From positions 44,140 to 108,139 of the forward strand of contig JBGQGB010000002.1 in NCBI GenBank assembly GCA_041497195.1: a stretch of 64,000 nucleotides of DNA. The letters are read 5' to 3'. The DNA is from Candidatus Doudnabacteria bacterium (GTDB lineage Bacteria; Patescibacteriota; Doudnabacteria; UBA920; 2-01-FULL-46-14). Position numbers and translations under genes: made by a program. Positions within the stretch are counted from its first letter, which is position 1, and each line of letters opens with the position of its first letter. Below the pieces are notes generated by a model that searched no databases, was not told the origin of the DNA, and worked only from the letters and a program-made list of their open reading frames with translations. Positions 1 through 64,000 of this stretch are shown one piece after another.

Positions 1-435
1 GCGGAACTACCGGACCTATTTTGAGGTGGCCCGGCGGTGTCTCAAACAAGACGGGTTGTTTCTGCTTCACACGATCACTTCGCCGGAAACGAACAGGCCG
101 TTTGATCCGTGGATGGGAAGCAGATTTTCCCGGATGCTCACCTCCCCTCGCTCAAACAGATCGCCGAGGCAGTCGAGGGACTGTTCGTCATCGAGGACGT
201 TCACAACTTCGGGCCCGATTATGACCCGACCCTGCGCTCCTGGTACGACAATTTCGAGTCGCACTGGGAGGAACTGCGGAAAAAAAACCCAGGAAAATAT
301 ACGGAGCAGTTCCGCCGGAAGTGGAGGTACTATCTGCTGATGTGCGCAGGGGCATTCCGGGCCCGCAGCATCGGGGTTTGTCAGATCGTACTGTCGCCAC
401 GCGGGGTCGCGGGCGGCTACAAGAGTCTGAGGTAA
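1..435 (+). CDS. cfa: Cyclopropane-fatty-acyl-phospholipid synthase family methyltransferase, C-terminal part. The 5' end lies outside the window. An apparent 1-nt frameshift sits in the GGG run near 113-118: frame 2 reads ...NYRTYFEVARRCLKQDGLFLLHTITSPETNRPFDPWM, then frame 1 continues GKQIFPDAHLPSL...WRYYLLMCAGAFRARSIGVCQIV.
   Basis: Both frames together align colinearly with the E. coli Cfa C-terminus (VDPWINKYIFPNGCLPS...FTYYLNACAGAFRARDIQLWQVVF). Frame 1 has a TGA at 103-105, so a frame switch is required. Confidence 0.65.
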
Positions 436-552
436 GGCACCTTTGGTTTTGTTTTTTTCAGCAGGCTGGATCCGCTTTTGGGTCCGGCCGGCTATTTTTT
501 TTGCTTTTGGGACAGGAAAACCGCTTGGATCAGGAAGCGGCGGCCGCTAGAT

Positions 553-567
553 TTGGGCAAAAATGAT
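553..567 (+). promoter_or_regulatory. Extended -10 promoter element (TGaTATAAT) upstream of the lytic transglycosylase gene
   Basis: aaatgatataatat lies about 20 nt upstream of the ATG at 582. Confidence 0.3.
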
Positions 568-581
568 ATAATATATCAATC

Positions 582-1913
582 ATGCTTTGGCTTCGGAACA
601 AAAAAATCAGCTTGTTTTTGGCCGCAGTTCTGATGGCGGCGTTTTCGAGCGTGTATGCGCAGAGCACGCCTACATCGTCCCCTGACGAAAAAGCGCAGTT
701 GCAGCAGCAGTTGCAGGATATCGAGGCTCAGATCCAGCAGTACCAGCAGCAGTTAGTGGAGATCGGCAGCCAGAAAAATACCCTGCAGAACAAAATCAAC
801 CAGCTGAAGAAACAAGAGGCGACCCTGTCCTTGCAGATCCAGGCCACCAGCCTGCAGGTCACCGATCTTTCCAATCAACTCGACGCCACGCAGGCCGCGA
901 TTGACCAGAACGTACTCAAAAGCCAGCAGCTAAAAAAACAGATGGCTGCAGTCATCCGGCTGACCTACGAACAGGACAACTATTCTCTGCTCGAGGTCCT
1001 CCTCTCCCAGAGTAATCTGTCCGACGCCCTCTCCGCCATTGAAAATTCTTCGCGACTCTCGGCGGCCCTCACTTCGCTCCTCAATCAGACCGCGCAAAAC
1101 ACGAAGCAGTTGGCTGAGGAGAAACAAAAGCTCAGTGACGAGCAAGAGGAGGCCAATAATCTTCTGTCCATCCAAAGCTTGCAGCAGGGACAATTGTTTG
1201 ATGCGGCCACTCAACAGTATCAGCTGCTCAAAGAAACCAAAGGCCGCGAGAGCGATTATCAGGCTGTTTTGAAAGGCACCCAGCAACAGGCGGCGGCGAT
1301 TCGGTCGCGGCTGTATGAACTGCTGGGTGTGGGGACGCAAATCACTTTTGGCCAAGCGGTCCAAATCGCCCAATGGGCCTCGGGCCAAACCGGCGTGCGC
1401 GTGGCATTTTTGCTCGCCATCCTGACTCAGGAGTCAAACCTAGGGAAAAACGTGGGCACTTGCAACCGCCCCGGCGACCCGCCCAGTAAGAGCTGGAAAG
1501 CGGTGATGAAGCCGGAGCGGGATCAGCAGCCGTTTTTGCAGATAACGAGCGAACTGGGCATGGATCCGAACATCACGCCAGTGTCCTGTCCCATGCATGA
1601 CAGCAGAGGGCGCCAAATCGGCTGGGGCGGCGCCATGGGGCCGGCGCAGTTCATCCCTTCGACCTGGCTGGGGTACAAAGACCAGGTCGCAGTCATCACT
1701 GGCAAGGCGGCCAACCCTTGGGATATCAGGGATGCGTTTCTGGCAGCGGCGATTAAGCTCAAAGCGGGCGGAGCCGGCACCCAGACCGGGGAATGGACTG
1801 CGGCCATGCTATATTTCTCCGGCTCGACCAATCCCAAATACCGTTTTTACGGGGATAGCGTGGTTGCTACCGCCGCCCAGTATCAAACTGACATCGACAA
1901 TTTGAATAAATAA
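582..1913 (+). CDS. Secreted peptidoglycan lytic transglycosylase (SLT-like domain) with an N-terminal Gln-rich coiled coil
   Basis: Signal peptide MLWLRNKKISLFLAAVLMAAFSSVYA. Long Q/L-rich heptad region. C-terminal motifs LAILTQESNLG and GGAMGPAQFIPSTW are typical of the SLT catalytic Glu-Ser and GLMQ/FIPSTW signature. Confidence 0.65.
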   Translation: MLWLRNKKISLFLAAVLMAAFSSVYAQSTPTSSPDEKAQLQQQLQDIEAQIQQYQQQLVEIGSQKNTLQNKINQLKKQEATLSLQIQATSLQVTDLSNQLDATQAAIDQNVLKSQQLKKQMAAVIRLTYEQDNYSLLEVLLSQSNLSDALSAIENSSRLSAALTSLLNQTAQNTKQLAEEKQKLSDEQEEANNLLSIQSLQQGQLFDAATQQYQLLKETKGRESDYQAVLKGTQQQAAAIRSRLYELLGVGTQITFGQAVQIAQWASGQTGVRVAFLLAILTQESNLGKNVGTCNRPGDPPSKSWKAVMKPERDQQPFLQITSELGMDPNITPVSCPMHDSRGRQIGWGGAMGPAQFIPSTWLGYKDQVAVITGKAANPWDIRDAFLAAAIKLKAGGAGTQTGEWTAAMLYFSGSTNPKYRFYGDSVVATAAQYQTDIDNLNK

Positions 1914-1933
1914 ATTTTTACGCAGGCAAAAAC

Positions 1934-1960
1934 AAAGGCCGCCCGAGGGGCGGCCTTTTT
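1934..1960. terminator. Bidirectional intrinsic terminator: GGCCGCCC-GAG-GGGCGGCC hairpin with A-tract 5' and T-tract 3'
   Basis: Perfect 8-bp GC stem followed by TTTTT, between convergent genes 582..1913 (+) and 1979..2410 (-). Confidence 0.7.
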
Positions 1961-1978
1961 CTCCGGGAAAAAACTAGA

Positions 1979-2410
1979 TTATTTCCAAAGCGATAAGATG
2001 ATGCCCATCACAAGCAGGACCACCAGGTAGTTGCCCAAATCTATGGACACGTATTTGAGCTTTTTGCCGCCCCAGATTTTGTCCCCCCATTTGACCGGCA
2101 GATAAAAACCCAACCAGACCCAGAAGGCGCCCTGCAGACCGGCCGAGATGCCAGTCATGCCAGGTATGGCAGCGCTATAGGCCCAGAGCATATGGGCGAG
2201 GACGTAGGCTGTCAGCAAGGACCCGACAAACTGTTGGGCATAGCCAGGGCCAGCGGACTTTTTCATCTTGGCCATCATCTCCTGGTTGTTGGGGTCCCAA
2301 CCCATCCCTTCCATCCAGAGTTTGCCAAAAAGCGGGCCGTACCAAACATAGCCAACGACCATCGACGCGATCGCGGCGACCAGCACAGCAAGATAGTTTA
2401 TTTGAGGCAT
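1979..2410 (-). CDS. DUF1761 family membrane protein
   Basis: Four predicted TM helices. Paralogous to 7158..7568 (shared WxGPLFGKxW ... LWGGK ... LxLWK motifs). Confidence 0.55.
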   Translation of the reverse strand: MPQINYLAVLVAAIASMVVGYVWYGPLFGKLWMEGMGWDPNNQEMMAKMKKSAGPGYAQQFVGSLLTAYVLAHMLWAYSAAIPGMTGISAGLQGAFWVWLGFYLPVKWGDKIWGGKKLKYVSIDLGNYLVVLLVMGIILSLWK

Positions 2411-2487
2411 ATTTTCCCTCTAAAACTTAAGAATTAATGATTTGCTCTAGTATACACCATCGGGACCTGGTTCACAGTATTTTCACA

Positions 2488-2880
2488 TCACTCGTCCTCG
2501 GGCTCCTCGCCCTTGCTTCCCAGTAAACCCTCGGCGGAAGCAAGCCATCGAGCGTACTGGATCATGAGCGGCTCGGTTTGTTCCGCCTTCTCGCGCAGGT
2601 CATGGTACATTACTTCCTTAAATACCTCATCGTGCTCTGCAATCACCTTTTGAGCCAGGGAGGTTAGCTGTTCCAGAGCGGCTTTTACGTCCTCAAGCAG
2701 TTGCGGCACCGGTGTTTCGCCCTCTTTCCACTTGGTAATGATTTCCTCGAGGAAAGCTTTTTTTTCCAGAAACTCGGCGAGTTCTACCTGTCCTACATCG
2801 CCGGAGTTATTCTCTTGGTCAGGATGTTGGTTTTCCCGATTGTCCATAAAATTAGTTAGGTTATGGAATGCTGAATTCAT
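2488..2880 (-). CDS. Hypothetical acidic protein
   Basis: 130-aa ORF, no recognisable motif. Confidence 0.4.
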   Translation of the reverse strand: MNSAFHNLTNFMDNRENQHPDQENNSGDVGQVELAEFLEKKAFLEEIITKWKEGETPVPQLLEDVKAALEQLTSLAQKVIAEHDEVFKEVMYHDLREKAEQTEPLMIQYARWLASAEGLLGSKGEEPEDE

Positions 2881-2970
2881 TTTACCGCAGCCAGGTCAGA
2901 ACTCAAAATTTCGAGGGCAAAAAAACGACTATTGGTTTTGCTCGTGGAGGTTTTTTGTTATGATGCATGT

Positions 2971-3540
2971 ATGAACATCAAATCCGCCGAGTTTGTAAAG
3001 GGCGTGGTCGGGGAAGACAAAATTTTGCAGGACGGCACCCCGCAGATAGCTTTTATTGGCCGTTCCAACGTGGGCAAGTCCAGTGTGATTAATTCTCTAG
3101 CAAACCAGAAAGACTTGGCTAGAACCAGTTCTTTTCCCGGCCGGACCCAGGAGATAAATATATATTTGATCAATAAATCTTTTTATTTGGTAGACTTGCC
3201 AGGGTATGGCTTTGCCAAGGCTTCATGGAAAGAGCGGGAGCAGTTGCAAAAATTGATTTATTGGTACTTGCTGGACTCAGACAGCGAACAGAAAAAAGTC
3301 GTCCTCATCGTGGATGCAAACGTAGGTCCCACAGACCTGGATCTGGAAATACTCCATGCTTTAGAAGAACAGGAAAAGGACATCATCATCGTCGCGAACA
3401 AAATAGACAAGATAAAAAAATCAGAATACAAAAAATTACTTCAAAAAGTCCAGGACGCGGTCGGCGATTACAAAGTCATTCCATACTCCGCGGAACAGAA
3501 AATCGGCCTGGGAAGCCTCATAAATGAAATTTTAAACTAA
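2971..3540 (+). CDS. engB: Ribosome biogenesis GTP-binding protein YihA/EngB
   Basis: G1 motif GRSNVGKSS, then DLPGYG and NKIDK motifs. Start moved to MNIKSAEF. Confidence 0.85.
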   Translation: MNIKSAEFVKGVVGEDKILQDGTPQIAFIGRSNVGKSSVINSLANQKDLARTSSFPGRTQEINIYLINKSFYLVDLPGYGFAKASWKEREQLQKLIYWYLLDSDSEQKKVVLIVDANVGPTDLDLEILHALEEQEKDIIIVANKIDKIKKSEYKKLLQKVQDAVGDYKVIPYSAEQKIGLGSLINEILN

Positions 3541-4790
3541 TGACAAGACCGCTTTCCTACGACGTGGCAGTCATCGGCGGCGGCCCGGCTGGCATGATGG
3601 CAGCAGGGCGGGCCGCTGAACTGGGAGCCAGAGTGGTTTTGCTTGAGAAAAACGCCAAACTCGGCAAAAAGCTCCTGATTACGGGCGGCGGCCGCTGCAA
3701 TATCACCAATGCCGAACTCGACGTAAAAAAAATGGTGGCCAAGTACGGCCGGAAAGGAAAGGCCCTATTCGGCGCTTTTGCCCGTTTTGGCGTGGAAGAT
3801 ACTCTGCATTTTTTTGAGCAACGCAAACTGCCCATAAAAATCGAGGCGGAAAAAAGAGCCTTCCCTGTAAGCCAAAAAGCCGAAGATGTCTGGAAAGTAA
3901 TGGTTGACTATTTGAAACAGGGTCGCGTGGACGTCGTATACAATGCCGCGGTAACCGGCCTCGCCTCCGAGCTGGGAAAAATCACAGCCGTGAAACTCAG
4001 CAAGGGCGAAATCCGCGCCAAAAACTACATAGTCGCCACGGGCGGAAAATCGCGGCCCGAAACCGGATCCACTGGCGAAGGATTTTTGTGGATGCAGAGC
4101 CTCGGCCACACGGTAGAAGAGTCAGACCCGGCCCTGGTGCCCATAAAAATCAAAGAAAATTGGGTCAAAAAACTTTCCGGGGTGAGTTTTTCCCGCGCCA
4201 AGCTGACGGTTTTCCAGGACAAGAAGAAGCAAGACAGCGGCACCGGAAAAATTCTCCTGACTCATTTCGGCCTGAGCGGCCCCCTAACTCTCAATATGAG
4301 CAAAAATGTCGCCGAGCTGTATAAGTACGCCCCGGTTGATTTGGAATTGGACCTCTATCCGGATCTGGACGCGATGGCTCTGGATAAAAAAGTCCTGCAA
4401 CACATTGGCTCGTCTTTGAATAAAAAACTAAAAAACAATTTGGGGGCAATAGTTCCTCCAAAAATGATCAGTACTATTTTGGAACTCGCGGAAATAGATC
4501 CGGAAAAGGCGGGAAACGCGCTGACCAAAGGAGAACGATCAAAAATCGTAAAACTCATCAAAGCCTTGCCTATGAGCGTTGCCGGGTTTCTTGGGGTGGA
4601 AAAAGCTATTGTCACCTCTGGCGGGGTATCGCTCAAAGAAATAGATTTCAAAACCGTGCAATCCAAACTCTATACAAACCTATACTTAGCCGGCGACATC
4701 CTCAATTTTGACCGCCCCTCGGGCGGCTTCTCCCTGCAAATCTGCTGGACCAGTGGATTTTTGGCAGGAGAAAACAGCGCCAAAGGCTAA
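3540..4790 (+). CDS. NAD(P)/FAD-dependent oxidoreductase, HI0933/YhiN/BaiN-like flavoprotein
   Basis: N-terminal dinucleotide fold DVAVIGGGPAGMMAAGRAAELGARVVLLEK and the GGGRCNITN motif. Confidence 0.75.
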   Translation: MTRPLSYDVAVIGGGPAGMMAAGRAAELGARVVLLEKNAKLGKKLLITGGGRCNITNAELDVKKMVAKYGRKGKALFGAFARFGVEDTLHFFEQRKLPIKIEAEKRAFPVSQKAEDVWKVMVDYLKQGRVDVVYNAAVTGLASELGKITAVKLSKGEIRAKNYIVATGGKSRPETGSTGEGFLWMQSLGHTVEESDPALVPIKIKENWVKKLSGVSFSRAKLTVFQDKKKQDSGTGKILLTHFGLSGPLTLNMSKNVAELYKYAPVDLELDLYPDLDAMALDKKVLQHIGSSLNKKLKNNLGAIVPPKMISTILELAEIDPEKAGNALTKGERSKIVKLIKALPMSVAGFLGVEKAIVTSGGVSLKEIDFKTVQSKLYTNLYLAGDILNFDRPSGGFSLQICWTSGFLAGENSAKG

Positions 4791-4865
4791 ACTGAAAAGC
4801 AGAGGACGGCTCCGCGCTGGCACGCGCACGCTTATATTAAAGGAGATGAAAAAATCCCTTAATCA

Positions 4866-6050
4866 CTAATCTTTTAGTACTTCTTTCAGACCCTCGGCTA
4901 AAGAAGCGGTATTAGGTAGTGAATGACTGAGAAAACTGAGTCCTTCTCTCATGAGCTGATAATCGCGAGCTTTCATCAATTCATCTTTGCTGGAGAAATT
5001 TTCCAGAAGAGTTGCCCTATATTTCTCCATGGCTGAGCGAAGCTTGTCGCCTGACAGCATCGATAGGCTAATTGCGCCAAGTGGATCGGAGCGCATCAAG
5101 AGCCACACCTGTTCCTCCGACAAATTTGGGAAACTTGTAAGGTCAACCGCGGCTCCAAAATCAATAAAGCGAATATCACCCGATTTACTAACCATGGTGT
5201 GAGACTTGCCCAGGTCGTCGCGTAGCAGTTGGTCGTTAATCACAATATTGTGCTTATGTAGCTTTTTTATTCCTTCGCCAATTTGACGCCCTAAGTTTCG
5301 CATGAATTCGGGAGTGCAGATTTTCGGGTCAAGTTTGGAAATCAGGTTACCTTCAATGAATTCTTCAGTCAAATAGCGCTTGATAGATTCAAATTGTCGA
5401 GGCCCCACCTGCAATTCGTCGGCAAGTTTAGCGATTTCTTTTTCCCCGCTATTTTCAAGCGTTTTAACCGCGTAGGCTTGATCGGAAAAAGCTATTTTTA
5501 CTGCGATCTTCCGTCCTTGAGTTGGCAGGATAAACACCTCCGGCTGTTGCCCTTGACTAATGCGTTCCCAAATTATCGGAAAGAACCCAGCCATAGAATA
5601 CCTTTTGAGGTTTTCGTCGTTTTCTACTCGGTTCAGCAGCAGCTCGTCCACCTGCGTTTCTCCGGCTAGAGCCTCTCGGATGACATTGATCTCTTCATCT
5701 GTGTAAGTTTGGTGGGTAGGATTATCAGCAATTTCAACCTGTTTGTTACCTAAACGCAGCTGGGCTAAGTATTTTTGATATTGTTCCGGATAGCGCTCCT
5801 TCAATTGTTCAACTGGAAGAAGCAGGCTCGCTTCTCGTTCGTTTTTTGGGACAAGAGGTTCGCCTAAATGTTGCTCAGCGGAGTCTAGCTGAGCCTCTAG
5901 TTCTTCCTTGCTCTTTGGTCGAAAGCGACTATTTTCTGGGTTCATAGGTTGTAGCTTTTTGTCAGAAAATCTTTTTTGAGATTTGGCGCTAAATTTTTCC
6001 GCATAGAATTTATATTTAGGGGCTTTTCCAGCAGGCCTTTCTAAAGTCAT
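4866..6050 (-). CDS. Atypical protein-kinase-like-fold protein, possibly a pseudokinase, with a charged N-terminal region
   Basis: AVK (beta3 Lys), EFIEG hinge, LHKHNIVINDQ in place of the catalytic loop, and DFG in IRFIDFGAAV. No canonical HRD. Confidence 0.4.
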   Translation of the reverse strand: MTLERPAGKAPKYKFYAEKFSAKSQKRFSDKKLQPMNPENSRFRPKSKEELEAQLDSAEQHLGEPLVPKNEREASLLLPVEQLKERYPEQYQKYLAQLRLGNKQVEIADNPTHQTYTDEEINVIREALAGETQVDELLLNRVENDENLKRYSMAGFFPIIWERISQGQQPEVFILPTQGRKIAVKIAFSDQAYAVKTLENSGEKEIAKLADELQVGPRQFESIKRYLTEEFIEGNLISKLDPKICTPEFMRNLGRQIGEGIKKLHKHNIVINDQLLRDDLGKSHTMVSKSGDIRFIDFGAAVDLTSFPNLSEEQVWLLMRSDPLGAISLSMLSGDKLRSAMEKYRATLLENFSSKDELMKARDYQLMREGLSFLSHSLPNTASLAEGLKEVLKD

Positions 6051-6097
6051 TTTAACACACTTGGTCAGGGGTCAAAATGGTCCGGGCCGCAGCCGCC

Positions 6098-6126
6098 TTG
6101 ACACTAGTGGCAAAATTTAGTATTAT
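6098..6126 (+). promoter_or_regulatory. Near-consensus sigma70-type promoter TTGACA-N17-TATTAT
   Basis: TTGACA at 6098-6103, a 17-nt spacer, TATTAT at 6121-6126. A strong RBS GGAGGAG follows about 10 nt before the ATG at 6167. Confidence 0.6.
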
Positions 6127-6166
6127 GTGAAGTTCGCATCAAAATCCTGAGGAGGAGAAAAAAGAT

Positions 6167-6493
6167 ATGGCTACGCAGGGACTGGTCACAGTGCTGAAGG
6201 ATGGGAAAGTCCGGATGAAGATTGTCGCTGGCACTAACGGCAGCAAAGCTGCAGTGGTGGCTCGGGCTATCAAAGACCTGAGGCGCGTGCCTACTCTGAA
6301 GGAGGCTTACCAGTTGGCCGCAGAGCACAACTTCGGGACGCGGCAGGATCTCATCGTCATCAACCAGAAAAGGGCAAAATACGAAGGCAGCGAGCCGCTT
6401 CCGCCGCGCTACCGGAGCACGTTCAACTCGCCGGTTTTCAATCCGCGATGGAAATACGGTATCGCTGACCATGTCGAGGTCGTGAGACTCTAA
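6167..6493 (+). CDS. Hypothetical small protein (108 aa)
   Basis: Good promoter and RBS. No recognisable domain. Confidence 0.5.
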   Translation: MATQGLVTVLKDGKVRMKIVAGTNGSKAAVVARAIKDLRRVPTLKEAYQLAAEHNFGTRQDLIVINQKRAKYEGSEPLPPRYRSTFNSPVFNPRWKYGIADHVEVVRL

Positions 6494-6518
6494 CCCGACC
6501 GAGCCACCTGAAAAAACC

Positions 6519-6567
6519 GACCCGCCGAGGCCATCAGCCAAGGTGGGTCAATTTTTTTAGTATTTTT
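6519..6567. terminator. Putative bidirectional terminator hairpin (GACCCGCC...GGTGGGTC) flanked by A- and T-tracts
   Basis: 8-bp stem with one G-U pair, a 15-nt loop, then AATTTTTTT. It lies between convergent genes. Confidence 0.4.
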
Positions 6568-6617
6568 TATGGCAGTGTGCCCTGGGCTAGAACCAGCTAC
6601 AGTAAGGTTTTAGACTG

Positions 6618-7064
6618 CTATTTCTCGAGCATTTTTTTCAAAGGCTCCCAGTAGTAGGTTTTCCAGCCGCCGGTGATGTTTTTTGCATCACTCATGGGTA
6701 TCCCTTTTTGGCTGAACATCAGCTTTGTCCCGTTTTTGGTTTCTTTCAGGAGGTACGTGATAGTGGAGGAGTGACCGACTGGCCAGTTGGATGCGCGCCA
6801 GGACTGCACGATTTTTTTGTCCGGGATGAGCTCGAGGTTTTTGCCGCTGATATAGTCGCCATGCGCAGTGAAACTGCCGCCGACTATGCGGCTGATCTTG
6901 GCAGGAGAGCTAGTGAACTTGGCATGTTTTTTGCTATCCATCAGCGCTTCGTAAATCGCATGAGCACTTGCCCTGATCATCAGGCCTTGCTTGAGGTCTT
7001 TGGTTTTGAGCATGGGTTTTTGAGTCAATTTTGGAGAAGAGTCTTGGCTTTTATATTTTAGCAC
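6618..7064 (-). CDS. SRPBCC superfamily protein (AHSA1/Bet v1-like fold)
   Basis: Length and motif pattern (W...G...W) are consistent with Activator-of-Hsp90-ATPase-like SRPBCC proteins. Confidence 0.45.
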   Translation of the reverse strand: MLKYKSQDSSPKLTQKPMLKTKDLKQGLMIRASAHAIYEALMDSKKHAKFTSSPAKISRIVGGSFTAHGDYISGKNLELIPDKKIVQSWRASNWPVGHSSTITYLLKETKNGTKLMFSQKGIPMSDAKNITGGWKTYYWEPLKKMLEK

Positions 7065-7157
7065 ATTCCAAAAACAAAAACCCTTCCCCGAGATTTGGGG
7101 GAAGGGGTCTGTATCACTTTGATTTCCGGGTGAAAAAATATAAAAAAAGACGTGAAA

Positions 7158-7568
7158 CTATTTCCAAGTACCCAGGATGAGGCCGGCTGCTACCATAGTG
7201 AGGAGACTGTTGCCAGCTCCGAGCCAGAACAATTTCATTTTCCCGCCCCAGAGCGCTTGCCCCAACTGAATGGGGATCATGAAGCCGATCCAGGCAAATA
7301 GCGCGGTGATGACTGCGCCTGACAAGCTGGTAATATGGAGGTTGATGATGAATCGATCGAGCACGATAAAAGTCACGACCGAGGCGATGAACTGCCAGAC
7401 ATAAGTCATCATCATGGACTTTTTCATCTTTGCTTGCTCCTCCGAGCTCAATTTATCCATGCCCATGAGGGAGATATACATTTTGCCAAAAAGCGGGCCA
7501 AACCAGACAGAGCCGATAATCATGCTGGCGATCGCAGAGGCCAAAATCGCTAACCAATTAAGCTGCAT
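7158..7568 (-). CDS. DUF1761 family membrane protein (paralog of 1979..2410)
   Basis: Colinear similarity to 1979..2410 across the whole length. Confidence 0.55.
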   Translation of the reverse strand: MQLNWLAILASAIASMIIGSVWFGPLFGKMYISLMGMDKLSSEEQAKMKKSMMMTYVWQFIASVVTFIVLDRFIINLHITSLSGAVITALFAWIGFMIPIQLGQALWGGKMKLFWLGAGNSLLTMVAAGLILGTWK

Positions 7569-7698
7569 TTATATTTCCACCCCCTCTCAAAAGTTTAGTT
7601 TCTAATTTGCAGATTCACTCGCTATTATCATCATTTCTTGTTTGATATTCTTGGTTTTGAGCATATTTATTGAGCCAACGTTTAAAATTGTTAAAGGT

Positions 7699-8094
7699 TT
7701 ATAAAAAGTCCACGAGCTTTTCTAATTGAGGGACTTTCGGTAGTTGTTTAATTTCATGCTTACTGAAGAATTTCATATCAACACATTCGTCTGACGGTTT
7801 GAAATCGAGGCTGCTAAAGCTAACCTTGTAAAAAACCATAATTCTGCCCCTTCCCACTTGATCGATTGTGGGATAGACGATAAATGGTTGTTGCTCCAAG
7901 ACTTCACATTCGAGGCCGGTTTCTTCTAGACATTCTCTTTTCAAACTTTCTATAAATTCTTCACCTTTTTGAATTCTACCGCCAGGAGGTTCCCAAAGTC
8001 CGTCCTTTTGCTGCAGCATCATTAACTTATTTTCTTTGTCAAAAAACAAGCCTTTGACTGAAACTTGGAAGATATTGTCGTTGGTATTATCCAT
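7699..8094 (-). CDS. NUDIX hydrolase
   Basis: Nudix box GGRIQKGEEFIESLKRECLEETGL. The gene is AT-rich relative to its surroundings. Confidence 0.8.
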   Translation of the reverse strand: MDNTNDNIFQVSVKGLFFDKENKLMMLQQKDGLWEPPGGRIQKGEEFIESLKRECLEETGLECEVLEQQPFIVYPTIDQVGRGRIMVFYKVSFSSLDFKPSDECVDMKFFSKHEIKQLPKVPQLEKLVDFL

Positions 8095-8150
8095 AGATTT
8101 TGTTTTGGCAATAAATCAAAGCTTTGTAAACTTTAGTCTTGTTTGTTTTT

Positions 8151-8609
8151 TTATAAGTATTTATTTGCAGATAAAAAATCATAGACCTGGATGACTTCCT
8201 CGACTTTTATGAGCCCATAATTGAGAGTTTTCATAGAAAGATGCTCAAATTTTTCGCCGATTAGACTTTTTCCAATAGCATCGTCTGCCAATAAATAATG
8301 GGCAATTTGAATACGGTATTCATTCAATTGTTCGAGCAAAAAAATAAAATCTTTTCGAAGTCCAAGCTTTTTTAATTCAACTATTGAAGCTCCAAGAGTA
8401 AATTTCTCAGTTTTTTTCTCTGTGTAATGATATTTATTACGAAGTAGTTTTTTAAGTACAAATTCAACTAATTGAACCTTGCCCATAAACATACCATACT
8501 GTTCAAGAAAGCTAAGTTTGTCCAGAGGAACCAGCGTCTTAGAAATTTTTGTTATTAGTTCTTTAGGTTTGAGTTTTTTATTAAATCTTCTTTTTTTATC
8601 CTTGGCCAT
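8151..8609 (-). CDS. Hypothetical protein. It may be a HEPN-like fold (an Rx4H motif in EYRIQIAH). The true start may be the internal Met at 8492.
   Basis: Alpha-helical prediction with an R-x4-H motif in its C-terminal half. The 5' end overlaps the GIY-YIG gene by 55 nt. AT-rich. Confidence 0.35.
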   Translation of the reverse strand: MAKDKKRRFNKKLKPKELITKISKTLVPLDKLSFLEQYGMFMGKVQLVEFVLKKLLRNKYHYTEKKTEKFTLGASIVELKKLGLRKDFIFLLEQLNEYRIQIAHYLLADDAIGKSLIGEKFEHLSMKTLNYGLIKVEEVIQVYDFLSANKYL

Positions 8610-8809
8610 TTCTTAATCTCCACCTCCCTTTGCATTGCTTTTCTCAGGGCCCTAAATTTTTCCGTATAAATTATCTTTCCGCCACCGTGAGTTCTGACAT
8701 AGATTGATCCTTTGCCTGCATTGTGGCGCTTTTCCCGAGCTGCCAGGTCATTGGTACTGCCGCAATATAAGGTGCCATCTTTGCAGCGGAGAATGTAGAA
8801 GTAGTGCAT
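8555..8809 (-). CDS. GIY-YIG nuclease family small protein
   Basis: YFYILRCKDGTLYCGSTNDLAAREKRH matches the GIY-(x10)-YIG, Arg and His-containing core. Confidence 0.75.
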   Translation of the reverse strand: MHYFYILRCKDGTLYCGSTNDLAAREKRHNAGKGSIYVRTHGGGKIIYTEKFRALRKAMQREVEIKKWPRIKKEDLIKNSNLKN

Positions 8810-8822
8810 TTGGTTTTAAATT

Positions 8823-8897
8823 TGGCAGCCCTACAGGGAATCGAACCCTGATTTAATGGCTGAGAACCATTCGTCCTGACCATTAGACGATAGGGCC
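8823..8897 (-). tRNA. tRNA-Glu (anticodon CUC)
   Basis: Hand-folded cloverleaf. Acceptor GGCCCTA/TAGGGCT with G73 and CCA, U8, D-arm GTCT/GGAC, anticodon stem AATGG/CCATT with loop TTCTCAG, T-arm CAGGG-TTCGATT-CCCTG. Confidence 0.8.
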
Positions 8898-8899
8898 GC

Positions 8900-8923
8900 G
8901 GCGGCTTGGCGATAGCCAAGCCG
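8900..8923. other. Perfect 10-bp hairpin GCGGCTTGGC-GATA-GCCAAGCCGC lying 2 nt from the 5' end of the tRNA, with no U-tract
   Basis: Seen directly. Function unknown; it could be a processing or insulating element. Confidence 0.4.
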
Positions 8924-9052
8924 CTAAGAAACTGGCTTAATTATACTGAAAAAAACGATAGAAAACAATTGCCGGATTTTGCCGCGGCGGTTTGATTTGA
9001 CCGGGGTTTTGTTGTATCATGAGACCCGATGATCATCAGTCAAGGAGGAAGT

Positions 9053-9475
9053 ATGGATCAGACCACACAGGGCCAAGAACTGCCCCAGATTTCTGCGCAA
9101 GAACTTGCGCGCAGACACGAATCCATCCGTTTTGTCGGAAAGTATCTGGTCAAGGCCGGCAGGAACACGTCTGGGACGCTTCGGTATTTGGAAACGCGCC
9201 CGCCTGAAGACGGTTTCTGGGACATCAGATCCACAGAGCCTGCCAACGATCTGGAACCTCTGGCAACAATTACTACCCGGCATCCGGTGCGATGGAAGAC
9301 TGGAATGTTCGATCCCACGATCGGAGAATATCTCTCCCAGATTCCAGAGGAACTGGTGGAGCAAGTGGCAGCCGTGGGATACGGCAGCGACAATCTGCTC
9401 AAAGACGGCGACTTTCACATGATCAGCACGCATTTGTATAAATACAAAACAACTCCGCCGCCGAGAGCGGCATAA
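9053..9475 (+). CDS. Hypothetical protein
   Basis: The ORF has RBS AAGGAGGAAGT just upstream of ATG 9053. An upstream TTGATT-N17-TATCAT candidate promoter sits at about 8992-9020. Confidence 0.5.
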   Translation: MDQTTQGQELPQISAQELARRHESIRFVGKYLVKAGRNTSGTLRYLETRPPEDGFWDIRSTEPANDLEPLATITTRHPVRWKTGMFDPTIGEYLSQIPEELVEQVAAVGYGSDNLLKDGDFHMISTHLYKYKTTPPPRAA

Positions 9476-9577
9476 ATTGTGTCAGAAGTACGCAACGGCT
9501 CTGCCCGGGTTTTTCCCCAGGCAGAGCCGATTTTTTTGAAATATGGTATAATCAATCAAGCGAATTCCGATAAATTG

Positions 9578-10837
9578 ATGAAACCAAAAGTAAAAATAAA
9601 GACTTCCAAAACTCTCAAATTTCCCGCCGGCTTTCTCTGGGGAGCCGCCACTTCGTCCTACCAGGTGGAGGGCGGCATCAGCAACAACGACTGGGCCACG
9701 ACCAGGCGCGAGCCGCCAGCCGGGCTCGCGTGCGACCACTATCACCGCTATGAGGAGGATTTTCGGATAGCCAAAAAGCTTCATCACAACGCGCACCGCC
9801 TGTCCCTGGAGTGGAGCCGGATCGAGCCTGAGCGCGACGTCTGGGATGAAAACGAAATCCATCATTATTTCCACGTCCTGGAAAATTTGAAGCACCATGG
9901 CTTCACCACTTTCGTGACACTCCAGCATCTGACTCTGCCCGCGTGGTTTTCTGAGTCCGGCGGGATGGCGAACCAGAAAAATATCCAGGACTATGGGCAG
10001 TATGTCGCCAAAATCTGCCAAACCCTGGGCCAGTCCATTGATTTTTGGGTGACCATCAACGAACCGTCGATGCACGCCCTCATGGGCTATGGTCAAGGGA
10101 TGTGGCCGCCATTTCGGAAGAGCCGGGTCTCGCAACTGACGGTCTATCGCAATCTCCTCAATGCCCACAACGCCGCCTATGACATTATCCATGCTTATTA
10201 CCCGCACGCCCAGGTCGGGTTTGCCAACGGCATCGCCTACAGTGAGCCGGCGGGCCCGCGAAGTTTTATGGACAACCTAGTCAGCAATGTCGCGAATTGG
10301 GCCAGCATTGGTTATCCCTACACTCGGACCAAAAACGATTTCTTGGGAGTGAATTATTATTTCCACAACGTTTATCAGTTTCGGCATCTCTGGGTCAGAA
10401 AAATCGCCAAACCAGCGCGGGAGCGGCAGACAGACAAAGGCTGGGAAATATATCCGAATGGGCTGTATGAAGTTTTGCAAAAACTCGCCAAGTACAACAA
10501 ACCGATCTATGTCACCGAAAACGGCATTGCTGATGGGAGAGATCAGTACAGAGCGGAGTTTATACTGTCGCATCTGCGGGAACTGCGCCGGGCGATCGCA
10601 AACGGCGTGCCGGTATGGGGATACTTTTATTGGTCGCTTCTCGACAACTACGAGTGGCCGGTGCGCCGGGAGATCGAGAAAACAGGCTACGAGATGAAGT
10701 TTGGCCTGGTGGCAGTGGATTTTGAGCATGGACTGAGGCGGACGGTACGGCCGAGTGCCAAAATGTACGCGCAGATTTGCAAAACGAATGCTATCCCTGC
10801 GACTGTTTCGGGCGGTCGCCGAAAGGAGAGAGGATAA
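9578..10837 (+). CDS. Glycoside hydrolase family 1 beta-glucosidase
   Basis: GH1 signatures FLWGAATSSYQVEGG, the acid/base motif WVTINEP, and the nucleophile motif YVTENG. Confidence 0.85.
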   Translation: MKPKVKIKTSKTLKFPAGFLWGAATSSYQVEGGISNNDWATTRREPPAGLACDHYHRYEEDFRIAKKLHHNAHRLSLEWSRIEPERDVWDENEIHHYFHVLENLKHHGFTTFVTLQHLTLPAWFSESGGMANQKNIQDYGQYVAKICQTLGQSIDFWVTINEPSMHALMGYGQGMWPPFRKSRVSQLTVYRNLLNAHNAAYDIIHAYYPHAQVGFANGIAYSEPAGPRSFMDNLVSNVANWASIGYPYTRTKNDFLGVNYYFHNVYQFRHLWVRKIAKPARERQTDKGWEIYPNGLYEVLQKLAKYNKPIYVTENGIADGRDQYRAEFILSHLRELRRAIANGVPVWGYFYWSLLDNYEWPVRREIEKTGYEMKFGLVAVDFEHGLRRTVRPSAKMYAQICKTNAIPATVSGGRRKERG

Positions 10838-10839
10838 GT

Positions 10840-11142
10840 ATGCCCAGTAATACAACTTCCAGTTTGTTCTTTTATGTGTATGTTTTGGAAAGTCAAAAAG
10901 ATGGCAATAGGTATATCGGCTACACGTCCAATTTGAAACGGAGACTAAAAGAACATTCTGATGGCAGTTCCTTTGCGACTAAATACAGAAGGCCGTTCAA
11001 ACTAATATATTTTGAGGGATGCTTGGACGAACAAGATGCCAAGCGTAGAGAGAGATATTTAAAAACCACTCAAGGAAGAAGGTTTTTGGGTTTAAGATTA
11101 ATTGAGTACAAGCGGCAGGGAACGCTTGGCTCTGGAAGTTGA
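10840..11142 (+). CDS. GIY-YIG nuclease family small protein
   Basis: FFYVYVLESQKDGNRYIGYTSNLKRRLKEH matches the GIY-YIG core. AT-rich insert between the GH1 gene and the transporter gene. Confidence 0.7.
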   Translation: MPSNTTSSLFFYVYVLESQKDGNRYIGYTSNLKRRLKEHSDGSSFATKYRRPFKLIYFEGCLDEQDAKRRERYLKTTQGRRFLGLRLIEYKRQGTLGSGS

Positions 11143-11152
11143 TATACCAAGG

Positions 11153-12043
11153 ATGCTGTTTGTTTGGATTGCCATCGGCGCCTATTTCCTGTTCGCGGTC
11201 AACGGCGTCATCGACAAATTTTTACTAAGCAAAGTCGTCCGGCACCCGGTCGCCTATGCTTTTTATATTGGCATCACCGGCCCGTTGACTTGGGTGCTCG
11301 CCCCGTTTGGACTCAAATTTTTATCAATACCTGACCTGGCCATCGCCATCGCGGGGGGGGCGGCATTCGTCGGCGGGCTGACTTTTCTCTACATCGCCAC
11401 GCTGAAGACGACCATCTCGCGCCTGCTGCCGATCGAGGGGGGATTGGTCCCGTTTTTCACCCTGATTCTGGCTTATTTCATTCTCGGCGAGCGACTCTCG
11501 ACCATACAGGGATTTGCTTTTGCTTTTTTGGTGGCGGGCGCAGTGCTCATCTCTATCAAGAAAGACAAACAAGGATACCATCCCGCCGCGCTTCTCAACG
11601 CCGTTTTTGCCGCTTTCCTTTTTGCCCTGTCGTTTACGCTCACCAAATATATATTTGATAGAACGAATTTCGTCTCTGGTCTCATCTGGACCCGGCTCGG
11701 CTTCCTGGCCGTGTCCCTGGCATTCCTCATTCCGCGGCGCTCCCGGCGGTATATTTTCGAAGCGCCCAAAGAGGCCTCGCCGGCCAATAAACTTTTGTAC
11801 TACGGTGCCAGACTCTCCGGCGGCTTGGCCGGACTGATGCAAAACTATGCCATCTCCATCGGCAGCGTGATTTTGGTCAACGCCCTCCAGGGAAGTCAGT
11901 ACGCGATACTGCTGGTGATGACCACCATCCTCTCTAAATATCACCCGAAAATTCTCAAAGAAAAAATCAGCGCCAGTATTTTGACGCAAAAAATCGCGGC
12001 CATCGTCCTCATTACCGGGGGATTAGTATTACTCACCCTCTAA
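11153..12043 (+). CDS. EamA/DMT-superfamily-like 10-TM permease
   Basis: About ten hydrophobic helices arranged as two 5-TM halves. Confidence 0.5.
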   Translation: MLFVWIAIGAYFLFAVNGVIDKFLLSKVVRHPVAYAFYIGITGPLTWVLAPFGLKFLSIPDLAIAIAGGAAFVGGLTFLYIATLKTTISRLLPIEGGLVPFFTLILAYFILGERLSTIQGFAFAFLVAGAVLISIKKDKQGYHPAALLNAVFAAFLFALSFTLTKYIFDRTNFVSGLIWTRLGFLAVSLAFLIPRRSRRYIFEAPKEASPANKLLYYGARLSGGLAGLMQNYAISIGSVILVNALQGSQYAILLVMTTILSKYHPKILKEKISASILTQKIAAIVLITGGLVLLTL

Positions 12044-12044
12044 C

Positions 12045-13076
12045 ATGCCCAGCAAGCACGCGGCCAAACACAGCTGGCTCAAGACGGCGGCCAAAATCTT
12101 TTTGGCCATCGTCTTGGTGCTGGCAGGACTCGCCCTGTTTTTTTATTACCGTTTTCAGCCGACGCCCCAGCCGGGCTGGGGCCTGAATTTTTCGCCGGAG
12201 CAGGCAGAGTATTTAGGTTTCGCTCCAGAACCGCTTTTTCGTCAGATGCTCGACGATTTCCGACCGCCCAGCCTCCGTCTGACCGCGTATTGGGAGACAC
12301 TGGAGCCGACGCCGGGCAAATTTGATTTCTCGAGTATTGACGCGATGCTGCGAGAAACAGACAAGCGGGGGACCAAAGTGATCCTGGTTTTGGGCCACAA
12401 ACAGCCGCGCTGGCCGGAATGCCATCACCCGACCTGGTACGAGAAGCTGTCGCCCGCCGCGCAGTCCGGAGCCGTGCTCACCATGCTCAGGAGCGCAGTC
12501 GAACATTTCAAACAATTTTCTTCCATCCAGGCGTGGCAGATTGAAAACGAGCCGTTTTTTCCTTATGGCCCGAACTGTCCGGCTGTTCCCGCGGGTTTGT
12601 TTGTCCAGGAGCTGGCCTTGGTCAAGAGTCTGGACCTGCGGCCTCTGGTTGCCACTGACAGCGGGGAAAAAGGAGCGTGGCTGCCGACGGTGTGGGCGGG
12701 CGCGGATATTTTTGGGTCCACGATGTATCGGACTGTTTATCAGAATAAACAGGGAAAATATCTCACTTATCCGATTCCGCCAGCGCTCTACCGAATCCGC
12801 GCTGGTATCCTCGAGACGTTTTCCGGGGTGAGAGAGGTGTTCAATGTCGAGCTACAGGCCGAGCCGTGGTTTGCGACCAGCCCTTTTGACACTCCCTGGG
12901 AGAAACAGGCGGCGCTGATGAATCCGGGGCTTTTTGCCGAGTATGTCGACTACGCGCGGCAGGTTGGATTTGCAGAAAATTATTTTTGGGGCGTAGAATG
13001 GTGGTACTGGGCTTTTGTCCAGGGGCATCCGGAAATGTGGCAGACAGCAAAGGACTTCTTTCAAAAAAATTCTTGA
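12045..13076 (+). CDS. Membrane-anchored clan GH-A (TIM-barrel) glycoside hydrolase, GH5-like
   Basis: N-terminal TM anchor and the conserved acid/base motif AWQIENEP. Confidence 0.55.
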   Translation: MPSKHAAKHSWLKTAAKIFLAIVLVLAGLALFFYYRFQPTPQPGWGLNFSPEQAEYLGFAPEPLFRQMLDDFRPPSLRLTAYWETLEPTPGKFDFSSIDAMLRETDKRGTKVILVLGHKQPRWPECHHPTWYEKLSPAAQSGAVLTMLRSAVEHFKQFSSIQAWQIENEPFFPYGPNCPAVPAGLFVQELALVKSLDLRPLVATDSGEKGAWLPTVWAGADIFGSTMYRTVYQNKQGKYLTYPIPPALYRIRAGILETFSGVREVFNVELQAEPWFATSPFDTPWEKQAALMNPGLFAEYVDYARQVGFAENYFWGVEWWYWAFVQGHPEMWQTAKDFFQKNS

Positions 13077-13192
13077 AACCAAATGACTAATTCCCCCAAG
13101 TCTTACATCGGACTCGACCCGGCCTTCACCGCCCTTTGCGGTTATGGCGGGCGGGAGTCGGATTGCCGGCAGTATTTCTGTCTAATAACGAC

Positions 13193-14053
13193 ATGATCAA
13201 ACGCAAAGCTCAATACATTGGAATAGACATCGGCGGGTCAAAAATTGACAGTATTCTGTGGGAGAACGGACGTACTACCCGCAACCTCAAAAGCCGCACG
13301 CCCAAGTCGCGCCGGAAATTTTTGGCGTGCGTCTTGGATTTGGTCAAAGAACTCTCTATCGGAAAAAACGTCGCCGGCGTCGGAGTCTCGGTGGCCGGCG
13401 CGATCAATTTGAAACAAGGAAAAATTCTTCGGAGCCCCAACCTGCGATTTTTGAAAAATTTCGGGATGCGAAGCTGGCTTCACAGCCGGACTAAAAAGCC
13501 GGTTCGCGTGGATAATGACGCCAAAGCTTTTTTGCGCGCGGAAATGGTTTTTGGCGCGGCGCGTGGGAAAGCAAGGGTAGTGGCACTCACTCTCGGCACT
13601 GGCGTCGGAGGAGCGGTCGCAATCAATGGCCAAATTTTGCGAGGGGTGCACAATTCGGCTTTTGAACTGGGTCATATCATCATTGCTCAAAAAGGCGACA
13701 AAGCTTTGACCCTGGAGGATTTAGTGAGCAGTCGTGGGTTTTTTCGGCTCGGCGTGCGCCAGCCGTTGGACGCCCAGAATAAAGGCTTCGCCGGGGAGCG
13801 CCACAGTATCCGCGTATACGAAGAGATAGGAAAATATTTAGGCAGAGGGCTGGCCAGCCTGGTGAATATATTTGATCCGGATCTAATTGTTTTGGGCGGC
13901 GGGATTTCCAGAGCAGACTACCTTTTGCGGAGGCCTGCCTTAAAAGAGATGCGTAAATATGTTTTGTCGTCTCTAAAAGCTTTGCCGCATGTAGAAATTT
14001 CTAAATTGAAACACGCGGCTGCTCTGGGTGCTGTGAGTTTGTTCCTGTCTTGA
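13193..14053 (+). CDS. ROK family sugar kinase (glucokinase-like)
   Basis: IGIDIGGSKI phosphate-1 motif, DNDAKAF, and GTGVGGAVAING. Confidence 0.8.
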   Translation: MIKRKAQYIGIDIGGSKIDSILWENGRTTRNLKSRTPKSRRKFLACVLDLVKELSIGKNVAGVGVSVAGAINLKQGKILRSPNLRFLKNFGMRSWLHSRTKKPVRVDNDAKAFLRAEMVFGAARGKARVVALTLGTGVGGAVAINGQILRGVHNSAFELGHIIIAQKGDKALTLEDLVSSRGFFRLGVRQPLDAQNKGFAGERHSIRVYEEIGKYLGRGLASLVNIFDPDLIVLGGGISRADYLLRRPALKEMRKYVLSSLKALPHVEISKLKHAAALGAVSLFLS

Positions 14054-14084
14054 AAGCTTGAGGCTGGTAATGTTGCGGATAAAC

Positions 14085-14120
14085 AAAAACGCCCGTCTAA
14101 GGGGCGCTTTTTGTTTTTTG
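14085..14120. terminator. Intrinsic terminator: short GC stem (CGCCC/GGGCG), 7-nt loop, T-tract
   Basis: AAAACGCCCGTCTAAGGGGCGCTTTTTGTTTTTT lies downstream of the ROK gene. Confidence 0.55.
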
Positions 14121-14210
14121 ATCTTTTCAGATCTCTGCTGCATTTATTATGACGGGTGAGGTCGTGTTTTGTTACACTCCTGCGTCCCGACTTGTCGGGA
14201 CTTTGGAGTG

Positions 14211-14822
14211 CTACGCATTGTTTAACATATCATCTTTTGCCTTTGCTCTAGGGAGATTTTCCGTATTTGCAGGACTGGCGGAGCCGTCCGTGTTCGTTAC
14301 AAAACCTTCCGGCGGTTTGACCGAGGCAGTGAGCTCAGTAAAATCGGGCAAATCTTTCATATCTTTGAGTCCCAGGTGTTGCATGAACTCGTGCGTGGTG
14401 CGATAGAGATTGACCCGGAAATCCTGGTGGCTCTGCTGCCGCTCCACCAGCCCGCGCATCAGGAGGAGGCGCAAGGTGTATTGGGAGTTGACTCCGCGAA
14501 TCGCTTCGATTTCCGCGCGGCTGACCGGCTGTTTGTAAGTGACAATGGCGAGAGTTTCCAGGGCCGCGTCAGTGAGCTTTTCCCGCAGTTCCATGCTCAA
14601 GAATTCTTTGACCGCAGGCGAATTTTCCGGCGTTGTGGACATCAGGTAGCTGTCCCCCTGTTTCAGAATGACTACCCCTGAGTCTTTATGGGAAGCTATG
14701 AGGGCGGCAATTGCCGCGTCGATGTCCTCGGCAGTTTTTCCCGTCGTTTTTTCCAGCTCCTTGCGCGAGACTGGCCGCCCAGCCACAAATAGGATTGATT
14801 CGATTGTTGATTTGAGATCCAC
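14211..14822 (-). CDS. scpB: Segregation and condensation protein B
   Basis: ScpB N-terminal signature IESILFVAGRPVSRKEL and tandem winged-helix layout. Confidence 0.8.
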   Translation of the reverse strand: MDLKSTIESILFVAGRPVSRKELEKTTGKTAEDIDAAIAALIASHKDSGVVILKQGDSYLMSTTPENSPAVKEFLSMELREKLTDAALETLAIVTYKQPVSRAEIEAIRGVNSQYTLRLLLMRGLVERQQSHQDFRVNLYRTTHEFMQHLGLKDMKDLPDFTELTASVKPPEGFVTNTDGSASPANTENLPRAKAKDDMLNNA

Positions 14823-14827
14823 GAGAT

Positions 14828-15043
14828 TTAAATAATTATTCCTATTATAATCAAAATCGCGCCGATGATAAATAAACTCATATTCGGCCCGGCAAAACGG
14901 ATGAGCTCTGCTTTTTCCGGCTTCACCCGCTGCGGGGTGACGAGGCCTTCATTGATGAGTCTCTGCACAATCGGCTCCCGCAGCCGGGGGTTCGCACTGA
15001 CGCAGACGAGCAAGCCGAAGATGATGAGGATGGTTCGGGGCAT
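14828..15043 (-). CDS. Small two-TM hydrophobic protein inserted between scpA and scpB
   Basis: 71-aa ORF with two hydrophobic helices. Packed at 5-6 nt from its neighbours. Confidence 0.4.
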   Translation of the reverse strand: MPRTILIIFGLLVCVSANPRLREPIVQRLINEGLVTPQRVKPEKAELIRFAGPNMSLFIIGAILIIIGIII

Positions 15044-15048
15044 TTGCG

Positions 15049-15744
15049 CTAACGTTTTTTAATAATGATGTCCGCAAAGGTTGCCTCCTGTTCGACAGTG
15101 AGGATTTTTTGCTTGACCAGTTCCAGGAGCGCCAGAAATGTTACGATGATTTCAGTTTTGGATTTGGCCATTGCTAGCAGTTCCTCCAGCTTGAGCTCGA
15201 TTTTTTCGTGAATGAGTTTCTGCAAGTGCTCGATTTTTTCCGTGATCGTCACTACTTCTTCGAGCATTTTTTTGGGCAGGCGGGTGATTTCCTCGAGGGT
15301 TTTGGCCAGATGGCGCATCGTGTCCCTGAGTGCAGCAGTGGTGGCGCCCGGGTCAGGGTAAAAGCTGATTTTTTCCACAAAGGCGGTATGCCGGCCCCAG
15401 CTTTGCCGCCGGCGTCCGTCCAGCTTGCCCAAGGAGCGGGCGGCTTCTTTGTAGATTTTATACTGGTAGAGTTGCCAGGCCAGATTGGTCGCATCTTGTT
15501 CTTCTTCCTGGCCGAGACTCAAGGCCGGCAGGAGGGCTTTGGATTTGATGACTAGGAGTTTGGCTGCTACTACCAGCCAATCGGCTAGTTCCTGTGGTTT
15601 GAGGTGCGCTTGGCCGCGCATATGCGCGAGAAACTGTTCAGTCACCGTGGCCAGGGAGATTTGCGTGATTTCCAGTTTTTGTTCCTCAATGAGAGAGAGC
15701 AGCAGATCAAGCGGGCCCTCAAACTGCTGAATTTTGATTTGCAT
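15049..15744 (-). CDS. scpA: Segregation and condensation protein A
   Basis: N-terminus FEGPLDLLLSLIEEQKLEITQISLATVTEQF is the ScpA signature. Confidence 0.8.
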   Translation of the reverse strand: MQIKIQQFEGPLDLLLSLIEEQKLEITQISLATVTEQFLAHMRGQAHLKPQELADWLVVAAKLLVIKSKALLPALSLGQEEEQDATNLAWQLYQYKIYKEAARSLGKLDGRRRQSWGRHTAFVEKISFYPDPGATTAALRDTMRHLAKTLEEITRLPKKMLEEVVTITEKIEHLQKLIHEKIELKLEELLAMAKSKTEIIVTFLALLELVKQKILTVEQEATFADIIIKKR

Positions 15745-15756
15745 TGCCGGGACGGA

Positions 15757-16221
15757 TTATTTTTTGGTTTTGGAAAAGATACCCTTGATCGGAGTGGTAA
15801 GTTTTTCAAAATCCTTGAGTGCCACCTCGATTGATTCTGTGTAGGACCCGGCGGAAGCGATCAGCTTTTTGGATTTGGCCACGGCCTTGTCCAGCAGCGT
15901 CGGGATTTTATAAAGATTGCCGAAAGGGTGCAGCAGGCCGATTTTGGTTTTGAGGTAGCGGGCCATATCCGCTTCCTTGGCCATCATCACTTTTTTGGCC
16001 TTGAGCGTTTTGCCGACTGCTTTGAAATCCACGTATTTACTGGCTGGAACTACCACGATGGCCCAGCCTTGGTCGACCTTGAGGAGTACGGTCTTGGCCA
16101 ATTCCTGAAGTTTTTTCTTTTGCGTCTGTGCTTCGTCGTGGGCGGTGTAGACGACCTTGTGCGTCAAAGTCTTGAACTTGGTCTTGCTTTGTTTCAGAAA
16201 TTTTTCGAGAGTTTTGTCCAT
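15757..16221 (-). CDS. ybaK: YbaK/ProX-family aminoacyl-tRNA deacylase
   Basis: Length, layout and the HPFGN motif. Start moved to MDKTLEKF. Confidence 0.6.
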   Translation of the reverse strand: MDKTLEKFLKQSKTKFKTLTHKVVYTAHDEAQTQKKKLQELAKTVLLKVDQGWAIVVVPASKYVDFKAVGKTLKAKKVMMAKEADMARYLKTKIGLLHPFGNLYKIPTLLDKAVAKSKKLIASAGSYTESIEVALKDFEKLTTPIKGIFSKTKK

Positions 16222-16241
16222 GGGGGTTTTGTTAATTATGA

Positions 16242-16559
16242 TTATTTTCGTCTGAGCAGTCTGCTGAATACTGTCTGTAGGATGATGCCCAAGACAGTCA
16301 TCGGGATTAGGATGGCGAAGATGAGCTGGACCGCGTCTGCCGCGAACAGCTGGATGATGAATTTCCACCAAGGCAGGCATTGATAGTAGGCGACGTATTT
16401 GAAGCAAAATATTTCAAAGGTTATGGCCGCGTAAATCGCCAGCCCGATGAGAAGTAGTATGGCCAGGCCGCCGCCGACCAGGGCGCCGCGCTGCCAGTGC
16501 GGCATTGATAGCCACCAGGTTTTGAATTGGTTCTTGTTAGACTTTGTTTTTGGGGACAT
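16242..16559 (-). CDS. Hypothetical membrane protein
   Basis: Two or three hydrophobic segments. Confidence 0.4.
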   Translation of the reverse strand: MSPKTKSNKNQFKTWWLSMPHWQRGALVGGGLAILLLIGLAIYAAITFEIFCFKYVAYYQCLPWWKFIIQLFAADAVQLIFAILIPMTVLGIILQTVFSRLLRRK

Positions 16560-17937
16560 CGATTTTGATATGTAGTTCTTTTAATTGTTTAGGGTCGACT
16601 TCAGAGGGAGCCGCCATGACCGAGGTGGTGCCGGAAGAGGTGACGGGAAAAGACATGACTTCGCGGATATTTTCTTCATGGGCAAAAATCATGGTGAGCC
16701 TGTCGACGCCGACCGCAATGCCGGCGTGCGGAGGTGCGGCATATTCATAAGCGTTCAGTAGATGGCCGAATCGTTCTTCGGTTTGCTCCGGGGTCAGTCC
16801 CATGATTTTGAAGATTTGGCGCTGCAGTTTCGGATCGGAGATGCGGACCCCGCCGCTTCCGAGCTCGAACCCATTACAGACCAGATCGTATTGCTGCGCG
16901 TGGAGGGAGCCGAGGTCTTTTTCTTGGTAAACTTTTTCCACATCCTCCGGCCTGGGGGCAGAAAAAGGATTGTGGGCGAAAGTGAAATGCTTTGTTTCCT
17001 CCTCCCACTCAAAAAGCGGCATGTCTGTGACCCAAGCAAAGGCCAGTGTGTCGGGGTCGGATTTATCGGAGCGTAGGTCAAATTTGTCGGCGCCGAATTC
17101 TTTCATGGCTTCCTTGTAAGTGTAGCGCGGAAAAGGTTTTTTCCAAACTTTTTTGCCGGTGTTTTCTGTGAGGTGGATCATCAGTCCCTCAATGAGCTCG
17201 AGTACTCCCTCTTCCCCGGTGTAAGATATTTCCACATCGATTTGCGTGTGTTCCAGCTGGCGGTCGCCGCGCAGGTCCTCGTCCCGCAGCGCCTTGGCGA
17301 TCTGGTAATAGCGCTCGAGGCCGGCGATCATCAGAAGCTGCTTGTACTGCTGCGGAGCTTGGGGTAGGGCGTAAAATTTTCCGGGCTGCAGTCGCGAGGG
17401 CACCAGAAAATCGCGCGCGCCTTCGGGTGAAGTTTTGGTGAGGAGTGGGGTTTCGACTTCGGTAAAATTTCGGTCGTTCAGATAGCCGCGCGTCAACGTT
17501 ACCAGTTTGTGTCGCAGTTTGAGATTGGCAGTCATTCGCGGGCTGCGCAGATCTAAGTATCGGTATTTCAGCCTGGTTTCTTCATTGACTTTTTTGGTGT
17601 CCGCCAGTTCAAATGGCAGGGGTTTGGCCACGCTCAAGATTTTCAGTTCCTGAGCCTCCACCTCGACCGTGCCGGTGGCGAGATTTGGATTGACCAGCTT
17701 GTCTGGGCGCTTGTTCACTGGGCCTGAGATTTCCACAACGAATTCATTCCGGATTTTTCGCGCCTGTTCATGCGCTTGGGGCGCGACTTTGGGATTGACC
17801 ACGACTTGGACCAGGCCGGTGACGTCGCGGATATCGAGAAAAATCAATTTGCCGTGGTCGCGGCGCACATCCACAAACCCGGCTATGGTGATTTTGTTGC
17901 CAATCTGTCCGACAGTATCTTTGATATAAGTTCGCAT
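16537..17937 (-). CDS. aspS: Aspartate--tRNA ligase, bacterial-type lacking the GAD insertion domain
   Basis: OB-fold N-terminus, motif 2 FRDEDLRGDRQLEHTQIDVE (Asp-specific), motif 3 GIAVGVDRLTM. At 466 aa there is no GAD insert. Confidence 0.85.
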   Translation of the reverse strand: MRTYIKDTVGQIGNKITIAGFVDVRRDHGKLIFLDIRDVTGLVQVVVNPKVAPQAHEQARKIRNEFVVEISGPVNKRPDKLVNPNLATGTVEVEAQELKILSVAKPLPFELADTKKVNEETRLKYRYLDLRSPRMTANLKLRHKLVTLTRGYLNDRNFTEVETPLLTKTSPEGARDFLVPSRLQPGKFYALPQAPQQYKQLLMIAGLERYYQIAKALRDEDLRGDRQLEHTQIDVEISYTGEEGVLELIEGLMIHLTENTGKKVWKKPFPRYTYKEAMKEFGADKFDLRSDKSDPDTLAFAWVTDMPLFEWEEETKHFTFAHNPFSAPRPEDVEKVYQEKDLGSLHAQQYDLVCNGFELGSGGVRISDPKLQRQIFKIMGLTPEQTEERFGHLLNAYEYAAPPHAGIAVGVDRLTMIFAHEENIREVMSFPVTSSGTTSVMAAPSEVDPKQLKELHIKIDVPKNKV

Positions 17938-18132
17938 CGTATGTTTTTTAGTAAGTTGTGCCCCGTGTCACCTTTAGACCTCCTCGCGGCGAAGTAATTG
18001 CGGTTCCATCCACCTTATGAGAATAAACTAAGGAATCGGCTGCCGATGGTACTGGATAAATATGCCGTAACTATAGCAAAAACCCGCGGTTTTGAAAAAC
18101 CTTTATCTGTTATATACTAGGCTTATATATTT

Positions 18133-19089
18133 ATGTCGTCTTCGAAATCCTCTCCATCCTCGTTTTGGGCTTCCATCTTGAGTTCGCTGCTTGTTTTGGC
18201 GATCGGTCTTGGCGCGTTCAATTATTACGCCCCCAACACAGTCCAGGATTTGCTGACAAGCGTGGTGGGCTGCCGCCTGCCCATGACGTATCGCGTCGGC
18301 AATGTCGATTCTCGTTTTGGCCTGAGCCAAGCTGACGCGCTCAACGCCGTCGCTGACGCGGAAGCGGTTTGGGAAAAGCCGGCCAATATCAATTTGTTCG
18401 CCTATGAGCCGGGCGGCCAGATCGTGATAAATTTTGTCTACGATGACCGGCAGAAAGAGACTGACCTGCTGAAAAAATTAAACCTGAACATTGACACGAC
18501 CCAGGCTTCGTTCAACCAGCTAAAAAACAAATACGACCAGCTGAAAGCCCAGCACGTTCAGGCTGACGCGGTTTACGAAGGGGACCTGGCTACTTTTCAG
18601 ACCAAGACCGCCGCGTATGACAAGGAGGTGTCCTATTGGAATTCGCAGGGCGGCGCGCCCAAGGCTGAGTACGACCGACTGACCAAGGAGCGCGATAGTT
18701 TAGCCAAGGACAAAACAGTACTTGAGGCCGAACGGGCCAATGTCAATCAGCTCGTCGACACTATCAACGCCTTGGTGGACGCGCTCAACCGCATCGGCAC
18801 CCAGCTCAATCTCGACATCAGCCAGTACAATACCAGCGGCTCTGACGTGCGCAAAGAGTTTGAGGAGGGGCTCTATTACGAAGACGCCAAAACCCGGCAA
18901 ATCAATATTTACCAATTTGAAAATCACCAAAAACTGGTCGATGTGCTCGCGCACGAGATGGGCCACGCGCTGGGCCTCGGGCACATCGCCGATCCGCATT
19001 CCGTCATGTACCGCCTGAACCAAAGCGAAAACCAGACTGTGACTGACCAGGACCTCGCTCTCTTGCGTACTGATTGTAAATTGCGCTAG
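18133..19089 (+). CDS. Membrane-anchored matrixin/metzincin-like zinc metalloprotease with a long coiled-coil insert
   Basis: HEMGHALGLGH, then a Met-turn SVMY. N-terminal TM. About 150 aa of heptad-like sequence sit between the N-terminal part of the catalytic domain and the zinc site. Confidence 0.6.
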   Translation: MSSSKSSPSSFWASILSSLLVLAIGLGAFNYYAPNTVQDLLTSVVGCRLPMTYRVGNVDSRFGLSQADALNAVADAEAVWEKPANINLFAYEPGGQIVINFVYDDRQKETDLLKKLNLNIDTTQASFNQLKNKYDQLKAQHVQADAVYEGDLATFQTKTAAYDKEVSYWNSQGGAPKAEYDRLTKERDSLAKDKTVLEAERANVNQLVDTINALVDALNRIGTQLNLDISQYNTSGSDVRKEFEEGLYYEDAKTRQINIYQFENHQKLVDVLAHEMGHALGLGHIADPHSVMYRLNQSENQTVTDQDLALLRTDCKLR

Positions 19090-19185
19090 AGTGGTTTGCT
19101 ACTTAGATAGATACAAAGGTACGGGACCTCTTGTTTGCCAATGTGTTATAGTGAAGACGCATTTTAACCAAAGGAGACAAAAAAT

Positions 19186-19482
19186 ATGAACGGACAGCCA
19201 CCGCCTCAGCAAATCCAAATCCGCGCCAGTGATGCGGATCTCAAAGGAGTGTACAGCAACCTCATGCAGGTCGGGCACACGCAGGAAGAGTTTATGCTGG
19301 ATTTTTTCAATCTGCCGGCCGGCAGCGGCATGGGTATGCTAACCTCACGCATTATCTTGAGCCCCGGACACTGCAAGCGCATCCTGGAGGCTTTGAAAAC
19401 CAATGTCAAAGCCTACGAGGATCGGTATGGAAAAATTACCGCAGCTGAGGGGCCGAGCCAGGAGATCGGATTTAAGGTCTAA
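19186..19482 (+). CDS. DUF3467 family protein
   Basis: Characteristic YSNLMQVGHTQEEFMLDF...SRIILSP pattern. Confidence 0.55.
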   Translation: MNGQPPPQQIQIRASDADLKGVYSNLMQVGHTQEEFMLDFFNLPAGSGMGMLTSRIILSPGHCKRILEALKTNVKAYEDRYGKITAAEGPSQEIGFKV

Positions 19483-19519
19483 AATTTTTAAAATTTAAGA
19501 AATAAAAAATAGAGAAAAT

Positions 19520-20068
19520 ATGGCTTACCAAACCTTTGAGGACCCGCCGGTAGCAAGGTATCTTTTTGCAAATACCAGCGTAGCCTGGTTTTGGCTCCTG
19601 GTCAGAGTCTATGTGGGCTGGGAGTGGCTCAAGGCCGGGTGGGGAAAGCTCGGCAATCCGGTTTGGACAGGGAATAAAGCTGGCACGGCTTTGTCTGGTT
19701 TTCTCCAAGGCGCTTTGGCCAAAACCGCCGGGGCGCACCCGGATGTGGCCGGCTGGTACGGGAGTTTTTTGCAACACACCGTGCTGCCGCACGCGGCCAC
19801 ATGGAGCTATGTGGTGGTTTGGGGGGAGATATTGGTCGGAGCAGCATTAATCCTGGGAATTTTCACCGGGATTGCGGCGTTTTTTGGCGGATTTATGAAT
19901 CTCAATTATTTGCTCGCTGGTACAGTGAGTTCCAATCCGGTTTTGTTCGTCCTGGGCATGGGGATAGTCTTGGCGTGGAAAGTGGCCGGCTACTGGGGGC
20001 TCGACCGCTATGTTTTGCCGCTTTTAGGCATGCCGTGGCGGCCAGGCAAGCTTTTTGCGAAAAAGTAG
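19520..20068 (+). CDS. DoxX family membrane protein
   Basis: Four-TM DoxX-like hydropathy and sequence pattern. Confidence 0.55.
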   Translation: MAYQTFEDPPVARYLFANTSVAWFWLLVRVYVGWEWLKAGWGKLGNPVWTGNKAGTALSGFLQGALAKTAGAHPDVAGWYGSFLQHTVLPHAATWSYVVVWGEILVGAALILGIFTGIAAFFGGFMNLNYLLAGTVSSNPVLFVLGMGIVLAWKVAGYWGLDRYVLPLLGMPWRPGKLFAKK

Positions 20069-20959
20069 CAATAATTTATTAGTGCAGCAAAAAAAAGACG
20101 ACCCCGAGTTGTAAGACACTCGAGGTCGTTTCGTGCCAATCTTTTTGGCAGTAGTTTTGGCGCGTCGTCGCGCGGGTTTGCGGCGGCCCGGGTCTTGGGA
20201 AAGATCAAGTCCAAGAGAATGGGCATAGGCAAGCACCGTGTCGGGATAACCATGGCTGCTGCCATAGTACTTCGTTAGCGCGAGTTTCCAGCTTTTCTGC
20301 CAGTACGCTTGCAGAAAGTTTGCCGCTGTAGCGAGCGCATCGAGCGGACGAGCGGGGTTGTCCAGGTCGACTATGCCGCAGCCGTCGATGTCCATGCCGT
20401 ATTTTTTGATGTTGGTTGGCATGATTTGGGTCCAGCCGACAGCACCATCACGAGAGCCTTTGATTTCGAAGCAGTTTTTCCCGGAGTCGCGGCAATACTC
20501 GGCGAGAGCAGCGAAGTTCTTCGCTTGCCAATGCCAGTCTCGGGAAGAAGTCATGGTGCGGAGCCAGAGCAGTTTGTAAGCTTCGTATTTGCCCTGATTG
20601 GAGCCGAGCTCGGATTCGATACCCGTGAGGCTAATGAGCGTTTGGCTCGGGACGTGAGACGTGGTTTCAATTTGTTGCAGCCCGACCGCTTGCTCTTGGA
20701 GGAAAGCCATGCCTTTGCCGACGAAGTCAGGAGAAAGGAATTTTTCCTTGAGATTCGCCCAGGTAGTGCGCTCTTCCTCGACTGGTTTCATGGGCATCTG
20801 AAGCTTCGGGTCAGCTGTGATTGTGCCCGCTTGCTCTCTGGTGAATCCACGTTTTACGAGAAGCTTTTGCACGTAGGCGACTCGTTGCGCCACGATGGGT
20901 GGTTTTTTGAAAGTGTGTATGGTTACTGAAGCCAAAACAAGTGTGAGCGTTAAGAACAT
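20024..20959 (-). CDS. mltB: Lytic murein transglycosylase B family (SLT_2). The C-terminal ~60 codons look like read-through into a terminator hairpin.
   Basis: GAVGWTQIMPTN active-site region. The tail ...PGRRKPARRRAKTTAKKIG...SSFFCC has junk-like composition and overlaps the hairpin at 20100-20135. Confidence 0.65.
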   Translation of the reverse strand: MFLTLTLVLASVTIHTFKKPPIVAQRVAYVQKLLVKRGFTREQAGTITADPKLQMPMKPVEEERTTWANLKEKFLSPDFVGKGMAFLQEQAVGLQQIETTSHVPSQTLISLTGIESELGSNQGKYEAYKLLWLRTMTSSRDWHWQAKNFAALAEYCRDSGKNCFEIKGSRDGAVGWTQIMPTNIKKYGMDIDGCGIVDLDNPARPLDALATAANFLQAYWQKSWKLALTKYYGSSHGYPDTVLAYAHSLGLDLSQDPGRRKPARRRAKTTAKKIGTKRPRVSYNSGSSFFCCTNKLLLLFRKKLAWPPRHA

Positions 20960-21064
20960 AGAGCCCCCTTGTGGTTTTGCCAGTAGCGTAGCAGATTTGC
21001 GGGGTTTAAAAAAATACGCCAGCCTGATTGGGAAGTTTTCAGGCTGGCTCCCGGCAAGGAAGAT

Positions 21065-21433
21065 TTAAACGTACTTAACGCTGATGGCGCGGGATTCGCG
21101 CGGGCCTTCTCTAAGCTGAGTTGTCTCAGGGAGACCGGGGATGTTCATCCGGTATTCGGCGAAAGCGATGGCATTTTCCTGAGCTTTCATTAAGATTGGA
21201 AGAAGCTTAGCAAAAATTGCCCCGGCGTTGCTTAGTGGATCGTCGATTTTTTTGCTGTTCACTGCGATCCATCCATTGGCAGCTACTTCAACCGCCATTG
21301 CGTGTTTTTTCAGCCGGGTACGATGCGGAGGACTTCCGCGGCGACCTGGCTTTACGCGACGATAGGCCTGCACTCTATTACGGAAAGTTTTAAGTGCCGC
21401 AATCAGAGCAGGTAGTGCATCCTCTTTTGCCAT
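21065..21433 (-). CDS. Hypothetical protein
   Basis: 122-aa ORF, no domain recognised. Confidence 0.4.
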   Translation of the reverse strand: MAKEDALPALIAALKTFRNRVQAYRRVKPGRRGSPPHRTRLKKHAMAVEVAANGWIAVNSKKIDDPLSNAGAIFAKLLPILMKAQENAIAFAEYRMNIPGLPETTQLREGPRESRAISVKYV

Positions 21434-21584
21434 ACGTATCCTCCGTTTGGAACTTTGGTCATTGTAGGTAAATCCGATTGCAGTAGCAAGGGCAGCAATA
21501 CCTTGATAATCTTTGGGCAGAAAAAAACAGGCGCCGATCCCGTGAGGGCGGCGCCTGGAGGAAACTGGCCTCTGGCGGCGGAAA

Positions 21585-21950
21585 TTAGTTGACCGGGCCT
21601 TTCAGTTTGAGGGCAGTGTGTATTTGTTGCGAGAGAATCTCAAAGTCATCACAGATCCTAGGATTGATATTGGCGTCGTGTTCGAACTTGAGAATCTCAA
21701 GTTTTTGGGACGTTCGGTCTTGCGGCAGCCTGATGCGGTCCACCTCAGAGGCAATCCTTCGGAAAAGCTCCGGCTGGTGGACCCAAATATCGTACTGACC
21801 CATTTCTGCAAGAGTGTGGCGTCCGTCACTGCGCGAATAGATTGGAACAAATGTTGTAGTCCGCTCGTCGAAGACACTGACGATATAATATGCTTCTGAA
21901 CAGCTCGGGCAAGGCTCCACAAACACCTCGATCTTTCGAGCGTTTGGCAT
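21585..21950 (-). CDS. Hypothetical protein
   Basis: 121-aa ORF, CPSC motif near the N-terminus, no domain recognised. Confidence 0.4.
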   Translation of the reverse strand: MPNARKIEVFVEPCPSCSEAYYIVSVFDERTTTFVPIYSRSDGRHTLAEMGQYDIWVHQPELFRRIASEVDRIRLPQDRTSQKLEILKFEHDANINPRICDDFEILSQQIHTALKLKGPVN

Positions 21951-22066
21951 GGGTCCTCCTTACACTAAATAATATAGCTCACAAATATAGCGTATCTTGG
22001 CGCCAGAGTCAAGAGGCACGCCATCTCTCGGTTTTTTTTGCGCGAAGTTTGGAGTACAATTGGCAT

Positions 22067-23194
22067 ATGGAACCGCTCGCTTCAAAAATCAGACCCAAAA
22101 ATCTCGAGGAATTCGTCGGGCAAGAGCATCTGGTCGGCACCGGCAAACCCGTCCGCGAGGCCATGGTCCAGAAGCATTTATTTTCTTTCATACTCTGGGG
22201 TCCGCCCGGCGTGGGTAAAACCACGCTCGCAAAGATTTACGCGCGCGCACTGGATGCCAAAATTTATGAACTCTCGGCCGTGAACGCAGGCAAGGACGAC
22301 ATCCGCAAGATCGTCAACGACGAGTCGAGCGGGCAAGCGAAAGTTTTGTTCTTAGACGAAATTCACCGTTTCAACAAAGCTCAGCAGGACGTGCTTTTGC
22401 CGTATGTGGAGCGCGGGGATATTACTTTGATTGGCGCTACCACGGAGAATCCGAGCTTTGAGGTCATCTCTCCCCTGCTGTCGCGCTGTCGGGTGTTCGT
22501 GCTCAATGAGCTCAATCGCGACGAGATGGCCCAAATCATCGCCAGGACCGGATTTGCGATTGATGACGAAGCGCGAGACTGGCTCATTAGTATGGCCAAT
22601 GGGGACGCACGGCAGGCGATCACTCTTCTGGAGAATACCGAGAAACTTTTTGGGAAGATTACAGTTGAGCATCTACAGACTGCTTTGCAGTCGAAGTTTT
22701 TGCGTTATGATAAAAAAGGCGAAGAGCATTACAATACCATCAGCGCTTTTATCAAAAGCATGCGCGCCAGCCAGCCTGACGCGGCGCTGTATTATCTGGC
22801 CCGCATGATTGATGCGGGAGAGGATCCCAAATTCATCGCCCGGCGCATGGTCATCTTTGCCAGCGAAGACATTGGCTTGGCCCAGCCCACAGCGCTGGTC
22901 GTCGCCAATGATGTTTTCCGCGCCTGTGAGACTATCGGCTTGCCGGAATGCGCTATCAATCTCGCTCACGGAGTCGCCTATCTTGCTTCAGCGAAGAAAG
23001 ACCGGTCAGCATATGATGCGTATATGCAGGCAATGGCAGATGTAAAAGAATACGGCAATCTCCCTATTCCTCTAAAAATCAGAAACGCGCCGACCAAGCT
23101 CATGAAAGACCTCGGCTATGGCCAGGGTTATGAAAAATATACGAGAGATGATTTGCTGCCAGAGGCGTTGAAGGGGAAGAAGTATTTAAAATAA
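22067..23194 (+). CDS. rarA: Replication-associated recombination protein A (AAA+ ATPase)
   Basis: Walker A GPPGVGKTT, Walker B LFLDEIHRF, and the MgsA C-terminal domain. Confidence 0.85.
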   Translation: MEPLASKIRPKNLEEFVGQEHLVGTGKPVREAMVQKHLFSFILWGPPGVGKTTLAKIYARALDAKIYELSAVNAGKDDIRKIVNDESSGQAKVLFLDEIHRFNKAQQDVLLPYVERGDITLIGATTENPSFEVISPLLSRCRVFVLNELNRDEMAQIIARTGFAIDDEARDWLISMANGDARQAITLLENTEKLFGKITVEHLQTALQSKFLRYDKKGEEHYNTISAFIKSMRASQPDAALYYLARMIDAGEDPKFIARRMVIFASEDIGLAQPTALVVANDVFRACETIGLPECAINLAHGVAYLASAKKDRSAYDAYMQAMADVKEYGNLPIPLKIRNAPTKLMKDLGYGQGYEKYTRDDLLPEALKGKKYLK

Positions 23195-23217
23195 TTTTTT
23201 ATGTTAAAATATTAAAT

Positions 23218-23757
23218 ATGAATGATGAAACGCAAGTTATAGTTTTCGGCGGGGGATGCTTCTGGTGTACTGAGGCAGTGGTCGAAAGATTAAAGGGTGT
23301 TGTATCTGTCGACTCTGGCTATGCGGGAGGAGACGTGGAAGATCCGACCTATGAGCAGGTGTCCAGCGGCCGGACGGGTCATGCGGAAGTGATTAGAATC
23401 GAATACGACCCGGCGGTCCTCACGCTTCACGATCTTTTGTCCGTGTTTTTCACCACGCACGACCCGACTACCCTCAATCAGCAGGGGGCTGATATGGGTA
23501 CGCAATATCGCTCGATCATCCTCTACACGACTGAGGAGCAGCGGCAGGAGTGCGAAAAATTCATCAAAGACCTGGAAGTTTCCAAGACTTTCAGTCAGCC
23601 GATCGTGACTGAGGTGAAGCCGCTCGAGAAATTCTACGAAGCCGAGGAATATCACAAGCGCTATTACGATAACAATGCCGACAAGCCGTACTGCCAGGTG
23701 GTCATCAATCCGAAACTGGCGAAATTGCGGCAGAAGTACAGCAAACTTTTGAAATAG
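23218..23757 (+). CDS. msrA: Peptide methionine sulfoxide reductase MsrA
   Basis: GGGCFWC active site. Confidence 0.85.
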   Translation: MNDETQVIVFGGGCFWCTEAVVERLKGVVSVDSGYAGGDVEDPTYEQVSSGRTGHAEVIRIEYDPAVLTLHDLLSVFFTTHDPTTLNQQGADMGTQYRSIILYTTEEQRQECEKFIKDLEVSKTFSQPIVTEVKPLEKFYEAEEYHKRYYDNNADKPYCQVVINPKLAKLRQKYSKLLK

Positions 23758-23774
23758 TTCCGCCCAAACCATTC

Positions 23775-24947
23775 ATGTCCCAGGCAGTCATCCTCAAACC
23801 AGGCAAAGAAAAGGCGGCCTTCAATCGGCATCATTGGATTTTTTCCGGCGCTGTCGCGCAGATGCCGGATTTTGAGGACGGCCAAATTCTCCCGGTCGAG
23901 TCCAGTGCCGGGCAGATGCTCGGGCACGCCTATTTCAACCGCCACTCCGGAATTATTGGACGTTTTGTTTCATTCGGCGCATCAGCTCCGGAAGCTGCTA
24001 TACTCAATCATTTGGAGGAGGCGTACAAACTGAGACAAAATTTGTTTGACGGGTCGGATACGACCGCGTACCGTTTGGTAAATGCCGAAGGCGACAGTCT
24101 GCCCGGGCTAACAATCGATCGATACGAGGATAGTTTGGTTTTGCAAATCACCACTCTCGGGATGGAAAAGCTGAAGCCGTTGATTTTGGATTGGCTCGGT
24201 AAGAATCTCGAGCCAAAAGGTATTTATGAACGGTCGGATTTGTCTGCGCGCAAAGAAGAAGGGATGCCGGAATATGCAGGCTGGCTCGGGCCTGCGGCTG
24301 AAACACAGATTGATTTTCGGGAGAACGGGCTCAAATTTCGGGCTGACATCGCTGTCGGGCAGAAGACTGGTTTTTTTCTGGATCAGCGCGAGATGCGCAG
24401 CCTGGTGAAGTCCCACTCCCGCGGCCGCAAGGTGCTCAACTGCTTCGCCTATACCGGGGCTTTTGGAGTGTACGCCTTGGCCGGGGGCGCCGTACGAGCT
24501 GACGCAGTGGAAATTTCCGAAAACGCCAAAGAGCTTTTTGAATATCATCTGCAGGCGAACGGGTTTGGTCCAGATCAAGGGAATTTTTTCGCCGCTGACG
24601 TGTTTGATTTTTTACGCAGCGACGGAGTCGCCGGTTATGACTTTGTAATTTTGGATCCGCCCGCTTTCGCCAAGCGGAAGACCGACATAGTGCGGGCGGC
24701 GCGCGGGTACAAGGACATCAACCGGCTGGCCATAAAAAATGTTAATCCGGGTGGATTGGTCCTGACTTCCTCGTGTTCTTATTTCGTGGATGAGAAGCTT
24801 TTTCGTCAGGTCGTATTTCAGGCGGCCGCCGAGGCTGGCCGCGACGTCAAAATCATCGGGAAGCATCGTCTCGCGCCGGATCACCCGATAAACATTTATC
24901 ATCCGGAAGGGGAATATCTGAAAAGCTTTTTGCTTCATGTAGCGTAA
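23775..24947 (+). CDS. Class I SAM-dependent rRNA (cytosine-C5) methyltransferase, RlmI/RlmK-like (PUA plus MTase)
   Basis: N-terminal PUA-like region, FAYTGAFGV SAM motif, DPPAF motif. Confidence 0.7.
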   Translation: MSQAVILKPGKEKAAFNRHHWIFSGAVAQMPDFEDGQILPVESSAGQMLGHAYFNRHSGIIGRFVSFGASAPEAAILNHLEEAYKLRQNLFDGSDTTAYRLVNAEGDSLPGLTIDRYEDSLVLQITTLGMEKLKPLILDWLGKNLEPKGIYERSDLSARKEEGMPEYAGWLGPAAETQIDFRENGLKFRADIAVGQKTGFFLDQREMRSLVKSHSRGRKVLNCFAYTGAFGVYALAGGAVRADAVEISENAKELFEYHLQANGFGPDQGNFFAADVFDFLRSDGVAGYDFVILDPPAFAKRKTDIVRAARGYKDINRLAIKNVNPGGLVLTSSCSYFVDEKLFRQVVFQAAAEAGRDVKIIGKHRLAPDHPINIYHPEGEYLKSFLLHVA

Positions 24948-25036
24948 AGAATGGTCGGTGTCAGGGCATATGTTGTGCGCGAGCGAATCTGGTATAATAT
25001 AGGGTACTTGGAGTTAAATAAGAAGGTATTTTTCAT

Positions 25037-25204
25037 ATGGATCCAAATAAGGATACAACCCCTCTAATAGGCAAGCAGTGCAAGTCCTGCAGCCACCCGG
25101 CTGGGGCGCACCAGTACGCCATAGACGAGGATGAGGAAGAACGCGATATGCTGGGCACGGCCTGCACTACGGATGGGTGCTCTTGTGCCGAATTTCGCGA
25201 ATAG
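25037..25204 (+). CDS. Small Cys-rich protein (55 aa, CxxC...CxxxxCxC). Not in the supplied ORF track.
   Basis: Hand translation gives MDPNKDTTPLIGKQCKSCSHPAGAHQYAIDEDEEERDMLGTACTTDGCSCAEFRE. RBS-like GAAGG upstream. Stop lies 5 nt before the next gene. Confidence 0.4.
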   Translation: MDPNKDTTPLIGKQCKSCSHPAGAHQYAIDEDEEERDMLGTACTTDGCSCAEFRE

Positions 25205-25208
25205 TCCT

Positions 25209-25568
25209 ATGCGTATTTTACTTCATTGGTTTTTGTCAGCGCTTGCAATTGTGATCGTGGCTTACCTCTTGCCAGGCGTGAGCTTGAGCGGTTTTTTGCC
25301 GGCCCTGGTCTTGGCTGTAGTCCTGGGGCTTATCAATGCCGTGTTGCGCCCGTTGTTGCTGATACTGACCTTGCCGATTAATGTTTTATCCCTGGGATTG
25401 TTCACTTTAGTCATCAACGGACTGCTCATTGAGTTGGCGGGCGTCATTGTCCCTGGGTTTCACGTCCGGAGTTTTTGGTGGGCGATGCTTTTCAGCATAG
25501 TTTTGTTTTTGGTCAATTGGATTATTAAAAGCGTAGAGCGGCCGGTGAGCGGGCCGCCAGGAGTATAA
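25209..25568 (+). CDS. Phage-holin-family-IV-like (DUF360/YvlD) 4-TM membrane protein
   Basis: Conserved LLPGV...GF..AL..A..LG..N..LRP pattern. Confidence 0.6.
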   Translation: MRILLHWFLSALAIVIVAYLLPGVSLSGFLPALVLAVVLGLINAVLRPLLLILTLPINVLSLGLFTLVINGLLIELAGVIVPGFHVRSFWWAMLFSIVLFLVNWIIKSVERPVSGPPGV

Positions 25569-25574
25569 AAGAAT

Positions 25575-25862
25575 ATGGGTGAGACATCAAACGCAGATTT
25601 TAGACAACTTGTACCGGAGCAGAAACTAGGCAGAGGGCCTTTCAGTCAGCTCCAGGGTGAGATAAATGATACTTCGATTGAATTTTTGCAGAAAGAGGAT
25701 TTGTTATCGCAGGCTAGAGTATTCTATCGGAGCGTTCCGGAGGATATTCGTGAAGCTAAAATTATGGAAGATTTGAAAAGTATATGTGGGATTTTGGACA
25801 GTGTTGGCGACAAGGAAAAGGCCCAATATTTATACGATTTGTTTGGTTTCGAAAAAGTTTGA
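25575..25862 (+). CDS. Hypothetical protein
   Basis: 95-aa ORF. Confidence 0.4.
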   Translation: MGETSNADFRQLVPEQKLGRGPFSQLQGEINDTSIEFLQKEDLLSQARVFYRSVPEDIREAKIMEDLKSICGILDSVGDKEKAQYLYDLFGFEKV

Positions 25863-25893
25863 GTAATGGGCGTAATGCGGGAGGCTCAAGATT

Positions 25894-25927
25894 AAAAAAA
25901 GCGCGCCTTAGGCCGCGCTTTTTTTAA
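25894..25927. terminator. Bidirectional intrinsic terminator (AAAAAAAGCGCGCC-TTA-GGCCGCGCTTTTTTT)
   Basis: GC stem flanked by an A7 tract and a T7 tract between convergent genes. Confidence 0.7.
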
Positions 25928-25943
25928 TCAGTCCAAATCAACT

Positions 25944-27089
25944 CTAGCGGCTGTCCATGAGGAGTTCCTTGGCCATCCGCAGCATACCGCCAAAGGTCAT
26001 GAGATAAAGGATGGTGGCTGCCAGCCATCCGATGATTGGAATCCAAGTAATGATGGCCAGGATTGTGAGGCCCAAGACAACATTTCGCCAGTCACTCGGT
26101 TCATACTGGTTTTTCGTCAGATAAGGCAGGAGCAGAGAGCCGAGGAAAATCCCGGTGATGAGGGCGGTGATAAGTGAGATGAGCCCAAACCACGCGCCTA
26201 CAACTATGGCGGCGTAGTAGCCGACCACAGTCAGCAGAAGAATCAAAACCGTAACTGGTATGGCGATGGCGCCGAGAGCGCCGATGCCGAGATTGGCCCA
26301 GGGATTGTCCCGGGTATGTTTAATAACAGTCTCGACCCGTTTTTTCAGAAAGTGCGCCAGCAAGAGTCCGGCGAGAAGCATGGCTATAAATTTCAGCAGA
26401 GCAAATGCGCCCAAAGCTTTTCTGATGTTTGCCAAGCCGTTGAAGCCGGGTGTTTTGGTAAACTCTATGGCTGACAGTTGGGCGCCGTCACTGACTGTGG
26501 CAGGTGCCGGGCCCTGGTACTTGATTTTTCCGGAAATTTGCGCGTTCGGCCCGAATACGAGTGATTTGCTGGCTCGGATAGAAACATTGCCGTCGATTTT
26601 GCTGTTGATGGTGACTGACCCGCCGGCGATTTTCGCGCTTCCCTTGACCGGCCGTTCCAGGACGATGTTTCCTCCGGCCGCGACTACGTCGCCGCCAACC
26701 GGGTTTGAGCTATATAACCAAATGCTGCCGCCGGCCGCGAGAATGTCTCCGCCAACCTGGCCGTTGATATTGACGCTGCCGCCTGAGGCGCGGACGTTAC
26801 TGCCGACATTGCCGCTGATATTGATGCTCCCTCCCGCGGCGGCAAGGTCTTGCTCGACTGGGCCGGCAATCTGCAGCGACCCTCCGGCTGCAAACAAATC
26901 GCCCGAGGTTTTACCTTCAATGAAGACATTCCCTCCGGCTGTGTAGAGATTTTTGTGCGCTTCGCTCGCCGCCACGGAAACGGTTCCATTTTGCGGTTGT
27001 TTCGGAAACAAAAACTCCGCAGCCCGGACAGGAGCCGCGACCAGCAGTACCAGGGCCGCGAGGCTTGTTATTGCGGTTATTTTTTTCAT
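25944..27089 (-). CDS. Secreted bactofilin-like beta-helical repeat domain plus a C-terminal 4-TM domain
   Basis: Signal peptide. At least six ~19-aa repeats built on AAGGS(I/V)xI. Four C-terminal TM helices. Confidence 0.5.
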   Translation of the reverse strand: MKKITAITSLAALVLLVAAPVRAAEFLFPKQPQNGTVSVAASEAHKNLYTAGGNVFIEGKTSGDLFAAGGSLQIAGPVEQDLAAAGGSINISGNVGSNVRASGGSVNINGQVGGDILAAGGSIWLYSSNPVGGDVVAAGGNIVLERPVKGSAKIAGGSVTINSKIDGNVSIRASKSLVFGPNAQISGKIKYQGPAPATVSDGAQLSAIEFTKTPGFNGLANIRKALGAFALLKFIAMLLAGLLLAHFLKKRVETVIKHTRDNPWANLGIGALGAIAIPVTVLILLLTVVGYYAAIVVGAWFGLISLITALITGIFLGSLLLPYLTKNQYEPSDWRNVVLGLTILAIITWIPIIGWLAATILYLMTFGGMLRMAKELLMDSR

Positions 27090-27191
27090 TGGTTATCCTT
27101 TCAGGTTAACTATTTGATATCATGATACACTATTTTTTGGTACTATTGAAGAAATGAAAAAAAGCAATGAACAAATTTTCAAGCCTCCAGC

Positions 27192-27881
27192 ATGATTTTC
27201 GCAAAAGCGCGGATCCCGGAAGGGCCCAGATTTTTGGCTCGGTTTTTCAAAACCGGCCAAGGCGACTATGGGCATGGGGACGTATTTTTGGGGCTGACAG
27301 TACCGCAGTCGCGCAAAATCGCCGAGCAATACGCGGATTTGTCTTTGGTAGACATCAAAAAGTTGCTGCGTTCAAAAATTCATGAGCAGCGCTTGGTCGC
27401 GTTGCTGATTTTGGTTTCGCAATTTACGAGAGCAGGCGCGTTTCGGCAAACGAGAATATTCCGGTTTTACCTTGCCCATTCCCGGCTCGTCAACAACTGG
27501 GATCTGGCGGATTTGTCCGCGGACAAAATAGTCGGCGCATATCTTTTCCGCCGCGGGAGCCTAGGAATTTTGGAGAAATTTGCTGGCTCTTCCGACCTTT
27601 GGCAGCGGCGCATCGCCATTGTCGCGACGTTTCATTTCATCAAAAACGGGCAGTCCGGCCCGACGCTCCGGATTGCCAAGAAACTTTTGCGTGATCAACA
27701 TGATCTGATTCACAAAGCGGTTGGGTGGATGTTGCGGGAAGTGGGCAAGCGCTGTTCGCAGGCAGAGGAAGAGAGGTTTTTGCGTAAAAATTATCGAAAA
27801 ATGCCCAGGACTATGCTCCGGTATGCTATCGAACGATTTCCCCGTCCTCTGCAGCGTAAGTACCTTGCTGGAAAAATTTGA
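27192..27881 (+). CDS. DNA alkylation repair protein (AlkD/HEAT-repeat family). The N-terminal helix is encoded in frame -1 from 27167, implying a 1-nt indel in the AAAA run near 27203-27206.
   Basis: RFLARFFKTGQGDYGHGDVFLG and the HEAT-like body. The ORF from 27167 (MNKFSSLQHDFRKSA...) matches the AlkD first helix. Confidence 0.65.
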   Translation: MIFAKARIPEGPRFLARFFKTGQGDYGHGDVFLGLTVPQSRKIAEQYADLSLVDIKKLLRSKIHEQRLVALLILVSQFTRAGAFRQTRIFRFYLAHSRLVNNWDLADLSADKIVGAYLFRRGSLGILEKFAGSSDLWQRRIAIVATFHFIKNGQSGPTLRIAKKLLRDQHDLIHKAVGWMLREVGKRCSQAEEERFLRKNYRKMPRTMLRYAIERFPRPLQRKYLAGKI

Positions 27882-27888
27882 TAAAAAA

Positions 27889-27925
27889 ATCGGGACGCTC
27901 CTTTTGTGAGGGGCGTCCCGGGTTT
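27889..27925. terminator. Strong hairpin (CGGGACGC...GCGTCCCG) with an A7 tract on the plus side, acting as a T7 tract on the minus side
   Basis: Seen directly. Confidence 0.5.
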
Positions 27926-28080
27926 CACTTCGCCGCGGCTGTTTCTTCGCCTGTTTGTCTGGGTTCTCGCAACTTTGTGGGATGGTTATGTGGCTTGGGC
28001 TGGCCTTTGTAACGGGGTTTTCTCCTGCGAGGCGGGAGTGGTCGAGGCAATGGCTGCTCCTTTCTGCATTTTTTGAAACA

Positions 28081-28404
28081 TCAGTACTCATAGCCGCACA
28101 AAATCGGTTTGGCCGTGGGGCCTTGAGAAATGATTAAGACGGTATTGTGGGTTGCGCGGCATTCAGGACAGTGCACTGGTTCAGCCAGTGTGAATTGCCG
28201 CATAGCAGCTAATTTGGCCCAGTTTACGAGGCCGAGAGCGGTGCGTTCTTGGAAATAAAAGCGCGGAGTTCTCTCTATGTGTAGGACCGCGGCGATTGTG
28301 CGTGTTGTGTCGCCGTGATGGAAGTGGTAGCAGAGAATCTCCACTTTGTCGCCTGATTGGAACCTTTGCAATTCCGCAACGGAAGTGGGTATGACCGTAG
28401 CCAT
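28081..28404 (-). CDS. Hypothetical protein with Cys/His cluster (CYHFHH...HCPEC...C)
   Basis: 107-aa ORF. Confidence 0.4.
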   Translation of the reverse strand: MATVIPTSVAELQRFQSGDKVEILCYHFHHGDTTRTIAAVLHIERTPRFYFQERTALGLVNWAKLAAMRQFTLAEPVHCPECRATHNTVLIISQGPTAKPILCGYEY

Positions 28405-28532
28405 GGAGAAATCCTCCTTGGACTCTATGATAATGGGTAAATTAGCAAGAAAACCGAGACTTTGTCAAAGTGCTGGAGCGCTTAGCTTAGTTTTTTGGTA
28501 TAATAGAAGAAATATATTTTTTTCCAAGATTT

Positions 28533-28790
28533 ATGCATCCTGGTGAACGGGAGCAATCAGAATTTAATTTTTCCGAAGGGCAGCCGCCAGCTGGCGCTCC
28601 TAAAGAAACCGACTCCAATACTTCTGGGACGGCCAAGGAGGGGGAAAAGGGTCCGCGAATGAAATTCGCGACTGAAGAAGAGCGGATTCATTGCCAGTAC
28701 TGCGAGGATGTGGGGCCTTGCCAATTTTGCAAGCGAGGCAAGGCAGAAGCCGCACGGTTGCGACTGATGCCCAAGAAGAAGCTGAAATAA
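28533..28790 (+). CDS. Small zinc-ribbon-like protein (CQYC-x6-CQFC) with a basic tail. The true start may be the internal Met.
   Basis: Two CxxC pairs. Lies immediately upstream of the exonuclease gene. Confidence 0.4.
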   Translation: MHPGEREQSEFNFSEGQPPAGAPKETDSNTSGTAKEGEKGPRMKFATEEERIHCQYCEDVGPCQFCKRGKAEAARLRLMPKKKLK

Positions 28791-28792
28791 CG

Positions 28793-29380
28793 ATGACGGA
28801 AATTATAAACAAAATCGTTTTGGATTTGGAAACTCAAAAGGATTTTGCTGAGGCGGGCGGGCGGAACAAACACCATTTGTTGCGCGTCTCCGTAGCCGGC
28901 ATTTATTCGTATCCGGACGACCAATATCTGATCTTCGAAGAGAGCGAGGTGCCGAAGCTGGCAGAGTATCTAGAGGCGGCTGATCTAATAATTGGTTTCA
29001 ATAATTTGCAATTCGACCATGAGGTCTTGCAGCCATATTTGAATTTTTCCCTGAAAAAAGTCCCCGTCCTCGATTTGCTCGCCGAAATCGAAAAAGTTTT
29101 GGGCCATCGTATCAGTCTGGAATCAGTGGCCCAGGCGACTTTGGGTGTAGGCAAAACCGGCTCCGGGCTGAATGCGATTCGTCTCTGGAAATCAGGCCAA
29201 ATCGACAAGCTCAAACAGTATTGCCTCGATGACGTGAAACTGACTAGGGAAGTGTATGAGTACGCGGCCAACAACGGAAAGCTGATGTATCAGGATTTTT
29301 TTGACACTCGCGAGATTCCCTTGATTTTTCCCGAGGCTTTCAAGCGCACTAACGTCGTCAGGCAAAGCAGCCTTTTTTAA
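28793..29380 (+). CDS. DEDD-family 3'-5' exonuclease domain protein
   Basis: Exo I motif VLDLETQ, plus further acidic motifs GFNNLQFDHEV and CLDDV. Confidence 0.55.
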   Translation: MTEIINKIVLDLETQKDFAEAGGRNKHHLLRVSVAGIYSYPDDQYLIFEESEVPKLAEYLEAADLIIGFNNLQFDHEVLQPYLNFSLKKVPVLDLLAEIEKVLGHRISLESVAQATLGVGKTGSGLNAIRLWKSGQIDKLKQYCLDDVKLTREVYEYAANNGKLMYQDFFDTREIPLIFPEAFKRTNVVRQSSLF

Positions 29381-29384
29381 AAAC

Positions 29385-30242
29385 ATGCGCATTTTTTTCT
29401 TTGTCATACTTTTTTTGGCGCTATCGATTTTTGCGGTTTTCTATGTCGCCCCGGTGTTTCGCGGCGACATCGCGATACGAGGGGAATATTATATCGGACC
29501 AGTTCGGATCAGTTTGTACGGTATTCTGATGGCTGCCTCCATACTGATCGGGTTTTTTATTAGTTCTCATTTGGCTCCCCGAATCGGGCTGGATAAAGCG
29601 CACGTGGAAAGCCTTCTGCCGTGGCTGGTAATTTTCGGATTTCTGGGAGCGCGCTTGTATTACGTGATTTTTGATTGGGGGCAGTTTAGTCCAGACCTTT
29701 GGGAGCTACTCAAAGTCTGGCACGGCGGCCTCTCCATTTACGGGGGCGTCTTGGGGGGGATTTCGGGAATGATTCTTTATTCAGGGTTTTATAAGGTCGG
29801 GATTTGGCAGATTTTGGATATAGTGGCTGTGGCCGCGCCTTTGGGCCAGGCTATCGGGCGCTGGGGGAATTTTTTCAATCAGGAAGCATTTGGCTTGCCC
29901 ACTCATTTGCCCTGGGGGATGTATGTGGAGCCGCTCTATCGCCCGCTGCAGTATCTGAGTGATAATTTTTTTCACCCAGCGTTTCTGTATGAGTCACTTT
30001 GGGATCTCGCAGTTTTTCTGATTTTGTGGTATGGTTTCAAAACTCGCGGCGGCACCGGAATGGTGGCGGGAAGCTATCTGATTCTCTATTCTTTGGGCAG
30101 GTTTCTGATAGAACCCTTGCGCCTGGACAGCTTCTTCATCAATTCGTTTCGGGTCGACCAGCTGACTGCTCTGGTTATGATGGTCGGCGGCGTTTTTATC
30201 CTTTACTCAAGTTATGAGAGACAGAACGTGGAAAGTCGCTAA
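29385..30242 (+). CDS. lgt: Prolipoprotein diacylglyceryl transferase
   Basis: Lgt signature HPAFLYESLWD and GRWGNFFNQE. Confidence 0.85.
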   Translation: MRIFFFVILFLALSIFAVFYVAPVFRGDIAIRGEYYIGPVRISLYGILMAASILIGFFISSHLAPRIGLDKAHVESLLPWLVIFGFLGARLYYVIFDWGQFSPDLWELLKVWHGGLSIYGGVLGGISGMILYSGFYKVGIWQILDIVAVAAPLGQAIGRWGNFFNQEAFGLPTHLPWGMYVEPLYRPLQYLSDNFFHPAFLYESLWDLAVFLILWYGFKTRGGTGMVAGSYLILYSLGRFLIEPLRLDSFFINSFRVDQLTALVMMVGGVFILYSSYERQNVESR

Positions 30243-30957
30243 TATTCTTTTTGGCCTGCTTGTTTTGGGCATTGGCGTCGGCCCCAACATGAGCCCCGGC
30301 CGTTACGGCTTGTTTGCCTTCGGAGCTATAGCGGTTTTGACCGTCTTGAACGTTTTTCGGTTGCGCAATAGTGGAAAATTGCAAGCCGGTAGCTACCTCG
30401 AGCTCATTCCGCCATTTTTGTTTTTGCTCGGCCTGTTTGGCGCGTTGGCAGCCGTTTCGGCCGCAGTGGTAAAAATTTTTGCAGCCGCAGTCGGGGCAAT
30501 ACTTCTGTATTTTTACGAACTTGGTTATCCGGCCAAGCACCCTGCTTCTTTCCGGGATGTGTTCATTCTGAGCACCGGTTTTCTGGCGCTGCTCTCCATT
30601 TGGTCGGTAAACTATTTTTTCACGCCCACGTGGTGGTCAGTGTTGCTCTCCACGGCAGCGGTTTTTGTTTTGCTATTTTGGGGCGTTTTTTTGCATTTGG
30701 GGAAAGACGCCGCGCGAAGTTTACTCTACGCGCTTTTGATTTCCTTTCTGTTGACGGAAATCACCTGGGTGGTTCTATATTGGCCCGTTCATTTCCTCAC
30801 CGCCGCAGCCACTGTATTTGCCGGTTTTTACCTGCTATACATGATCAGTACCCTGCAATTCAGCGGGCGACTGAGCCGGTCAAGAGTTTATTTTCACCTG
30901 GTCCTGATTTTATTTGTGCTGATATTTAGTCTTTTAACCTCGTCATGGCAACCCTAA
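30214..30957 (+). CDS. Hypothetical polytopic membrane protein
   Basis: At least 7 hydrophobic helices. Confidence 0.45.
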   Translation: MRDRTWKVANILFGLLVLGIGVGPNMSPGRYGLFAFGAIAVLTVLNVFRLRNSGKLQAGSYLELIPPFLFLLGLFGALAAVSAAVVKIFAAAVGAILLYFYELGYPAKHPASFRDVFILSTGFLALLSIWSVNYFFTPTWWSVLLSTAAVFVLLFWGVFLHLGKDAARSLLYALLISFLLTEITWVVLYWPVHFLTAAATVFAGFYLLYMISTLQFSGRLSRSRVYFHLVLILFVLIFSLLTSSWQP

Positions 30958-32018
30958 AGAAAAATTTAGCTTTCAAATTGCTGCTGATTTTGGTGCTGGG
31001 TGGCATCGGCGGAGTTTTGATGGACCGATTGGTTTTGCCCTACCTGAGTGCCGTGCCGGGACTGAGAAATCTTCATTTAGGGAGCCAGGCTACTCCGGTG
31101 ATGATCAATACCAGAGAAGAAGTGCAGATTGACGACGGGATTAATAACGCCGATGTCCTTTCTCGAGTCAAAAGTTCTTTAGTCACGGTTTACGAACATT
31201 CCGCTGCATTTTCCGATCCGAAATTTCGTGTGATTCAATCTGTCGACGGGGTCATCGTCACGAGTGACGGAATCGTAGTTGTCCCCGCTGCCGCGGTTCG
31301 CTCGGACCTCAATCTGACCGTTTTGGTCGTTGGTCTTGCGGCCAAGCCAGCCAAACTCATTGCTACGGATCCGCTCATGGGACTAGCATTTCTCAAGATT
31401 GACGCCCATGATTTATCCGTAATCAAGCAGGGATTTAGCGAAGATTTGCAGATTGGAGAACGGCTTTTGGTACTTGCTCCACGCGAAAGCACTGTAAATG
31501 CTTATTTGCAGAGTACGGTTGTTTCCGGTTTGAGCCTTGCCCTTGCTGGTTTGCAGCGCATTTACGATCTGTCCCGTCCCAATGCGACCCTGCAGACCGG
31601 CCTTGATTCCGCGAGCGTGCCTTTGGGGGCCGTATTTGTGAATCGTGATGGCGCCCTGGTCGGTTTTGCCACGCAAATCGGCAAAGACATAATCGTATTG
31701 AGGTCTGAGGACCTGAAACTATCAGTGAATAATTTTCTGACTGATCAAAAGATTTCTTGGCCAGCGCAAAAAGTGAGCTACGAGATTTTGGGTGAAGACC
31801 AGACCCCGCTCTTAAATCTTTCCCAAAAAAATGGCATACTGGTAAAGTCAGCGGTGCTACCCTTGCGCGAGAACGATTTCGTATACGCGGTGGACGGCAA
31901 TCAGATCAGCCCGCGCCAGGATTTCCAGGACTTGATCCTGCAAAAAAATCCGGGGGACAAAGTCACCTTGAGCATTTTGCGTGCCGGGACAGCTATGCAG
32001 ATCCAGATAACTTTGTGA
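30945..32018 (+). CDS. HtrA/DegP-like S1C domain plus C-terminal PDZ domain. Canonical catalytic His and GNSGGP motifs are not evident (possible pseudo-protease).
   Basis: N-terminal TM, DxAxLKI-like DPLMGLAFLKID, PDZ-like C-terminus. No TNxHV or GNSGG. Confidence 0.45.
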   Translation: MATLKKNLAFKLLLILVLGGIGGVLMDRLVLPYLSAVPGLRNLHLGSQATPVMINTREEVQIDDGINNADVLSRVKSSLVTVYEHSAAFSDPKFRVIQSVDGVIVTSDGIVVVPAAAVRSDLNLTVLVVGLAAKPAKLIATDPLMGLAFLKIDAHDLSVIKQGFSEDLQIGERLLVLAPRESTVNAYLQSTVVSGLSLALAGLQRIYDLSRPNATLQTGLDSASVPLGAVFVNRDGALVGFATQIGKDIIVLRSEDLKLSVNNFLTDQKISWPAQKVSYEILGEDQTPLLNLSQKNGILVKSAVLPLRENDFVYAVDGNQISPRQDFQDLILQKNPGDKVTLSILRAGTAMQIQITL

Positions 32019-32032
32019 ATTAAAGAGCAAGC

Positions 32033-32512
32033 ATGATCGAAGGAGTAAAAATCAAACAGCTCAAAGTGCACCAGGACATTCCGGATTTGGAGCAGCCAGC
32101 GGTAAAGCCCGGCTTTCTCATGGAGGTCGTGCGCAGTGATGAAAATCTACTCAAAAAATTTGGTCAGTCTACTTATACTCTAGCGCATAAAGGAACCATC
32201 AAAGGTTTTCACTGGCACGAGCGGCAGGACGATCTGTGGTTTATGGCCAGTGGTCGAGCCGCAATAGTCTTGCACGATTTGCGCCCCCAATCGCCAACCT
32301 ACAAGCAGACAGAAGTCTTGTACGCGGGAGCAGGGGACTATAAAGTCATCATGATTCCCGTTGGGGTGGCGCACGGTTATAAAGTCCTCTCGGACGAACC
32401 GGTTGCTTTGTTTTATCATACAACCGAGCCGTATGATCCGATGAATATAGACGAACAGCGGATTACTTGGAATGATCCGTCAATTGGTTTTGATTGGGAG
32501 AGCCTCAAGTAA
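32033..32512 (+). CDS. rmlC: dTDP-4-dehydrorhamnose 3,5-epimerase (cupin)
   Basis: IKGFHWHERQ, AHGYKVLSDEPVALFY and RITWNDPSIGFDW are colinear with RmlC motifs. Confidence 0.75.
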   Translation: MIEGVKIKQLKVHQDIPDLEQPAVKPGFLMEVVRSDENLLKKFGQSTYTLAHKGTIKGFHWHERQDDLWFMASGRAAIVLHDLRPQSPTYKQTEVLYAGAGDYKVIMIPVGVAHGYKVLSDEPVALFYHTTEPYDPMNIDEQRITWNDPSIGFDWESLK

Positions 32513-32548
32513 TTTAAAATTTTCAATTTCTAATTTTCAAACCGAAAA

Positions 32549-32968
32549 ATGAAAGAAAATTGCGTATTTTGCAAAATTGTGGCTTGGGAGACGCCGTCTC
32601 AGCGCGTCCACGACGACGATGAGTATATCGCTTTTTTGGACATCAACCCGATCAATTTCGGCCATATTTTGATTATTCCTCGGGAACATTACGCGAACAT
32701 GGACGACGCGCCGGAAGAGACTGTGGCAGCCATGATGAAACTGGCTAAAAAAATCGGACCAGCCGCCGTGAAAGCGATGGGTGCTGATGCCTACAATATC
32801 GGTATCAACAATGGCCGTGCCGCCGGGCAGCTCGTCGACCATGTCCATTTGCACGTCATACCGCGAACCGAAGGAGATGGGCTCCGAGCATGGGCCGGGC
32901 GGAGCCGGTACGCCGAAGGGCAGATGGGAGCGACTGCGAAAAAAATAAAAGCAGAATTAGACAAATGA
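32549..32968 (+). CDS. HIT family hydrolase
   Basis: CVFCKI and the histidine triad DHVHLHVIPR. Confidence 0.8.
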   Translation: MKENCVFCKIVAWETPSQRVHDDDEYIAFLDINPINFGHILIIPREHYANMDDAPEETVAAMMKLAKKIGPAAVKAMGADAYNIGINNGRAAGQLVDHVHLHVIPRTEGDGLRAWAGRSRYAEGQMGATAKKIKAELDK

Positions 32969-33876
32969 AGATTTGGGTGTCAGGCAGCATCGCGCGAGAT
33001 TTGATAATGGATTTTCCGGGGCGGTTTGCCGAGCACATTGATCCGCGGAAGCTTCATATATTGAATTTAAGCTTCGCCGTGAAAGCTTTGCGGGAAAATA
33101 TCGGCGGTACGGCGGCGAACATTGCTTATAATTTGACTTTCTTAGGCGAGCGGCCGGAAATTTTAGGCAGTATCGGGTTTGACCAGCAGGGCCTGCGGGA
33201 CTATTTGCGAACTTACAAAGTTGGCATTCGCGGGTTGAATGTATCCAAACGCTTCCGCACTGCCGCCGCTTATATCATCACTGACCGGGATGACAATCAG
33301 CTGGCCGGTTTTTATGCCGGTGCGATGCTTGAGCCCCTGAAGTGGCTTCCGCCAGCCAGACTCGGCGATTGGGCCATTGTGGCGGCGGAACACACTGCCA
33401 ACATGGTCCGTCTCGCCCGGTTTTATCAAAAGAGAGGAGTAAATTTTATTTTTGATCCCGGGCAGCAAATCACGGCTTTGACCGACCTCCAGCTATCCGC
33501 GGGAATTGCGGGCGGGAAAATTTTGATTGGCAATGACTATGAGATTGGTTTGGCGCAAAAGCGAGTGCGAGTGCGTTGTCCGGTGGTGGTGAGGACTTTC
33601 GGACCCAAAGGTTCGGAGATCGTAGTGGCTGGGAAAAAGAAAATTCGCGTTGGTATCGCCAAGCCCCGCCGCGTCGTTGATCCGACCGGGGCCGGAGACG
33701 CGTACCGGGCGGGCTTTCTAAAAGGGCTCCTAATAGGGTATAATTTAAAAACTTGCGGACAAATTGCGGCAACAGTGGCTTCGTACGCCGTGGAAGAGTA
33801 CGGTACCCAAAATCACAAATTTACCTGGTTGCAAATCAAGCGCAGACACAATTTAAATTTTAAAGACAAAATTTGA
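32965..33876 (+). CDS. PfkB-family carbohydrate/nucleoside kinase
   Basis: GG motif near the N-terminus and the DPTGAGDAYRAGF anion-hole motif. Its ATG overlaps the HIT stop. Confidence 0.75.
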   Translation: MKIWVSGSIARDLIMDFPGRFAEHIDPRKLHILNLSFAVKALRENIGGTAANIAYNLTFLGERPEILGSIGFDQQGLRDYLRTYKVGIRGLNVSKRFRTAAAYIITDRDDNQLAGFYAGAMLEPLKWLPPARLGDWAIVAAEHTANMVRLARFYQKRGVNFIFDPGQQITALTDLQLSAGIAGGKILIGNDYEIGLAQKRVRVRCPVVVRTFGPKGSEIVVAGKKKIRVGIAKPRRVVDPTGAGDAYRAGFLKGLLIGYNLKTCGQIAATVASYAVEEYGTQNHKFTWLQIKRRHNLNFKDKI

Positions 33877-34346
33877 ATAACCCAGAAATCACAAAGGACA
33901 AATATTGTTTGATTTGTGAGAGAATAGACTTGATAAAGAAGGGAGAGAACCCGTATTTTGTTAAAGAACTTCAGAGTGGTTATGTTGTGCTAGGAGATTA
34001 TCAGTATTATAAAGGGTACGCTTTATTTTTGTGTAAAAAACATGTATCTGAGCTTCACATGCTCGAAAAAGATTTTCGTAGTAAATACATTGAAAAGATG
34101 GCTAGTGTTGGTGAGGCCGTGTTTAATGCTTTCAAACCGGCCAAATTAAATTACGAGCTTTTGGGGAATACTGACAGACTTCACATTCATTGGCATTTTT
34201 TTCCCAGATACCAAGACGATCTTGCTCCGCTTCATCCAGTCTGGGAGACACCCAAAAGCATCCGCGAAGCTGAGACTATGCGGCCTAGCCCAGAGCAATT
34301 ATCTAAACTTAAAAAGCAGTTGCTTGATTTTTTTGAGAAAAACTAA
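33873..34346 (+). CDS. HIT-like (Ap4A-hydrolase-like) protein, AT-rich
   Basis: CLICE and HIHWHFFPR (an HxHxH-variant). Confidence 0.55.
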
Positions 34347-35602
34347 TGAATTCCGACGTAAAAAATTTGAAGTTAGCACCGAAAGGTCAGCAGCGCATTG
34401 ACTGGGCAGCACGGGAAATGCCGGTTCTGCGGAAAATCCGCGAAGAATTTGCCAAACGCAAACCCTTGAAAGGTGTCAGACTCGCCGCGTGCCTGCATGT
34501 CACGGCAGAAACCGCCAATCTGATGCTAACCCTCAAAGCCGGCGGCGCGAACGTAGTTTTGTGCGCGTCCAACCCCCTCTCCACCCAAGACGAAGTGGCG
34601 GCTGCATTGGTTGTCAATCAAAAGATCCTGGTGTTTGCCAAGCGGGGCGAGAACCGCAAGCAGTATTATGAGTATTTGAACAAAGCATTGGATTTGAAGC
34701 CGAATATCACCATGGACGACGGCGCGGACTTGGTCAGCCTTTTGCACGGGGCAAGGGAGAAACTGGCGAAAAATATCTGGGGCTCATCCGAAGAAACCAC
34801 GACCGGGGTCATCCGGCTGAAGAGTCTGGCCAAGAGCGGAAAATTGAAATTCCCCGTGATTGCGGTAAATGATTCGAAAACCAAATTTATGTTTGATAAT
34901 CGCTACGGCACCGGCCAGTCTGCCATCGACGGGATTCTTCGCGCGACCAACATTCTCCTGGCTGGCAAAGTTTTTGCAGTGATCGGTTACGGTTGGTGCG
35001 GCCGCGGCATTGCTATGCGGGCGCGGGGAATGGGCGCTGAGGTGGTCATATGCGAGGTGGATCCGGTGCGCGCCCTGGAGGCGCGCATGGACGGGTTCGA
35101 CGTCAGCACGACGCTTCAGGCTGCCGGCCGCGGGGATATTTTCGTGACAGCCACTGGCGATATGAACGCTCTGGATCTCGAAGATTTTGAGCATATGAAA
35201 GACGGGGCAGTGCTGGCCAATGCCGGACATTTTGACCTGGAAATAGACGTGAAAAGCCTTTCGGAAATAGCCAAAGAAAAAATCGAGGTCCGACCGAACC
35301 TGGTCCAATACAAAATTTCTGCGAACAAGTCTTTGTATCTTATCGCCGAGGGTCGGTTGGTCAATCTGGCTGCAGCAGAGGGGCATCCGGCAGCAGTCAT
35401 GGATATGAGTTTTGCGGGGCAGGCGCGCGCGGCCGAGTACATCGCGAAAACTCACCGCAAGCTCAAGAAGCAGGTTTACGCCTTGCCTTCAGAAATTGAT
35501 GAAGACATAGCGCATTTGAAGCTTGAAGCCATGGGGATTGAGATTGACCAGCTGACCGCAGAGCAGAAGAAATATTTGAGTTCTTGGGAAATAGGTACCT
35601 AA
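34346..35602 (+). CDS. ahcY: Adenosylhomocysteinase
   Basis: NAD-binding [17 protein letters not shown] and SahH motifs throughout. Confidence 0.9.
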
Positions 35603-35606
35603 ATTT

Positions 35607-36089
35607 ATGGCCGAGAGAGTTTTAACGCAGGGATTTGTTGTGGTCGGGGCGATAATTGAGCAAGATGGCAAGGTTTTGTTGGTGCAGGAAAATTCGGGTA
35701 TGGACAAAGGGCATTGGAATCAGCCAGCCGGCTGGTTGGACGTGGGAGAGGACCCGATCAAGGCGGTTGCGAGAGAAGTGATGGAGGAAACCGGGCTGAT
35801 GTTTGAGCCAACTGCTCTAATCGGGATATACTCGTTGGTTCGCAAGGATCGAGAACTCTTGGGACATGGGATTCCCCACGGGACAAAACTGATTTTCAAA
35901 GGCCACCATTCCGGTCAGATCAAAATTGACCCGGAAGAGGTTGCAGATATACGGTGGTTCACTAAGGATGAGATCGAGGCCATGGACTTGGACACTCTTC
36001 GCGACCTGGACATCAAAAAAGAAGTTGCAGACTATTTTGCGGGGAGGGCTTTCCCTCTGGATATCATCCGCCATACGATAAGTGAATGA
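35607..36089 (+). CDS. NUDIX hydrolase
   Basis: Nudix box GWLDVGEDPIKAVAREVMEETGL. Confidence 0.8.
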   Translation: MAERVLTQGFVVVGAIIEQDGKVLLVQENSGMDKGHWNQPAGWLDVGEDPIKAVAREVMEETGLMFEPTALIGIYSLVRKDRELLGHGIPHGTKLIFKGHHSGQIKIDPEEVADIRWFTKDEIEAMDLDTLRDLDIKKEVADYFAGRAFPLDIIRHTISE

Positions 36090-36627
36090 TTTTATGGGCA
36101 ATTGGAAAAAACTTTCGAGTAAATACGTCTACCAAAACCCGTGGATGAAAATCCGTGAGGATAAAGTAGTCAGGCCAGACGGCAAGCCTGGGATTTATGG
36201 AGTGATAGAAAACGTGTCAGGGGTTTGCGTTATTCCTCTGGCAGAAGACCAAAAGGTTTGGATGGTCAAAAGTTATCGCTATATTTTTGATGATGCTTTG
36301 TGGGAACTAGTTGACGGAGATATCGATGAGGGCGAAACTCCCGAACAAGCGGCGCGGCGGGAGCTACTGGAGGAAATGGGTATGGAGGCAGCTGATTGGC
36401 AGCGTTTGGGACAGTTCCGCCCGAGCGATGGCACAATCCATCAGGTGACTCATATTTTTTTGGCGAAAGGCTTATCCAAAATAACCGAGCCGAAAGATGA
36501 ATTTGATATTCTCGAAAGGCAGAGCTTTTCTCTTAAGGAAATCAATGAGATGATCAATCGTGGCGAAACGCAGTGCGGATACGTGATGAATGCTTTGTAT
36601 TTTTACTATTTGCGGGAAAGGCCATGA
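36082..36627 (+). CDS. NUDIX hydrolase (ADP-ribose-pyrophosphatase-like)
   Basis: Nudix box GDIDEGETPEQAARRELLEEMGM. Confidence 0.8.
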   Translation: MNDFMGNWKKLSSKYVYQNPWMKIREDKVVRPDGKPGIYGVIENVSGVCVIPLAEDQKVWMVKSYRYIFDDALWELVDGDIDEGETPEQAARRELLEEMGMEAADWQRLGQFRPSDGTIHQVTHIFLAKGLSKITEPKDEFDILERQSFSLKEINEMINRGETQCGYVMNALYFYYLRERP

Positions 36628-37634
36628 AACTTCTGGTTACAGGCGGAGCCGGTTTCATCGGTTCCAATTTCATCCACTATTGGCTCAAAAATCATCCGGC
36701 AGACGAGATTGTTAATTTTGACAAACTGACTTATGCCGGCAACCTGGAAAATCTCAGAGGTATAGAGAAGAATCCGAACTACACATTTATAAAAGGCGAC
36801 ATAGCGGGCACCAGCGCGGTTGAAACTGCGGTTAGGGGCATGGATGTAGTAGTTAATTTTGCTGCTGAATCGCACGTAGACCGTTCCATTCTTGGTCCGG
36901 CGGAATTTATCAATACCAATGTGGTCGGAACGCAAGTACTTTTGGACGCGGCCCTAAAAGCGAGCGTAAAGCGCTTCCATCACATCTCCACTGACGAGGT
37001 TTTTGGCCAGATTCCCCTGGAGTCAAAGGAAAAGTTTAACGAGCAAAGCAAATATAATCCGCGGAGCCCTTATGCCGCGTCCAAGGCCGCCTCAGACCAT
37101 TTAGTGAACTCGTATTATGCGACCTACGGGCTGCCGATTACGATTACGAATTGCTCCAACAATTACGGCCCGTATATGTTTCCGGAAAAGTTTTTACCCT
37201 TGGCTATTACCAATCTGCTGGAAGGCAAAAATATTCCAGTATATGCTCCCGGCAATCAGGTCAGGGATTGGCTGTATGTCGAGGATCATTGCTCAGCGAT
37301 AGAATTGGTGCTGGAAAAAGGGAAAATAGGGGAAACCTATTGCGTTGGGGGGATGGATGAGGAAATCTCCAATCTTGAGATAGCGAGAAAAATTGTCAGG
37401 CTCATGCGTCAATCAGAGGATATGATTCAATTAGTGAAGGACCGACCCGGCCATGATGTGAAGTATGCGATTGACTCCGCCAAAATCAAAACTGAACTGG
37501 GCTGGCGGCCGCAGGTCAGCTTTGAAGACGGTTTGAAGCAGACGATCGATTGGTACATGAAAAATGAATCCTGGTGGAAGCCCTTGAAGGAAAAAAGTCG
37601 TGAATACTTTAAGAAGCAATACGAAGAGCGATAG
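36624..37634 (+). CDS. rmlB: dTDP-glucose 4,6-dehydratase
   Basis: MKLLVTGGAGFIGSNF, YAASKAASD (YxxxK), and the RmlB C-terminal pattern. Confidence 0.85.
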   Translation: MKLLVTGGAGFIGSNFIHYWLKNHPADEIVNFDKLTYAGNLENLRGIEKNPNYTFIKGDIAGTSAVETAVRGMDVVVNFAAESHVDRSILGPAEFINTNVVGTQVLLDAALKASVKRFHHISTDEVFGQIPLESKEKFNEQSKYNPRSPYAASKAASDHLVNSYYATYGLPITITNCSNNYGPYMFPEKFLPLAITNLLEGKNIPVYAPGNQVRDWLYVEDHCSAIELVLEKGKIGETYCVGGMDEEISNLEIARKIVRLMRQSEDMIQLVKDRPGHDVKYAIDSAKIKTELGWRPQVSFEDGLKQTIDWYMKNESWWKPLKEKSREYFKKQYEER

Positions 37635-37639
37635 AATTT

Positions 37640-38482
37640 ATGAAAGTTTTGCTCATCGGCGCTAAGGGAATGCTCGGGCAGGAGCTGCAGAAAGTTTTTG
37701 CCGCGAGCCACGAAGTAGTCAGTTGGGACAGGGAAGATATTGATATCACAAAAAAAGAAGTTGTAAGTACTAAGCTGTCAGTTCTCAGACCTGGCTTGGT
37801 GATCAATGCTGCTGCGTATAACGATGTGGACGGAGCTGAAAGCAAACCGGAGATGGCTGCCGCGGTCAACGGCTACGCTGTTGGGTATTTGGCCGCAGCA
37901 TGCAAGCAGATCGGCGCAGTCTTGGTCCACTACAGCACGGATTATGTATTTGACGGAACAAAACGTGACGGCTACGCGGAAGCAGATATGCCTAAGCCCA
38001 TTTCTCGATACGGACAGTCCAAGCTTTTGGGCGAGCAGGAGTTGCAAAAAAATACGGACAAGTTTTATCTTCTGCGTTTGTCCAAACTTTTCGGCAAAGA
38101 AGCCGCCTCAGCTGCAGGCAAAAAAAGTTTCGTGAAATTGATGCTCGACCTCGCGAGGGCCAAGCCTGAATTGGATATCGTAGACGAAGAACTTTCCAGC
38201 CCAACTTACGCACCGGATTTGGCGGAGCGCACGCGTTATATAATAGAAAACCGCCTACCTTATGGGATTTATCACTGCAGCAACAGCGGTGCTGTTACCT
38301 GGTATGGTTTTGCTACGGAGATCTTCAAAATTTCCGGAATCAATGTTAAACTAAATCCCGTGCCGGCATCGCACTTTCCGAGACCGGCCAGGCGGCCGGC
38401 CTACTGCACACTACTCAATACCAAGCTTCCGCCGCAGCGGCCTTGGCAGGAAGCATTGCGTGAATTCATCGCGCAAGATTAA
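37640..38482 (+). CDS. rmlD: dTDP-4-dehydrorhamnose reductase
   Basis: MKVLLIGAKGMLG. RmlD pattern with YGQSK. Confidence 0.8.
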   Translation: MKVLLIGAKGMLGQELQKVFAASHEVVSWDREDIDITKKEVVSTKLSVLRPGLVINAAAYNDVDGAESKPEMAAAVNGYAVGYLAAACKQIGAVLVHYSTDYVFDGTKRDGYAEADMPKPISRYGQSKLLGEQELQKNTDKFYLLRLSKLFGKEAASAAGKKSFVKLMLDLARAKPELDIVDEELSSPTYAPDLAERTRYIIENRLPYGIYHCSNSGAVTWYGFATEIFKISGINVKLNPVPASHFPRPARRPAYCTLLNTKLPPQRPWQEALREFIAQD

Positions 38483-38504
38483 GGGTTAAAGATTGTAGAT
38501 TTGA

Positions 38505-38867
38505 GTGAAAGTAGAGGATTTAAAAGTTTACAGAAAACTGTTTACACTATCTCTGAAGGTGCATACTTTGACGTTGATTTTCCCGAAGTTCGAGATTCAT
38601 GAGCTTGGCTCACAAATGCGTCGGTCGTCCAATTCAGCACCAGCAAATCTTGCCGAGGGTTTTGATAACAAACATACCAATATTTATCTGGAAAGTATTA
38701 GCCGGGCTCAGGGCGAAATAAGAGAAACTGTCCATCATTTGAATATTGCAAGTCAAAAAAATTATCTATTGGAATTGGAACTCAAAAAATTCCTTAGCGA
38801 ATATGAAGAATGCTCCAAAATGCTTTATGGCCTTGAAAAATCTTTGAATCGCAACTCCAAAAAATGA
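38505..38867 (+). CDS. Four-helix-bundle protein (23S rRNA intervening-sequence protein family), AT-rich insert between rmlD and rmlA
   Basis: MKVEDLKVYRKLF...FPKFEIHELGSQMRRSSNSAPANLAEG is the family signature. Confidence 0.7.
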   Translation: MKVEDLKVYRKLFTLSLKVHTLTLIFPKFEIHELGSQMRRSSNSAPANLAEGFDNKHTNIYLESISRAQGEIRETVHHLNIASQKNYLLELELKKFLSEYEECSKMLYGLEKSLNRNSKK

Positions 38868-38906
38868 TTTGTACTGTTATCCGTAATCTTAAACCTAGAA
38901 TCTGAT

Positions 38907-39641
38907 ATGAAAGGCCTTATTCTCGCTGGAGGCAATGCCACCAGATTGCGGCCCCTGACGTGGGTGACCAACAAACATCTGCTGCCTGTCTATGACAAGC
39001 CGATGATTTTTTATCCCCTCGAGTCAATGAAAAAAGCCGGAGTAAAAGATGTTTTGATTATCACCAATCCGGATCACGCCGGTCAGTTCGTCAATTTGTT
39101 CAGCTCGGGCCGGAACTTCGGGTTGCATCTCGAGTATGGCATCCAGGACAAACCGGGCGGGCTCGCTCAAGCCGTCAGCCTTGCCGAAAACTTTGCCGAC
39201 AAGGGCAAACTCTTGGTCATTCTCGGCGACAATATTTTTCACTACAATCTCAAACCGGCCGTGACGAAGTTTTTGAGTCGGGATAAGGGAGCGGTGATCT
39301 TTGCCAAAGAAATGGCCAACGCCAAAGAGTATGGGGTCATCGAGCTGGACAAAGCCGGAAAGGTTTTGTCTATTGAGGAAAAACCGCAAAATCCCAAATC
39401 CAACTACGTTCAGACCGGCATCTATATGTACGATCACCGGGTTTTTGATTTCATAAAAAATTTGAAACCTTCCCGCCGGGGAGAGCTGGAGATCACGGAT
39501 CTAAATAATATCTATGTCAAAGAGGGAAGCATGGAATGCACGATTATGGACGGTTGGTGGGTGGATGCCGGCACTTCGTACGAGGAACTTTTGCGGGCCA
39601 ATCAAGTCGTGGCCGAAGTCATCAAGAAGGGTCACTCCTAG
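38907..39641 (+). CDS. rmlA: Glucose-1-phosphate thymidylyltransferase
   Basis: MKGLILAGGNATRLRPLT nucleotidyltransferase motif. Confidence 0.85.
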   Translation: MKGLILAGGNATRLRPLTWVTNKHLLPVYDKPMIFYPLESMKKAGVKDVLIITNPDHAGQFVNLFSSGRNFGLHLEYGIQDKPGGLAQAVSLAENFADKGKLLVILGDNIFHYNLKPAVTKFLSRDKGAVIFAKEMANAKEYGVIELDKAGKVLSIEEKPQNPKSNYVQTGIYMYDHRVFDFIKNLKPSRRGELEITDLNNIYVKEGSMECTIMDGWWVDAGTSYEELLRANQVVAEVIKKGHS

Positions 39642-39685
39642 GCTAAAAAAAGTATCATTATATTTGCAGTTTGGCAGCTTAATCC

Positions 39686-39714
39686 TTGACAAGAGGATTT
39701 TTTTGTGCTAGACT
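39686..39714 (+). promoter_or_regulatory. Sigma70-type promoter TTGACA-N17-TAGACT upstream of the sortase-like gene
   Basis: TTGACA at 39686-39691 and TAGACT at 39709-39714. Confidence 0.5.
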
Positions 39715-39760
39715 GGAGCGTTTTAAATGATAAACTTTCGGGCCAGTATTTGTTAAAGTT

Positions 39761-41053
39761 ATGGCACTCGCTATGGCTGCAATACAGAGCAAAAAACACG
39801 TAAGAACCATTTACGAAATTATGGGCTTGTCGCCTGATGTTTTTGCAATTGCCCCGGACAAAATTGGCCAAATCGACGAGTTCCCAGTCGATTTGCCAGT
39901 ACCCAAACCAGAGCCCCTGGCCGAGAAATTTGAGGCCGAGAAGCCGCCTATCCAGAAAGAAAAGCCGGTCAATAAACTGCTCAAAAATATTCCGGTGCCG
40001 CCGCCGCCTCCGAGAGTTGGCAAAACCGCCGCAGGAGCGGCTGTAGCTCTAGAGCCAGAAATGGACCTGCCTGAGGCGGACGTCAAGGAGTTTGGTTCGC
40101 CGGCGAGCCGATTTTTGTCTCGCGATTTCGTCCGTTATCCTTTGATTTTTCTGGTGGCCCTGGGAGCATTTTACGTGATCCTCAATTTTCGCGCGTTGAG
40201 CGCGCAGGTGAGCGGCCTCCTCTCCCAGTCTGCAAAAAAGGTCACTGTCACCAGCCAGCCCGTCCCTGCTGATTTTTCCACCTGGGTGACAAAATATTAT
40301 GTCTTTACCAATGAACCGCAGATTCTCGGCCCCACCGCTGACCCGGACAATGACGGGCTCACGAACGGGCAGGAGTATTATTTGGGAACCAATCCGCTCA
40401 AATGGGACACGGACAATGACGGCTTTGGCGACGGGCAAGAAATCCTGAACGGTTACAATCCTTTGTACACGGGCAAGCTCAGCGTGTCACAGCAAAAAAT
40501 CATTGCCGACCATATCAGTCTGGATGATTTGAAATCGCGCGTGTCTCTGGAAAATTTTCAGCGCGTGTCAGGAGATCAGACCTCCGCCGCAGGCAGCGCT
40601 TTTCAAGTTGACGTGACCCGGCAGGGGCACATCAGCATCCCGAAAATCGGCGTGGATGCGCCTGTCCTCTGGAATCGGGATTTCGGCAAAGTGGAAGACG
40701 ATCTCAAATATGGCACCGTGCATCACCCCGCGACACCTTTTCCGGGCGAGCGCGGGACTGTCTCTATTCACGGCCATTCTTCGGGCAATCCGGGCGACGG
40801 GAGCTACCAAACAGTTTTCACCAAGCTCAATTTGCTCCAGGCCGGGGATGAGATTTTCGTCACAGTCTACAATGCCGCCGGCCAGCCCCGCCAGTATCTC
40901 TACGAAGTCCGCTCTGCCAAGGTCTATGCCAAAACCGATCCGGCGCAGTTTGCCGACCTGGGCGGTTTTTATTTGAATCTATCCACCAGTTGGCCGATAG
41001 GGACAGCGCTGCAACGCTACGTGGTAACCACGGAATTGGTTGGAGTGAACTAG
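39761..41053 (+). CDS. Sortase-fold protein (class E/F-like). Pro-rich N-terminal region, a TM helix, Ca-binding TSP3-like DxDxDG repeats and a catalytic domain. The TLxTC Cys position is Ser (LNLSTSWP).
   Basis: HISIPKIGVDAPV, TVSIHGHSS (His), LNLSTSWP (the TLxTC-equivalent position) and QRYVVTTELV (Arg) are colinear with S. aureus SrtA NISIAGHTF / LTLITC / KRKIFVATEV. Confidence 0.55.
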   Translation: MALAMAAIQSKKHVRTIYEIMGLSPDVFAIAPDKIGQIDEFPVDLPVPKPEPLAEKFEAEKPPIQKEKPVNKLLKNIPVPPPPPRVGKTAAGAAVALEPEMDLPEADVKEFGSPASRFLSRDFVRYPLIFLVALGAFYVILNFRALSAQVSGLLSQSAKKVTVTSQPVPADFSTWVTKYYVFTNEPQILGPTADPDNDGLTNGQEYYLGTNPLKWDTDNDGFGDGQEILNGYNPLYTGKLSVSQQKIIADHISLDDLKSRVSLENFQRVSGDQTSAAGSAFQVDVTRQGHISIPKIGVDAPVLWNRDFGKVEDDLKYGTVHHPATPFPGERGTVSIHGHSSGNPGDGSYQTVFTKLNLLQAGDEIFVTVYNAAGQPRQYLYEVRSAKVYAKTDPAQFADLGGFYLNLSTSWPIGTALQRYVVTTELVGVN

Positions 41054-41220
41054 TCTGGCCGTAGACTTATAGATAAGCCTTTATACAGGCCAAAACACGC
41101 TCAGGGATTGACTTCCCGGGCGTTTTGTGCTAATATAGGGGGTCTTTGAAAGATGGGGGAGTCACAGGAGAAAAGTTTGAAGCCCAGCAATGGGCAATTT
41201 CAAATTCTAGGGAGGAAGTC

Positions 41221-42051
41221 ATGAAGAAAATGTTCACGATTGTGTTCATGTTGTTTGTGTTTTGCGGTTTCGCTTCAGCAGTCTCGGCTCAGTCTCCTTG
41301 TGACCAACTTCGCAAGGTCACGGGCGATAAGCTGATGGCAGTCGAGGTGTCATGGGATACCTCAGTCAATCAGCCGACCAACAACGCACCATACAGCACC
41401 GCCCAGCAACAGTATGACGATGAACGGGAAACGCGCAGGCAAGCTCTGCTCGTAAGCGCTGGCTATGGTTACAGCGGCATTTACGGGGGTCCTCAGCGTC
41501 AGCGCCAGACTCCGAACAATCCGATTTATTCTGGGCAGTTGCCGACCGAAGACCTCGTCCGTACTGTTAGGGAGGAAGTGACAGGAAAGCTCCTCGCTTG
41601 TGGCGTCCGCATCGCTGATGATCCGAGGCTGGCCGCATTGCTGTTTGAAGTCTCGCTTTCAACCAAGAAAGAGATTCAGCAGCATTCGGGTTTCGACGGC
41701 CGCGGCTTGCAAGAAGGCATCTATGAAGGTGCCTTCGCTTCTATTTGGTTCTGGGGCGGCAGCTCACGCATTATCTACCCTCTGGCAATGGCGGGTGCAG
41801 CCGCGGCCGGTCAGATCGAGAGCCGCAAGGAACAGCGTGGCGTGGAGATCGTTCCGCGATTCAAACTCGTGGTGGTCGCTACCAGCGAACTCTTTGCCAG
41901 CGGCAAAGGGCGGTCCTGCTCTGTCACAACTACCGAACTTGATTCCAAGTACAAGTTCGGCAAGAATAACAGCAAGCGCGAATACCAGAATTCGGAAGCG
42001 TTTGCGCCATGTATCGGGGACAATTTGTTCCCCGGCGTCGGCGGAAATTAA
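41221..42051 (+). CDS. Secreted hypothetical protein (signal peptide)
   Basis: RBS GGGAGGAAGT, signal peptide MKKMFTIVFMLFVFCGFASAVSA. Confidence 0.5.
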   Translation: MKKMFTIVFMLFVFCGFASAVSAQSPCDQLRKVTGDKLMAVEVSWDTSVNQPTNNAPYSTAQQQYDDERETRRQALLVSAGYGYSGIYGGPQRQRQTPNNPIYSGQLPTEDLVRTVREEVTGKLLACGVRIADDPRLAALLFEVSLSTKKEIQQHSGFDGRGLQEGIYEGAFASIWFWGGSSRIIYPLAMAGAAAAGQIESRKEQRGVEIVPRFKLVVVATSELFASGKGRSCSVTTTELDSKYKFGKNNSKREYQNSEAFAPCIGDNLFPGVGGN

Positions 42052-42070
42052 GCGTTTAAGTCGTGTAGTC

Positions 42071-42112
42071 AGAGCGGAAGTACCTTTGTAGGTCTTCCGC
42101 TCTCTTTTTTTT
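42071..42112 (+). terminator. Intrinsic terminator: AGAGCGGAAG...CTTCCGCTCT 10-bp stem plus T8
   Basis: Perfect inverted repeat followed by TTTTTTTT. Confidence 0.75.
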
Positions 42113-42127
42113 GATGGAAAGCCCAAT

Positions 42128-42156
42128 CTTGACTTTTGGTCGTAAATTATGTAAGC
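42128..42156 (+). promoter_or_regulatory. Candidate promoter TTGACT-N17-TAAGCT, with a strong RBS AGGAGG before the ATG at 42231
   Basis: Seen directly. Confidence 0.4.
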
Positions 42157-42230
42157 TAGGACGTTACAGCAGTACTGGATTCATATGCAGTAAATTCCGC
42201 CGAAAGGCCAAAAAATTGTAGGAGGATGCA

Positions 42231-43271
42231 ATGCACAAAGCGTTTGCAGTTTTGGTGTTGTTCGGTTTTCTGGCTTTCGGCCAGAGTATTCAGGCCCAGC
42301 AGCCAGCGGACGGTCAGTGGCATTTTTTTGGAGAAAGCGACGACCTCAAATTTGACCCCCAAGCCAAGTTGTTTCACTGGCTTCATGTTGGCACCCGGCC
42401 GGTTATCAAAGGCGGCGTGCCGACTCGCGAAGCGTTTGCGCAATTCGTGCAAAGCGAGGCGTTCGCCAAGGCCATGACAGCCTTGGGCATCGAGAATCGC
42501 ATCGCCGAGGCACGGGACTTGGTCATTCACGACGAGTTCAGCGAGGCTCAGCTCTCACCAAACTCTTCCGCCTCTCTGTTTCTCGAGATGGCGTTTGACG
42601 GGGCCCGTGTCCAGCGGCCAGTCATTTGGTCTGGCAACGGGCCGCTCGACGTTTGGGTTTTGCGCCTTAACGGTTTGCGATTGGATATTCCCAAAGGGTG
42701 CGCGAACGTGGGCATCACCACTGACTACAAGACTCAAATCAAAACCGTCACGGTTGAGAAGCGAGTCGAAGTGCCAGTGGAAGTCCCAGTGGAGAAAATT
42801 GTCGAAAAAGTCGTTACTCCCCCGTGTGATCCCAATTGGTCCTGGGGCGTTGTGGGTGATTATTCTCCCAAGCATACCCACGCCAAGAAGGTTAAATTTT
42901 CCGATCTTCTTGAGCGGGATGACTTCTGGGTGATGGGATCCGATGACCAAGGCACTCGAGCCAAAGTCATTAACCTCATCAAACAGGAGGATGCAACTAT
43001 TCCTAAGAAAGATCGCGTTCTCGGCCAGAAAGTTCAGCTCGCGGTTGTGCTGTACAATATTTGCGACGGCAGGATGCGGATCTACTGGTACCGCGAAGGC
43101 TGGCACTGGAAGGAATTCATTCTCGGATTTGTGGCGGGATTTGCTGCCGGCTGGTTTTCCCACATGCCGGGTGTGATCTCCAAAGACCCTTTCTTGCCGC
43201 CGCCCAACTCGGGCCGGCCGGATATACTAGCCGTGCCAGGCTGGAATTGGAGCTTATTCATACCCAAATGA
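42231..43271 (+). CDS. Secreted hypothetical protein with a C-terminal TM helix
   Basis: Signal peptide MHKAFAVLVLFGFLAFGQSIQA. A hydrophobic segment FILGFVAGFAAGWF lies near the C-terminus. Confidence 0.5.
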   Translation: MHKAFAVLVLFGFLAFGQSIQAQQPADGQWHFFGESDDLKFDPQAKLFHWLHVGTRPVIKGGVPTREAFAQFVQSEAFAKAMTALGIENRIAEARDLVIHDEFSEAQLSPNSSASLFLEMAFDGARVQRPVIWSGNGPLDVWVLRLNGLRLDIPKGCANVGITTDYKTQIKTVTVEKRVEVPVEVPVEKIVEKVVTPPCDPNWSWGVVGDYSPKHTHAKKVKFSDLLERDDFWVMGSDDQGTRAKVINLIKQEDATIPKKDRVLGQKVQLAVVLYNICDGRMRIYWYREGWHWKEFILGFVAGFAAGWFSHMPGVISKDPFLPPPNSGRPDILAVPGWNWSLFIPK

Positions 43272-43383
43272 CCGGCGACAAACGCAAGCGGGCTTCACGG
43301 GCGGGAACTCTTACCAGGTTTCCGCCCATTTTTTTACCCAAAAATCTGCACTTCCTGGCCCTGTGTAAAGCTTTTGCAAGAGT

Positions 43384-43412
43384 TTGACAAGCCTAGATGT
43401 CTGTGCTAGGAT
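43384..43412 (+). promoter_or_regulatory. Candidate promoter TTGACA-N17-TAGGAT upstream of the first DUF11 gene
   Basis: Seen directly. Confidence 0.45.
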
Positions 43413-43459
43413 GAGCGGCTGTACGATAAGCTATAATTATTTTATTAAGCGAATACGAT

Positions 43460-45352
43460 ATGGCTATATTCATTCGCAAAATCAAAAGTTTGAATACAAA
43501 AAAGGCTTTGGCGGTCGTCACCTTTGCCGGCCTGATTTCGTTTTTAGTGAGTTCTCCTCTGGCTTCGGCCGACGGCCCGCAGTTTAATATTTTTCCAATT
43601 TCTTATACTGGCGAGCTCAATCACGACTTGCCGCTTTTGGACGGCCGCGACGTCACTCTGGGACAGGGATGGAGTGTTTCGCAGGCCGACCACGACAGCC
43701 GCATCAATGCCAATCCCGGAGACGTTCTCCAATTTTCAGTTTATTACCACAACGGCATGCCGGATGCGGATAGCAACGTGGCGCTCAACGCCGTGGTCCA
43801 GGCTTTTGTGTCTCCCTCTTTGGGCAGCACGGCCAATACTTTTTCAGTTTCCGCCACGATAGGCGCGCAGAATGCCGCCACTGTTTCCAGTGCGGACGCC
43901 AGCCGCGGCGGCAATATCGCCATCCATGTTTCGGGTACGCAGGCGCAGAGTCTCAGTCTGGTGCCGGGCAGTGTCACGTGGTTTCCGCTGCAGGGCTCGA
44001 CCCCACCCGGAACAGCGCAAACCCTTCCTGATACTATTTTCAGCAGCGGCGTTAGCATCGGCAATATCCGCGGGTGTTTCCAATACCACGGGTTTGTGAA
44101 CTTCAAAGTGCAGCTGACGCAGGTCCAACAGGGGAGTCTGCTGATTCAGAAAAATGTGCGCAACCTCAGTCAGGGATTGGGGGCGCTGGCGCCATTTGAT
44201 CCCAATCAGGTCAGTGCCAATCCGGGCGACACCGTGGAGTATCAGATTTTGGTCTCGGCCCAGAACAATGCCGTCCAGAGCGTGTCGGTCAAAGACGCGC
44301 TCGATCCGAAACTGACCCTCACCGGCAGTGTCACCCTCGACGGCAGTCCGATTGATACGCTCGGTTTTTTCAATTCCGGCGATAATATCGGCACGGTGAA
44401 CGTAGGCTCCAATCGTGAAATCAAATTCAAAGCAGTTGTCGCCGCGAAATCGCAATTCACTGTCGGTACGTTTATTCTGTCAAATACGGCGTATACTTTC
44501 AGCTCCAACTCGTCCGCGCAAGATAGCGCCAACGTTCAGGTGGTCATCCAGCCGCAGCAAATTGCCTGCACTTTTACGTGGGATGCGCCGCTGACGACCG
44601 ACGGCACCCAGCGCGGCTCGCGTCACGTGGGCGACCAATTTAACGTGCAGCAACAAGTGACCGGTCTGAATCCGAGCCAGTCGTTTAATATTGATTTTCA
44701 GCACGTTTCCGGTTCACCTGTTTTCAAGTCGCTGCAGAGCGCCGATGCCTCGGGCAATTTCAATCGCAAAGAAACCAGCACGATATCCGCCAGTTATACT
44801 CCCGGCGACTACCTCGCTTTCATCGAGCTGAATGGAGTAAATGTCGCGTCTTGCACGGGCATGCGCGTGGAGCTCCCGTCAGTTCAGCAAATCAGCCTGA
44901 CTAAATTGGTGCGCGACGACAACGCCGGCGGAGCTTTCACTACCCAAGTCAGTGCGCAGCCGTCGGACCTGGTCAGTTTCCAGCTGACGATCAATCCCCA
45001 GAGCAGCAACACGACTTTGCAAAACGTCACAATAAAGGATACCTTGCCGGCCAAACTCACTTTCAACACCGGCACCCTGAATGTCAACGGCACCCCCCAG
45101 TCAGTGGGGAACTTTTTCACCACCGGGCTCAATCTCGGAACTGTCCAGCCGAATCAGCAAATCGTGGTGACCTTCCAGACGACTGTGGCAAATGCCACCA
45201 ATTTCACGGCCGGGAGTTGTGAAATTTTGACAAACTTTTCCACCGTGACTGCCGATGGAGGCTTGTCCTCTTCGTCTTCGGCCAATGTCCAGGTTTGCAA
45301 GCAGGCGCCTGTGAAACAGCCGGGCCAGCCCGCGCCGCGACCTCTACAATAA
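43460..45352 (+). CDS. Large secreted DUF11 (conserved-repeat-domain) surface protein, with no C-terminal anchor
   Basis: Signal peptide. DUF11-type segments (ANPGDTVEYQILVSAQNNAVQSVSVKDALDPKLTLTGSVTLDG). Confidence 0.6.
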   Translation: MAIFIRKIKSLNTKKALAVVTFAGLISFLVSSPLASADGPQFNIFPISYTGELNHDLPLLDGRDVTLGQGWSVSQADHDSRINANPGDVLQFSVYYHNGMPDADSNVALNAVVQAFVSPSLGSTANTFSVSATIGAQNAATVSSADASRGGNIAIHVSGTQAQSLSLVPGSVTWFPLQGSTPPGTAQTLPDTIFSSGVSIGNIRGCFQYHGFVNFKVQLTQVQQGSLLIQKNVRNLSQGLGALAPFDPNQVSANPGDTVEYQILVSAQNNAVQSVSVKDALDPKLTLTGSVTLDGSPIDTLGFFNSGDNIGTVNVGSNREIKFKAVVAAKSQFTVGTFILSNTAYTFSSNSSAQDSANVQVVIQPQQIACTFTWDAPLTTDGTQRGSRHVGDQFNVQQQVTGLNPSQSFNIDFQHVSGSPVFKSLQSADASGNFNRKETSTISASYTPGDYLAFIELNGVNVASCTGMRVELPSVQQISLTKLVRDDNAGGAFTTQVSAQPSDLVSFQLTINPQSSNTTLQNVTIKDTLPAKLTFNTGTLNVNGTPQSVGNFFTTGLNLGTVQPNQQIVVTFQTTVANATNFTAGSCEILTNFSTVTADGGLSSSSSANVQVCKQAPVKQPGQPAPRPLQ

Positions 45353-45373
45353 CCCCTTGATTTTAGGAGCAAT

Positions 45374-46957
45374 ATGATCAGAACAGGACCTGTCATAAAA
45401 CTCAAAACTTTTTTATTGGCGACCCCAGTGGTGGTCGTCGGGCTTTTGGGCTTGGTCCCCGTGGCGCAGGCGGCCCCGGCTTTCAACGCTTTCCCGATCA
45501 GCTATACGCCGCAAACCAATATGGATTTGCCCATGATCGACGCCCGCAACGTCACCCAGAGCGGATCTTTCAGTACTTCCCAAGCTGACCATGATTCGGG
45601 CGTTTCCGCCAATCCCGGAGACGTCATCGAATTTGAAATTTACTATCACAACGCCGCCGTGGCCGAGGATGCCGCCACCAATGTCCTCATCAAGGCCTCC
45701 CTGCCCGGCGGGACCAGGCAGTCGCACGAGGCTTCCGCCACTATCAGTTCGGACCAGACGGCGACAGTCAGTAGCACTGACGCCTTCCGTGGCGGCAATA
45801 TTTTCATCAATATCAACGGCTCAGCGCAGACCCTGACCTTCATGCCCGGCTCGGTGCAATGGTTTCCCCAGCGATCTTCGACCGCCAGCTCTTTGTCCAA
45901 CTCGGACAATCTCCTGGGGAGCGGGGTCAATATCGGCACAGTCCAGGGTTGTTTCAATTTTTCCGGGTTTCTCACTTTTCAGGCGCAGGTGGGCAATCAA
46001 ACTACTACCACCACAACTCAAAATCAGAATTTGTCCATTTCCAAACAGGTTTTGAACGTGACTCGCGGGGACAACAATTACAACCAGTCCACCACAGCCA
46101 ATCCCGGCGATCGAGTCAGATTTCGCGTCTCTTTCAATACTTCCGGCACTGGTTCGCAGACCAATGTGATTGTCCGGGATATCTTGCCGCCGCAGTTGAG
46201 CTATGTCTCAGGCACTCTGCAGCTGGACGGGTCAGCGGTCTCCAATCAATTTGATTTTTTTGGCGCTGGCCTGAACCTCGGCACGCAATTTGCGGGGAAT
46301 TCCCATACCCTGATTTTTGACGCCAACGTGGCCCAGGGGCAGGCTTTCAGCGGGAGTTCTTCTTTAATAAACACTGCCAACGTCCGCAGCGACCAGGTCT
46401 TCACTCATCAGGATCAGGTCACTGTTTCGGTGCAACAGGTGCAGGGAGTGGCGCAATCCAGCCTCCGTAAAACCGCTTTCAACGTGACCCAGGGAGTCGA
46501 CGCCACTATCCGGCCCGCCAACCCGGGCGACATCATCGCCTATTCTTTGTACTTTAAAAATACCGGCCAAACTGCCATCAGTGGGGCCGTTATCCAGGAT
46601 GATATTTCTGACGTGGAGCAGCTCTCGCAGGTCGTGGATCAGGGGGGTGCCACTTCATTGAACGGGTCCATTGTCTATGCCCCGGTTGACGTGCCGGCGG
46701 GCGTGGAAGTCAGCCGGACTTTTCAGGTCAAAGTAATGGCTGCCAATCTAATCCCGAGCAATTCCGATTTGGTCATGGATAATGTTTATGGCAACGAAGT
46801 GCGCATTTTGGTGAACCGGCCCCAGGTCCGCGGCGCCACCGTGCCGCCTCGCACGGGGCCTAACGAATGGTTCCCGGTGGTGCTTGCGTCTTTGGCGACA
46901 GCAGGATATGCTGTGCGTAGGAAGTTGAAATCCCGCGTAGCTGCGATCGCGAAGTAA
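45374..46957 (+). CDS. Secreted DUF11 surface protein, paralog of 43460..45352, with a C-terminal sorting-signal-like tail (VPPRTG, a hydrophobic stretch, then RRKLKSR)
   Basis: Shared N-terminal module (FPISYT...SQADHDS...ANPGDV...YYHN). DUF11-type segments. Tail at 46841-46954. Confidence 0.6.
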   Translation: MIRTGPVIKLKTFLLATPVVVVGLLGLVPVAQAAPAFNAFPISYTPQTNMDLPMIDARNVTQSGSFSTSQADHDSGVSANPGDVIEFEIYYHNAAVAEDAATNVLIKASLPGGTRQSHEASATISSDQTATVSSTDAFRGGNIFININGSAQTLTFMPGSVQWFPQRSSTASSLSNSDNLLGSGVNIGTVQGCFNFSGFLTFQAQVGNQTTTTTTQNQNLSISKQVLNVTRGDNNYNQSTTANPGDRVRFRVSFNTSGTGSQTNVIVRDILPPQLSYVSGTLQLDGSAVSNQFDFFGAGLNLGTQFAGNSHTLIFDANVAQGQAFSGSSSLINTANVRSDQVFTHQDQVTVSVQQVQGVAQSSLRKTAFNVTQGVDATIRPANPGDIIAYSLYFKNTGQTAISGAVIQDDISDVEQLSQVVDQGGATSLNGSIVYAPVDVPAGVEVSRTFQVKVMAANLIPSNSDLVMDNVYGNEVRILVNRPQVRGATVPPRTGPNEWFPVVLASLATAGYAVRRKLKSRVAAIAK

Positions 46958-46984
46958 CCGCTAAAAAAATATAAAATTTCAATT

Positions 46985-47012
46985 TGCAAAACCGCTTTTT
47001 CAGGCGGTTTTG
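46985..47012. terminator. Palindromic hairpin AAAACCGC...GCGGTTTT
   Basis: Seen directly downstream of the DUF11 gene. Confidence 0.4.
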
Positions 47013-47054
47013 TCTTCCTAAGAGCTAAAAATTCTTTATACACACCGAAAAACC

Positions 47055-48185
47055 ATGCTCAATCCGCAAACCATTGGCGATCTGGCACAGGCTTTTGAAT
47101 CCGCTCCGGGTGGTTTTTTGGTAGTTGACAGCGGGCGGCCGCGGTTTGCCGTTTTGACATTCGAGACTTATCAGAGTCTCAAGAGCGCTCCGGAAGTCCC
47201 ACAGCGCCTCAAACGCATCCTGGTCACCGGAGGCGCGGGGTATATCGGCTCCGTGACTGCGCGACTGCTCCGGCAGAATGGCTACGAGGTCATTATCTAC
47301 GACAATTTTTCCACCGGGCGGCGAGAAAACGTGAGCGGCTACAAAGTCATCGAGGGCGACCTGGCCGATCGCGCACTTTTGGACAAGGTTTTTCGCGAGG
47401 AGCAGATTGACGCGGTCATGCATTTTGCCGCCTTCATAGATGCCGGTGAATCGGTCCGGCAGCCGGATAACTATTTTCAAAACAACGTCGTCAACGGCCT
47501 CAACCTGCTGGACGCCATGGTCGCGCACAAAGTCGGCAAGCTGGTGTTTTCTTCCAGCGCCGCAGTATATGGAGATTCCGGAGAGCCGACCATAGCCGAG
47601 TCCTCCCCGTGCAGTCCCACCAATCCGTACGGTGACAGCAAACTCATTTTCGAAAAATTTTTGCGCTGGTACGGCTCCTCCTTCGGCCTTGATTCCGTGA
47701 GTCTGAGGTATTTCAACGCCGCTGGCGCGTGGCCGCAGGAGGGTTTGGGCTATGCCAACCGCGGCGGCGAATCACATTTGATTCCGCGAATTCTGGACGC
47801 GGCCATGGGCAAAATTCCCGAGATCGAAATTTACGGCCAGGATTATGCGACTCCGGACCGGACGTGCGTGCGCGACTATGTCCATGTTTTGGATTTGGCG
47901 GAAGCGCATCTTTTGGCTCTGAAAAAACTCCAGAAGGACACCGGGGTCCACGCGTACAATGTCGGCACCGGGCAGGGCCACTCGGTTCTGGAAGTGATCG
48001 AAAACGCCGTGGAGATAACCGGTCGGATGATTGCCATGAAATTTGGTTCACGCCGCCTGGGAGACCCGGCGAAACTGATTGCCAATAGCAGCAAACTGGG
48101 GCGCGAGTTTTCCTGGCGCCCGAAATACGGGCTCAAAGAAATCCTGGAAACATCCTGGGATTGGCACCAGCGAATCGGCAAATAG
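47055..48185 (+). CDS. galE: UDP-glucose 4-epimerase with a ~50-aa N-terminal Phd/YefM-antitoxin-like extension
   Basis: Rossmann motif RILVTGGAGYIGS, YGDSK (YxxxK). An in-frame N-terminal DLAQAFESAPGGFLVVDSGRPRFAVLTFETYQSL precedes it, with no alternative start codon. Confidence 0.75.
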   Translation: MLNPQTIGDLAQAFESAPGGFLVVDSGRPRFAVLTFETYQSLKSAPEVPQRLKRILVTGGAGYIGSVTARLLRQNGYEVIIYDNFSTGRRENVSGYKVIEGDLADRALLDKVFREEQIDAVMHFAAFIDAGESVRQPDNYFQNNVVNGLNLLDAMVAHKVGKLVFSSSAAVYGDSGEPTIAESSPCSPTNPYGDSKLIFEKFLRWYGSSFGLDSVSLRYFNAAGAWPQEGLGYANRGGESHLIPRILDAAMGKIPEIEIYGQDYATPDRTCVRDYVHVLDLAEAHLLALKKLQKDTGVHAYNVGTGQGHSVLEVIENAVEITGRMIAMKFGSRRLGDPAKLIANSSKLGREFSWRPKYGLKEILETSWDWHQRIGK

Positions 48186-48231
48186 CTAAGCCCTGCGGCT
48201 GTCAGGGCTTTTTGTTATACTAAAAAAAGCT

Positions 48232-49098
48232 ATGCCAATAAACATTTCACAAAAATCCGCCGGCGATTTTTCCCTGCCGGCCCTGGGCTTGGGGACGTGG
48301 CAAATGGGCAGGGGAGGCGATGAAGCGGATGTGGCCGCGATCCAGGAAGCGATCCGCCTGGGGATCACGCACATTGATACGGCTGAGGTGTATTCCGACG
48401 GGCACAGTGAAGAAGTCATCGGCCGCGCGATCAAAGATTTTGACCGGGCGAATTTATTTATCACCAGCAAGGTTCGCGCCAGGCATCTTCGCCAGGATGA
48501 CGCCATTGCTTCCGCCAAAGCCAGCTTGCGGCGGTTGGGCCTCGCATATCTGGACCTATACCTGATCCACGGGCCCAATCCGGAGATTCCGCTCAAGGAG
48601 ACGTTTCGCGTTCTTGATTTTTTGTTTGAGCAAGGGCTCATCCGCCATCTGGGTGTTTGCAATTTCGATCAGCCGTTTTTGGAAGAGGCAATGGCAGCGA
48701 CAAAATATAAAATCGTCAACCATCAGATTCATTTCAATTTGAGTGCCAGGGCGTATGCGCAAAACGGCGTCCTGGATTTTTGCGAAAAACACCAAATTTT
48801 AATTACGGCCTGCCGGCCGCTGGCTCACGGACAATTCGCCCAGCCAGGCCACCCGCTCCTCGACAGCATGGCGGCAAAATACGGCAAGACCCCGGCGCAG
48901 ATCGCGCTCAATTGGGTGATGGCTCACAGAAACGTCGTGACTATAGTGAAAACTGCCAATCTTGAGCATTTGCGAGAGAACCTTGGTTCGCTCGGCTGGC
49001 AATTGGACCAAGCGGACATTCAGAAATTGACCCAGCAATTTCCCGTCGGGGAAACAAAATACGTTGGGATAGCCCCGGACCACAAACCCACGGTTTAG
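48232..49098 (+). CDS. Aldo/keto reductase
   Basis: AKR pattern (GLGTWQMG, the D/Y/K/H tetrad region, LDLYLIHGP). Confidence 0.75.
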   Translation: MPINISQKSAGDFSLPALGLGTWQMGRGGDEADVAAIQEAIRLGITHIDTAEVYSDGHSEEVIGRAIKDFDRANLFITSKVRARHLRQDDAIASAKASLRRLGLAYLDLYLIHGPNPEIPLKETFRVLDFLFEQGLIRHLGVCNFDQPFLEEAMAATKYKIVNHQIHFNLSARAYAQNGVLDFCEKHQILITACRPLAHGQFAQPGHPLLDSMAAKYGKTPAQIALNWVMAHRNVVTIVKTANLEHLRENLGSLGWQLDQADIQKLTQQFPVGETKYVGIAPDHKPTV

Positions 49099-49151
49099 CT
49101 AATATGTTATAATAAAGTCTGCGGATTTTTTTATTTTTTTCAAATCAACTA

Positions 49152-49904
49152 ATGGCTCGAAACATAAAATTATCAGTAGTGGTGCCAGCGTACAACGAGG
49201 GGAAGCGGATTGCGCAGACTTTGGAGGATATTGACCGCTACCTGGAGAGGCAAGGTTACGACTACGAGATTATTGTCGTCGATAACGGCAGTAAGGATAA
49301 TACCTGTGACGTCGTCAAAGAATATCAGGCCAAGGGCGTCAAAAACGTGGTCAGATTGTGTTTGTCCCAGAGTGTGGGCGCCAAAGGCAGTGCGGTCCGT
49401 CTCGGCATCGTGGATTATGCTCTGGGTGAGTACATCATGTTTATGGACGCGGACAATGCCACCCCGATTTCCGAGATAGAAAAATTCTGGCCGTATCTGG
49501 AGAATGGCCAATATCAGGTCGTCATCGGCTCCCGCTACGTGGCAGAGTCGGATGTGACCAAAAAACAGCCCCTTTACCGGATCGTCCTGAGCCGCCTGAG
49601 CAATATGCTCATCCAGCTTCTGGCGGTGCCGGGGATCAAAGACACCCAGCTCGGATTCAAGGCGTTTAGCCACGATGCGGCCAAAGACATTTTTGCCGCG
49701 GTGACAGTGCAGGGCTGGGGGTTTGACATGGAGGTTTTGACCATTGCCAAAACCCGCGGGTATAGAATCAAAGAAGTGGGCGTGCTCTGGCACGAGAGCG
49801 GCGGCAGCCACGTGCCCCTGACTGCGTATCTGCAAAGTTTGCGGGACCTCTTGAAAATTAAACTCAATTCCCTGGCGGGAAGATACGCAAAAAAAAGCAG
49901 ATGA
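49152..49904 (+). CDS. GT2 glycosyltransferase (Dpm1/GtrB-like polyprenyl-phosphate sugar transferase)
   Basis: LSVVVPAYNEGKRI and the DxD motif FMDADN. Confidence 0.75.
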   Translation: MARNIKLSVVVPAYNEGKRIAQTLEDIDRYLERQGYDYEIIVVDNGSKDNTCDVVKEYQAKGVKNVVRLCLSQSVGAKGSAVRLGIVDYALGEYIMFMDADNATPISEIEKFWPYLENGQYQVVIGSRYVAESDVTKKQPLYRIVLSRLSNMLIQLLAVPGIKDTQLGFKAFSHDAAKDIFAAVTVQGWGFDMEVLTIAKTRGYRIKEVGVLWHESGGSHVPLTAYLQSLRDLLKIKLNSLAGRYAKKSR

Positions 49905-51940
49905 AAAAATTCCTCACCACTTTCCTAATACTGGTGGTATTCTCTGGCTATTTTCCAGGGGCTACAAACTTTTCTCAGCCGGGAGTTTTAATAGTCAGGC
50001 TCCGTGCCGGCACGCCGCCGTCTTTTCTCGCACCTTTTTCCCATACTCAGGATCAACTGTTTGACAATGTCTACCGGCTCAGTGTGGCGGACACGGCGCG
50101 GGCTTTGCAGTCGCTGCGAGCTGACACGCACGTCGTTTACGCCGAGACCGACGGAGCAGTGAAAACCACAGTCAACGCGGCCGACCCTTTGTTTGTGTTG
50201 GATACCCAAGCTTTGTCCAAGCAGTGGTATTTGCCGAAGATTCTCGTTCATCAAGCTTGGCAGCAGACCGTGGGCATCGGGATTACCATTGCTGTAGTTG
50301 ATACCGGCATTGACGGCAAACACGAGGACCTAAGCGACGGCCGCGTCATCGGCGGCTATGCCAGCTATTGCCAAGCCATGAGCCAGTCGGTACCCAATGA
50401 TTGTTTGATCAAAGTGAACGGCGAACTCGCCCCCGGCGTCAACTCTGACGACAACGGTCACGGCACCATTGTGGCCGGTCTCATCGGCGCGATTGCCAAT
50501 AACAACAAAGGCATTGCCGGGATTGACTGGAATGTCAAACTGATGCCGATCAAAGCGCTGGATGCGAGCGGCTCCGGCCTCGCTTCGGACGTAGCCACCG
50601 GCATCAAGTGGGCTGCTGATCACGGGGCCAAGATTATCAATATGTCAGTGGGCGGGCAGGGCCTCGACGGCCTGCAAGTGTTGCAGGATGCCATCACTTA
50701 TGCCTACAACAAGGGCGTGCTGATCGTGGCGGCGGCCGGCAACGACGCAGCTGAGAATGGGGCGGATCTCAACAACAGTCCCGTACTGCCTGTATGCGCG
50801 GACGGGGGGCGGAATATGGTCATTGGCGTGGCCGCCGTGGACGTAGCGGATCAAAAAGCCAAGTTTTCCAACTACGGCTCCAACTGCATCGATATCTCGG
50901 CGCCCGGCACCGGCAATTTTATTGACAAGGAACACAAGCAGGGCGTTGTTTCGACGTATTATGATCCGACCAAACCGGGCGAGCAGGACCTCTACGTTTA
51001 CGCGGCTGGTACTTCGGTCTCGGCTCCGATCATTAGCGGGGTGGCGGGCCTGATGATGTCCGCCTTTCCGGACCTGGATGCGAACGCGATCCGCACCCGA
51101 CTCTTAAGCTCCGTTGATAACATTGATTTGCAAAATCAGTCCGGTTGCGGCAGCGGCAGTTGCGTGGGGCAGCTCGGCAGCGGCCGCATCAATGCGCTCA
51201 AAGCCGTGACTTTGGCCACCACTTTCAATTCCGGCTCTCTTGTTCGCGATCCGCAGGGAAACATATTTTTAATTGAACAGGGCCTGAAGCGGCCGGTGTC
51301 GTCGTACGTGCTGGCGCAGCGGTTTGCGGGTGTGGCAGTGGTCGCGGCTTCAGCCAACCAGCTCGACAGTTTTCCCATCGGCTCCGCCCTGCCGCCCACA
51401 GACGGCGGCATAGTGAAGGACCAGAGCAATCCGACTGTGTATTTGATCGACGCTGGCCAGCGGCGCGCCATGTCATACATCGCTTTCATTTCCCGCGGTT
51501 TGCACTTCGAAAACATCACTATTTTGACCTCGCCAGAAATCACTTCATACCCTCAGGGCGCAGACGCTGCCGTGGTCAACGGCGCGCTTCTCAAGTCTGC
51601 TGATTCGCCGGCAGTGTACATTTTGAACAGCAATACCCGCGAGCTCCTTTCGTATTTTGTGTTCAAGCAGCGGAATTTCCGAAATCAAGTCATCGGCGTG
51701 TTGCCCCTGGACCAGCTGGGCCAATACCCTTTGGATCCGAACGGATTTTTGTATCCGCCTCTGGACGGGACCCTGATCCGCGGCGATAGTGTGGCGACCG
51801 TGTATGTGATTCAGGGTAGTACGCGCCACGGCCTCTCGCTGCAGGCATTTCAGAGTCACAATTACCGGTTTGCGGACGTCAATGTCCTGCCGCAAAGCGA
51901 AGTGAGCGGCTATCAAGCTGGCCCTGATATTTTGAACTAA
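49901..51940 (+). CDS. Secreted subtilisin-like (S8) serine protease with four C-terminal ~55-aa tandem repeats
   Basis: Asp in VVDTGID, His in HGTIVAGLIG, Ser in GTSVSAPIISG. Signal peptide. Repeats of the form VYLIDAGQRRAMSY... Confidence 0.8.
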   Translation: MKKFLTTFLILVVFSGYFPGATNFSQPGVLIVRLRAGTPPSFLAPFSHTQDQLFDNVYRLSVADTARALQSLRADTHVVYAETDGAVKTTVNAADPLFVLDTQALSKQWYLPKILVHQAWQQTVGIGITIAVVDTGIDGKHEDLSDGRVIGGYASYCQAMSQSVPNDCLIKVNGELAPGVNSDDNGHGTIVAGLIGAIANNNKGIAGIDWNVKLMPIKALDASGSGLASDVATGIKWAADHGAKIINMSVGGQGLDGLQVLQDAITYAYNKGVLIVAAAGNDAAENGADLNNSPVLPVCADGGRNMVIGVAAVDVADQKAKFSNYGSNCIDISAPGTGNFIDKEHKQGVVSTYYDPTKPGEQDLYVYAAGTSVSAPIISGVAGLMMSAFPDLDANAIRTRLLSSVDNIDLQNQSGCGSGSCVGQLGSGRINALKAVTLATTFNSGSLVRDPQGNIFLIEQGLKRPVSSYVLAQRFAGVAVVAASANQLDSFPIGSALPPTDGGIVKDQSNPTVYLIDAGQRRAMSYIAFISRGLHFENITILTSPEITSYPQGADAAVVNGALLKSADSPAVYILNSNTRELLSYFVFKQRNFRNQVIGVLPLDQLGQYPLDPNGFLYPPLDGTLIRGDSVATVYVIQGSTRHGLSLQAFQSHNYRFADVNVLPQSEVSGYQAGPDILN

Positions 51941-51944
51941 TAAT

Positions 51945-53840
51945 ATGCGCGGCATCAAAACAAAAACTTTTGCTATTTTTTTGATTGGCCTTTTTCTATC
52001 CCAGCCTTTAGTGGCAGCTGCGGATGATGTTTTCAATCCCAGTCTGCTTATTGCGGACGAGCGGTTTTCTGATATCGGCACGCTCGGTGGGCCGGAAGGT
52101 ATCCAGAAATTCCTGGAAAGCAAAGGCAGTGTGCTCGGCAATACTTCTGCGGCGTTTTTGCAGAAATTACGCGAGCCCGGGGACCAGACGCTCAAAAGCC
52201 GTTTGCCAGACCCGCGCCCCAATCTCGGGCGGCTGCGCACTGCGGCTGAGCTCATCTATGACGCATCGACCTCGGCGGGTCTCAATCCCCAGGTCGTGCT
52301 CGTGACTTTGGAAAAAGAGCAGACCCTGATCGACGGCACCTTCAGCACGGATCAGAGTTTGCAGCGCGCCCTGGATCACGGATTGGGCTTTGGCTGCCCG
52401 GATGAGGGCGGCTGCAGCGACGTGTTCCTGGGGTTTTATTTCCAGCTCTTTGGCAATTTTGACTCGGGCGGCAACCGCTATATCGGCATGCCCATGTCCT
52501 TGATCCGCAGTTTCAACTACGAAGTCGGCGGCATCAGGGTGGGCCGCGGTCCGCTGGTGGATGCGAGTAATACCACTTTTGGCGGCGTACGGGTGCGCAC
52601 TGCCATAAAAGGCGACACTATCACCCTGGACAATACCCAAGGCCCTCCCAACAATGCCCAGCCCACGCAGGTGGTCACTCTGACCAATTTCGCCACTACA
52701 GCCCTCTATCGCTACACACCGCACGTGTATAATGGCAATTATAACTTTTACAAATTTTTCTCAGCCTGGTTCAAATATCCGGATGGGACTCTCATCCAAA
52801 CTTCCGGAGACCCGAGGATTTATGTGATTGACAGTGGCTTGCGCCGTCAGATTTCCCAGCTCGTTATCTCCCAGCGCGGGCTCAATCCCGCTAGTGTCAT
52901 CGCTTTGTCGAGTCTGGAATTTGCCGGCTTTTCCCTCGGTGATGTGATGGTGCCAAAAGAGGGGACAATACTCAAAAACTCAGCCGGCAAATATTATCTG
53001 ATAGAAAACCAGACTCGCAAACTCCTCTCTACCTTTGTGGCGACTCAGCGCAAGCTCAATCTCGCTACAGCTGTAGCAGTGCCTGATGACGAGCTCACTT
53101 CATACAAAGGCGGCGGGGTGGCTCTGCCCGCAGAAGGGACTCTGGTCAAATCCAGTGACAACCCCGCTGTCTATGTCATCACCAACAACCAAAAACGTCT
53201 GCTCTCTGCCTTTGTTTTCAAGCAGCGCAGTTATAAATTCGCTGATGTTTTGGCTGCTGCTCCGGGCGAGCTGGACTCATACCCGAGTGGCTCGGTGATG
53301 CCGCCTCTGGATGGCACACTGGTCAAGGCGAGTGAAGAGGCAGCAGTCTACTATGTCGGCAACGGGCAGCTGCAGCCCATGACGTTTTTCTCATTTACGC
53401 AAAACGGGTTCAAGTTCAAAGACGTCATAGCAGTGCCAAAAGCCGAGCTCATCGCCTGGCAAGTGGGCAAGCCCTTGCCGCCTCCCACTGGCCTGCTGGT
53501 CAAATCGCCGACAAGCCCTGGAGTGTACTATCTGGAGTCAGGCACCCGACGGCCAGTCTCATACGTGGTCTTTGTGTCGCGGCGGTTCGATTTCAAAAAA
53601 GTGATAGTGGCAGCTGACAGCGATATCGCGGCCATCGAGCTGGGGACACCTCTCGATCTGCCAAATTTGGCGCTGGTGAAAACTGCGGATAGTGGGACAG
53701 TGTATTATCTGGTGGATGGCACGCTGCGGCCGCTGACGCTGACTGCTTTCAAAAATCGCAGGCTTCTATTCAGCGACGTGGTGACCCTCAGTCCTGAGGA
53801 TTTCGCCAAATATCCCGTAGGAGCAGTGGTGCAGAATTGA
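51945..53840 (+). CDS. Secreted protein with an unknown N-terminal domain and six ~55-aa tandem repeats of the type found in the adjacent S8 protease
   Basis: Signal peptide. Repeat consensus DGTLVKxSDxPAVYxIxNGxKRxLxSxxVFxxRxFKFxDVxxVxxxELxxYPxG. Confidence 0.6.
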   Translation: MRGIKTKTFAIFLIGLFLSQPLVAAADDVFNPSLLIADERFSDIGTLGGPEGIQKFLESKGSVLGNTSAAFLQKLREPGDQTLKSRLPDPRPNLGRLRTAAELIYDASTSAGLNPQVVLVTLEKEQTLIDGTFSTDQSLQRALDHGLGFGCPDEGGCSDVFLGFYFQLFGNFDSGGNRYIGMPMSLIRSFNYEVGGIRVGRGPLVDASNTTFGGVRVRTAIKGDTITLDNTQGPPNNAQPTQVVTLTNFATTALYRYTPHVYNGNYNFYKFFSAWFKYPDGTLIQTSGDPRIYVIDSGLRRQISQLVISQRGLNPASVIALSSLEFAGFSLGDVMVPKEGTILKNSAGKYYLIENQTRKLLSTFVATQRKLNLATAVAVPDDELTSYKGGGVALPAEGTLVKSSDNPAVYVITNNQKRLLSAFVFKQRSYKFADVLAAAPGELDSYPSGSVMPPLDGTLVKASEEAAVYYVGNGQLQPMTFFSFTQNGFKFKDVIAVPKAELIAWQVGKPLPPPTGLLVKSPTSPGVYYLESGTRRPVSYVVFVSRRFDFKKVIVAADSDIAAIELGTPLDLPNLALVKTADSGTVYYLVDGTLRPLTLTAFKNRRLLFSDVVTLSPEDFAKYPVGAVVQN

Positions 53841-54093
53841 GGGATGATTACTTCAGCCCGATTCCCATCAGGCACCCCACCGAGCACGAACCGAGGATAA
53901 AGCCTCGCTTTTGGCCAGATAATTTCATATTCTTGACTCTAGTATAGCCTCCATGATACTATCTACACAGTAAGGGAGTGCTAAGAAATGGCGAGTTTAT
54001 TAGTCTGAATTGCTGTGAATCCCTTATTTGGAAATCGCTAAACCCACCGCCCTCTGGTTCGCCGGACGGCGGTTTTTAGTCTATAATTGTTAT

Positions 54094-54249
54094 ATGAAAA
54101 CGGCTATAGTTTTTATTGATGGAAATAATCTATATCACCGTATTAAAAGTGTGGCCGAGTTTTATTTGAGAGAAACGGGTAAAGAATACGGAACAATTAA
54201 TTTTGATTTCAAGAACTTTGGGATGGTATTTCCGTGTGACACCCAATAG
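54094..54249 (+). pseudogene. Remnant of a NYN/LabA-like domain gene (only the N-terminal 51 codons are intact) in an AT-rich patch
   Basis: MKTAIVFIDGNNLYHRIKSV matches the NYN N-terminal motif. The ORF stops at 54249. A further out-of-frame fragment follows at 54203..54406. Confidence 0.4.
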
Positions 54250-54477
54250 TATACGAATCCCGGGTAAAAGTCAATGGGAGGCGGTTTTGTCATCCGTTTT
54301 CTGTTTTAGCTTTTCTCGGGTGCCCAGCTGCTTATTTGAACGGGATAAAAAAACCGACCCCGCTTTCAAGGAAGCGTTGGACCAATTCGCGCGAATAGGC
54401 GAATAGCTTTGAGAGTGTTTTTTTCGGGGTCTACCTAGGTGACCGAAGCGTCAAGCCATTTGTGTTATAATTAGCCC

Positions 54478-55899
54478 ATGCTGCAAAGAATAGGGCGAAA
54501 CGTTTTTTCGCTGGGCATCTCAAGAATTATTTCCGGAATAATTCTTTTTGTTGTTTATACCCGGTTGGTGGCGTACCTGGGGCCGCACCAGTATGGCAAA
54601 TACGCTTTGGTGCTGGCGTACTATACGATTTTTACTTTGATCATGGATTTGGGCATTTCCAAATTCGTGACCAAAAAAGTCAGCGAAGAAAAAGCTGCGG
54701 CGAGTACTTACGTGGGCAATTATTTAATGCTGCAGCTTTTGATTTCCCTGGTGGTTTTCGGCGCCTGCGTCGTTATCCCGAAAATTTTCGGCTATGACCA
54801 GGACGTGGCGCGCTCGATGTTGCTCATTGGTATTGGCCTGGTGATTTATTCGGCCAGTCTGCCTTTCACGTCTGTTGTGCAGGCCTGGCAGCGCCTAGAC
54901 GTAGTGGCAGGCATCACTTTTGTGACCAGCCTCCTCAATTCCATCTGGCTGGCGCTGGCGATTTTTCTCAAGCAAGACGTGGTGTTTATTTTTTGGGTGT
55001 ATGTCGGAGTTGGCGCAGTCAATACTCTGTTTTACGTGTGGGCGTCGCGCAAGATGGCGCGGCCGCGCCTGGGCTGGCAAGGTAACATCATCAAAGAGTT
55101 GTTTGTGTTCGGGCCGCCGTTCGTACTGATTTCCGGATTTGAAGTGCTCATTCAGAAGGTTGATTCCATCATCCAGAAATTTTTTCTGCCCTTTGCCCAG
55201 ATCGGCCAGTACTCGGCCGCTTACCGCTTCCTCGATTTTTTGACCTTTATCCCGGCCGTGGTCGCCCTGACCATGTTTCCGTTTCTGGCGGAAGCGCGGG
55301 ACCTCAAACGCAGCGACATTGAGCCGATCCTGAGCCGGTTCAATCGCTACCTGATGGTTTTTGCCGTGCCCATCGGGGTCGGCGGGTCGGTGCTATCCAC
55401 CCGCCTCATCACTGCGCTGTTTGGCCGGGAGTATTTACCGGCCGCCTTGCCGTTTGCGATTTTGATTTGGGCCGCGGTCCTGACTTTTATTTACGCTGTC
55501 CCTAATGTCATCATGCTGGTCAAGCGGACGCGGCAAATGATCGCGGTTTTGGGCGTGACCACGCTGTTCAATGCGCTGGCTAACTGGTTTTTTATTCCCA
55601 TCTACGGTATTGTTGGTTCAGCCTGGATCACTGTCATTTCTTACGTTTTGGTGGCCGGCTGCTACATCTATCTGGCCCACCGCGAGTCGTATTTCAAACT
55701 GTTTCGCTACTTTTGGTGGCCAGTGGTAGCGTCCACTCTCATGGGTTTGGTGGCCACGCGTTTCAGTTTCCTGAATATTTTTGCTTTGGTGGGTTTGTCC
55801 GCCGCCGTATATTTTGTCATTCTGATCGCGGTCGGATTTTTGCAGAAAGAAGATTTGGTTTTTCTAGCCTCCATTTTTCGCAAGGAGCCGGGCGCATGA
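54478..55899 (+). CDS. wzx: Oligosaccharide flippase (Wzx / polysaccharide biosynthesis protein, MOP superfamily)
   Basis: About 12-14 TM helices with the typical Wzx architecture. Confidence 0.6.
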   Translation: MLQRIGRNVFSLGISRIISGIILFVVYTRLVAYLGPHQYGKYALVLAYYTIFTLIMDLGISKFVTKKVSEEKAAASTYVGNYLMLQLLISLVVFGACVVIPKIFGYDQDVARSMLLIGIGLVIYSASLPFTSVVQAWQRLDVVAGITFVTSLLNSIWLALAIFLKQDVVFIFWVYVGVGAVNTLFYVWASRKMARPRLGWQGNIIKELFVFGPPFVLISGFEVLIQKVDSIIQKFFLPFAQIGQYSAAYRFLDFLTFIPAVVALTMFPFLAEARDLKRSDIEPILSRFNRYLMVFAVPIGVGGSVLSTRLITALFGREYLPAALPFAILIWAAVLTFIYAVPNVIMLVKRTRQMIAVLGVTTLFNALANWFFIPIYGIVGSAWITVISYVLVAGCYIYLAHRESYFKLFRYFWWPVVASTLMGLVATRFSFLNIFALVGLSAAVYFVILIAVGFLQKEDLVFLASIFRKEPGA

Positions 55900-56771
55900 A
55901 ACTTTCAATTCTCATCGTCAGCTGGAATACCAAAGCGCTCACCCTCAAATGCGTGGAGTCGATTTTTGCCCATGCTCCCGATGCTTCGTATGAGGTCGTG
56001 ATTGTCGACAATGCGTCCGAGGACGGCAGTGCCGCCGCCCTCAGGGAGCGTTTCGGCCAATCTCCGAATTTGCAGATAATCGAATCGCCGGACAATCTCG
56101 GCTTCGCCCGGGGCAACAACCTCGCTTTCGCCCACTCGACCGGCGAGCTGGTTTTTTTGCTCAATCCGGATACGGAGATTCGGGAGGACGCGCTGCGGAA
56201 ACTGATGGAATATATGGAGGCGCATCCCCAGGTGGGCATCGTGGGCCCGCGCCTCCTCAATGCGGACGGCAGCCTGCAGCCCTCAGTGCGCCGCTTCCCG
56301 AGGCTTTGGTCTTCGTTACTGGTTTTTTCCGGACTGCACCGCCTGTTCCGGCCGTACCGGTATCTCATGGATGATTTTGATTATGCCAAAGAGCGGGAGG
56401 TGGAGCAGGTCATGGGCGCGGCTCTGCTGACCCGCCGCAGCATCATAGAAAACTTAGGATTTTTGGATGAGAAGTTTTGGTTGTGGTACGAAGAGGTCGA
56501 TTTTTGCAAACGCGTGCAGTCAGCCGGGTATCAGATTCGCTATTACCCCGGGGCTAGTGTGGTGCATTTGGGGGCGCAGAGTTTTTCGCAGCTTCAGGTT
56601 TACGCGCGCAAACGCACCGTGGCGAAGAGTCTCAAGTATTACTTTCGCAAAAACGGCAGTTTTTGGGACGTACTGATGATTGAACTCGCTATGCCGGTCG
56701 TGCTGTTTGCCGCCTGGCTCGTCGACCTCTCCCAGAAAATGTCTAGCTTCAGGAGCCACCCCCATGTTTAA
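55895..56771 (+). CDS. GT2 glycosyltransferase
   Basis: LSILIVSWNTKALTLKCVESI...VVIVDNASEDGS. ATGA start/stop overlap with wzx. Confidence 0.75.
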
Positions 56772-58188
56772 AAAAGCGTTCTTCCTCATGCTGGTTGTCG
56801 AAGCCGCGTCCCTGGCAGCATTCGTCTACCCGCAGCTCAGCGCGTTGGTATTTGCCGCAGCCGCAGTCGCTGCTTTTGTCATCGCTTTCAAAAATTTGGA
56901 GTGGGGGATTTACCTGCTGTTCGGCGAATTGTTTTTCGGCAGCCGCGGGCATCTGCTCGATTACAAAATCGGCCCCATGCTCATCTCCGTGCGCGAAGTG
57001 ATTTTTGTGGCGGTCTTTCTGGCGTGGGCATACGCTTTGCTGCGGCAAAAAGAATGGAATTACAAAACTTATTTGGCCAAATTTGGCTGGCAATATTGGC
57101 TGCTCCTGGCAGTGGTGTTCGCGGCTATTTTGCACGGCCTTCTTGCTCACAACGGCACTGGCAATGTGGTGGCTGACGCGACCGCTTATCTCTTTTTGGG
57201 CATTGTCCCCGCGGTCTGGAGCACTGTCAGGAGCCGGCAGCAGCTCGAAAATTTATTGCGAATTTTGGCCGCGGCTCTCATCGTCATAACCCTGAAGACC
57301 TTGTTGCTGTTCATCTGGTTCAGTTTCGCCCTGGGCGGAGTCGCCACCCTCTATCACTGGGTGTTGAGTCAGAACATCGGGGAAATCACAGGCGAGGTCG
57401 GTACGCCGTCGCGAGTGTTTCTGCCGAGCCAGTTTTACGCTCTGGTCGGCTTGTTTATTTTTGCGTTTGCTTCGGAGAAAAAAAATTGGTGGGTGATCGC
57501 TGCGGCGATACTGGCGGTGATTTTGAGCTTGTCGCGAAGCTTCTGGCTGGGCGGTATAGTGGCAGCAGCTTTTGCCGCAGGCGTTTTTTTGTTTTTCAAT
57601 CTACAGGAGTGGTGGAGATTCATGAAGCTGGGCGGGGTGATCGTTTTGATCGCTGTTTTGGAATTGGCAGGTTTGTTCGCGCTCACCAGGCTCGGCGGAG
57701 GGCAGCTCACGGGGACTATCAGCAATCGCATCAATGCTCCGAGTCAGGACGCGGCCGGGAGTGCGCGTCTGTTTTTGCTCCCGGAACTACTCCAGAATAT
57801 TCAAAAAGCGCCGCTGCTGGGCCAGGGCCTCGGCTATGAAGTCACCTACACCAGTTTTTTGCCTGACAAAATCACGCCCTCAAATCCGCAAGGGCAGATC
57901 ACGAATTACCGGTTTGAGTGGGGTTATCTGGATTTGTGGCTGAAACTCGGATTTTTGGGTTTGGTGGTTTATCTGTTGTTTATTGCGCGGATTTTTCAGC
58001 GCGGCTGGAAGTTGCTCGCCGCAGTCCCGTCGGCTTTTGGGCTGTCGCTTGGGTTTTTGTGCGGCCTGGTGGCAATGCTTATTCTCAATCTGACCACGCC
58101 TTATCTCAATCATCCGCTAGGGGTCGGGTTTTTGATTTTGGCCGGCGTGTTTTTTTCCGCAGACGCGGCGGAGGGCCGACCATCATGA
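56764..58188 (+). CDS. O-antigen ligase / Wzy-like polytopic membrane protein
   Basis: At least 10 TM helices plus a large periplasmic loop. Its position inside the glycan locus supports the call. Confidence 0.5.
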   Translation: MFKKAFFLMLVVEAASLAAFVYPQLSALVFAAAAVAAFVIAFKNLEWGIYLLFGELFFGSRGHLLDYKIGPMLISVREVIFVAVFLAWAYALLRQKEWNYKTYLAKFGWQYWLLLAVVFAAILHGLLAHNGTGNVVADATAYLFLGIVPAVWSTVRSRQQLENLLRILAAALIVITLKTLLLFIWFSFALGGVATLYHWVLSQNIGEITGEVGTPSRVFLPSQFYALVGLFIFAFASEKKNWWVIAAAILAVILSLSRSFWLGGIVAAAFAAGVFLFFNLQEWWRFMKLGGVIVLIAVLELAGLFALTRLGGGQLTGTISNRINAPSQDAAGSARLFLLPELLQNIQKAPLLGQGLGYEVTYTSFLPDKITPSNPQGQITNYRFEWGYLDLWLKLGFLGLVVYLLFIARIFQRGWKLLAAVPSAFGLSLGFLCGLVAMLILNLTTPYLNHPLGVGFLILAGVFFSADAAEGRPS

Positions 58189-59207
58189 AGCCGCTCGTCA
58201 GTATCGTCATCCAAAGCTACAACAGCAAACGGTACATTGAAAAATGCATGACCGGAGTGTTGCATCAAGATTACGCGAATGTGGAAACTTTGCTCATTAT
58301 CAACGGGTCCACGGACGGTTCGCTTGAATTCATAAAAAATCACTACGGCAAGCTGAAGAAGGTCCATATCTTGGAACCCGGGGAAAACTTGTTTTTCAGC
58401 CGCGGCAACAATTACGGGATCGAACACTCCGCGGGCAAGTACATTTTGGGCCTCAATCAGGATACGGTGATGGAGCCAAAGTTTGTCAGCCAGCTTGTCG
58501 CCGCACTCGAGGAGGACGCGAGTCTCGGCTCAGTGTCGGGCAAGCTCCTCCACTATGATTTCAATATTTACTCCAAGACAAAGATTTTGGACAGTACCGG
58601 GCTCGAGATGTTTAAAACCAGGCGCGTCATTGATCGGGGCCAGTGGGAACTCGACAAGGGCCAATACGACAAGGATACGGAAATTTTTGGCGCCTCGGGG
58701 GCCGCGGCCATGTACCGGCGCTCGGCTCTGGAAGAAACGAAAATTCCCAAAAAAAGCGGCGGATACGAATACTTTGATGAAGATTTTGGCGCATACAAAG
58801 AAGACGTAGATCTGTCCTGGCGCTTGCAGATTTACGGCTATCGATGCCGGTACATCCCCGGGGCCGTCCTCTATCACGGCCGTACTATCGGCCGGTCGTG
58901 GCCGACCCAGGTCATCAATTTTGTCATCAATCGGATGCGGCAGTCGCGCCAGATCCGGAAGCTGTCTTTCAAAAATCACTATCTGATGATGGTGAAAAAT
59001 GAAATACCCCGTTTGTTCTGGCGACAATTTCTGTATATCCTCGGCCGCGAGATTTTGCTTCTGATTTATACCGTGCTGTTTGAGCAGTTTCAGGTCTACG
59101 CGATAGGGGATTTTTTCAAACAGTTGCCCGAGGCTAAGCGCAAAAGACAGCTAATCATGCCTCATGCCAAAGCAGATTCTCAGCGATTGCGAAAAATTTT
59201 TCACTGA
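58185..59207 (+). CDS. GT2 glycosyltransferase
   Basis: VSIVIQSYNSKRYIEKCMTGVLHQ...LLIINGSTDGS. ATGA overlap with the upstream gene. Confidence 0.75.
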   Translation: MKPLVSIVIQSYNSKRYIEKCMTGVLHQDYANVETLLIINGSTDGSLEFIKNHYGKLKKVHILEPGENLFFSRGNNYGIEHSAGKYILGLNQDTVMEPKFVSQLVAALEEDASLGSVSGKLLHYDFNIYSKTKILDSTGLEMFKTRRVIDRGQWELDKGQYDKDTEIFGASGAAAMYRRSALEETKIPKKSGGYEYFDEDFGAYKEDVDLSWRLQIYGYRCRYIPGAVLYHGRTIGRSWPTQVINFVINRMRQSRQIRKLSFKNHYLMMVKNEIPRLFWRQFLYILGREILLLIYTVLFEQFQVYAIGDFFKQLPEAKRKRQLIMPHAKADSQRLRKIFH

Positions 59208-59218
59208 TACCTTGGAAT

Positions 59219-60094
59219 ATGGACCTATCCATCATCATCGTCAGCTACAATACCAAGGACAAACTGCAGATGACCCTGCAGTCCGTGTTTCAGTTTGCCC
59301 CTGTGGTATCTTATGAAGTCTTTGTGGTGGACAACAACAGCCAGGACGGGTCGGCGGAGATGGTTCGGACGTGGTTCCCGCAGGTCAAGCTGACCGTGAA
59401 TCGGAAGAATCTCGGTTTTGCCAAAGCCAACAACCAGGCTATCAAACAGTCAGCCGGGACATATCTTCTGCTTCTCAATTCGGACGTCGAGGTCGAAGCC
59501 GGGAGCTTTGACAAGACCGTGGAATACATGAATAATAATCCTACGGTAGGAATCTTGGGGTGCAGAGTCGTCAAGCCGGATGGGACGCTTGATCTGGCCT
59601 GTCGCAGAAGTTTTCCCACGCCGATGAACTCGCTTTATCTTTTCACCGGTTTGTCCGCGCTGTTCCCGAAAAGCCGGTTTGCTTCTTACAATCTGACCTA
59701 TTTGCCGGAAGACCAAATCGCGGAAGTAGACAGCGTGATGGGTGCTTTTTTGCTCATCAGGCGGGGGGCAGTAGATAAGGTCGGCACCTTAGATGAAGAT
59801 TTTTTCATGTACGGAGAGGACATTGACTGGTGCTACCGGGTGAAGATGGCCGGCTACAAAGTCATGTACGTGCCAATCACCAGGGTGGTTCATTACAAAG
59901 GTTCTTCGTCACGGAAGGCCTCCCGCAGGTCTTTGTATGAGTTTCATCGGGCCATGGTTTTGTTCTACGACAAACATTATCGCGGCAACTATAATTTTTT
60001 GGTGACCGCGTTCGTCCGGTTTGGCGTCTGGCTGAGATATGGCTTCAAAGTAATACAAAACAGCCTCCGGCGGGAAAAATACGTCAGCAAGTAG
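59219..60094 (+). CDS. GT2 glycosyltransferase
   Basis: LSIIIVSYNTKDKLQMTLQSV...VFVVDNNSQDGS. Confidence 0.75.
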   Translation: MDLSIIIVSYNTKDKLQMTLQSVFQFAPVVSYEVFVVDNNSQDGSAEMVRTWFPQVKLTVNRKNLGFAKANNQAIKQSAGTYLLLLNSDVEVEAGSFDKTVEYMNNNPTVGILGCRVVKPDGTLDLACRRSFPTPMNSLYLFTGLSALFPKSRFASYNLTYLPEDQIAEVDSVMGAFLLIRRGAVDKVGTLDEDFFMYGEDIDWCYRVKMAGYKVMYVPITRVVHYKGSSSRKASRRSLYEFHRAMVLFYDKHYRGNYNFLVTAFVRFGVWLRYGFKVIQNSLRREKYVSK

Positions 60095-60106
60095 TTAAAT
60101 TTTGAA

Positions 60107-61360
60107 ATGGAAATACGAACTTCGGAAATCAACCCAGGAAGTTTCAAGCCAGGTAGTTACAAAAAGATCTACCTCGCGTTTTTATTGGCGATAGTTTTTG
60201 TCTTGGGCGTCCAGTTCGGCCGCGCTGGTTATGCGGAACCCGGGAAGCTCGCTCAGGTCTTTCTGGACCAGAACCGGCAAAACGCGCCCAAGGACGTCAA
60301 CTGGCAGCTGCTGTGGGACGCCATTGATCAGGTCAAGCAAAAATACGTGACCCAGCCCCTGGACATGCAGAAGGTTCTCTACGGCGCCGTCAGCGGGGCG
60401 GTGGCGTCGCTGGGTGATCCCTACACGGTATTTTTGCCGCCCCAGGAGGCCAAAAATTTTCAGGATCAACTCAAAGGGGATTTCGAGGGGATCGGCGCGG
60501 AGATTGCGGTCAAAAATCAGCAGCTGGTCGTAGTCAGTCCGATTGACGGTTCGCCCGCGCAGAAAGCGGGCCTGAAGTCAGGAGACTATATCTACAAAGT
60601 GGATGGCCAGGACACTTCGGAACTGACTCTGGATGAGGCGGTCAGCAAGATCCGCGGGCCGGCGGGGACGCAGGTGGATTTGCAGGTTTTCCACAAAGGC
60701 AACACCAAGCCGACCGAGTTCAAGATTACCAGGCAGAAGATCGAGATCAAAAGTGTCAGCTATGAAATCAAGCAGGCCAACGGGAAGAAGATTGGTTATA
60801 TGAAATTGCAGAGGTTCGGCGACGATACCAGCGGTTTGGTGCAGCAGGCTGTTTCGAATTTTTTGGTCAACAACGTCAACGGCGTTATCGTGGATCTGCG
60901 CGACGACCCGGGCGGGTATCTGGAAACAGCCGTGGATGTCGCGAGCAATTGGATACCCGAGGGTCAGACCGTGGTCATTCAGAAATACGGGGACGGGACG
61001 CAGCAAATCTATCCGGCCAAGGGCACGAATCGTCTGGGCAGCATCCCCACTGTCGTTTTGATAAACGGCGGCAGCGCTTCTGCGTCCGAGATTTTGTCCG
61101 GCGCGCTGCAGGATCACAATCTGGCGAAGCTAGTGGGGGAGAAGAGCTTCGGCAAAGGCTCGGTCCAGCAGCTGTTTGATTTGCGCGACAGCGCCCAGGT
61201 CAAAGTCACCATCGCCAAATGGCTCACTCCCAAAGGACATGATCTCAACAAAGAAGGCCTGGAGCCGGATGTAAAAATCACCATGACAGACGACGACTTC
61301 CAGAATGGCCGCGACCCGCAGCTGGATAAAACCCTCGAGATCTTGGCGCCAAAGTCTTAA
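60107..61360 (+). CDS. ctpA: Carboxyl-terminal processing protease (S41) with PDZ domain
   Basis: PDZ GLKSGDYIYKVDG. Catalytic Ser/Lys region GGSASASEILSGAL...GKGSVQ. Confidence 0.8.
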   Translation: MEIRTSEINPGSFKPGSYKKIYLAFLLAIVFVLGVQFGRAGYAEPGKLAQVFLDQNRQNAPKDVNWQLLWDAIDQVKQKYVTQPLDMQKVLYGAVSGAVASLGDPYTVFLPPQEAKNFQDQLKGDFEGIGAEIAVKNQQLVVVSPIDGSPAQKAGLKSGDYIYKVDGQDTSELTLDEAVSKIRGPAGTQVDLQVFHKGNTKPTEFKITRQKIEIKSVSYEIKQANGKKIGYMKLQRFGDDTSGLVQQAVSNFLVNNVNGVIVDLRDDPGGYLETAVDVASNWIPEGQTVVIQKYGDGTQQIYPAKGTNRLGSIPTVVLINGGSASASEILSGALQDHNLAKLVGEKSFGKGSVQQLFDLRDSAQVKVTIAKWLTPKGHDLNKEGLEPDVKITMTDDDFQNGRDPQLDKTLEILAPKS

Positions 61361-61370
61361 AACAGACAGA

Positions 61371-61410
61371 TGCGGCCGTCCCCCCCCCCGGGGGGGGGGA
61401 CGGCTTTTTG
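61371..61410 (+). terminator. Very strong intrinsic terminator: GCCGT-C10 / G10-ACGGC perfect palindrome followed by TTTTT
   Basis: Seen directly. It contains a C10/G10 homopolymer pair. Confidence 0.8.
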
Positions 61411-61523
61411 TATTGACGAAATCCCGAGGATAAGCTATGTTTAGCTGTCTTCAGAACTTTGGGGACCCCGAGCCTCGGGAAGGGGCAAATCGAAAATTCG
61501 GGCAAAAAGCCTGAGGAGGATTT

Positions 61524-62555
61524 ATGAACTTCGGAGATTTGATGATTAATCAACTCGTTGGTCTTGCTGGATTACTGAATGGCGCTAGCGGCGTTAGTAC
61601 AATCTTGGCAGACAAGAGTGGTCTCGACACAGCCAAATACGGCTGGATGACACTGGGGCAGTTTGAAGCCCTCGGGAATTGCTTAGGGGGCGAAGAAGTT
61701 ATTCGTGGATTGCTCTACGACACACTCGTGGTAGTCCGAGTGGGCAAGACGGTAGAGATCCGGGAGGCCGAGAGGACTCTTTTCGACCGCAACGGTCGGC
61801 GCATTCCGCCTCGCGGAATGCAGGCTGCTGTCGAGGACGCAAACCCCAACCTATCCCTCACCCTGCCGCAACTGAACTTGGGTGCATATTCCCAAGTTTT
61901 TGATCGCATCCAGAAGCATCTGCGTGCCAGGCCAACTATAACTCTTGCAGAGTTTATTGGGCGCAGCGATGCCATCCTGCGTACTCTGCAAGTCAACGAT
62001 CAGCTCAAGAAAGTGCTCAACGGCGGCTATCTGCCGTTTTGGCTGCCAAAGATGAAAGTGAGTGATTACGGACAGGTGCTGGATGAAGTATTCCTGCTCG
62101 CGGTCGAGCGCTCTTACAAGGAACAGTTCCCCACGCGGCCGTTCGAGAATTACTTCAAGAAGGGCCAACTCAAAGGGGAGGTCACGCTCTTTCCCGGCAG
62201 CCGCCACGAGAAGCTCGTCGAAGCGATGACCCAAGGGGATGTGGTCGGCGTTTACTTTCCCAACTGCTTGTTGGGGTATAGCGTTGATGCTCTACGCGCG
62301 CAGATAGATAGCCTTCCCGAGCAGTTCCTGCTCGCGGGCGGGCTTGATGTTTGTGCCGCAATGATCGCTTACCCTGACGTACTGGCTGAGGGCAGTAAAC
62401 TCCTGCGCTCCTGGTTGCCCGCACTCTTACCAGGGCAGAGCGTACTGGATTGCTTTAACTTCGGCGTCCGCTGCGACTCCCTCTACTTCGGCAAAAGGTT
62501 CTCTTACGGCTCTGTCCACAGTTATTACTCTGGTGGGCTGGTCGTTCTGGGGTAG
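61524..62555 (+). CDS. Hypothetical protein (343 aa), a monocistronic unit between two strong terminators
   Basis: RBS GAGGAGG before the ATG. No recognisable motif. Confidence 0.5.
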   Translation: MNFGDLMINQLVGLAGLLNGASGVSTILADKSGLDTAKYGWMTLGQFEALGNCLGGEEVIRGLLYDTLVVVRVGKTVEIREAERTLFDRNGRRIPPRGMQAAVEDANPNLSLTLPQLNLGAYSQVFDRIQKHLRARPTITLAEFIGRSDAILRTLQVNDQLKKVLNGGYLPFWLPKMKVSDYGQVLDEVFLLAVERSYKEQFPTRPFENYFKKGQLKGEVTLFPGSRHEKLVEAMTQGDVVGVYFPNCLLGYSVDALRAQIDSLPEQFLLAGGLDVCAAMIAYPDVLAEGSKLLRSWLPALLPGQSVLDCFNFGVRCDSLYFGKRFSYGSVHSYYSGGLVVLG

Positions 62556-62573
62556 TCTCGGGTTTCGGGTTTT

Positions 62574-62630
62574 TGATTTCGGCGGGGGCGATATGCGTAG
62601 CATGTTTGTCCCCGCCTTTTTTATTCTCCT
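62574..62630 (+). terminator. Compound hairpin (GGCGGGG...CCCCGCC with an inner ATGC-GTA-GCAT) followed by TTTTTT
   Basis: Seen directly. Confidence 0.55.
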
Positions 62631-62798
62631 TCGCCAGAGTACCTTGCCGCTTGCGGCGAGGGTGAATGGCGGGGAGAACACTTCCGTAGCTCAAAGAGCA
62701 AAGGAGGGTTGGCTTCGGAAGAATTTCGATACCACACCGCTTGCGTGTGGTTTTTCATTTGCCCGCAGCGCGGAATTCTGGTTTAATTAGGCTACTTC

Positions 62799-64000
62799 AT
62801 GACAGCCCAGGACATTCGCAGAAAATATTTGGAGTTTTTCAAACAACACGGCCATACAGTGATTCCGTCCGCGTCTTTGGTGCCGGAAAATGACCCGACC
62901 GTGCTTTTTACGACAGCCGGCATGCACCCGTTGGTGCCGTATCTGCTGGGCCAGACTCACCCGGGTGGCAAGCGCCTGGTCAATTTTCAGAAATCCCTGC
63001 GCACGGATGATATCGATGAAGTCGGGGATAGCGTGCACAATACATTTTTTGAAATGCTCGGCAATTGGTCTCTCGGCGATTATTGGAAAGACGACTCCAT
63101 CAAATGGTCGTATGAATTTTTGACTGGCAAAAAATGGCTCGGCCTCGACACGGCCAAACTAGCAGTAAGCGTTTTCACCGGCGACGCTGCCGCCCCGCGG
63201 GACGAGGAGAGTGCGAAAATCTGGAAATCCCTCGGAATCGGGGACCAACGCATCGCCTACCTTGGGAAGAAGGATAACTGGTGGGGCCCGCCCGGGGTAA
63301 CAGGTCCATGCGGACCGGACACGGAAATGTTTTTTTGGACCGGGACAGGGGACGGCCCGGAAAACTTTCAAGAAACTCATGACGATCCGCTATGGGTAGA
63401 GGTTTGGAATAATGTCTTCATGGAGTATGACAAACAGGCAGATGGCCGTTTTTTGCCGCTGAAGCAAAGAAATGTGGATACGGGCATGGGATTGGAGCGG
63501 ATGACTGCTGTTATGGAGGGCAAGCAAACGATCTATGATACGGAATTGTTTCTGCCGATTTTGGAAAAAATCAGGAGCTTGGCGAAAAAACGCGATGAGC
63601 GCTCGGAGCGAATTGTCGCCGACCATCTCAAGGCCGCGACATTTATCATCGCTGACGGCGTGGTGCCGTCCAATAAAGATCGCGGGTATATACTTCGTCG
63701 GTTGATCAGGCGAGCCGTGCGCTACGGACAATTTCTCGGGATTGAACAGGAATTTTGCACTGAGGTGGCGGCCGTCGTGATTCATCATTTTGAATCAGTT
63801 TACCCGGAGCTGAGGCGGCACGAAGAAAAAATCGTGGACGAACTCGCGCGCGAAGATTTGAAATTCAGAAAGACTTTGACGAAAGGCCTCAAGGAATTCG
63901 AAAAGATGGGACAGATTGACGGCAAAAAGGCTTTTGATCTCTTTCAGACCTATGGATTTCCTTGGGAGCTGACTGAGGAGTTGGCAGAAGCACGCGGCCA
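62799..64000 (+). CDS. alaS: Alanine--tRNA ligase, N-terminal part (the 3' end lies outside the window). Not in the ORF track because no stop falls inside the window.
   Basis: Hand translation gives MTAQDIRRKYLEFFKQHGHTVIPSASLVPENDPTVLFTTAGM...FEMLGNWSLGDYWK, the class II AlaRS N-terminus. Confidence 0.85.
   Translation, partial: MTAQDIRRKYLEFFKQHGHTVIPSASLVPENDPTVLFTTAGMHPLVPYLLGQTHPGGKRLVNFQKSLRTDDIDEVGDSVHNTFFEMLGNWSLGDYWKDDSIKWSYEFLTGKKWLGLDTAKLAVSVFTGDAAAPRDEESAKIWKSLGIGDQRIAYLGKKDNWWGPPGVTGPCGPDTEMFFWTGTGDGPENFQETHDDPLWVEVWNNVFMEYDKQADGRFLPLKQRNVDTGMGLERMTAVMEGKQTIYDTELFLPILEKIRSLAKKRDERSERIVADHLKAATFIIADGVVPSNKDRGYILRRLIRRAVRYGQFLGIEQEFCTEVAAVVIHHFESVYPELRRHEEKIVDELAREDLKFRKTLTKGLKEFEKMGQIDGKKAFDLFQTYGFPWELTEELAEARG

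Follow-up and report, generated by a model that had tools for sequence, protein, structure and literature searches.

HepT of the MntA–HepT pair (5yep, 6m6w and 7bxo) and the proteins of PF18735 are small and all-helical (about 130–150 aa), have a long helix with an Rx4H motif at about residue 100 and are found in mobile or defence islands, HepT being encoded beside a minimal nucleotidyltransferase antitoxin (the HEPN–MNT arrangement). Many proteins with the HEPN fold are non-catalytic. Integrase islands at tRNA 3′ ends combine a position downstream of the tRNA with atypical composition and accessory cargo, and minimal NUDIX hydrolases of the MutT type are recognized by their Nudix box. Phage T4 SegB, a GIY-YIG homing endonuclease of the free-standing kind whose gene lies in a tRNA gene cluster, drives inheritance of flanking DNA (PMC2330249), and rRNA genes in CPR bacteria contain non-intron insertions that code for GIY-YIG proteins (PMC11270868). 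Here we compare with these systems an AT-rich tract of about 1.2 kb beside a tRNA-Glu gene in a Candidatus Doudnabacteria contig, of which 64,000 nt (the window, i.e. the whole stretch of DNA that was analysed) were studied. On balance we regard the tract as probably a mosaic of independently evolving pieces gathered at a tRNA-proximal hot spot, and not as a co-adapted three-gene system.

Three successive ORFs lie on the minus strand on the 3′ side of tRNA-Glu: a minimal GIY-YIG nuclease of 84 aa (8555–8809), a HEPN-like protein of 152 aa (8151–8609) and a MutT-type NUDIX hydrolase of 131 aa (7699–8094). All features listed in the preliminary description of this locus are present in the sequence, the sole shift being that of a hairpin by one base. 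The tRNA CCA is separated from the GIY-YIG ATG by 13 nt, the GIY-YIG and 152-aa genes overlap by 55 nt and a gap of 56 nt precedes the NUDIX gene; a terminator and consensus scan of the tract found no terminator between the three genes, which probably share a transcript and could yet interact. GC content is 0.30–0.38 across 7400–8800 as against about 0.50–0.55 on either side (400-nt profile), and a change-point fit together with a 120-nt profile delimits an AT-rich core (7556–8680, no strand assigned) with GC 0.335 compared with 0.513 in the 1.5-kb flanks, so that the core begins within the 3′ third of the GIY-YIG gene and not at the tRNA. Relative to 74 window ORFs (mean GC 0.509, sd 0.052; mean GC3 0.588) the 152-aa gene is the lowest of the window (GC 0.309, GC3 0.263, z −3.8), the NUDIX gene is also low (GC 0.384, GC3 0.405, z −2.4) and the GIY-YIG gene is only mildly so (GC 0.421, GC3 0.488, z −1.7/−1.1), its composition being near that of the host over the 5′ two-thirds of the gene. 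The earlier claim of a GC content clearly below the surroundings is borne out by these values, the profile and the per-gene GC3 both supporting a foreign composition for the tract, and GC3 also differs within the trio (0.26 for the 152-aa gene, 0.41 for NUDIX and 0.49 for GIY-YIG; window mean 0.59). Further small low-GC genes are scattered in the window at 25575–25862, 33873–34346 (HIT), 38505–38867 (23S_rRNA_IVP) and 54028–54249.

The tRNA-Glu gene (anticodon CUC, CTC in DNA; 8823–8897, minus strand) has an encoded 3′ CCA and was called by ARAGORN and by Rfam (RF00005, 61.2 bits); the nearest tRNAs in a metagenome scan are identical to it at 66/75 positions. Upstream of it on the same strand a promoter-like site (8940–8968) can be read directly from the sequence, with TTGTTT at 8963–8968, a 17-nt spacer and TATAAT at 8940–8945. 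This site, which the consensus scan missed because TTGTTT agrees at 3/6 positions only, may act as a promoter. An inverted-repeat search of the window detected a hairpin (GCGGCTTGGC-gata-GCCAAGCCGC; minus strand) with a perfect 10-bp stem and a 4-nt loop, positioned 3 nt upstream of the mature 5′ end of the tRNA and probably located in the pre-tRNA leader. It is as previously described, a perfect 10 bp with no U-tract, but lies at 8901–8924 instead of 8900–8923. A perfect 10-bp hairpin occurs only once in the window (0 expected by chance) and this one, with a ΔG of −21.1 kcal/mol, is the most stable among 62 tRNA-Glu upstream regions (median −3.2); related tRNA-Glu genes have no such conserved hairpin ahead of them. 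A role as terminator was rejected because it lacks a U-tract and no gene converges on it, and a repeated element was rejected because it is unique in the window.

The GIY-YIG protein consists of the catalytic domain only (PF01541, E = 3.4e-16, 59.7 bits against a cutoff of 22.6, covering residues 1–71 of 84) and, as read from the sequence, the catalytic motifs are present (FYI...LYCG, the Arg, His and Asn in AREKRHN and the Glu in REVEIK). In related metagenome contigs small GIY-YIG genes are almost always found in or beside tRNA genes, with 8/9 distinct GIY-YIG ORFs in the related loci lying within 100 nt of a tRNA, compared with 21% of the remaining ORFs (Fisher p 4e-5). These cassettes, whose genomes are probably Patescibacteria, are mini-insertions of roughly 300–450 bp in the same orientation as the tRNA and are bordered by duplicated tRNA segments, insertion rebuilding an intact tRNA via a duplicated 5′ half, 3′ end or first 6–7 nt. 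A single comparison of filled and empty sites was obtained, at the 5′ end of tRNA-Val (L061 filled, L036 empty), and L036 has another GIY-YIG copy at tRNA-Phe that is 80% identical. Group I and group II introns around the tRNA-nested genes were rejected, since Rfam reports tRNAs only. The cassettes share with the CPR rRNA-gene insertions (PMC11270868) a small GIY-YIG gene within structural-RNA genes, the same broad lineage and the lack of an intron recognizable by Rfam, but differ in having tRNA targets and in rebuilding an intact tRNA by segment duplication; our literature search found no report of GIY-YIG insertions in tRNA genes with duplication of tRNA segments.

The tRNA-nested cassettes are no more than distant relatives of the window gene (E 1e-4 to 1e-8), and around this gene no flanking tRNA-derived repeat was found by tRNA alignment and mismatch search. 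It shares with T4 SegB a location among or next to tRNA genes, and by this analogy selfish spread via breaks in conserved tRNA DNA is plausible, but the window protein differs in its length of 84 aa, in having a catalytic domain without a DNA-binding domain and in its cellular host; the separate DNA-binding domain of the I-TevI/Seg homing endonucleases was likewise not found (TIGR01453, 15.4 bits against a cutoff of 56). The adjacency of GIY-YIG and tRNA genes is a separate recurrent phenomenon, and the inclusion of this gene in a HEPN island, as envisaged in the preliminary description, did not hold up. We tentatively raise the possibility, itself doubtful, that the catalytic-domain-only GIY-YIG genes of this lineage (~85 aa) are autonomous tRNA-targeting mini-elements (roughly 300–450 bp) that insert at the 5′ end of a tRNA, in the anticodon or in the 3′ end, make the tRNA whole again with a duplicate of the segment that they interrupt and depend on the tRNA promoter for expression; the window gene would be a member, and the breaks would turn tRNA flanks into hot spots for the capture of cargo such as the HEPN-like gene. 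Such tiny genes in or next to tRNA genes, with their duplicated tRNA segments, would extend the known invasion of CPR rRNA genes to tRNA genes, a side result of perhaps greater importance, and would also explain the integrase-free build-up of foreign DNA at tRNA flanks of these small genomes.

The 152-aa ORF (preceded by a Shine–Dalgarno-like GGAGGTGG at 8620–8627) gave no match in Pfam, NCBIfam, PHROGs or PADLOC. It belongs to an unannotated family of 192 representatives (clusters at 50% identity); a search of 5.8 billion proteins returned only three relatives at about 50% identity. R99 and Q46 are invariant in the family, at least 90% of 60 diverse sequences have H104, and E36, E49 and K53 are near-invariant, as is H104. 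The Rx4H motif of the window protein is R99-I-Q-I-A-H104, in which Ile follows R99 where the family usually has Asn (consensus RNxxAH), and the most conserved block of the family lies outside this motif, being GKxQxxExxLK in helix 2. The AF2 model (pLDDT 94, pTM 0.86) is all-helical, with predicted long helices at 15–31, 34–60, 86–117 and 120–148 and two short ones inserted at 64–81, and the predicted fold has the four core helices of the HEPN all-alpha up-and-down bundle; the spacing of the conserved Arg and His falls within the Rx4-6H of HEPN domains. The strongest Pfam score was that of the family consensus against PF18735 (HEPN_RiboL-PSP, E = 2e-4, 21.8 bits, below the cutoff of 28.4), and the weak sub-threshold matches of individual members were mostly to families with HEPN in their names, namely RiboL-PSP (6), Apea (3), MAE_28990 (2), HepT-like (2) and Csm6 (1). 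Weak PADLOC matches of 60 members (E = 2e-4 or worse) were mostly to HEPN-type profiles (Cas13-ApeA, Csx1, Cas13b and CARF_HEPN).

In Foldseek comparisons the top match to the model was 1wwp (prob 0.84), which we take to be a HEPN-domain protein; the HepT toxins 6m6w, 7bxo and 5yep are among the leading matches to natural PDB entries, and none of the matches is significant (best E-value 0.5). The family profile, the consensus and one member gave nothing useful against the sequences of solved structures (single match FtbP, 9j1l, E = 1.1), a viral structure library contained no match at E = 0.001 (best E = 0.26) and the extensions of long family members (211–317 aa) carry no Pfam domain that could indicate a fusion partner. 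In size, in all-helical character, in the place of Rx4H on a long helix at about residue 100, in the Asn after Arg of most members and in its island setting the family resembles HepT and PF18735, to which the best profile and fold matches point, if weakly; it differs in that no match passes threshold and in the absence of MNT or another conserved partner, and its additional invariant GKxQxxExxLK block may also set it apart. On its sequence and predicted model the protein does look like a member of the HEPN superfamily; Rx4H is conserved family-wide and there is no competing homology. The possible HEPN assignment made earlier is in this way strengthened, with weak matches that point to HEPN (none reaching threshold) and with no confident non-HEPN homology in the profile searches. 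The window adds to the superfamily what looks like a well-defined unannotated branch of about 190 clusters with a conserved motif and a confident model.

Members of the family are spread over 16 genomes of scattered phyla and two viral contigs. The loci that could be compared form a small sample (21 besides the window, with genes there taken from crude ORF calls), and within it no conserved neighbour of the 152-aa gene was found and a GIY-YIG or NUDIX gene lies next to it in 0/21 loci; an all-against-all BLAST of 154 neighbour proteins yielded two trivial pairs only. GC3 of the family gene is lower than that of neighbouring ORFs in 18/20 loci (Wilcoxon p 8.5e-4). Islands that also hold integrases or genes for toxins or defence are a frequent setting of the gene: two integrases and a tRNA-Arg lie near it in L009 and one integrase in L026, other neighbours include HipA, a Schlafen AlbA_2 protein, DUF4160 and an M78 peptidase, and one homologue lies immediately after a Type II Bub operon with a serine recombinase. 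In 5/22 loci it is within about 2 kb on the 3′ side of a tRNA (binomial p 0.004 if 5% are expected), GC falling at the tRNA in L014 and L016. No tRNA repeats were found within the 6-kb flanks of the tRNA-adjacent loci. The relatives thus behave as typical cargo of mobile and defence islands, often at the tRNA 3′ side, in support of the earlier reading. The nucleotidyltransferase antitoxin that adjoins HepT in the HEPN–MNT pair is absent here, as no such gene flanks the 152-aa gene in the window and the scan of its immediate neighbours in the 21 other loci found none (the one in L005 is 3 kb off on the opposite strand), and no other antitoxin or regulator partner is evident, which is unusual for a toxic HEPN protein. 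Travelling alone in islands and with no antitoxin in view, the family offers a simple case in which to test how a HEPN protein without partners stays harmless.

The NUDIX protein matches PF00293 (E = 1.1e-15, 58.2 bits, cutoff 21.1) and its Nudix box is intact (G39-RIQKG-E45-EFIESLK-R53-E54-C-L-E57-E58-T-G60-L61 compared with GX5EX7REUXEEXGU). At 131 aa, with a Pfam score above cutoff and a JGI annotation as 8-oxo-dGTP pyrophosphatase, it corresponds to a minimal MutT-type enzyme, from which it differs in a codon composition foreign to its host and in having no NCBIfam equivalog at its cutoff. Most of its 88 homologues are 55–76% identical and of equal length, a few carrying the name Patescibacteria or Daviesbacteria in their source records; the four homologue contexts examined (L027 and L029–L031) are ordinary, variable and of housekeeping type, none containing the GIY-YIG or 152-aa gene. 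Homologues elsewhere are also slightly under the GC of their own genomes. The closest one, in a genome of 50% GC, has GC3 0.56 as against 0.405 in the window copy. Its match to the PADLOC candidate PDC-S07 is generic and weak (E = 1.4e-10, 38.9 bits, under the 58.2 bits of Pfam). A defence role for this gene, suggested previously, finds no support in a well-conserved Patescibacteria family of ordinary and variable contexts.

At its far end the tract carries what is left of the 5′ end of an AHSA1/SRPBCC gene, an AT-rich stretch of 20 codons (7602–7664, minus strand; MLKTKNIKQEMMIIASESAN and then a stop) that was detected as direct repeat D1. This repeat has 62 nt with 71% identity to the beginning of the AHSA1 gene resident nearby (6952–7013), each copy begins at ATG, and it is the longest repeat within 4000–12000. 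The AHSA1 remnant is the far edge of the tract; just beyond are a DUF1761 gene (7158–7568), with a paralogue at 1979–2410, and the resident AHSA1/SRPBCC gene (6618–7064), which confirms the second DUF1761 paralogue and the SRPBCC gene placed there by the preliminary description. The suggestion of classic integration at the tRNA has fared less well. The tract does combine a tRNA 3′-end position with atypical composition, like integrase islands, in which 152-aa homologues are in fact resident (L009, with the GC drop at the tRNA in L014 and L016), but a search for the 26-mer of the tRNA 3′ end allowing up to 3 mismatches found no match, local alignment of the tRNA with 6000–8815 gave a best score of 20 that is at chance level (shuffles mean 19.6, sd 2.0), and the genes called within about 10 kb include none with an integrase or recombinase domain. 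With no direct repeat of the tRNA 3′ end near the tract beyond chance and no integrase, with a length of only 1.2 kb and with a truncated gene in place of an att site, the tract departs from such islands.

In the reading we prefer, that of a mosaic, the 84-aa GIY-YIG gene would be selfish and draw on the tRNA promoter for its expression, and the tract would be co-transcribed with tRNA-Glu. The 152-aa gene is the most foreign piece and comes from a rare, unannotated and phylogenetically scattered family; its product may be a metal-independent endoribonuclease acting as a stand-alone toxin or abortive-infection-type effector, with integrative islands carrying the gene as cargo. The NUDIX gene and the AHSA1 start were probably acquired jointly from a lower-GC relative, the AHSA1 remnant marking the edge; the order of these acquisition events is likewise one that we infer. 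The compact module of the preliminary description, i.e. a single defence or abortive-infection system acquired as a unit with a HEPN RNase as effector and NUDIX and GIY-YIG proteins as partners, now seems scarcely credible. Neither the trio nor any conserved neighbour recurs in the 21 other 152-aa loci, the four NUDIX contexts lack the other two genes, GC3 clearly differs between the genes and the AT-rich core starts inside GIY-YIG, and these observations outweigh the tight same-strand packing (55-nt overlap, no intervening terminator), the below-host GC of all three genes and the one 152-aa homologue directly after the Bub operon. The weak similarity of NUDIX to PDC-S07 would also fit a module, but it scores 38.9 bits against 58.2 for Pfam, and as a whole the PADLOC check provided no match for the 152-aa and GIY-YIG proteins, a generic one for NUDIX and no co-occurrence of the three elsewhere. 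As a caution, 'defence-flavoured' domains side by side are not proof of a system, and each gene here has its own evolutionary behaviour. It is also very unlikely that these are native housekeeping genes whose low GC arose from amino-acid composition, small size or local mutation bias with no transfer. The scattered low-GC small genes of the window, the slightly low GC of NUDIX homologues elsewhere and the lack of an integrase and att repeat are what such an origin would give. A GC3 of 0.26 as against 0.59 is, however, beyond amino-acid content alone, the 152-aa family is patchy across phyla and of low GC nearly everywhere with only three ~50% relatives in the 5.8-billion-protein search, the closest NUDIX homologue differs in GC3 (0.56 against 0.405) in a genome of equal GC, and the AT-rich AHSA1 pseudo-start is a rearrangement scar. 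The only syntenic contig, L042, is distant and breaks off 56 nt past its tRNA; within that reach the three genes were not seen conserved beside tRNA-Glu with native codon usage.

Arrival of the whole tract in one event from a lower-GC relative, through repair of a GIY-YIG break at the tRNA with co-conversion, would give physical without functional linkage; we hold it to be rather improbable. T4 SegB drives inheritance of the DNA flanking its tRNA region (PMC2330249), the related GIY-YIG cassettes sit inserted in tRNA genes, and lower-GC relatives with the GH1/tRNA-Glu layout do exist, as in the distant syntenic contig L042 (GC 0.42; same layout, no ORF in the 56 nt between tRNA-Glu and the contig end). 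The truncated gene at the end of the tract, being of a kind that the host has as well, can be read in this direction too, but remnant and resident copy share no more than 71% identity and the DUF1761 gene lies between them, the GC3 values of 0.49, 0.26 and 0.41 and the host-like 5′ part of GIY-YIG argue against a single donor, and none of the four NUDIX contexts shows a donor-like arrangement. A different question is whether the 152-aa protein is catalytic at all. It could be a regulator, antitoxin or adaptor in which Arg and His serve binding and not RNA cleavage, and the sub-threshold level of all HEPN similarities, the lack of an antitoxin partner (which leaves a toxic activity unexplained) and the finding that the most conserved block is GKxQxxExxLK in helix 2, and not RNxxAH alone, would suit this. 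We consider it unlikely on the whole, as R99 is invariant and H104 kept in at least 90% of sequences at exact HEPN active-site spacing, Asn follows Arg in most members, and the weak matches in three independent resources, Pfam, PADLOC and PDB folds, are mostly to catalytic HEPN RNases.

Some minor points concern the surroundings. Contigs L001–L004 are 99.98–100% identical in DNA to the window and hence uninformative on presence or absence of the tract, and the neighbouring 148-aa ORF (9029–9475), considered as a synteny anchor, is an orphan whose sole match is itself. A second GIY-YIG gene of the window (10876–11142) has 35% identity to the one in the tract; its seeming absence from L002 proved to be a gene-calling difference only.

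The best reading of the AT-rich tract on the 3' side of tRNA-Glu is a three-part mosaic, in which the first part would be a selfish GIY-YIG gene tied to the tRNA, the second a solitary, horizontally mobile HEPN-like gene and the third a NUDIX gene acquired from a relative of lower GC, together with a truncated AHSA1 stub. The tRNA gene itself, tRNA-Glu(CUC), is the sole tRNA of the window (8823-8897, minus strand) and has its 3' CCA encoded; 13 nt after the CCA begins an 84-aa GIY-YIG ORF (8555-8809, minus strand), the 3' end of which is overlapped by 55 nt by the 152-aa ORF (8151-8609, minus strand; ribosome-binding site GGAGGTGG at 8620-8627, minus strand). A 56-nt gap then leads to the 131-aa NUDIX ORF (7699-8094, minus strand), and no terminator-like site was found between the tRNA, GIY-YIG, 152-aa and NUDIX genes. 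Upstream of the tRNA a promoter-like site, TTGTTT-17-TATAAT, was read by eye at 8940-8968 (minus strand), with a perfect 10-bp hairpin (8901-8924, minus strand) between it and the tRNA. The ORFs and the tRNA were re-found where the preliminary description had placed them, and its coordinates and gene calls are therefore correct except for the hairpin, which had been set one base off. The hairpin has no second copy in the window and is not conserved in relatives; its dG of -21 kcal/mol makes it the most stable among the 62 tRNA-Glu upstream regions compared.

Base composition was judged against the 74 ORFs of the window (mean GC 0.509, sd 0.052; GC3 0.588). All three genes lie below the mean GC: the 152-aa gene is the window minimum (GC 0.309, GC3 0.263, GC z-score -3.8), followed by NUDIX (GC 0.384, GC3 0.405, z -2.4) and GIY-YIG (GC 0.421, GC3 0.488, z -1.7). 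By a change-point fit the strongly AT-rich core spans 7556-8680, so that it starts within the last, 3' third of GIY-YIG and not at the tRNA. The idea of foreign DNA at the tRNA is supported, and the differing GC and GC3 values together with the start of the core within GIY-YIG mean that the three genes are not compositionally uniform. Four more isolated small ORFs of low GC (0.37-0.41, z about -2 to -2.6) stand amid genes of host composition at 38505-38867, 33873-34346, 25575-25862 and 54028-54249 (all plus strand); one encodes a 23S_rRNA_IVP family protein (E 8e-26) and one has a HIT domain, while the remaining two gave no match. The genome seems to be peppered with AT-rich single-gene insertions.

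The 152-aa protein has no match in Pfam, NCBIfam, PHROGs or PADLOC, and a word-indexed search of 5.8 billion proteins returned only three relatives at about 50% identity. An exhaustive profile search gave a family of 192 representative clusters, of which 144 have E 1e-10 or lower. Across 60 aligned sequences Q46 and R99 never vary, and conservation is at least 90% at E36, E49, L52, K53, L56, G73, H104, L129 and E137; the motif around R99 is RNxxAH in most members and RIQIAH in the window protein. The AlphaFold2 model built from the family alignment (pLDDT 94, pTM 0.86) has four long helices with two short ones inserted after the second. A HEPN assignment had been raised from the Rx4H motif, and the weak matches obtained since agree with it. 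When members were scanned one by one against Pfam the matches were weak only and were led by HEPN-named families (RiboL-PSP in six members, Apea in three, MAE_28990 and HepT-like in two each, Csm6 HEPN in one); the family consensus matched RiboL-PSP over residues 8-137 with E 2e-4, at 21.8 bits and so below the 28.4-bit cutoff. PADLOC models for Cas13-ApeA, Csx1, Cas13b and CARF_HEPN also matched the family weakly, and a Foldseek search of the PDB with the model gave 1wwp (which we take to be a HEPN-domain protein) as the top hit (probability 0.84), then HepT toxins, all non-significant. From these sub-threshold matches and a predicted fold we consider it fairly probable that the protein represents a new family within the HEPN superfamily. 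RNase activity would follow from that assignment, and the gene probably encodes an RNase toxin or an abortive-infection-type effector.

The family occurs in 16 species-representative genomes, among them Bradyrhizobium, Undibacter, Bacteriovoracaceae, Saccharibacteria, Thiobacillus, Azovibrio, Chlorobiales, Oceanospirillum and Cellvibrio, and in two IMG/VR contigs. Neighbourhoods were compared at 21 loci besides the window, with crude ORF calls. An all-against-all BLAST of 154 neighbouring proteins revealed no conserved partner, and none of the 154 resembles the window GIY-YIG or NUDIX protein, which argues against the proposal that the three genes form one defence or selfish module. The family gene is lower in GC than its locus in almost every case, and at 18 of 20 loci it is lower in GC3 than neighbouring ORFs (median -0.09, p 8.5e-4). 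Its neighbours include tyrosine integrases (two at L009, one at L026), HipA and DUF4160 (L016), a Schlafen AlbA_2 protein (L014) and an ImmA/IrrE peptidase (L013). Counting the window, 5 of 22 loci have the family gene no more than about 2 kb away on the 3' side of a tRNA (Lys, Ala, Met, Arg or Glu; rough binomial p 0.004, assuming 5% expected), and at L014 and L016 the fall in GC coincides exactly with the tRNA. Given the low GC, the mobile or defence neighbours and the tRNA association, the earlier intuition of island cargo at tRNA 3' ends was right for the 152-aa gene. At L005 a 145-aa homologue starts 36 nt after a complete Type II Bub ubiquitination-like operon (8089-10438; Multi_ubiq BubA, E2-E1 BubBD and BubE; operon type identified from bioRxiv 10.1101/2024.11.21.623953), with a serine recombinase, an ORF6N protein and a nucleotidyltransferase upstream; in this single instance the HEPN-like gene may serve a Bub system as an accessory or effector. 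A second small helical HEPN-looking ORF lies beside the family gene at L008 (116-448; weak match to PF05168, E 0.036) and L020 (6402-6878), and these may be paired HEPN genes.

A metagenome scan for tRNA-Glu genes sharing the D-arm and T-arm of the window tRNA gave at least 80 loci (L032-L111), the closest tRNA matching at 66 of 75 positions among those listed; the encoded CCA (window 8823-8825) is absent from most of the related genes among these matches. Within the same listed matches, eight of nine distinct, dereplicated small GIY-YIG ORFs lie less than 100 nt from a tRNA gene (the ninth is 566 nt off), compared with 21% of other ORFs (p 4e-5), and those adjoining tRNAs share the tRNA orientation. 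Insertions of roughly 300-450 bp carrying GIY-YIG were seen within or at tRNA genes for Glu, Val, Phe, Gly and Leu (coordinates below with the tRNA on the plus strand). Anticodon insertions (L034 6661-7055, L057 3381-3785, L075 4280-4707), in three different tRNA sequences, run from nt 1-35/36 of tRNA-Glu, a perfect copy that stops in the anticodon, through a hairpin and the ORF to the complete tRNA. At the 3' end (L078 415-842, L094 1824-2232) the ORF lies just 3' of the tRNA, and beyond the ORF the last 14-21 nt of the tRNA are repeated. Insertions at the 5' end have 20-nt terminal inverted repeats and duplicate the first 6-7 nt of the tRNA; at L061 (5260-5645, compared with 1949-2022 and 9997-10382 of L036) the cassette, with terminal inverted repeats of about 20 nt and a 6-nt duplication, sits exactly at the tRNA-Val 5' end, the orthologous L036 site is empty, and L036 bears an 80% identical cassette at tRNA-Phe. 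Rfam detected no introns around the tRNA-nested genes. The GIY-YIG enzyme SegB of T4 lies within a tRNA cluster (PMC2330249) and non-intron GIY-YIG insertions are described in CPR rRNA genes (PMC11270868); a literature search found no report of tRNA-nested GIY-YIG elements. The window GIY-YIG gene resembles these cassettes in position and orientation, but its relationship to them is distant (E 1e-4 to 1e-8) and it is without the distal tRNA repeat, the place of which is occupied by the HEPN-like gene.

In the NUDIX protein the Nudix box is intact. Of its 88 homologues the majority share the length of 131 aa and are 55-76% identical, and for a few the source gives the name Patescibacteria or Daviesbacteria; the taxonomy of the genome is read from homologue names only. 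In four homologue contexts, which held ATP synthase, RF-1-like, two-component, MFS, PMT_2 and other ordinary genes, there was no GIY-YIG gene, HEPN-like gene or tRNA nearby; NUDIX is a conserved lineage enzyme and not a defence-island gene. Its GC3 of 0.405, against 0.56 in the closest homologue from a genome of equal overall GC, suggests a relative of lower GC as the source of the window copy. Flanked by NUDIX on one side and the DUF1761 gene on the other is an AT-rich, ATG-initiated AHSA1-type stub of 20 codons, MLKTKNIKQEMMIIASESAN* (7602-7664, minus strand). The longest direct repeat in 4000-12000 (62 nt, 71% identity) pairs 7603-7664 with 6952-7013, the start of the resident AHSA1/SRPBCC gene. 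We read the stub as a rearrangement scar at the tract edge: the AT-rich DNA would formerly have run on into an AHSA1-type gene and been cut off at about 7600. Classic integrase-mediated integration at the tRNA is not borne out, since 6000-8815 contains no copy of any tRNA part beyond chance and a recombinase gene is absent for about 10 kb around.

The only syntenic relative, the distant contig L042 (GC 0.42), carries ROK, a GH42-like gene, EamA, GH1 and a divergent tRNA-Glu in the window order. Its GH1 start and tRNA are about 120 nt apart, without the orphan ORF148 (148 aa, 9029-9475, plus strand) that lies between them in the window and for which the 5.8-billion-protein search found no relative but itself. 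L042 also has no second GIY-YIG gene between GH1 and EamA. In the window this minimal 88-aa gene (10876-11142, plus strand; 35% identical to the first) has no tRNA nearby and is, of the two, more closely related to the tRNA-nested cassettes (E down to 1e-21); it looks like an insertion because the GH1-EamA gap is only about 22 nt in L042. From these differences the surroundings of the window tRNA-Glu have therefore taken up several small insertions. No ORF starts in the 56 nt between the L042 tRNA-Glu and the contig end, a length too short to bear on the AT-rich tract. Elsewhere in the window, a 394-aa protein (4866-6050, minus strand; GC lowish at 0.445, GC3 0.43) gives a weak match to a protein-kinase core (Pfam E 2.4e-5, below cutoff) and likewise weak ones to the PADLOC defence kinase PD-T4-6 (E 4e-6) and to Bud32 models. 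A perfect palindrome at 61375-61404, GCCGTC10G10ACGGC, contains an unusual homopolymer pair of ten C then ten G, which could be slippage-prone or an assembly oddity.

Follow-up and report, generated by a model that had tools for sequence, protein, structure and literature searches.

Gene cluster and fold of the sortase-like protein

The window analysed here is a stretch of 64,000 nucleotides from an uncultivated, ultra-small CPR bacterium which is Doudnabacteria-like, and all of the features described below are located on its forward strand. The cluster consists of five open reading frames (ORFs), each of which is present where the first-pass annotation had placed it. The first ORF (39761..41053) encodes a sortase-like protein of 430 aa, identified from the ORF list and by Pfam, NCBIfam, phmmer, AlphaFold2 and Foldseek. 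Next to it is the ORF of a secreted protein (41146..42051). Translation probably begins at the ATG at 41221, which yields MKKMFTIVFMLF... with a signal peptide; the gene call for this ORF in an independent assembly is 276 aa in length. The third ORF (42231..43271) encodes a signal-peptide protein with a C-terminal hydrophobic helix and a proline-rich end, and orthologues of it are present at loci L001 and L003. Searches of Pfam and NCBIfam found no family for either of these two proteins, in agreement with their earlier description as secreted proteins of unknown function.

The last two ORFs encode surface proteins with DUF11 domains, a family which is now named CLIPPER (PMC12617251). The first of them (43460..45352; 630 aa) has a signal peptide and matches Pfam PF01345 and NCBIfam TIGR04226, an isopeptide-forming fimbrial domain (E=5.5e-13). 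It ends in ...KQPGQPAPRPLQ (C-terminal ...PAPRPLQ) with no TM segment, and its orthologues in L001, L003 and L006 are likewise tail-less. The second (45374..46957; 527 aa) is the candidate sortase substrate. A promoter-like site (TTGACA, a 17-nt spacer, TAGACT and an extended TG) lies upstream of the sortase-like gene at 39686..39714, but because it comes from a consensus scan alone, it is no evidence of function. The same kind of consensus scan marked a promoter-like site before the secreted-protein ORF (41108..41136), a terminator-like hairpin of 11 pairs followed by a T-run (43299..43327) and another promoter-like site after this hairpin (43384..43412).

The 430-aa protein begins with a proline-rich, disordered region (aa 1-120) which is probably cytoplasmic. 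Arg-rich residues precede a single predicted TM helix (aa 122-141), and a stalk of helical segments and calcium-binding thrombospondin type-3 (TSP3) repeats (aa 143-270) leads to the sortase catalytic domain (aa 289-430). Two bacterial TSP3 (DxDxDG) repeats are located at aa 193-237 (40337..40471; Pfam PF18884, E=2.4e-09), and residues D194, D196 and D198 are invariant across our alignment A1, which comprises 68 sequences, 52 of them Ser-clade members. The predicted topology is therefore that of an N-terminal membrane anchor with an extracytoplasmic C-terminal catalytic domain. The proline-rich N-terminus, membrane anchor and TSP3-like repeats proposed in the first-pass annotation are all seen in the Pfam match and the AlphaFold2 model.

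The Pfam Sortase profile (PF04203) matches residues 291-427 over its full length (model positions 1-125 of 125; E=2.8e-17) with a score of 63.1 bits, the curated cut-off being 26.6. Residues 280-430 of the AlphaFold2 model have pLDDT values above 90, and the top 50 PDB matches of this model in Foldseek are all sortases (probability 1.0, ~2.5 Å rmsd, ~145 columns), the best of them being sortases C, E, A and D. The full-length profile match and the structural matches bear out the sortase fold suggested earlier. The predicted eight-stranded β-barrel, by which the protein can be placed in the sortase superfamily with high confidence, is that of the class A-F sortases (MEROPS C60; SrtA, class C pilus, D and E enzymes). 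However, no sortase class can be assigned to the protein, because every NCBIfam class profile scores below its cut-off: SrtD is the best with 48.7 bits (cut-off 140), followed by class D with 43.7 (165), class C with 31.2 (160), class E with 28.5 (160) and class F with 24.0 (166). The score for TIGR01076 is 34.1, with a cut-off of 39.35. No other sortase-like ORF is present in the window; beyond it, the search for a second, Cys-bearing sortase covered one match per genome in a scan of reference genomes with patterns specific to this subfamily.

Further similarities with the class A-F sortases include a His at the end of β4, the nucleophile position at the end of β7 in a TLxT-x motif and an Arg on β8, as well as an N-terminal anchor and substrates with a pentapeptide, a hydrophobic stretch and a basic tail. 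In contrast to these enzymes, the 430-aa protein has Ser in place of Cys, a TSP3 stalk and a cytoplasmic extension of ~120 aa, and the motif of its clade is PPRTG and not LPXTG, LAXTG or the like.

Serine at the nucleophile position

The codon at 40988..40990 is AGT and encodes Ser410 at the position of the nucleophilic Cys (C184 in SrtA), on which phmmer, hhalign and the family alignments agree. In the phmmer alignment with a solved class C sortase, LNLSTSWP pairs with LTLVTCTP, while hhalign against S. aureus SrtA pairs S410 with C184 and H339 with H120. This catalytic His belongs to the stretch His337-Gly338-His339 (40769..40777), located in the family alignment and by hhalign. For the catalytic Arg419 (41015..41017) we relied on its place in the family alignment and on the analogy with R197 of SrtA, since the hhalign match with SrtA ends at residue 411. 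The His/Ser/Arg set named in the first-pass annotation is thus confirmed, at the level of sequence alignment, in the sortase motif positions. The entire 430-aa protein contains no Cys, which rules out a Cys elsewhere in the protein as the nucleophile. With respect to MEROPS C60, Ser410 is present where the family has its catalytic Cys (TLxTC, end of β7), and the catalytic His and Arg are present as H339 and R419 in 68/68 sequences of A1 and in both of the Ser lineages described below.

Ser occupies the nucleophile position in ~70 homologues of 43-65% identity, which have LNLSTSWP in common with 11 further loci, and it is found in 52/52 clade members of A1 and in 11/11 of the further Ser-clade loci. 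The residue is always Ser and never Ala, Gly or Thr. Ser codons at the clade loci are AGC (10), AGT (1) and TCT (1); the TCT lineage is nested within the Ser clade, and synonymous differences are found throughout the flanking codons, which shows that the amino acid Ser is under selection. Since amino-acid identities of 45-70% go with saturated synonymous sites, selection was gauged here by codon-family usage and column conservation. His339, Ser340, Ser341, Thr409, Trp411, Pro412, Gly414 and Arg419 are invariant in the Ser and Cys clades alike. In 115 Cys representatives, 19 positions reach a conservation of 90% or more, and of these the nucleophile is the only one swapped outright (0% Cys) in the Ser lineages; 14 stay at or above 90% in each Ser lineage and four others fall to 69-86%. 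The positions kept include the GHSS motif with His339, Thr409, Pro412 and Arg419, and as far as alignments can tell, no decay of the active site is visible in the Ser lineages.

A change from TGT to AGT needs one base only, and Ser410 could on this ground be taken for a sequencing or assembly error, or for a mutation that recently inactivated the gene in just one genome; nothing else supports such an origin. An identical 430-aa protein is present in independent assemblies (JGI 3300052992, Logan SRR35962460 and NCBI), the ORF is intact and its catalytic domain is highly conserved (mean column conservation 0.72). Fixation of Ser in the ~70 homologues excludes a read error, and its presence at the 11 further loci is equally at odds with a one-off mutation. 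Sequencing error or one-off mutation as the origin of Ser is thereby refuted, we give an artefact or decaying pseudogene practically no weight, and the codon, which the first-pass annotation had wished to see checked in raw reads, is genuine.

Doudnabacteria and other CPR bacteria also possess Cys-bearing sortases of the 'T-C-W-P' type (e.g. P0071, locus L006), which have the same architecture as the 430-aa protein, namely a long N-terminus, TM helix, TSP3 repeats and catalytic domain. These sortases are 42-49% identical to the 430-aa protein in the catalytic domain and carry the GHSS, LNLST-x-WP and Arg motifs of the Ser clade. However, their residue 410 is Cys, residue 337 is Ser, Ala or Thr, and residue 335 is Tyr or, less frequently, Ile or Val; the substrates encoded beside them terminate in (A/S)PK(T/S)G or APATG, whereas those of the Ser clade have PPRTG. 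Ser and Cys forms occur in a common neighbourhood of rml genes, sortase, unknown ORFs, tail-less CLIPPER, tail-bearing CLIPPER and epimerase, which indicates that the system stayed intact across the switch from Cys to Ser. With the nucleophile column masked, the Ser clade of the window is monophyletic in 100/100 bootstraps. By these comparisons, Ser is a clade-wide trait derived from Cys-bearing relatives of the same gene neighbourhood.

A second lineage is formed by short sortases (~200 aa) of Doudnabacteria and Patescibacteria (e.g. OGE84107.1, P0201), with Ser in 120/120 top matches. They keep the Ser nucleophile, GHSS, Thr, Pro and Arg, and share the phylum, and in at least one case the genome, with the 430-aa type. 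Unlike the latter, they consist of a TM helix and the catalytic domain only, have the motifs YIFGHSS and LTLQTSYP with no His at 337, and are located in a housekeeping context (uvrA, sortase, hrcA-grpE-dnaK-dnaJ) with no substrate gene adjacent. The two Ser groups cluster together in 0/100 bootstraps when the nucleophile column is masked; Ser, as judged from these trees, arose independently in the second lineage. In one Doudnabacteria genome (A3C85_00970, A3C85_01755), both of the sortase homologues found are of the Ser form.

Beside the catalytic His, the changes Y335S and S/A337H track the nucleophile change perfectly in 77 loci. His337 is specific to the Ser clade of the window, and the second Ser lineage has Phe at this position. 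According to hhalign, residue 337 corresponds to A118 of SrtA, which lines the Leu-Pro binding groove (PMC3019223), and His337 may therefore be only a reflection of specificity for the PPRTG substrate. The second Ser lineage lacks this His, which is thus no compensating change of a general kind, and a Ser-His-His triad as a general catalytic compensation is unsupported. Position 416 is Ala in 85% and 86% of the two Ser groups and in 9% of the Cys relatives, which is a lead but not significant given the ~146 columns scanned; no other convergent substitution common to both Ser lineages stood out among these columns.

The CLIPPER protein and its sorting signal

The 527-aa protein, as delineated by Pfam, NCBIfam, the orthologue alignment and the model, has a signal peptide, three β-sandwich domains, a flexible linker, a sorting signal and a TM helix. 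It matches PF01345 in three stretches (E=4e-14) and TIGR01451 with E=3.3e-21. Residues K224/D269/N333 and K366/D409/N470 are nearly invariant among 32 sequences, the reference for this Lys/Asp/Asn order being the triad K715/D748/N806 of a solved CLIPPER domain, and it is probable from this conservation that the domains carry intramolecular isopeptide bonds.

The sorting signal (46844..46954), recognized by orthologue conservation and pLDDT, consists of P491-P-R-T494-G495 followed by PNEW, FPVVLASLATAGYAV and the basic tail RRKLKSR.... The putative scissile bond between T494 and G495 is encoded at 46853-46858. PPRTG is present in 27/29 orthologues and RTG in 29/29, and the linker preceding it is variable; in the model, the motif sits in a low-pLDDT linker just ahead of a helix (residues 499-526). 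The sorting-signal-like tail described in the first-pass annotation therefore stands in its motif, hydrophobic stretch and RRKLKSR, but the hydrophobic stretch is ~15-17 residues long and not ~20. Conservation of the motif also speaks against a plain TM anchor. A protein encoded near the sortase-like gene thus carries the pentapeptide, hydrophobic stretch and basic tail of a cognate substrate.

The PPRTG signal is found at 6 independent Ser-clade loci, and by enzyme clade the sorting motif goes from LPxTG to (A/S)PK(T/S)G and then to PPRTG, the first two being carried by neighbours of Cys-clade enzymes. Of the two CLIPPER proteins, the second alone carries a sorting signal, and a class C multi-pilin sortase pilus locus is therefore unsupported; a non-exhaustive search identified no YPKN-like pilin motif. 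A 2026 preprint on a 'novel pilus system in CPR' does not explain the locus, since the Pam pili that it describes assemble by donor-strand exchange and have no relation to sortases or CLIPPER.

Catalytic and non-catalytic readings of the serine form

[quoted passage not shown] They are defined as cysteine transpeptidases in reviews and recent structural papers (PMC8225981, PMC13178298). A dramatic loss of activity has been reported for the C184S mutant of S. aureus SrtA (PMC4827206), which serves as a 'cys-less' background (PMC5578623). The replacement and its position are identical to those of Ser410. However, C184S is a laboratory point mutant in a Cys-adapted site, whereas the natural Ser form is conserved across a clade and has co-evolved groove changes. 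We looked in the literature for natural sortases that are Cys-less or have Ser as nucleophile and came across none; a natural, clade-wide Ser form of sortase is not described in the literature searched. Databases label the Ser-type proteins 'sortase', 'sortase A' or 'LPXTG-site transpeptidase', and such generic labels hide the difference between Ser and Cys. Folds can switch nucleophile in evolution, as the Ser/Cys pairs among PA-clan proteases illustrate, and penicillin-binding D,D-transpeptidases use a Ser acyl-enzyme while L,D-transpeptidases use cysteine. Since these folds are unrelated to that of sortases, they provide an analogy of mechanism only.

We propose, with a probability of roughly 0.5, that the 430-aa protein is a working, membrane-anchored Ser410/His339/Arg419 sortase dedicated to the 527-aa CLIPPER protein four genes downstream. 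After secretion of the substrate by the Sec pathway, its C-terminal helix and basic tail would keep it membrane-bound, and PPRTG in the flexible linker would be bound by the sortase-like enzyme. His339 would activate Ser410 for an attack on the Thr494-Gly495 bond, giving an acyl-O-ester intermediate. An amine acceptor, either a cell-wall precursor or a partner protein, would resolve this ester and leave the adhesin covalently attached. The parts of this proposal that we infer are the catalytic role of Ser, the site of cleavage and the acceptor. Conservation in the alignments favours a catalytically constrained active site in the Ser clade. However, any third residue, acidic or His, that would complete a classical Ser triad is putative, which counts against catalysis, as does the loss of activity in SrtA C184S. 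Taken across the phylum, we see an even chance that CPR bacteria of the Doudnabacteria type switched the sortase nucleophile from Cys to Ser at least twice independently while the enzyme kept working, as a Ser/His/Arg serine sortase with its own PPRTG signal, and that the Ser forms may be the sole sortases in some genomes.

Loss of catalysis would make the protein a pseudo-sortase, that is, a non-catalytic PPRTG binder acting as a docking, chaperone or retention factor, with the CLIPPER protein staying anchored by its helix. Cys to Ser is a typical 'dead enzyme' substitution and SrtA C184S is nearly inactive; the binding-related residues (His, Arg and groove) and the motif would stay conserved in such a binder too, and the extra non-catalytic modules (TSP3 repeats and long cytoplasmic N-terminus) suit scaffolding. 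What makes this unlikely in our judgement is that the general base His339 and the other catalytic or family-invariant residues are kept in two independent Ser lineages, and that the nucleophile position is held specifically as Ser across the AGY and TCN codon families. Moreover, in the genome with A3C85_00970 and A3C85_01755, loss of catalysis would leave conserved T-G signals with no identified processing enzyme, both homologues found there being Ser forms.

It is also conceivable, but in our view improbable, that Ser410 and His339 are catalytic and that it is mainly water that resolves the O-acyl intermediate. A serine peptidase of this kind would not transpeptidate the CLIPPER protein but cut it from its membrane anchor, so that it could be released or assembled non-covalently. 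It is known from thiolsubtilisin and subtiligase that hydrolysis is favoured over aminolysis in oxy-esters as compared with thio-esters, and a change from Cys to Ser should therefore shift the outcome towards hydrolysis. The 630-aa CLIPPER protein and other proteins of the cluster have no membrane tail and must be held by other means, which would suit such release. However, the Ser acyl-enzymes of penicillin-binding proteins are known to transpeptidate efficiently, and the partner proteins are the same for the Cys relatives that occupy this neighbourhood, which means that the context gives no sign of a changed outcome.

A natural, clade-wide and twice-evolved Ser form which has kept its substrate signal would make the nucleophile requirement of the sortase fold directly testable. 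If active, the Ser sortase would reveal how the active site compensates for the loss of Cys, and it could possibly serve in protein engineering as a thiol-free, oxidation-insensitive ligase with an orthogonal PPRTG motif. Surface structures of CPR bacteria mediate their episymbiotic lifestyle, and a Ser sortase would bear on how adhesins are attached to the envelope in these uncultivated organisms.

Serine at the nucleophile position of a sortase fold

The 430-aa product of window positions 39761–41053 is a member of the sortase superfamily by both homology and fold. All five same-strand ORFs that the first-pass annotation had proposed for this cluster are present where it had placed them. Pfam comparison of the protein reveals the Sortase family PF04203 over residues 291–427, covering the entire model (E=2.8e-17; 63 bits, gathering score 26.6), together with two bacterial thrombospondin type-3 repeats. 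The NCBIfam models for class D, C, E and F sortases are also matched, all far under their cut-offs, and as the protein lies under every class-specific threshold of NCBIfam, no class is assigned to it. The AlphaFold2 model, computed with 68 sequences, has a pLDDT above 90 over residues 280–430 and shows one TM helix (residues 122–141). His339 is predicted directly after strand 332–337, Ser410 at the end of strand 403–411 and Arg419 within strand 418–429. A Foldseek search of the PDB gives only sortases among the best 50 matches, of classes C, E, A and D, with a probability of 1.0 and ~2.5 Å rmsd over ~145 columns.

The presence of Ser in the nucleophile column, which had been claimed from the sequence alone, is confirmed by Pfam, phmmer, profile alignment, the codon and the fold prediction. 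In the phmmer comparison with PDB chains, the query stretch 'fylnlstswpigtalqryvvttel' falls on 'dlltlvtctplgintHRilltger' of the class C sortase 8t28, and Ser410 on the nucleophile Cys. Profile-profile alignment with S. aureus SrtA pairs S-I-H337-G-H339 with S-I-A118-G-H120 and L-S408-T-S410 with L-I182-T-C184. Codon 40988–40990 is AGT. Inspection of the full sequence finds no cysteine anywhere in the 430 residues, and the catalytic Cys that defines the cysteine-transpeptidase family is absent. The protein combines a sortase fold with an exact positional replacement of Cys by Ser.

The N-terminal extension is long, probably cytoplasmic, mostly disordered and variable. Its opening stretch is conserved (consensus KTIxELLG; VRTIYEIMGLSPD in this protein, residues ~11–30, window 39761–39860) and is predicted to form a short helix. 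The motif is a hint that this supposedly extracellular enzyme may have a partner to interact with in the cytoplasm.

Conservation of the serine in two lineages

The exact 430-aa protein recurs in independent JGI, Logan and NCBI assemblies. Sequencing error as the source of the Ser is ruled out by these assemblies together with the Ser found across homologues, and we consider an artefact extremely improbable. A search of 5.8 billion proteins returned ~70 homologues at 43–65% identity. They come from Candidatus Doudnabacteria, Ryanbacteria and unnamed CPR MAGs; each reads LNLSTSWP, and nearly every one lacks Cys. The next tier of homologous proteins (P0071–P0087) reads LNLSTCWP or LTLTTCWP. In a 68-sequence alignment, H339, S340, S341, T409, W411, P412, G414 and R419 are invariant, and position 410 is Ser in 52 sequences (Ser clade) and Cys in 16 (Cys clade). 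Two positions switch together with 410, such that the Ser clade has S335-I-H337-G-H and the Cys clade Y335-I-(S/A/T)337-G-H.

When one genome of each GTDB species was scanned with patterns specific to this subfamily, 77 further loci showed its motif; Cys is encoded at 65 of them (by TGC or TGT) and Ser in 12 entries. Cys sortases of other classes may occur elsewhere in these genomes, including the one from which the 64-kb window comes. The latter comprise 11 loci from public collections (two pairs being the same gene) and the window itself. Every Ser410 at these loci is accompanied by His337, and every Cys410 by Ser or Ala at that position. Ser is encoded by AGC at 10 loci, by AGT in the window and by TCT at one locus (L008), which is nested in the Ser clade with 70% catalytic-domain identity to the window protein. 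The peptide LNLSTSWP stays constant in the Ser clade while the flanking codons differ synonymously throughout. A change of TGC to AGC is a single transversion. Passing between AGY and TCN needs more than one step, via Cys or Thr; for serines in active sites, this reasoning is classically called the 'two serines' argument. Our codon and alignment comparisons indicate that Ser itself is under selection at position 410.

The catalytic domain was also searched exhaustively with HMMER against 1.84 billion cluster representatives. Among the best 150 matches, which were classified, 107 have Cys, 7 belong to the window Ser clade and 22–23 come from another group of short (~200 aa) proteins with the motif YIFGHSS...LTLQTSYP(I/V)GTA.KR. 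Ser is present in all 120 best homologues of one such protein from Doudnabacteria (P0201, OGE84107.1), and this second lineage has Phe at 337. Neighbour-joining trees (~146 columns) place the two Ser groups in separate regions of the family, each amid Cys lineages. With the nucleophile column masked, the window clade is monophyletic in 100/100 bootstraps and the Ser groups are joined in 0/100. A second, independent Ser lineage exists, as judged from these trees. Both kinds occur in one Doudnabacteria genome (A3C85_00970, P0042; A3C85_01755, P0275). The short Ser family in Patescibacteria includes P0201, P0275 and about 120 relatives (loci L087–L089), and the two members examined lie beside housekeeping genes, the Doudnabacteria one between uvrA and hrcA-grpE-dnaK-dnaJ.

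A further comparison covered the 19 positions whose conservation among 115 Cys representatives is 90% or higher. Of these, the nucleophile alone is fully substituted in the Ser lineages (0% Cys); 14 of the 19 stay at or above 90% in each Ser lineage, and four others drop only to 69–86%. His339, GHSS, Thr409, Pro412 and Arg419 are all retained, which indicates that His, Arg and the other family-invariant residues have been fully kept in two independent lineages. Residue 416 (nt 41006–41008), in the β7–β8 loop three residues ahead of the catalytic Arg, is Ala in ~85% of both Ser lineages against 9% of the Cys relatives, where T, S, N or D takes its place. This may be a convergent change, statistically insecure given the number of columns scanned.

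Gene neighbourhood and the candidate substrate

The cluster lies among envelope and glycan genes of the window. A PDZ protease, Lgt and RmlB-, RmlD- and RmlA-like genes precede it, and after it come an epimerase, an aldo-keto reductase, GT2s, an S8 peptidase, a Wzx-like flippase and a Wzy_C protein. A recurring order of rml genes, sortase, one to three unknown secreted proteins, a tail-less ~630-aa CLIPPER (DUF11) protein, a tail-bearing ~520-aa CLIPPER protein and epimerase is present in Ser-clade loci L001, L003 and L004 and in Cys-clade locus L006. Because this order is common to Ser and Cys loci, the switch from Cys to Ser lies inside an intact, conserved system.

Several further features of the region were recorded. 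A gene for a PF05635 '23S rRNA intervening sequence protein' (four-helix bundle) lies at 38505–38867 between the RmlD- and RmlA-like genes, and the family is found at a similar place in L003. Downstream, an S8 subtilase (679 aa, 49901–51940), which may be part of the same surface-protein module, is followed by a 631-aa protein without family match (51945–53840); L004 has the same S8 gene after a GT2 gene. GC rises from ~0.46–0.47 at 36–40 kb (sugar-nucleotide genes) to ~0.53–0.55 at 40–48 kb (sortase and CLIPPER genes), for which amino-acid composition or a different origin are both possible. The sole tRNA of the window is tRNA-Glu(CTC) (8823–8897, minus strand). MAGs that are clearly Doudnabacteria-like by sortase, gene order and CLIPPER genes often bear, as TPA assemblies, the title 'uncultured Candidatus Saccharibacteria bacterium' (L007–L009, L021, L023 and others), and a few are named as Acidobacteriaceae, Binatia, Verrucomicrobiia or Bdellovibrionales; mislabelling or contamination of the bins is likely.

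The last protein of the cluster (527 aa, 45374–46957) is the candidate substrate. In its model (pLDDT 86), a signal peptide is followed by three beta-sandwich domains, PPRTG lies in a disordered linker (486–495), and a helix spans 499–526. Among the nearest solved folds are adhesins and pilins that Gram-positive bacteria anchor by LPXTG, namely PrgB, the antigen I/II C-domains and BcpA. The solved example of DUF11, renamed CLIPPER, is a CnaA-like domain with an intramolecular isopeptide bond involving K715, N806 and D748 (PMC12617251). As K224/D269/N333 and K366/D409/N470 are both nearly invariant in the family of the 527-aa protein, we infer that it would contain two such bonds.

The stretch carrying the candidate sorting signal reads RGATVPPRTGPNEW. 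A (P/T)PRTG(P/A)xxW motif, helix and basic tail occur at six independent Ser-clade loci. Among 29 orthologues at 39–63% identity, 27 have PPRTG, one APRTG and one PARTG; RTG is invariant in all 29 and the linker ahead of it is variable. The sorting-signal-like tail of the earlier annotation has thereby held, a plain TM anchor without conserved motif being ruled out. Neighbour proteins in Cys-clade Doudnabacteria end in (A/S)P(K/x)(T/S)G, and canonical LPxTG tails adjoin more distant Cys relatives. These comparisons point to an intact candidate substrate next to the enzyme, with a pentapeptide that differs between the enzyme clades.

A short C-terminus rich in Pro and Gly, ...PG.P..RP(x0-4), recurs among the cluster proteins that have no membrane tail. 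This ending is found in the ~630-aa CLIPPER protein (43460–45352, C-terminus ...KQPGQPAPRPLQ) and in unknown secreted proteins, including that of 42231–43271, at L001, L003, L005, L006, L007, L012, L016, L028, L048, L049 and L055. It is present in 16/305 ORFs just downstream of the sortase gene versus 2/929 elsewhere in the same loci, matches no sorting tag familiar to us and may serve as a second element for recognition or retention. Directly after the signal peptide, the two CLIPPER proteins are predicted to have mature N-termini (residues ~36–50) that are near-identical in the window and the L001, L003 and L006 orthologues, with (G/A)(P/V)xFN(I/A/T)FPISYT. A free N-terminus conserved in this way may be a strand that binds a partner, or might even act as amine acceptor in the transfer reaction.

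Possible activity of the serine enzyme

We put the probability that the window protein is an active serine transpeptidase at roughly one half. In such an enzyme, Ser410, activated by His339, would attack the Thr494–Gly495 bond of the candidate substrate to give an O-acyl enzyme, which an amine acceptor would then resolve. It has been reported that Ala118 and Ile182 of SrtA line the Leu-Pro binding groove (PMC3019223). Since His337 and Ser408 align with these positions, the coupled changes Y335S and S337H could tune specificity for Pro-Pro, aid catalysis, or both. His337 is no universal requirement, as the second Ser lineage has Phe there.

The main counter-evidence is that engineered SrtA C184S is reported to be dramatically less active (PMC4827206), and because of this result two rivals are live. 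A non-catalytic pseudo-sortase which only binds the sorting signal would fit the weak activity of that mutant, and we regard it as a possible but distinctly less probable reading than the active transpeptidase. From thiolsubtilisin and subtiligase chemistry, hydrolysis of an ester intermediate could dominate, which would make the protein a Ser release peptidase; this appears unlikely, more so than the pseudo-sortase.

Closest to the window protein are Cys-bearing CPR sortases, uncharacterised so far, which share its gene neighbourhood. Enrichment of sortases in CPR has been described, in a study where the nucleophile goes unmentioned (PMC6744442), and source databases label the Ser proteins plain 'sortase', 'sortase A' or 'LPXTG-site transpeptidase'. 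Searches of 8 million full texts turned up no naturally occurring sortase described as having Ser or lacking Cys. A natural Ser sortase would surprise specialists, and whether the sortase fold can run on serine is a question directly testable by peptide assay.

Follow-up and report, generated by a model that had tools for sequence, protein, structure and literature searches.

The site of action of autolysins, proteases and phage lysins is set by their cell-wall-binding modules, which have also been reused in engineered lysins. A 64,000-nucleotide stretch of DNA from a Candidatus Doudnabacteria bacterium, referred to here as the window, raises the question of whether two adjacent genes encode such a module in a form that has escaped description. 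A first-pass annotation, made from the DNA alone, had described a secreted S8 protease and a secreted neighbor that end in copies of the same ~55-residue repeat, and had suggested that this repeat attaches both proteins to the cell wall, an S-layer or a host surface. Here, we ask what the repeat is related to, which other proteins carry it and what it may bind. The protease is termed pA and its neighbor pB; all positions are those of the window (Table 1).

The two genes form a tight series with an upstream gene for a GT2 glycosyltransferase. The GT2 stop codon overlaps the pA start in an ATGA at 49901-49904, and the pB ATG follows the pA stop after a gap of four bases (51941-51944), which bears out the gene junctions as initially described, i.e., coupling of GT2 to pA and a 4-nt spacing between pA and pB. 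Genes for a GalE-like epimerase and an aldo/keto reductase lie further upstream, and the surroundings contain surface-protein, envelope-polysaccharide, sugar-metabolism and export genes. One terminator-like hairpin is located between the epimerase and aldo/keto reductase genes. Another, followed by a T-run, lies ~220 nt past the pB stop and possibly marks the operon end. Since promoter and terminator scans of the region returned no more sites than expected from shuffled sequence, these hairpins are used for position only. An HMM search of the remaining open reading frames in the 64-kb window found the repeat in none besides pA and pB.

Table 1. Features of the GT2-pA-pB locus and of its upstream neighbors, in window coordinates.
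Feature	Position	Strand	Basis
GalE-like epimerase gene, upstream	47055-48185	+	Pfam Epimerase 2.4e-58
Terminator-like hairpin between epimerase and aldo/keto reductase genes	48188-48210	+	consensus scan
Aldo/keto reductase gene, upstream	48232-49098	+	Pfam Aldo_ket_red 2.6e-59
GT2 glycosyltransferase gene, 250 aa	49152-49904	+	Pfam Glycos_transf_2, E 4.1e-30
pA gene, 679 aa	49901-51940	+	ORF; coordinates exact
pA S8 catalytic domain, aa 125-415	50273-51145	+	PF00082; motif positions
pA repeat 1, aa 443-497, most divergent copy	51227-51391	+	pB-only HMM, i-E 1.5e-10
pA repeat 2, aa 501-556	51401-51568	+	pB-only HMM, i-E 1.2e-16
pA repeat 3, aa 560-615	51578-51745	+	pB-only HMM, i-E 1.7e-16
pA repeat 4, aa 622-677	51764-51931	+	pB-only HMM, i-E 5.5e-13
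pB gene, 631 aa	51945-53840	+	ORF; coordinates exact
pB N-domain, aa 27-279	52023-52781	+	invariant columns of 40-sequence alignment
pB repeat 1, aa 280-335	52782-52949	+	pA-only HMM, i-E 3.3e-12
pB repeat 2, aa 339-393	52959-53123	+	pA-only HMM, i-E 7.8e-11
pB repeat 3, aa 397-452, nearest to consensus	53133-53300	+	pA-only HMM, i-E 1.8e-21
pB repeat 4, aa 456-511	53310-53477	+	pA-only HMM, i-E 3.2e-12
pB repeat 5, aa 515-570	53487-53654	+	pA-only HMM, i-E 4.6e-15
pB repeat 6, aa 574-629	53664-53831	+	pA-only HMM, i-E 3.7e-11
Terminator-like hairpin, then T-run, ~220 nt past pB stop	54059-54072	+	consensus scan

Both proteins proved to have the architectures first read from the DNA. For pA, this was an S8 protease with an intact triad and four repeats at its C-terminus. 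Pfam Peptidase_S8 (PF00082) covers residues 125-415 (175.5 bits, E 1.9e-51) with canonical motifs, comprising the triad D134 (VDTG), H187 (NGHGT) and S372 (GTS) as well as the oxyanion residue N281, and the four copies detected by HMM complete a layout of signal peptide, putative propeptide, catalytic domain and C-terminal repeats. Its closest solved relatives in the PDB are thermitase and subtilisins. The top NCBIfam match is the type VII secretion system (T7SS) mycosin model TIGR03921, at 161.6 bits against a cutoff of 278.75. Because this score is far under the cutoff and no mycosin is among the nearest solved relatives, we attribute the match to generic S8 similarity, and an assignment of pA as a T7SS mycosin (MycP) was rejected, the protein also being devoid of a C-terminal hydrophobic segment. 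pA and pB each contain a single hydrophobic, signal-like segment at the N-terminus and no other membrane-spanning-like segment, and both are predicted to be Sec-type secreted proteins.

For pB, the initial description was that of a secreted protein with an uncharacterized N-terminal domain and six repeats. The signal-like segment, Pfam and NCBIfam searches and the repeat HMM agree with it: a signal peptide is followed by a conserved N-domain of ~250 aa without database match and by six repeats. Whole pB matched no family in Pfam or NCBIfam, and its full-length orthologues, all annotated as 'hypothetical', come from Doudnabacteria and other Patescibacteria. The N-domain is more conserved than the array (mean pairwise identity of 65% vs 38% for the repeats), has relatives in 465 species genomes and, in a 40-sequence alignment, contains invariant residues that include E125, Q126, C151, D153, C157, R178, Y255, R256, H260, N263 and N265. 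An AF2 model of full-length pB has a pLDDT of 89.9, with the invariant E125 terminating helix 115-126; modelling the N-domain alone lowered its quality relative to the full-length prediction (pLDDT 72.2). Neither a sequence profile nor, at significant scores, Foldseek against the PDB yielded a solved relative of the N-domain, and a profile of full-length pB had 0 matches to PDB sequences. A lysozyme-like (GH73 or GH23) glycan hydrolase, in which a catalytic Glu terminates a helix, was considered for the N-domain: E125 has such a position, but Pfam and PDB sequence searches gave no match, and the sole pointer was a non-significant Foldseek match to AtlE (4pia, E 6.4). A tblastn search of pB against 50,697 phage records gave no match.

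Profiles trained on one protein recover the repeats of the other. An HMM built from the six pB repeats alone detects all four pA copies (full-sequence E 1e-51), one built from the four pA repeats alone detects all six pB copies (E 3e-74), and BLASTP of pA against pB returns three staggered alignments (E 6e-36 to 5e-28), so that the common ~55-residue module and its periodicity, as originally claimed, stand. Identity between pairs of the ten copies amounts to 13-42% and therefore points to old duplications rather than low-complexity sequence. In the AF2 model, the six pB repeats have an identical DSSP pattern, a four-stranded sheet and two short helices, with pLDDT mostly >90.

The pA-pB pair is restricted to Patescibacteria genomes. 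Of 69 species genomes, 64 have an S8 gene immediately before the pB homologue; a GT2 gene in turn precedes S8 in 58 of 64, and an epimerase gene lies upstream in 38 of 55 related genomes. The GT2/S8 overlap is retained in relatives at 45-48% identity. Every S8 orthologue has 2-4 detectable repeats, and pB orthologues mostly have 5-7 (range 3-7). Six lineages contain a pB homologue without an S8 neighbor.

As judged from predicted structure and sequence profiles, the pA/pB repeat is not a new fold but is related, probably by homology, to the R1-R4 repeat domains in the periplasmic arm of EccB, a core T7SS component of mycobacteria. This relationship is supported by Foldseek, by PF05108 matches on repeats of the wider family and by EccB1 R1 as the top PDB profile match. 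In a Foldseek search of the PDB with the pB model, all 11 matches at E<=1e-3 are EccB1, EccB3 and EccB5 (E 4.2e-8 to 1.2e-4, probability 0.99-1.00), and the next match has E 1.8e-3 and probability 0.21. EccB repeats are ~55 aa long and consist of a 4-stranded sheet and two helices (PMC4769845), with which the per-repeat secondary structure in the pB model agrees. Global superposition of the pB model on EccB is poor (TM 0.10-0.17, rmsd ~32 A) because the arrangement of the units differs, as expected for beads on a string; the similarity therefore applies to the units only and not to their arrangement. The sequence link is transitive, as pA and pB themselves do not match Pfam PF05108 at E<=1. 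A profile of the ten pA/pB repeats finds the family member P0203 (E 3.4e-34), whose first repeat (aa 180-244) in turn matches PF05108 positions 183-247, the EccB R2 region, with 61.4 bits against a cutoff of 27. PF05108 is reached by 8 of 115 sampled family members, on repeats, and a 101-repeat profile searched against PDB sequences has EccB1 R1 as its best match, covering the whole repeat at E 0.07.

The likeness of pA and pB to EccB (PDB 4kk7, 3x3m, 5cyu, 6sgy, 7nps; PF05108) consists of the ~55-aa unit and an extracytoplasmic location. EccB, however, has an N-terminal transmembrane helix that places it in the membrane, and its four repeats surround a central beta-sheet core as part of a secretion machine, whereas pA and pB are soluble secreted proteins with uninterrupted C-terminal arrays of 4 and 6 copies (other carriers have up to 16). 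We rejected pA or pB as an EccB protein or T7SS component: their only hydrophobic segment is signal-like, their contiguous repeats come without a core domain, and no T7SS genes were found among the neighbors of pA/pB or at the loci of relatives, where the neighbors are envelope-sugar genes. The authors of the EccB1 structure state that binding to peptidoglycan is not backed by data, and what the EccB repeat does is itself a hypothesis (PMC4769845), so the repeats do not map to a well-described family of known function. The suggestion of a possibly uncharacterized module fits the finding of no family model of its own in Pfam-A (2025) or NCBIfam 20, and the relationship to EccB sharpens it. The literature searched contained no paper describing an EccB-type repeat module outside type VII secretion.

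The EccB-type repeat family comprises 3,939 clusters at 50% identity, in which the arrays are mostly C-terminal with 3-16 copies, and its members occur in Patescibacteria, Actinomycetota and actinophages. Among 115 sampled carriers, the leading partner domains are Peptidase_S8 (26), SpoIID (24) and Amidase_2 (22), with Glucosaminidase (3), CHAP (1), NlpC/P60 (1) and M23 (1) being rarer; a single carrier fuses Amidase_2, S8 and repeats. Peptidoglycan hydrolase domains are the commonest partners apart from S8 in this sample, which supports the idea of an attachment module put forward in the first-pass annotation. About a quarter of carriers are proteases, and others bear Ig-like, PKD, PA14, nuclease or CAP domains; the range of carriers therefore extends beyond wall hydrolases. 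In Actinomycetota, the same repeat module is found on SpoIID/LytB-type and amidase proteins, and Streptomyces phages have a gene for a ~100-aa two-repeat protein that lies after or before the holin gene on one side and the tail genes on the other.

One explanation of these data would be that the repeat is a strongly diverged member of an already named wall-binding family, or that its periodicity is artefactual. Pfam models for LysM, SLH, SH3b, CWB2, PG_binding_1, choline-binding (CW_binding_1), SPOR and PASTA domains gave no match to pA or pB at E<=1, in agreement with the earlier failure to assign the repeat to LysM, SLH, CWB2, PG_binding_1 or choline-binding repeats, and named wall-binding repeat families are absent from the top families in the 115 carriers. 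The cross-trained HMMs (E 1e-51 and 3e-74) and the clear separation of the EccB structural matches from the next best match likewise speak against it. We found no support on its side, the weak Foldseek matches to hemopexin/beta-propeller structures having E>1e-3 and probability <0.3, and we regard this explanation as extremely improbable and effectively refuted. A likeness of the repeat to eIF1/SUI1 (E 0.8-1.4 with the ten-repeat profile) disappeared with a broader profile and was taken as chance.

We favor, at a probability of roughly 0.6, the reading that the arrays are a non-covalent cell-wall-binding module that co-localizes pA and pB on the wall. The arrays might instead form a protein-protein scaffold like that of EccB, whose packed repeats build the ESX periplasmic assembly; the pA and pB arrays would then bind each other or self-assemble, giving a protease-partner complex or a surface lattice. 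The only solved homologues, EccB1/3/5, do use these domains for intra- and inter-subunit packing (PMC4769845; 7nps, 7np7), and the pA and pB genes are nearly always adjacent and both always repeat-bearing. Yet most carriers join the array to a single peptidoglycan hydrolase catalytic domain, which is the usual layout for wall targeting; the number of copies ranges freely between 3 and 16, at odds with a defined complex; pA/pB lack the core domain through which EccB organizes its packing; and pB is kept without the protease in six lineages. A scaffold thus appears unlikely to us. The repeats could also bind a host-cell surface rather than the bacterium's own wall, with the S8 protease and pB acting as attack or attachment factors. 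A host-attached lifestyle is assumed for Doudnabacteria, as for other candidate-phyla-radiation bacteria, the gene pair is limited to Patescibacteria and lies amid surface-protein and envelope-polysaccharide genes, and the presence of the module in actinobacterial phages suggests that it is able to recognize a foreign (host) envelope. The module, however, also occurs on the SpoIID/LytB-type and amidase proteins of Actinomycetota, which are ordinarily housekeeping wall remodellers, and since the ligand would again be a wall polymer, only the owner of the wall distinguishes this rather improbable alternative from the favored one.

Under the favored wall-binding reading, multivalent and non-covalent contacts would fasten both arrays to the wall, with peptidoglycan, or a wall glycopolymer such as the flanking sugar-metabolism/export genes would yield, as candidate ligand, and pA and pB would thereby share one wall compartment. 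The strongly conserved N-domain of pB would be the part of a wall-attached enzyme that works on some wall constituent, and pA would be, by analogy, a wall-associated subtilase following a logic like that of Bacillus WprA or Clostridioides difficile Cwp84. More speculatively, pA may process or turn over pB and other wall-bound proteins, since both have the same anchor. WprA of Bacillus subtilis is a secreted S8 protease that is kept in the wall, where it governs how stable wall-bound proteins, autolysins among them, are; it differs from pA in having no EccB-type repeats and another retention mechanism. In C. difficile, the secreted protease Cwp84 and its neighboring surface-protein substrate SlpA have the same CWB2 repeats, and their genes adjoin those for the wall glycopolymer that these repeats bind. 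As with pA and pB, a protease and its neighbor have repeats in common, but the substrate relationship is proven for Cwp84/SlpA and conjectural for pA/pB, the CWB2 fold (PF04122) has no match in pA/pB, and Cwp84 is a cysteine protease rather than an S8 enzyme.

A further comparison is offered by PlyCB, the subunit of the streptococcal phage lysin PlyC that binds the polyrhamnose backbone of the wall polysaccharide (bioRxiv 10.1101/2021.03.19.436156). The small PlyCB domain (PDB 4f87) directs a wall hydrolase to its target and, like the two-repeat actinophage proteins, stands alone as a chain of its own. Its avidity derives from an octameric ring, whereas that proposed for the pA/pB repeats would come from tandem copies in one chain. 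PlyCB was rejected as a relative of the repeat: hhalign with the 101-repeat profile gave a probability of 0.4% for a PlyCB sequence identical to 4f87_A, and PlyCB is outside the top 50 Foldseek matches.

Together, the data delineate a large repeat family without a Pfam or NCBIfam model of its own that occurs mostly on peptidoglycan hydrolases and subtilases, and through it a large fraction of the 'hypothetical' secreted proteins of candidate-phyla-radiation bacteria and actinobacteria gain a testable annotation. They also identify a conserved Patescibacteria operon, GT2-S8-pB, in which the strongly conserved domain of the third gene product has no detectable relative of known function. For ESX systems, the partner-domain counts add comparative support to the as yet hypothetical contact of EccB with the wall. 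Extending this to a general wall-binding EccB-type module, with the EccB arm tethered to the wall and the pB N-domain as a new class of wall-active enzyme, is a tentative proposal that we hold with more doubt than belief. If true, the periplasmic arm of EccB would be built of wall-binding units that tether the T7SS machinery to it, thereby answering a question that dates back to the EccB1 structures, and the pB N-domain would represent a new wall-active enzyme class, working with or matured by its co-anchored S8 neighbor.

The subtilase pA and the adjoining protein pB are encoded where the first-pass annotation had placed them, and the four-base gap between them and the junction with the upstream glycosyltransferase (GT2) gene were both borne out. 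Residues 125–415 of pA match Pfam Peptidase_S8 (E 1.9e-51), with the claimed triad intact (canonical D134, H187 and S372, plus the oxyanion N281), while pB has no family match in Pfam or NCBIfam. Each protein carries a single hydrophobic, signal-like segment at its N-terminus and no further membrane-like segment. A similarity of pA to mycosins was rejected as generic to S8 proteases.

Features of the locus, of relatives' loci and of phage LukeCage
Feature	Sequence	Coordinates	Strand	Remark
Two secreted DUF11-repeat surface proteins	window	43460-46957	+	just upstream of the locus
Second DUF11 protein	window	45374-46957	+
GalE-like epimerase	window	47055-48185	+	376 aa
Terminator-like hairpin	window	48188-48210
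GT2 gene	window	49152-49904	+	ATGA overlap with pA start
pA	window	49901-51940	+	679 aa
pB	window	51945-53840	+	631 aa
Gap after pB	window	53841-54477		640 nt
Terminator-like hairpin	window	54059-54072
51-codon ORF	window	54094-54249	+
Wzx flippase, GT2, Wzy_C, GT2, GT2, S41 (CtpA-like) protease	window	54478-61360	+	downstream of pB
ABC-2-type exporter pairs	L001, L003 (relatives)	9800-13900		in place of the window's downstream genes
gp67	phage LukeCage (L085, NC_048723.1)	6082-6390		102 aa, 'hypothetical'; two EccB-type repeats

That both proteins share one module of about 55 residues is evident from BLASTP, which aligns them in three staggered registers (E 6e-36 to 5e-28), and from cross-trained HMMs: a model built from the pB copies only recovers four copies in pA (E 1e-51), and one built from the pA copies only recovers six in pB (E 3e-74). 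The period is regular, with 55–58 residues per copy and linkers of 3–6 residues. Copies are 13–42% identical to one another, and the duplications are therefore old. By HMM, no other ORF in the window contains the repeat. The initial observation of a protease with four repeats, followed by a secreted protein with an N-terminal domain of no known family and six repeats, is confirmed in every part.

The first-pass annotation could not assign the module to a named wall-binding repeat, and indeed no Pfam model of such repeats matches pA or pB; a profile of the ten repeats likewise found nothing among PDB sequences. An AlphaFold2 model of pB, computed from 40 orthologues, is confident (pLDDT 89.9) and gives all six repeats the same four strands and two short helices. 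Foldseek against the PDB returned eleven matches at E<=1e-3 (E 4.2e-8 to 1.2e-4), all of them EccB1, EccB3 or EccB5, which form the periplasmic arm in the core of mycobacterial type VII secretion systems (T7SS); the first match after these stands at E 1.8e-3 with probability 0.21. The arrangement of the units differs, which keeps global TM-scores low, and the likeness to EccB is therefore shown for the units only. At the sequence level, the link is transitive: the window-only repeat profile recovers a repeat-carrying protein, P0203 (E 3.4e-34), whose first repeat (aa 180–244) matches positions 183–247 of the EccB family profile PF05108, the R2 repeat region, scoring 61.4 bits where the cutoff is 27. 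Of the 115 family members sampled, 8 reach PF05108. For a profile built from 101 diverse repeats, the best PDB sequence match is the R1 repeat of EccB1, over the whole repeat length, at an E of 0.07 that is not significant alone. Our conclusion is that the module and the EccB repeat domain are homologous. A similarity to eIF1 was rejected as chance. T7SS context is absent at the window locus and at relatives' loci, and the suggestion of a possibly uncharacterised module holds insofar as neither Pfam-A 2025 nor NCBIfam 20 has a model dedicated to the family, but not for the fold, which is an EccB-type repeat newly deployed.

Searching 1.84 billion cluster representatives with the ten-repeat profile recovered 3,939 proteins at E<=1e-3, of which 1,369 pass the stricter E<=1e-10. 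By source names, the carriers belong to Actinomycetota and Doudnabacteria. Among the best 146 of the 3,939, the array lies mostly at the extreme C-terminus, in 3–16 copies; the largest, with 16, is in P0121 (1423 aa). Pfam scans of 115 carriers from these 146 show which domains co-occur with the repeat: Peptidase_S8 (26), SpoIID (24) and Amidase_2 (22) are commonest, followed by Glucosaminidase (3) and single cases of CHAP, NlpC/P60 and M23, besides Ig-like, PKD, PA14, nuclease and CAP domains. Architectures include Amidase_2-repeats-SpoIID, SpoIID-repeats, Glucosaminidase-repeats and CHAP-repeats. One carrier, P0206 (1019 aa), joins Amidase_2, Peptidase_S8 and repeats on one chain, a fusion that links the protease to wall hydrolysis. 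What is new is a large family of C-terminal tandem EccB-type arrays on secreted hydrolases; no description of such arrays was found in the searchable literature.

The repeat also occurs in phages. It is matched by PHROG family 9616 (118 aa, of unknown function), and phage proteins 102–115 aa long from Rhodococcus and Streptomyces phages, as modelled in BFVD, can be superposed on a pair of repeats (TM 0.85, rmsd 2.1 A). One such gene, gp67 of Streptomyces phage LukeCage, sits between genes for a 2,003-aa minor tail protein and a holin, has homologues in 64 Streptomyces phage records and could encode a stand-alone wall-binding subunit. The repeat forms tandem arrays at the C-terminus, its carriers are secreted, it is mostly fused to peptidoglycan hydrolase domains, and phages have it too; these four features usually mark a non-covalent cell-wall-binding module, and we infer by association that the repeat is one, in keeping with the common attachment module first proposed. 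Its ligand could be peptidoglycan or, since genes for sugar nucleotides, glycosyltransferases and exporters surround the locus, a wall glycopolymer. A link to PlyCB, the cell-wall-binding subunit of the streptococcal phage lysin PlyC, was not reproduced (hhalign probability 0.4%; PlyCB missing from the Foldseek list).

The N-terminal domain of pB (aa 27–279) has relatives in 465 genomes (one genome scanned per species), and none in Pfam, NCBIfam, PDB sequences, or PDB or BFVD folds. Its mean pairwise identity is 65%, versus 38% for the repeats, and it has many invariant polar residues (E125, Q126, D153, R178, Y255, R256, H260, N263, N265) and a cysteine pair (C151, C157). Such a pattern is typical of an enzyme or specific ligand-binding domain rather than a structural surface protein. 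A lysozyme-like assignment is a guess from E125 at a helix end and a non-significant Foldseek match to AtlE (E 6.4).

Full-length pB orthologues, hundreds plus one identical database entry, all belong to Candidatus Doudnabacteria or other Patescibacteria; none bears a name. Of 80 related loci, 69 had sufficient flanking sequence, and in 64 of these the gene immediately upstream of the pB homologue encodes an S8 protease; GT2 precedes the S8 gene in 58 of 64, and an epimerase lies upstream in 38/55. Every S8 orthologue carries 2–4 detectable repeats, and pB orthologues 3–7, nearly all 5–7; in six lineages a pB homologue stands alone with 4–8 repeats (7–8 in five of six). This pairing suggests that protease and pB act in one place. 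By analogy with Cwp84/SlpA and with WprA, we conjecture that pA may mature or turn over pB. The GT2/S8 overlap is kept in relatives of only 45–48% identity. Two hairpins bracket the aldo/keto reductase, GT2, S8 and pB genes, as positional evidence only. Envelope-sugar genes at the locus comprise the epimerase and GT2, followed on the downstream side by Wzx, Wzy and more GT2 genes; the 45–48% identical relatives have exporter pairs there instead, and the downstream envelope-polysaccharide genes are therefore swapped between lineages next to a fixed GT2-S8-pB core.

Several neighbouring features were recorded besides. The epimerase's Pfam match starts at residue 55, and about 45 extra N-terminal residues (…RPRFAVLTFETYQSL…), compared with orthologues of 337–339 aa, may reflect a mis-called start or a fused small domain. 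The second DUF11 protein ends in PPRTG, a hydrophobic stretch and a basic tail (RRKLKSR), which resembles a cell-wall sorting signal of the sortase type; in relatives, large unannotated proteins take the DUF11 position. The gap after pB holds, beside the hairpin, an ORF, perhaps left over from a gene, that starts MKTAIVFIDGNNLYHRIK and resembles the N-terminus of an NYN/LabA-like domain.

With the EccB-type array, many 'hypothetical' proteins gain a concrete, cheaply testable hypothesis, and the same hypothesis applies to what EccB does in ESX systems.
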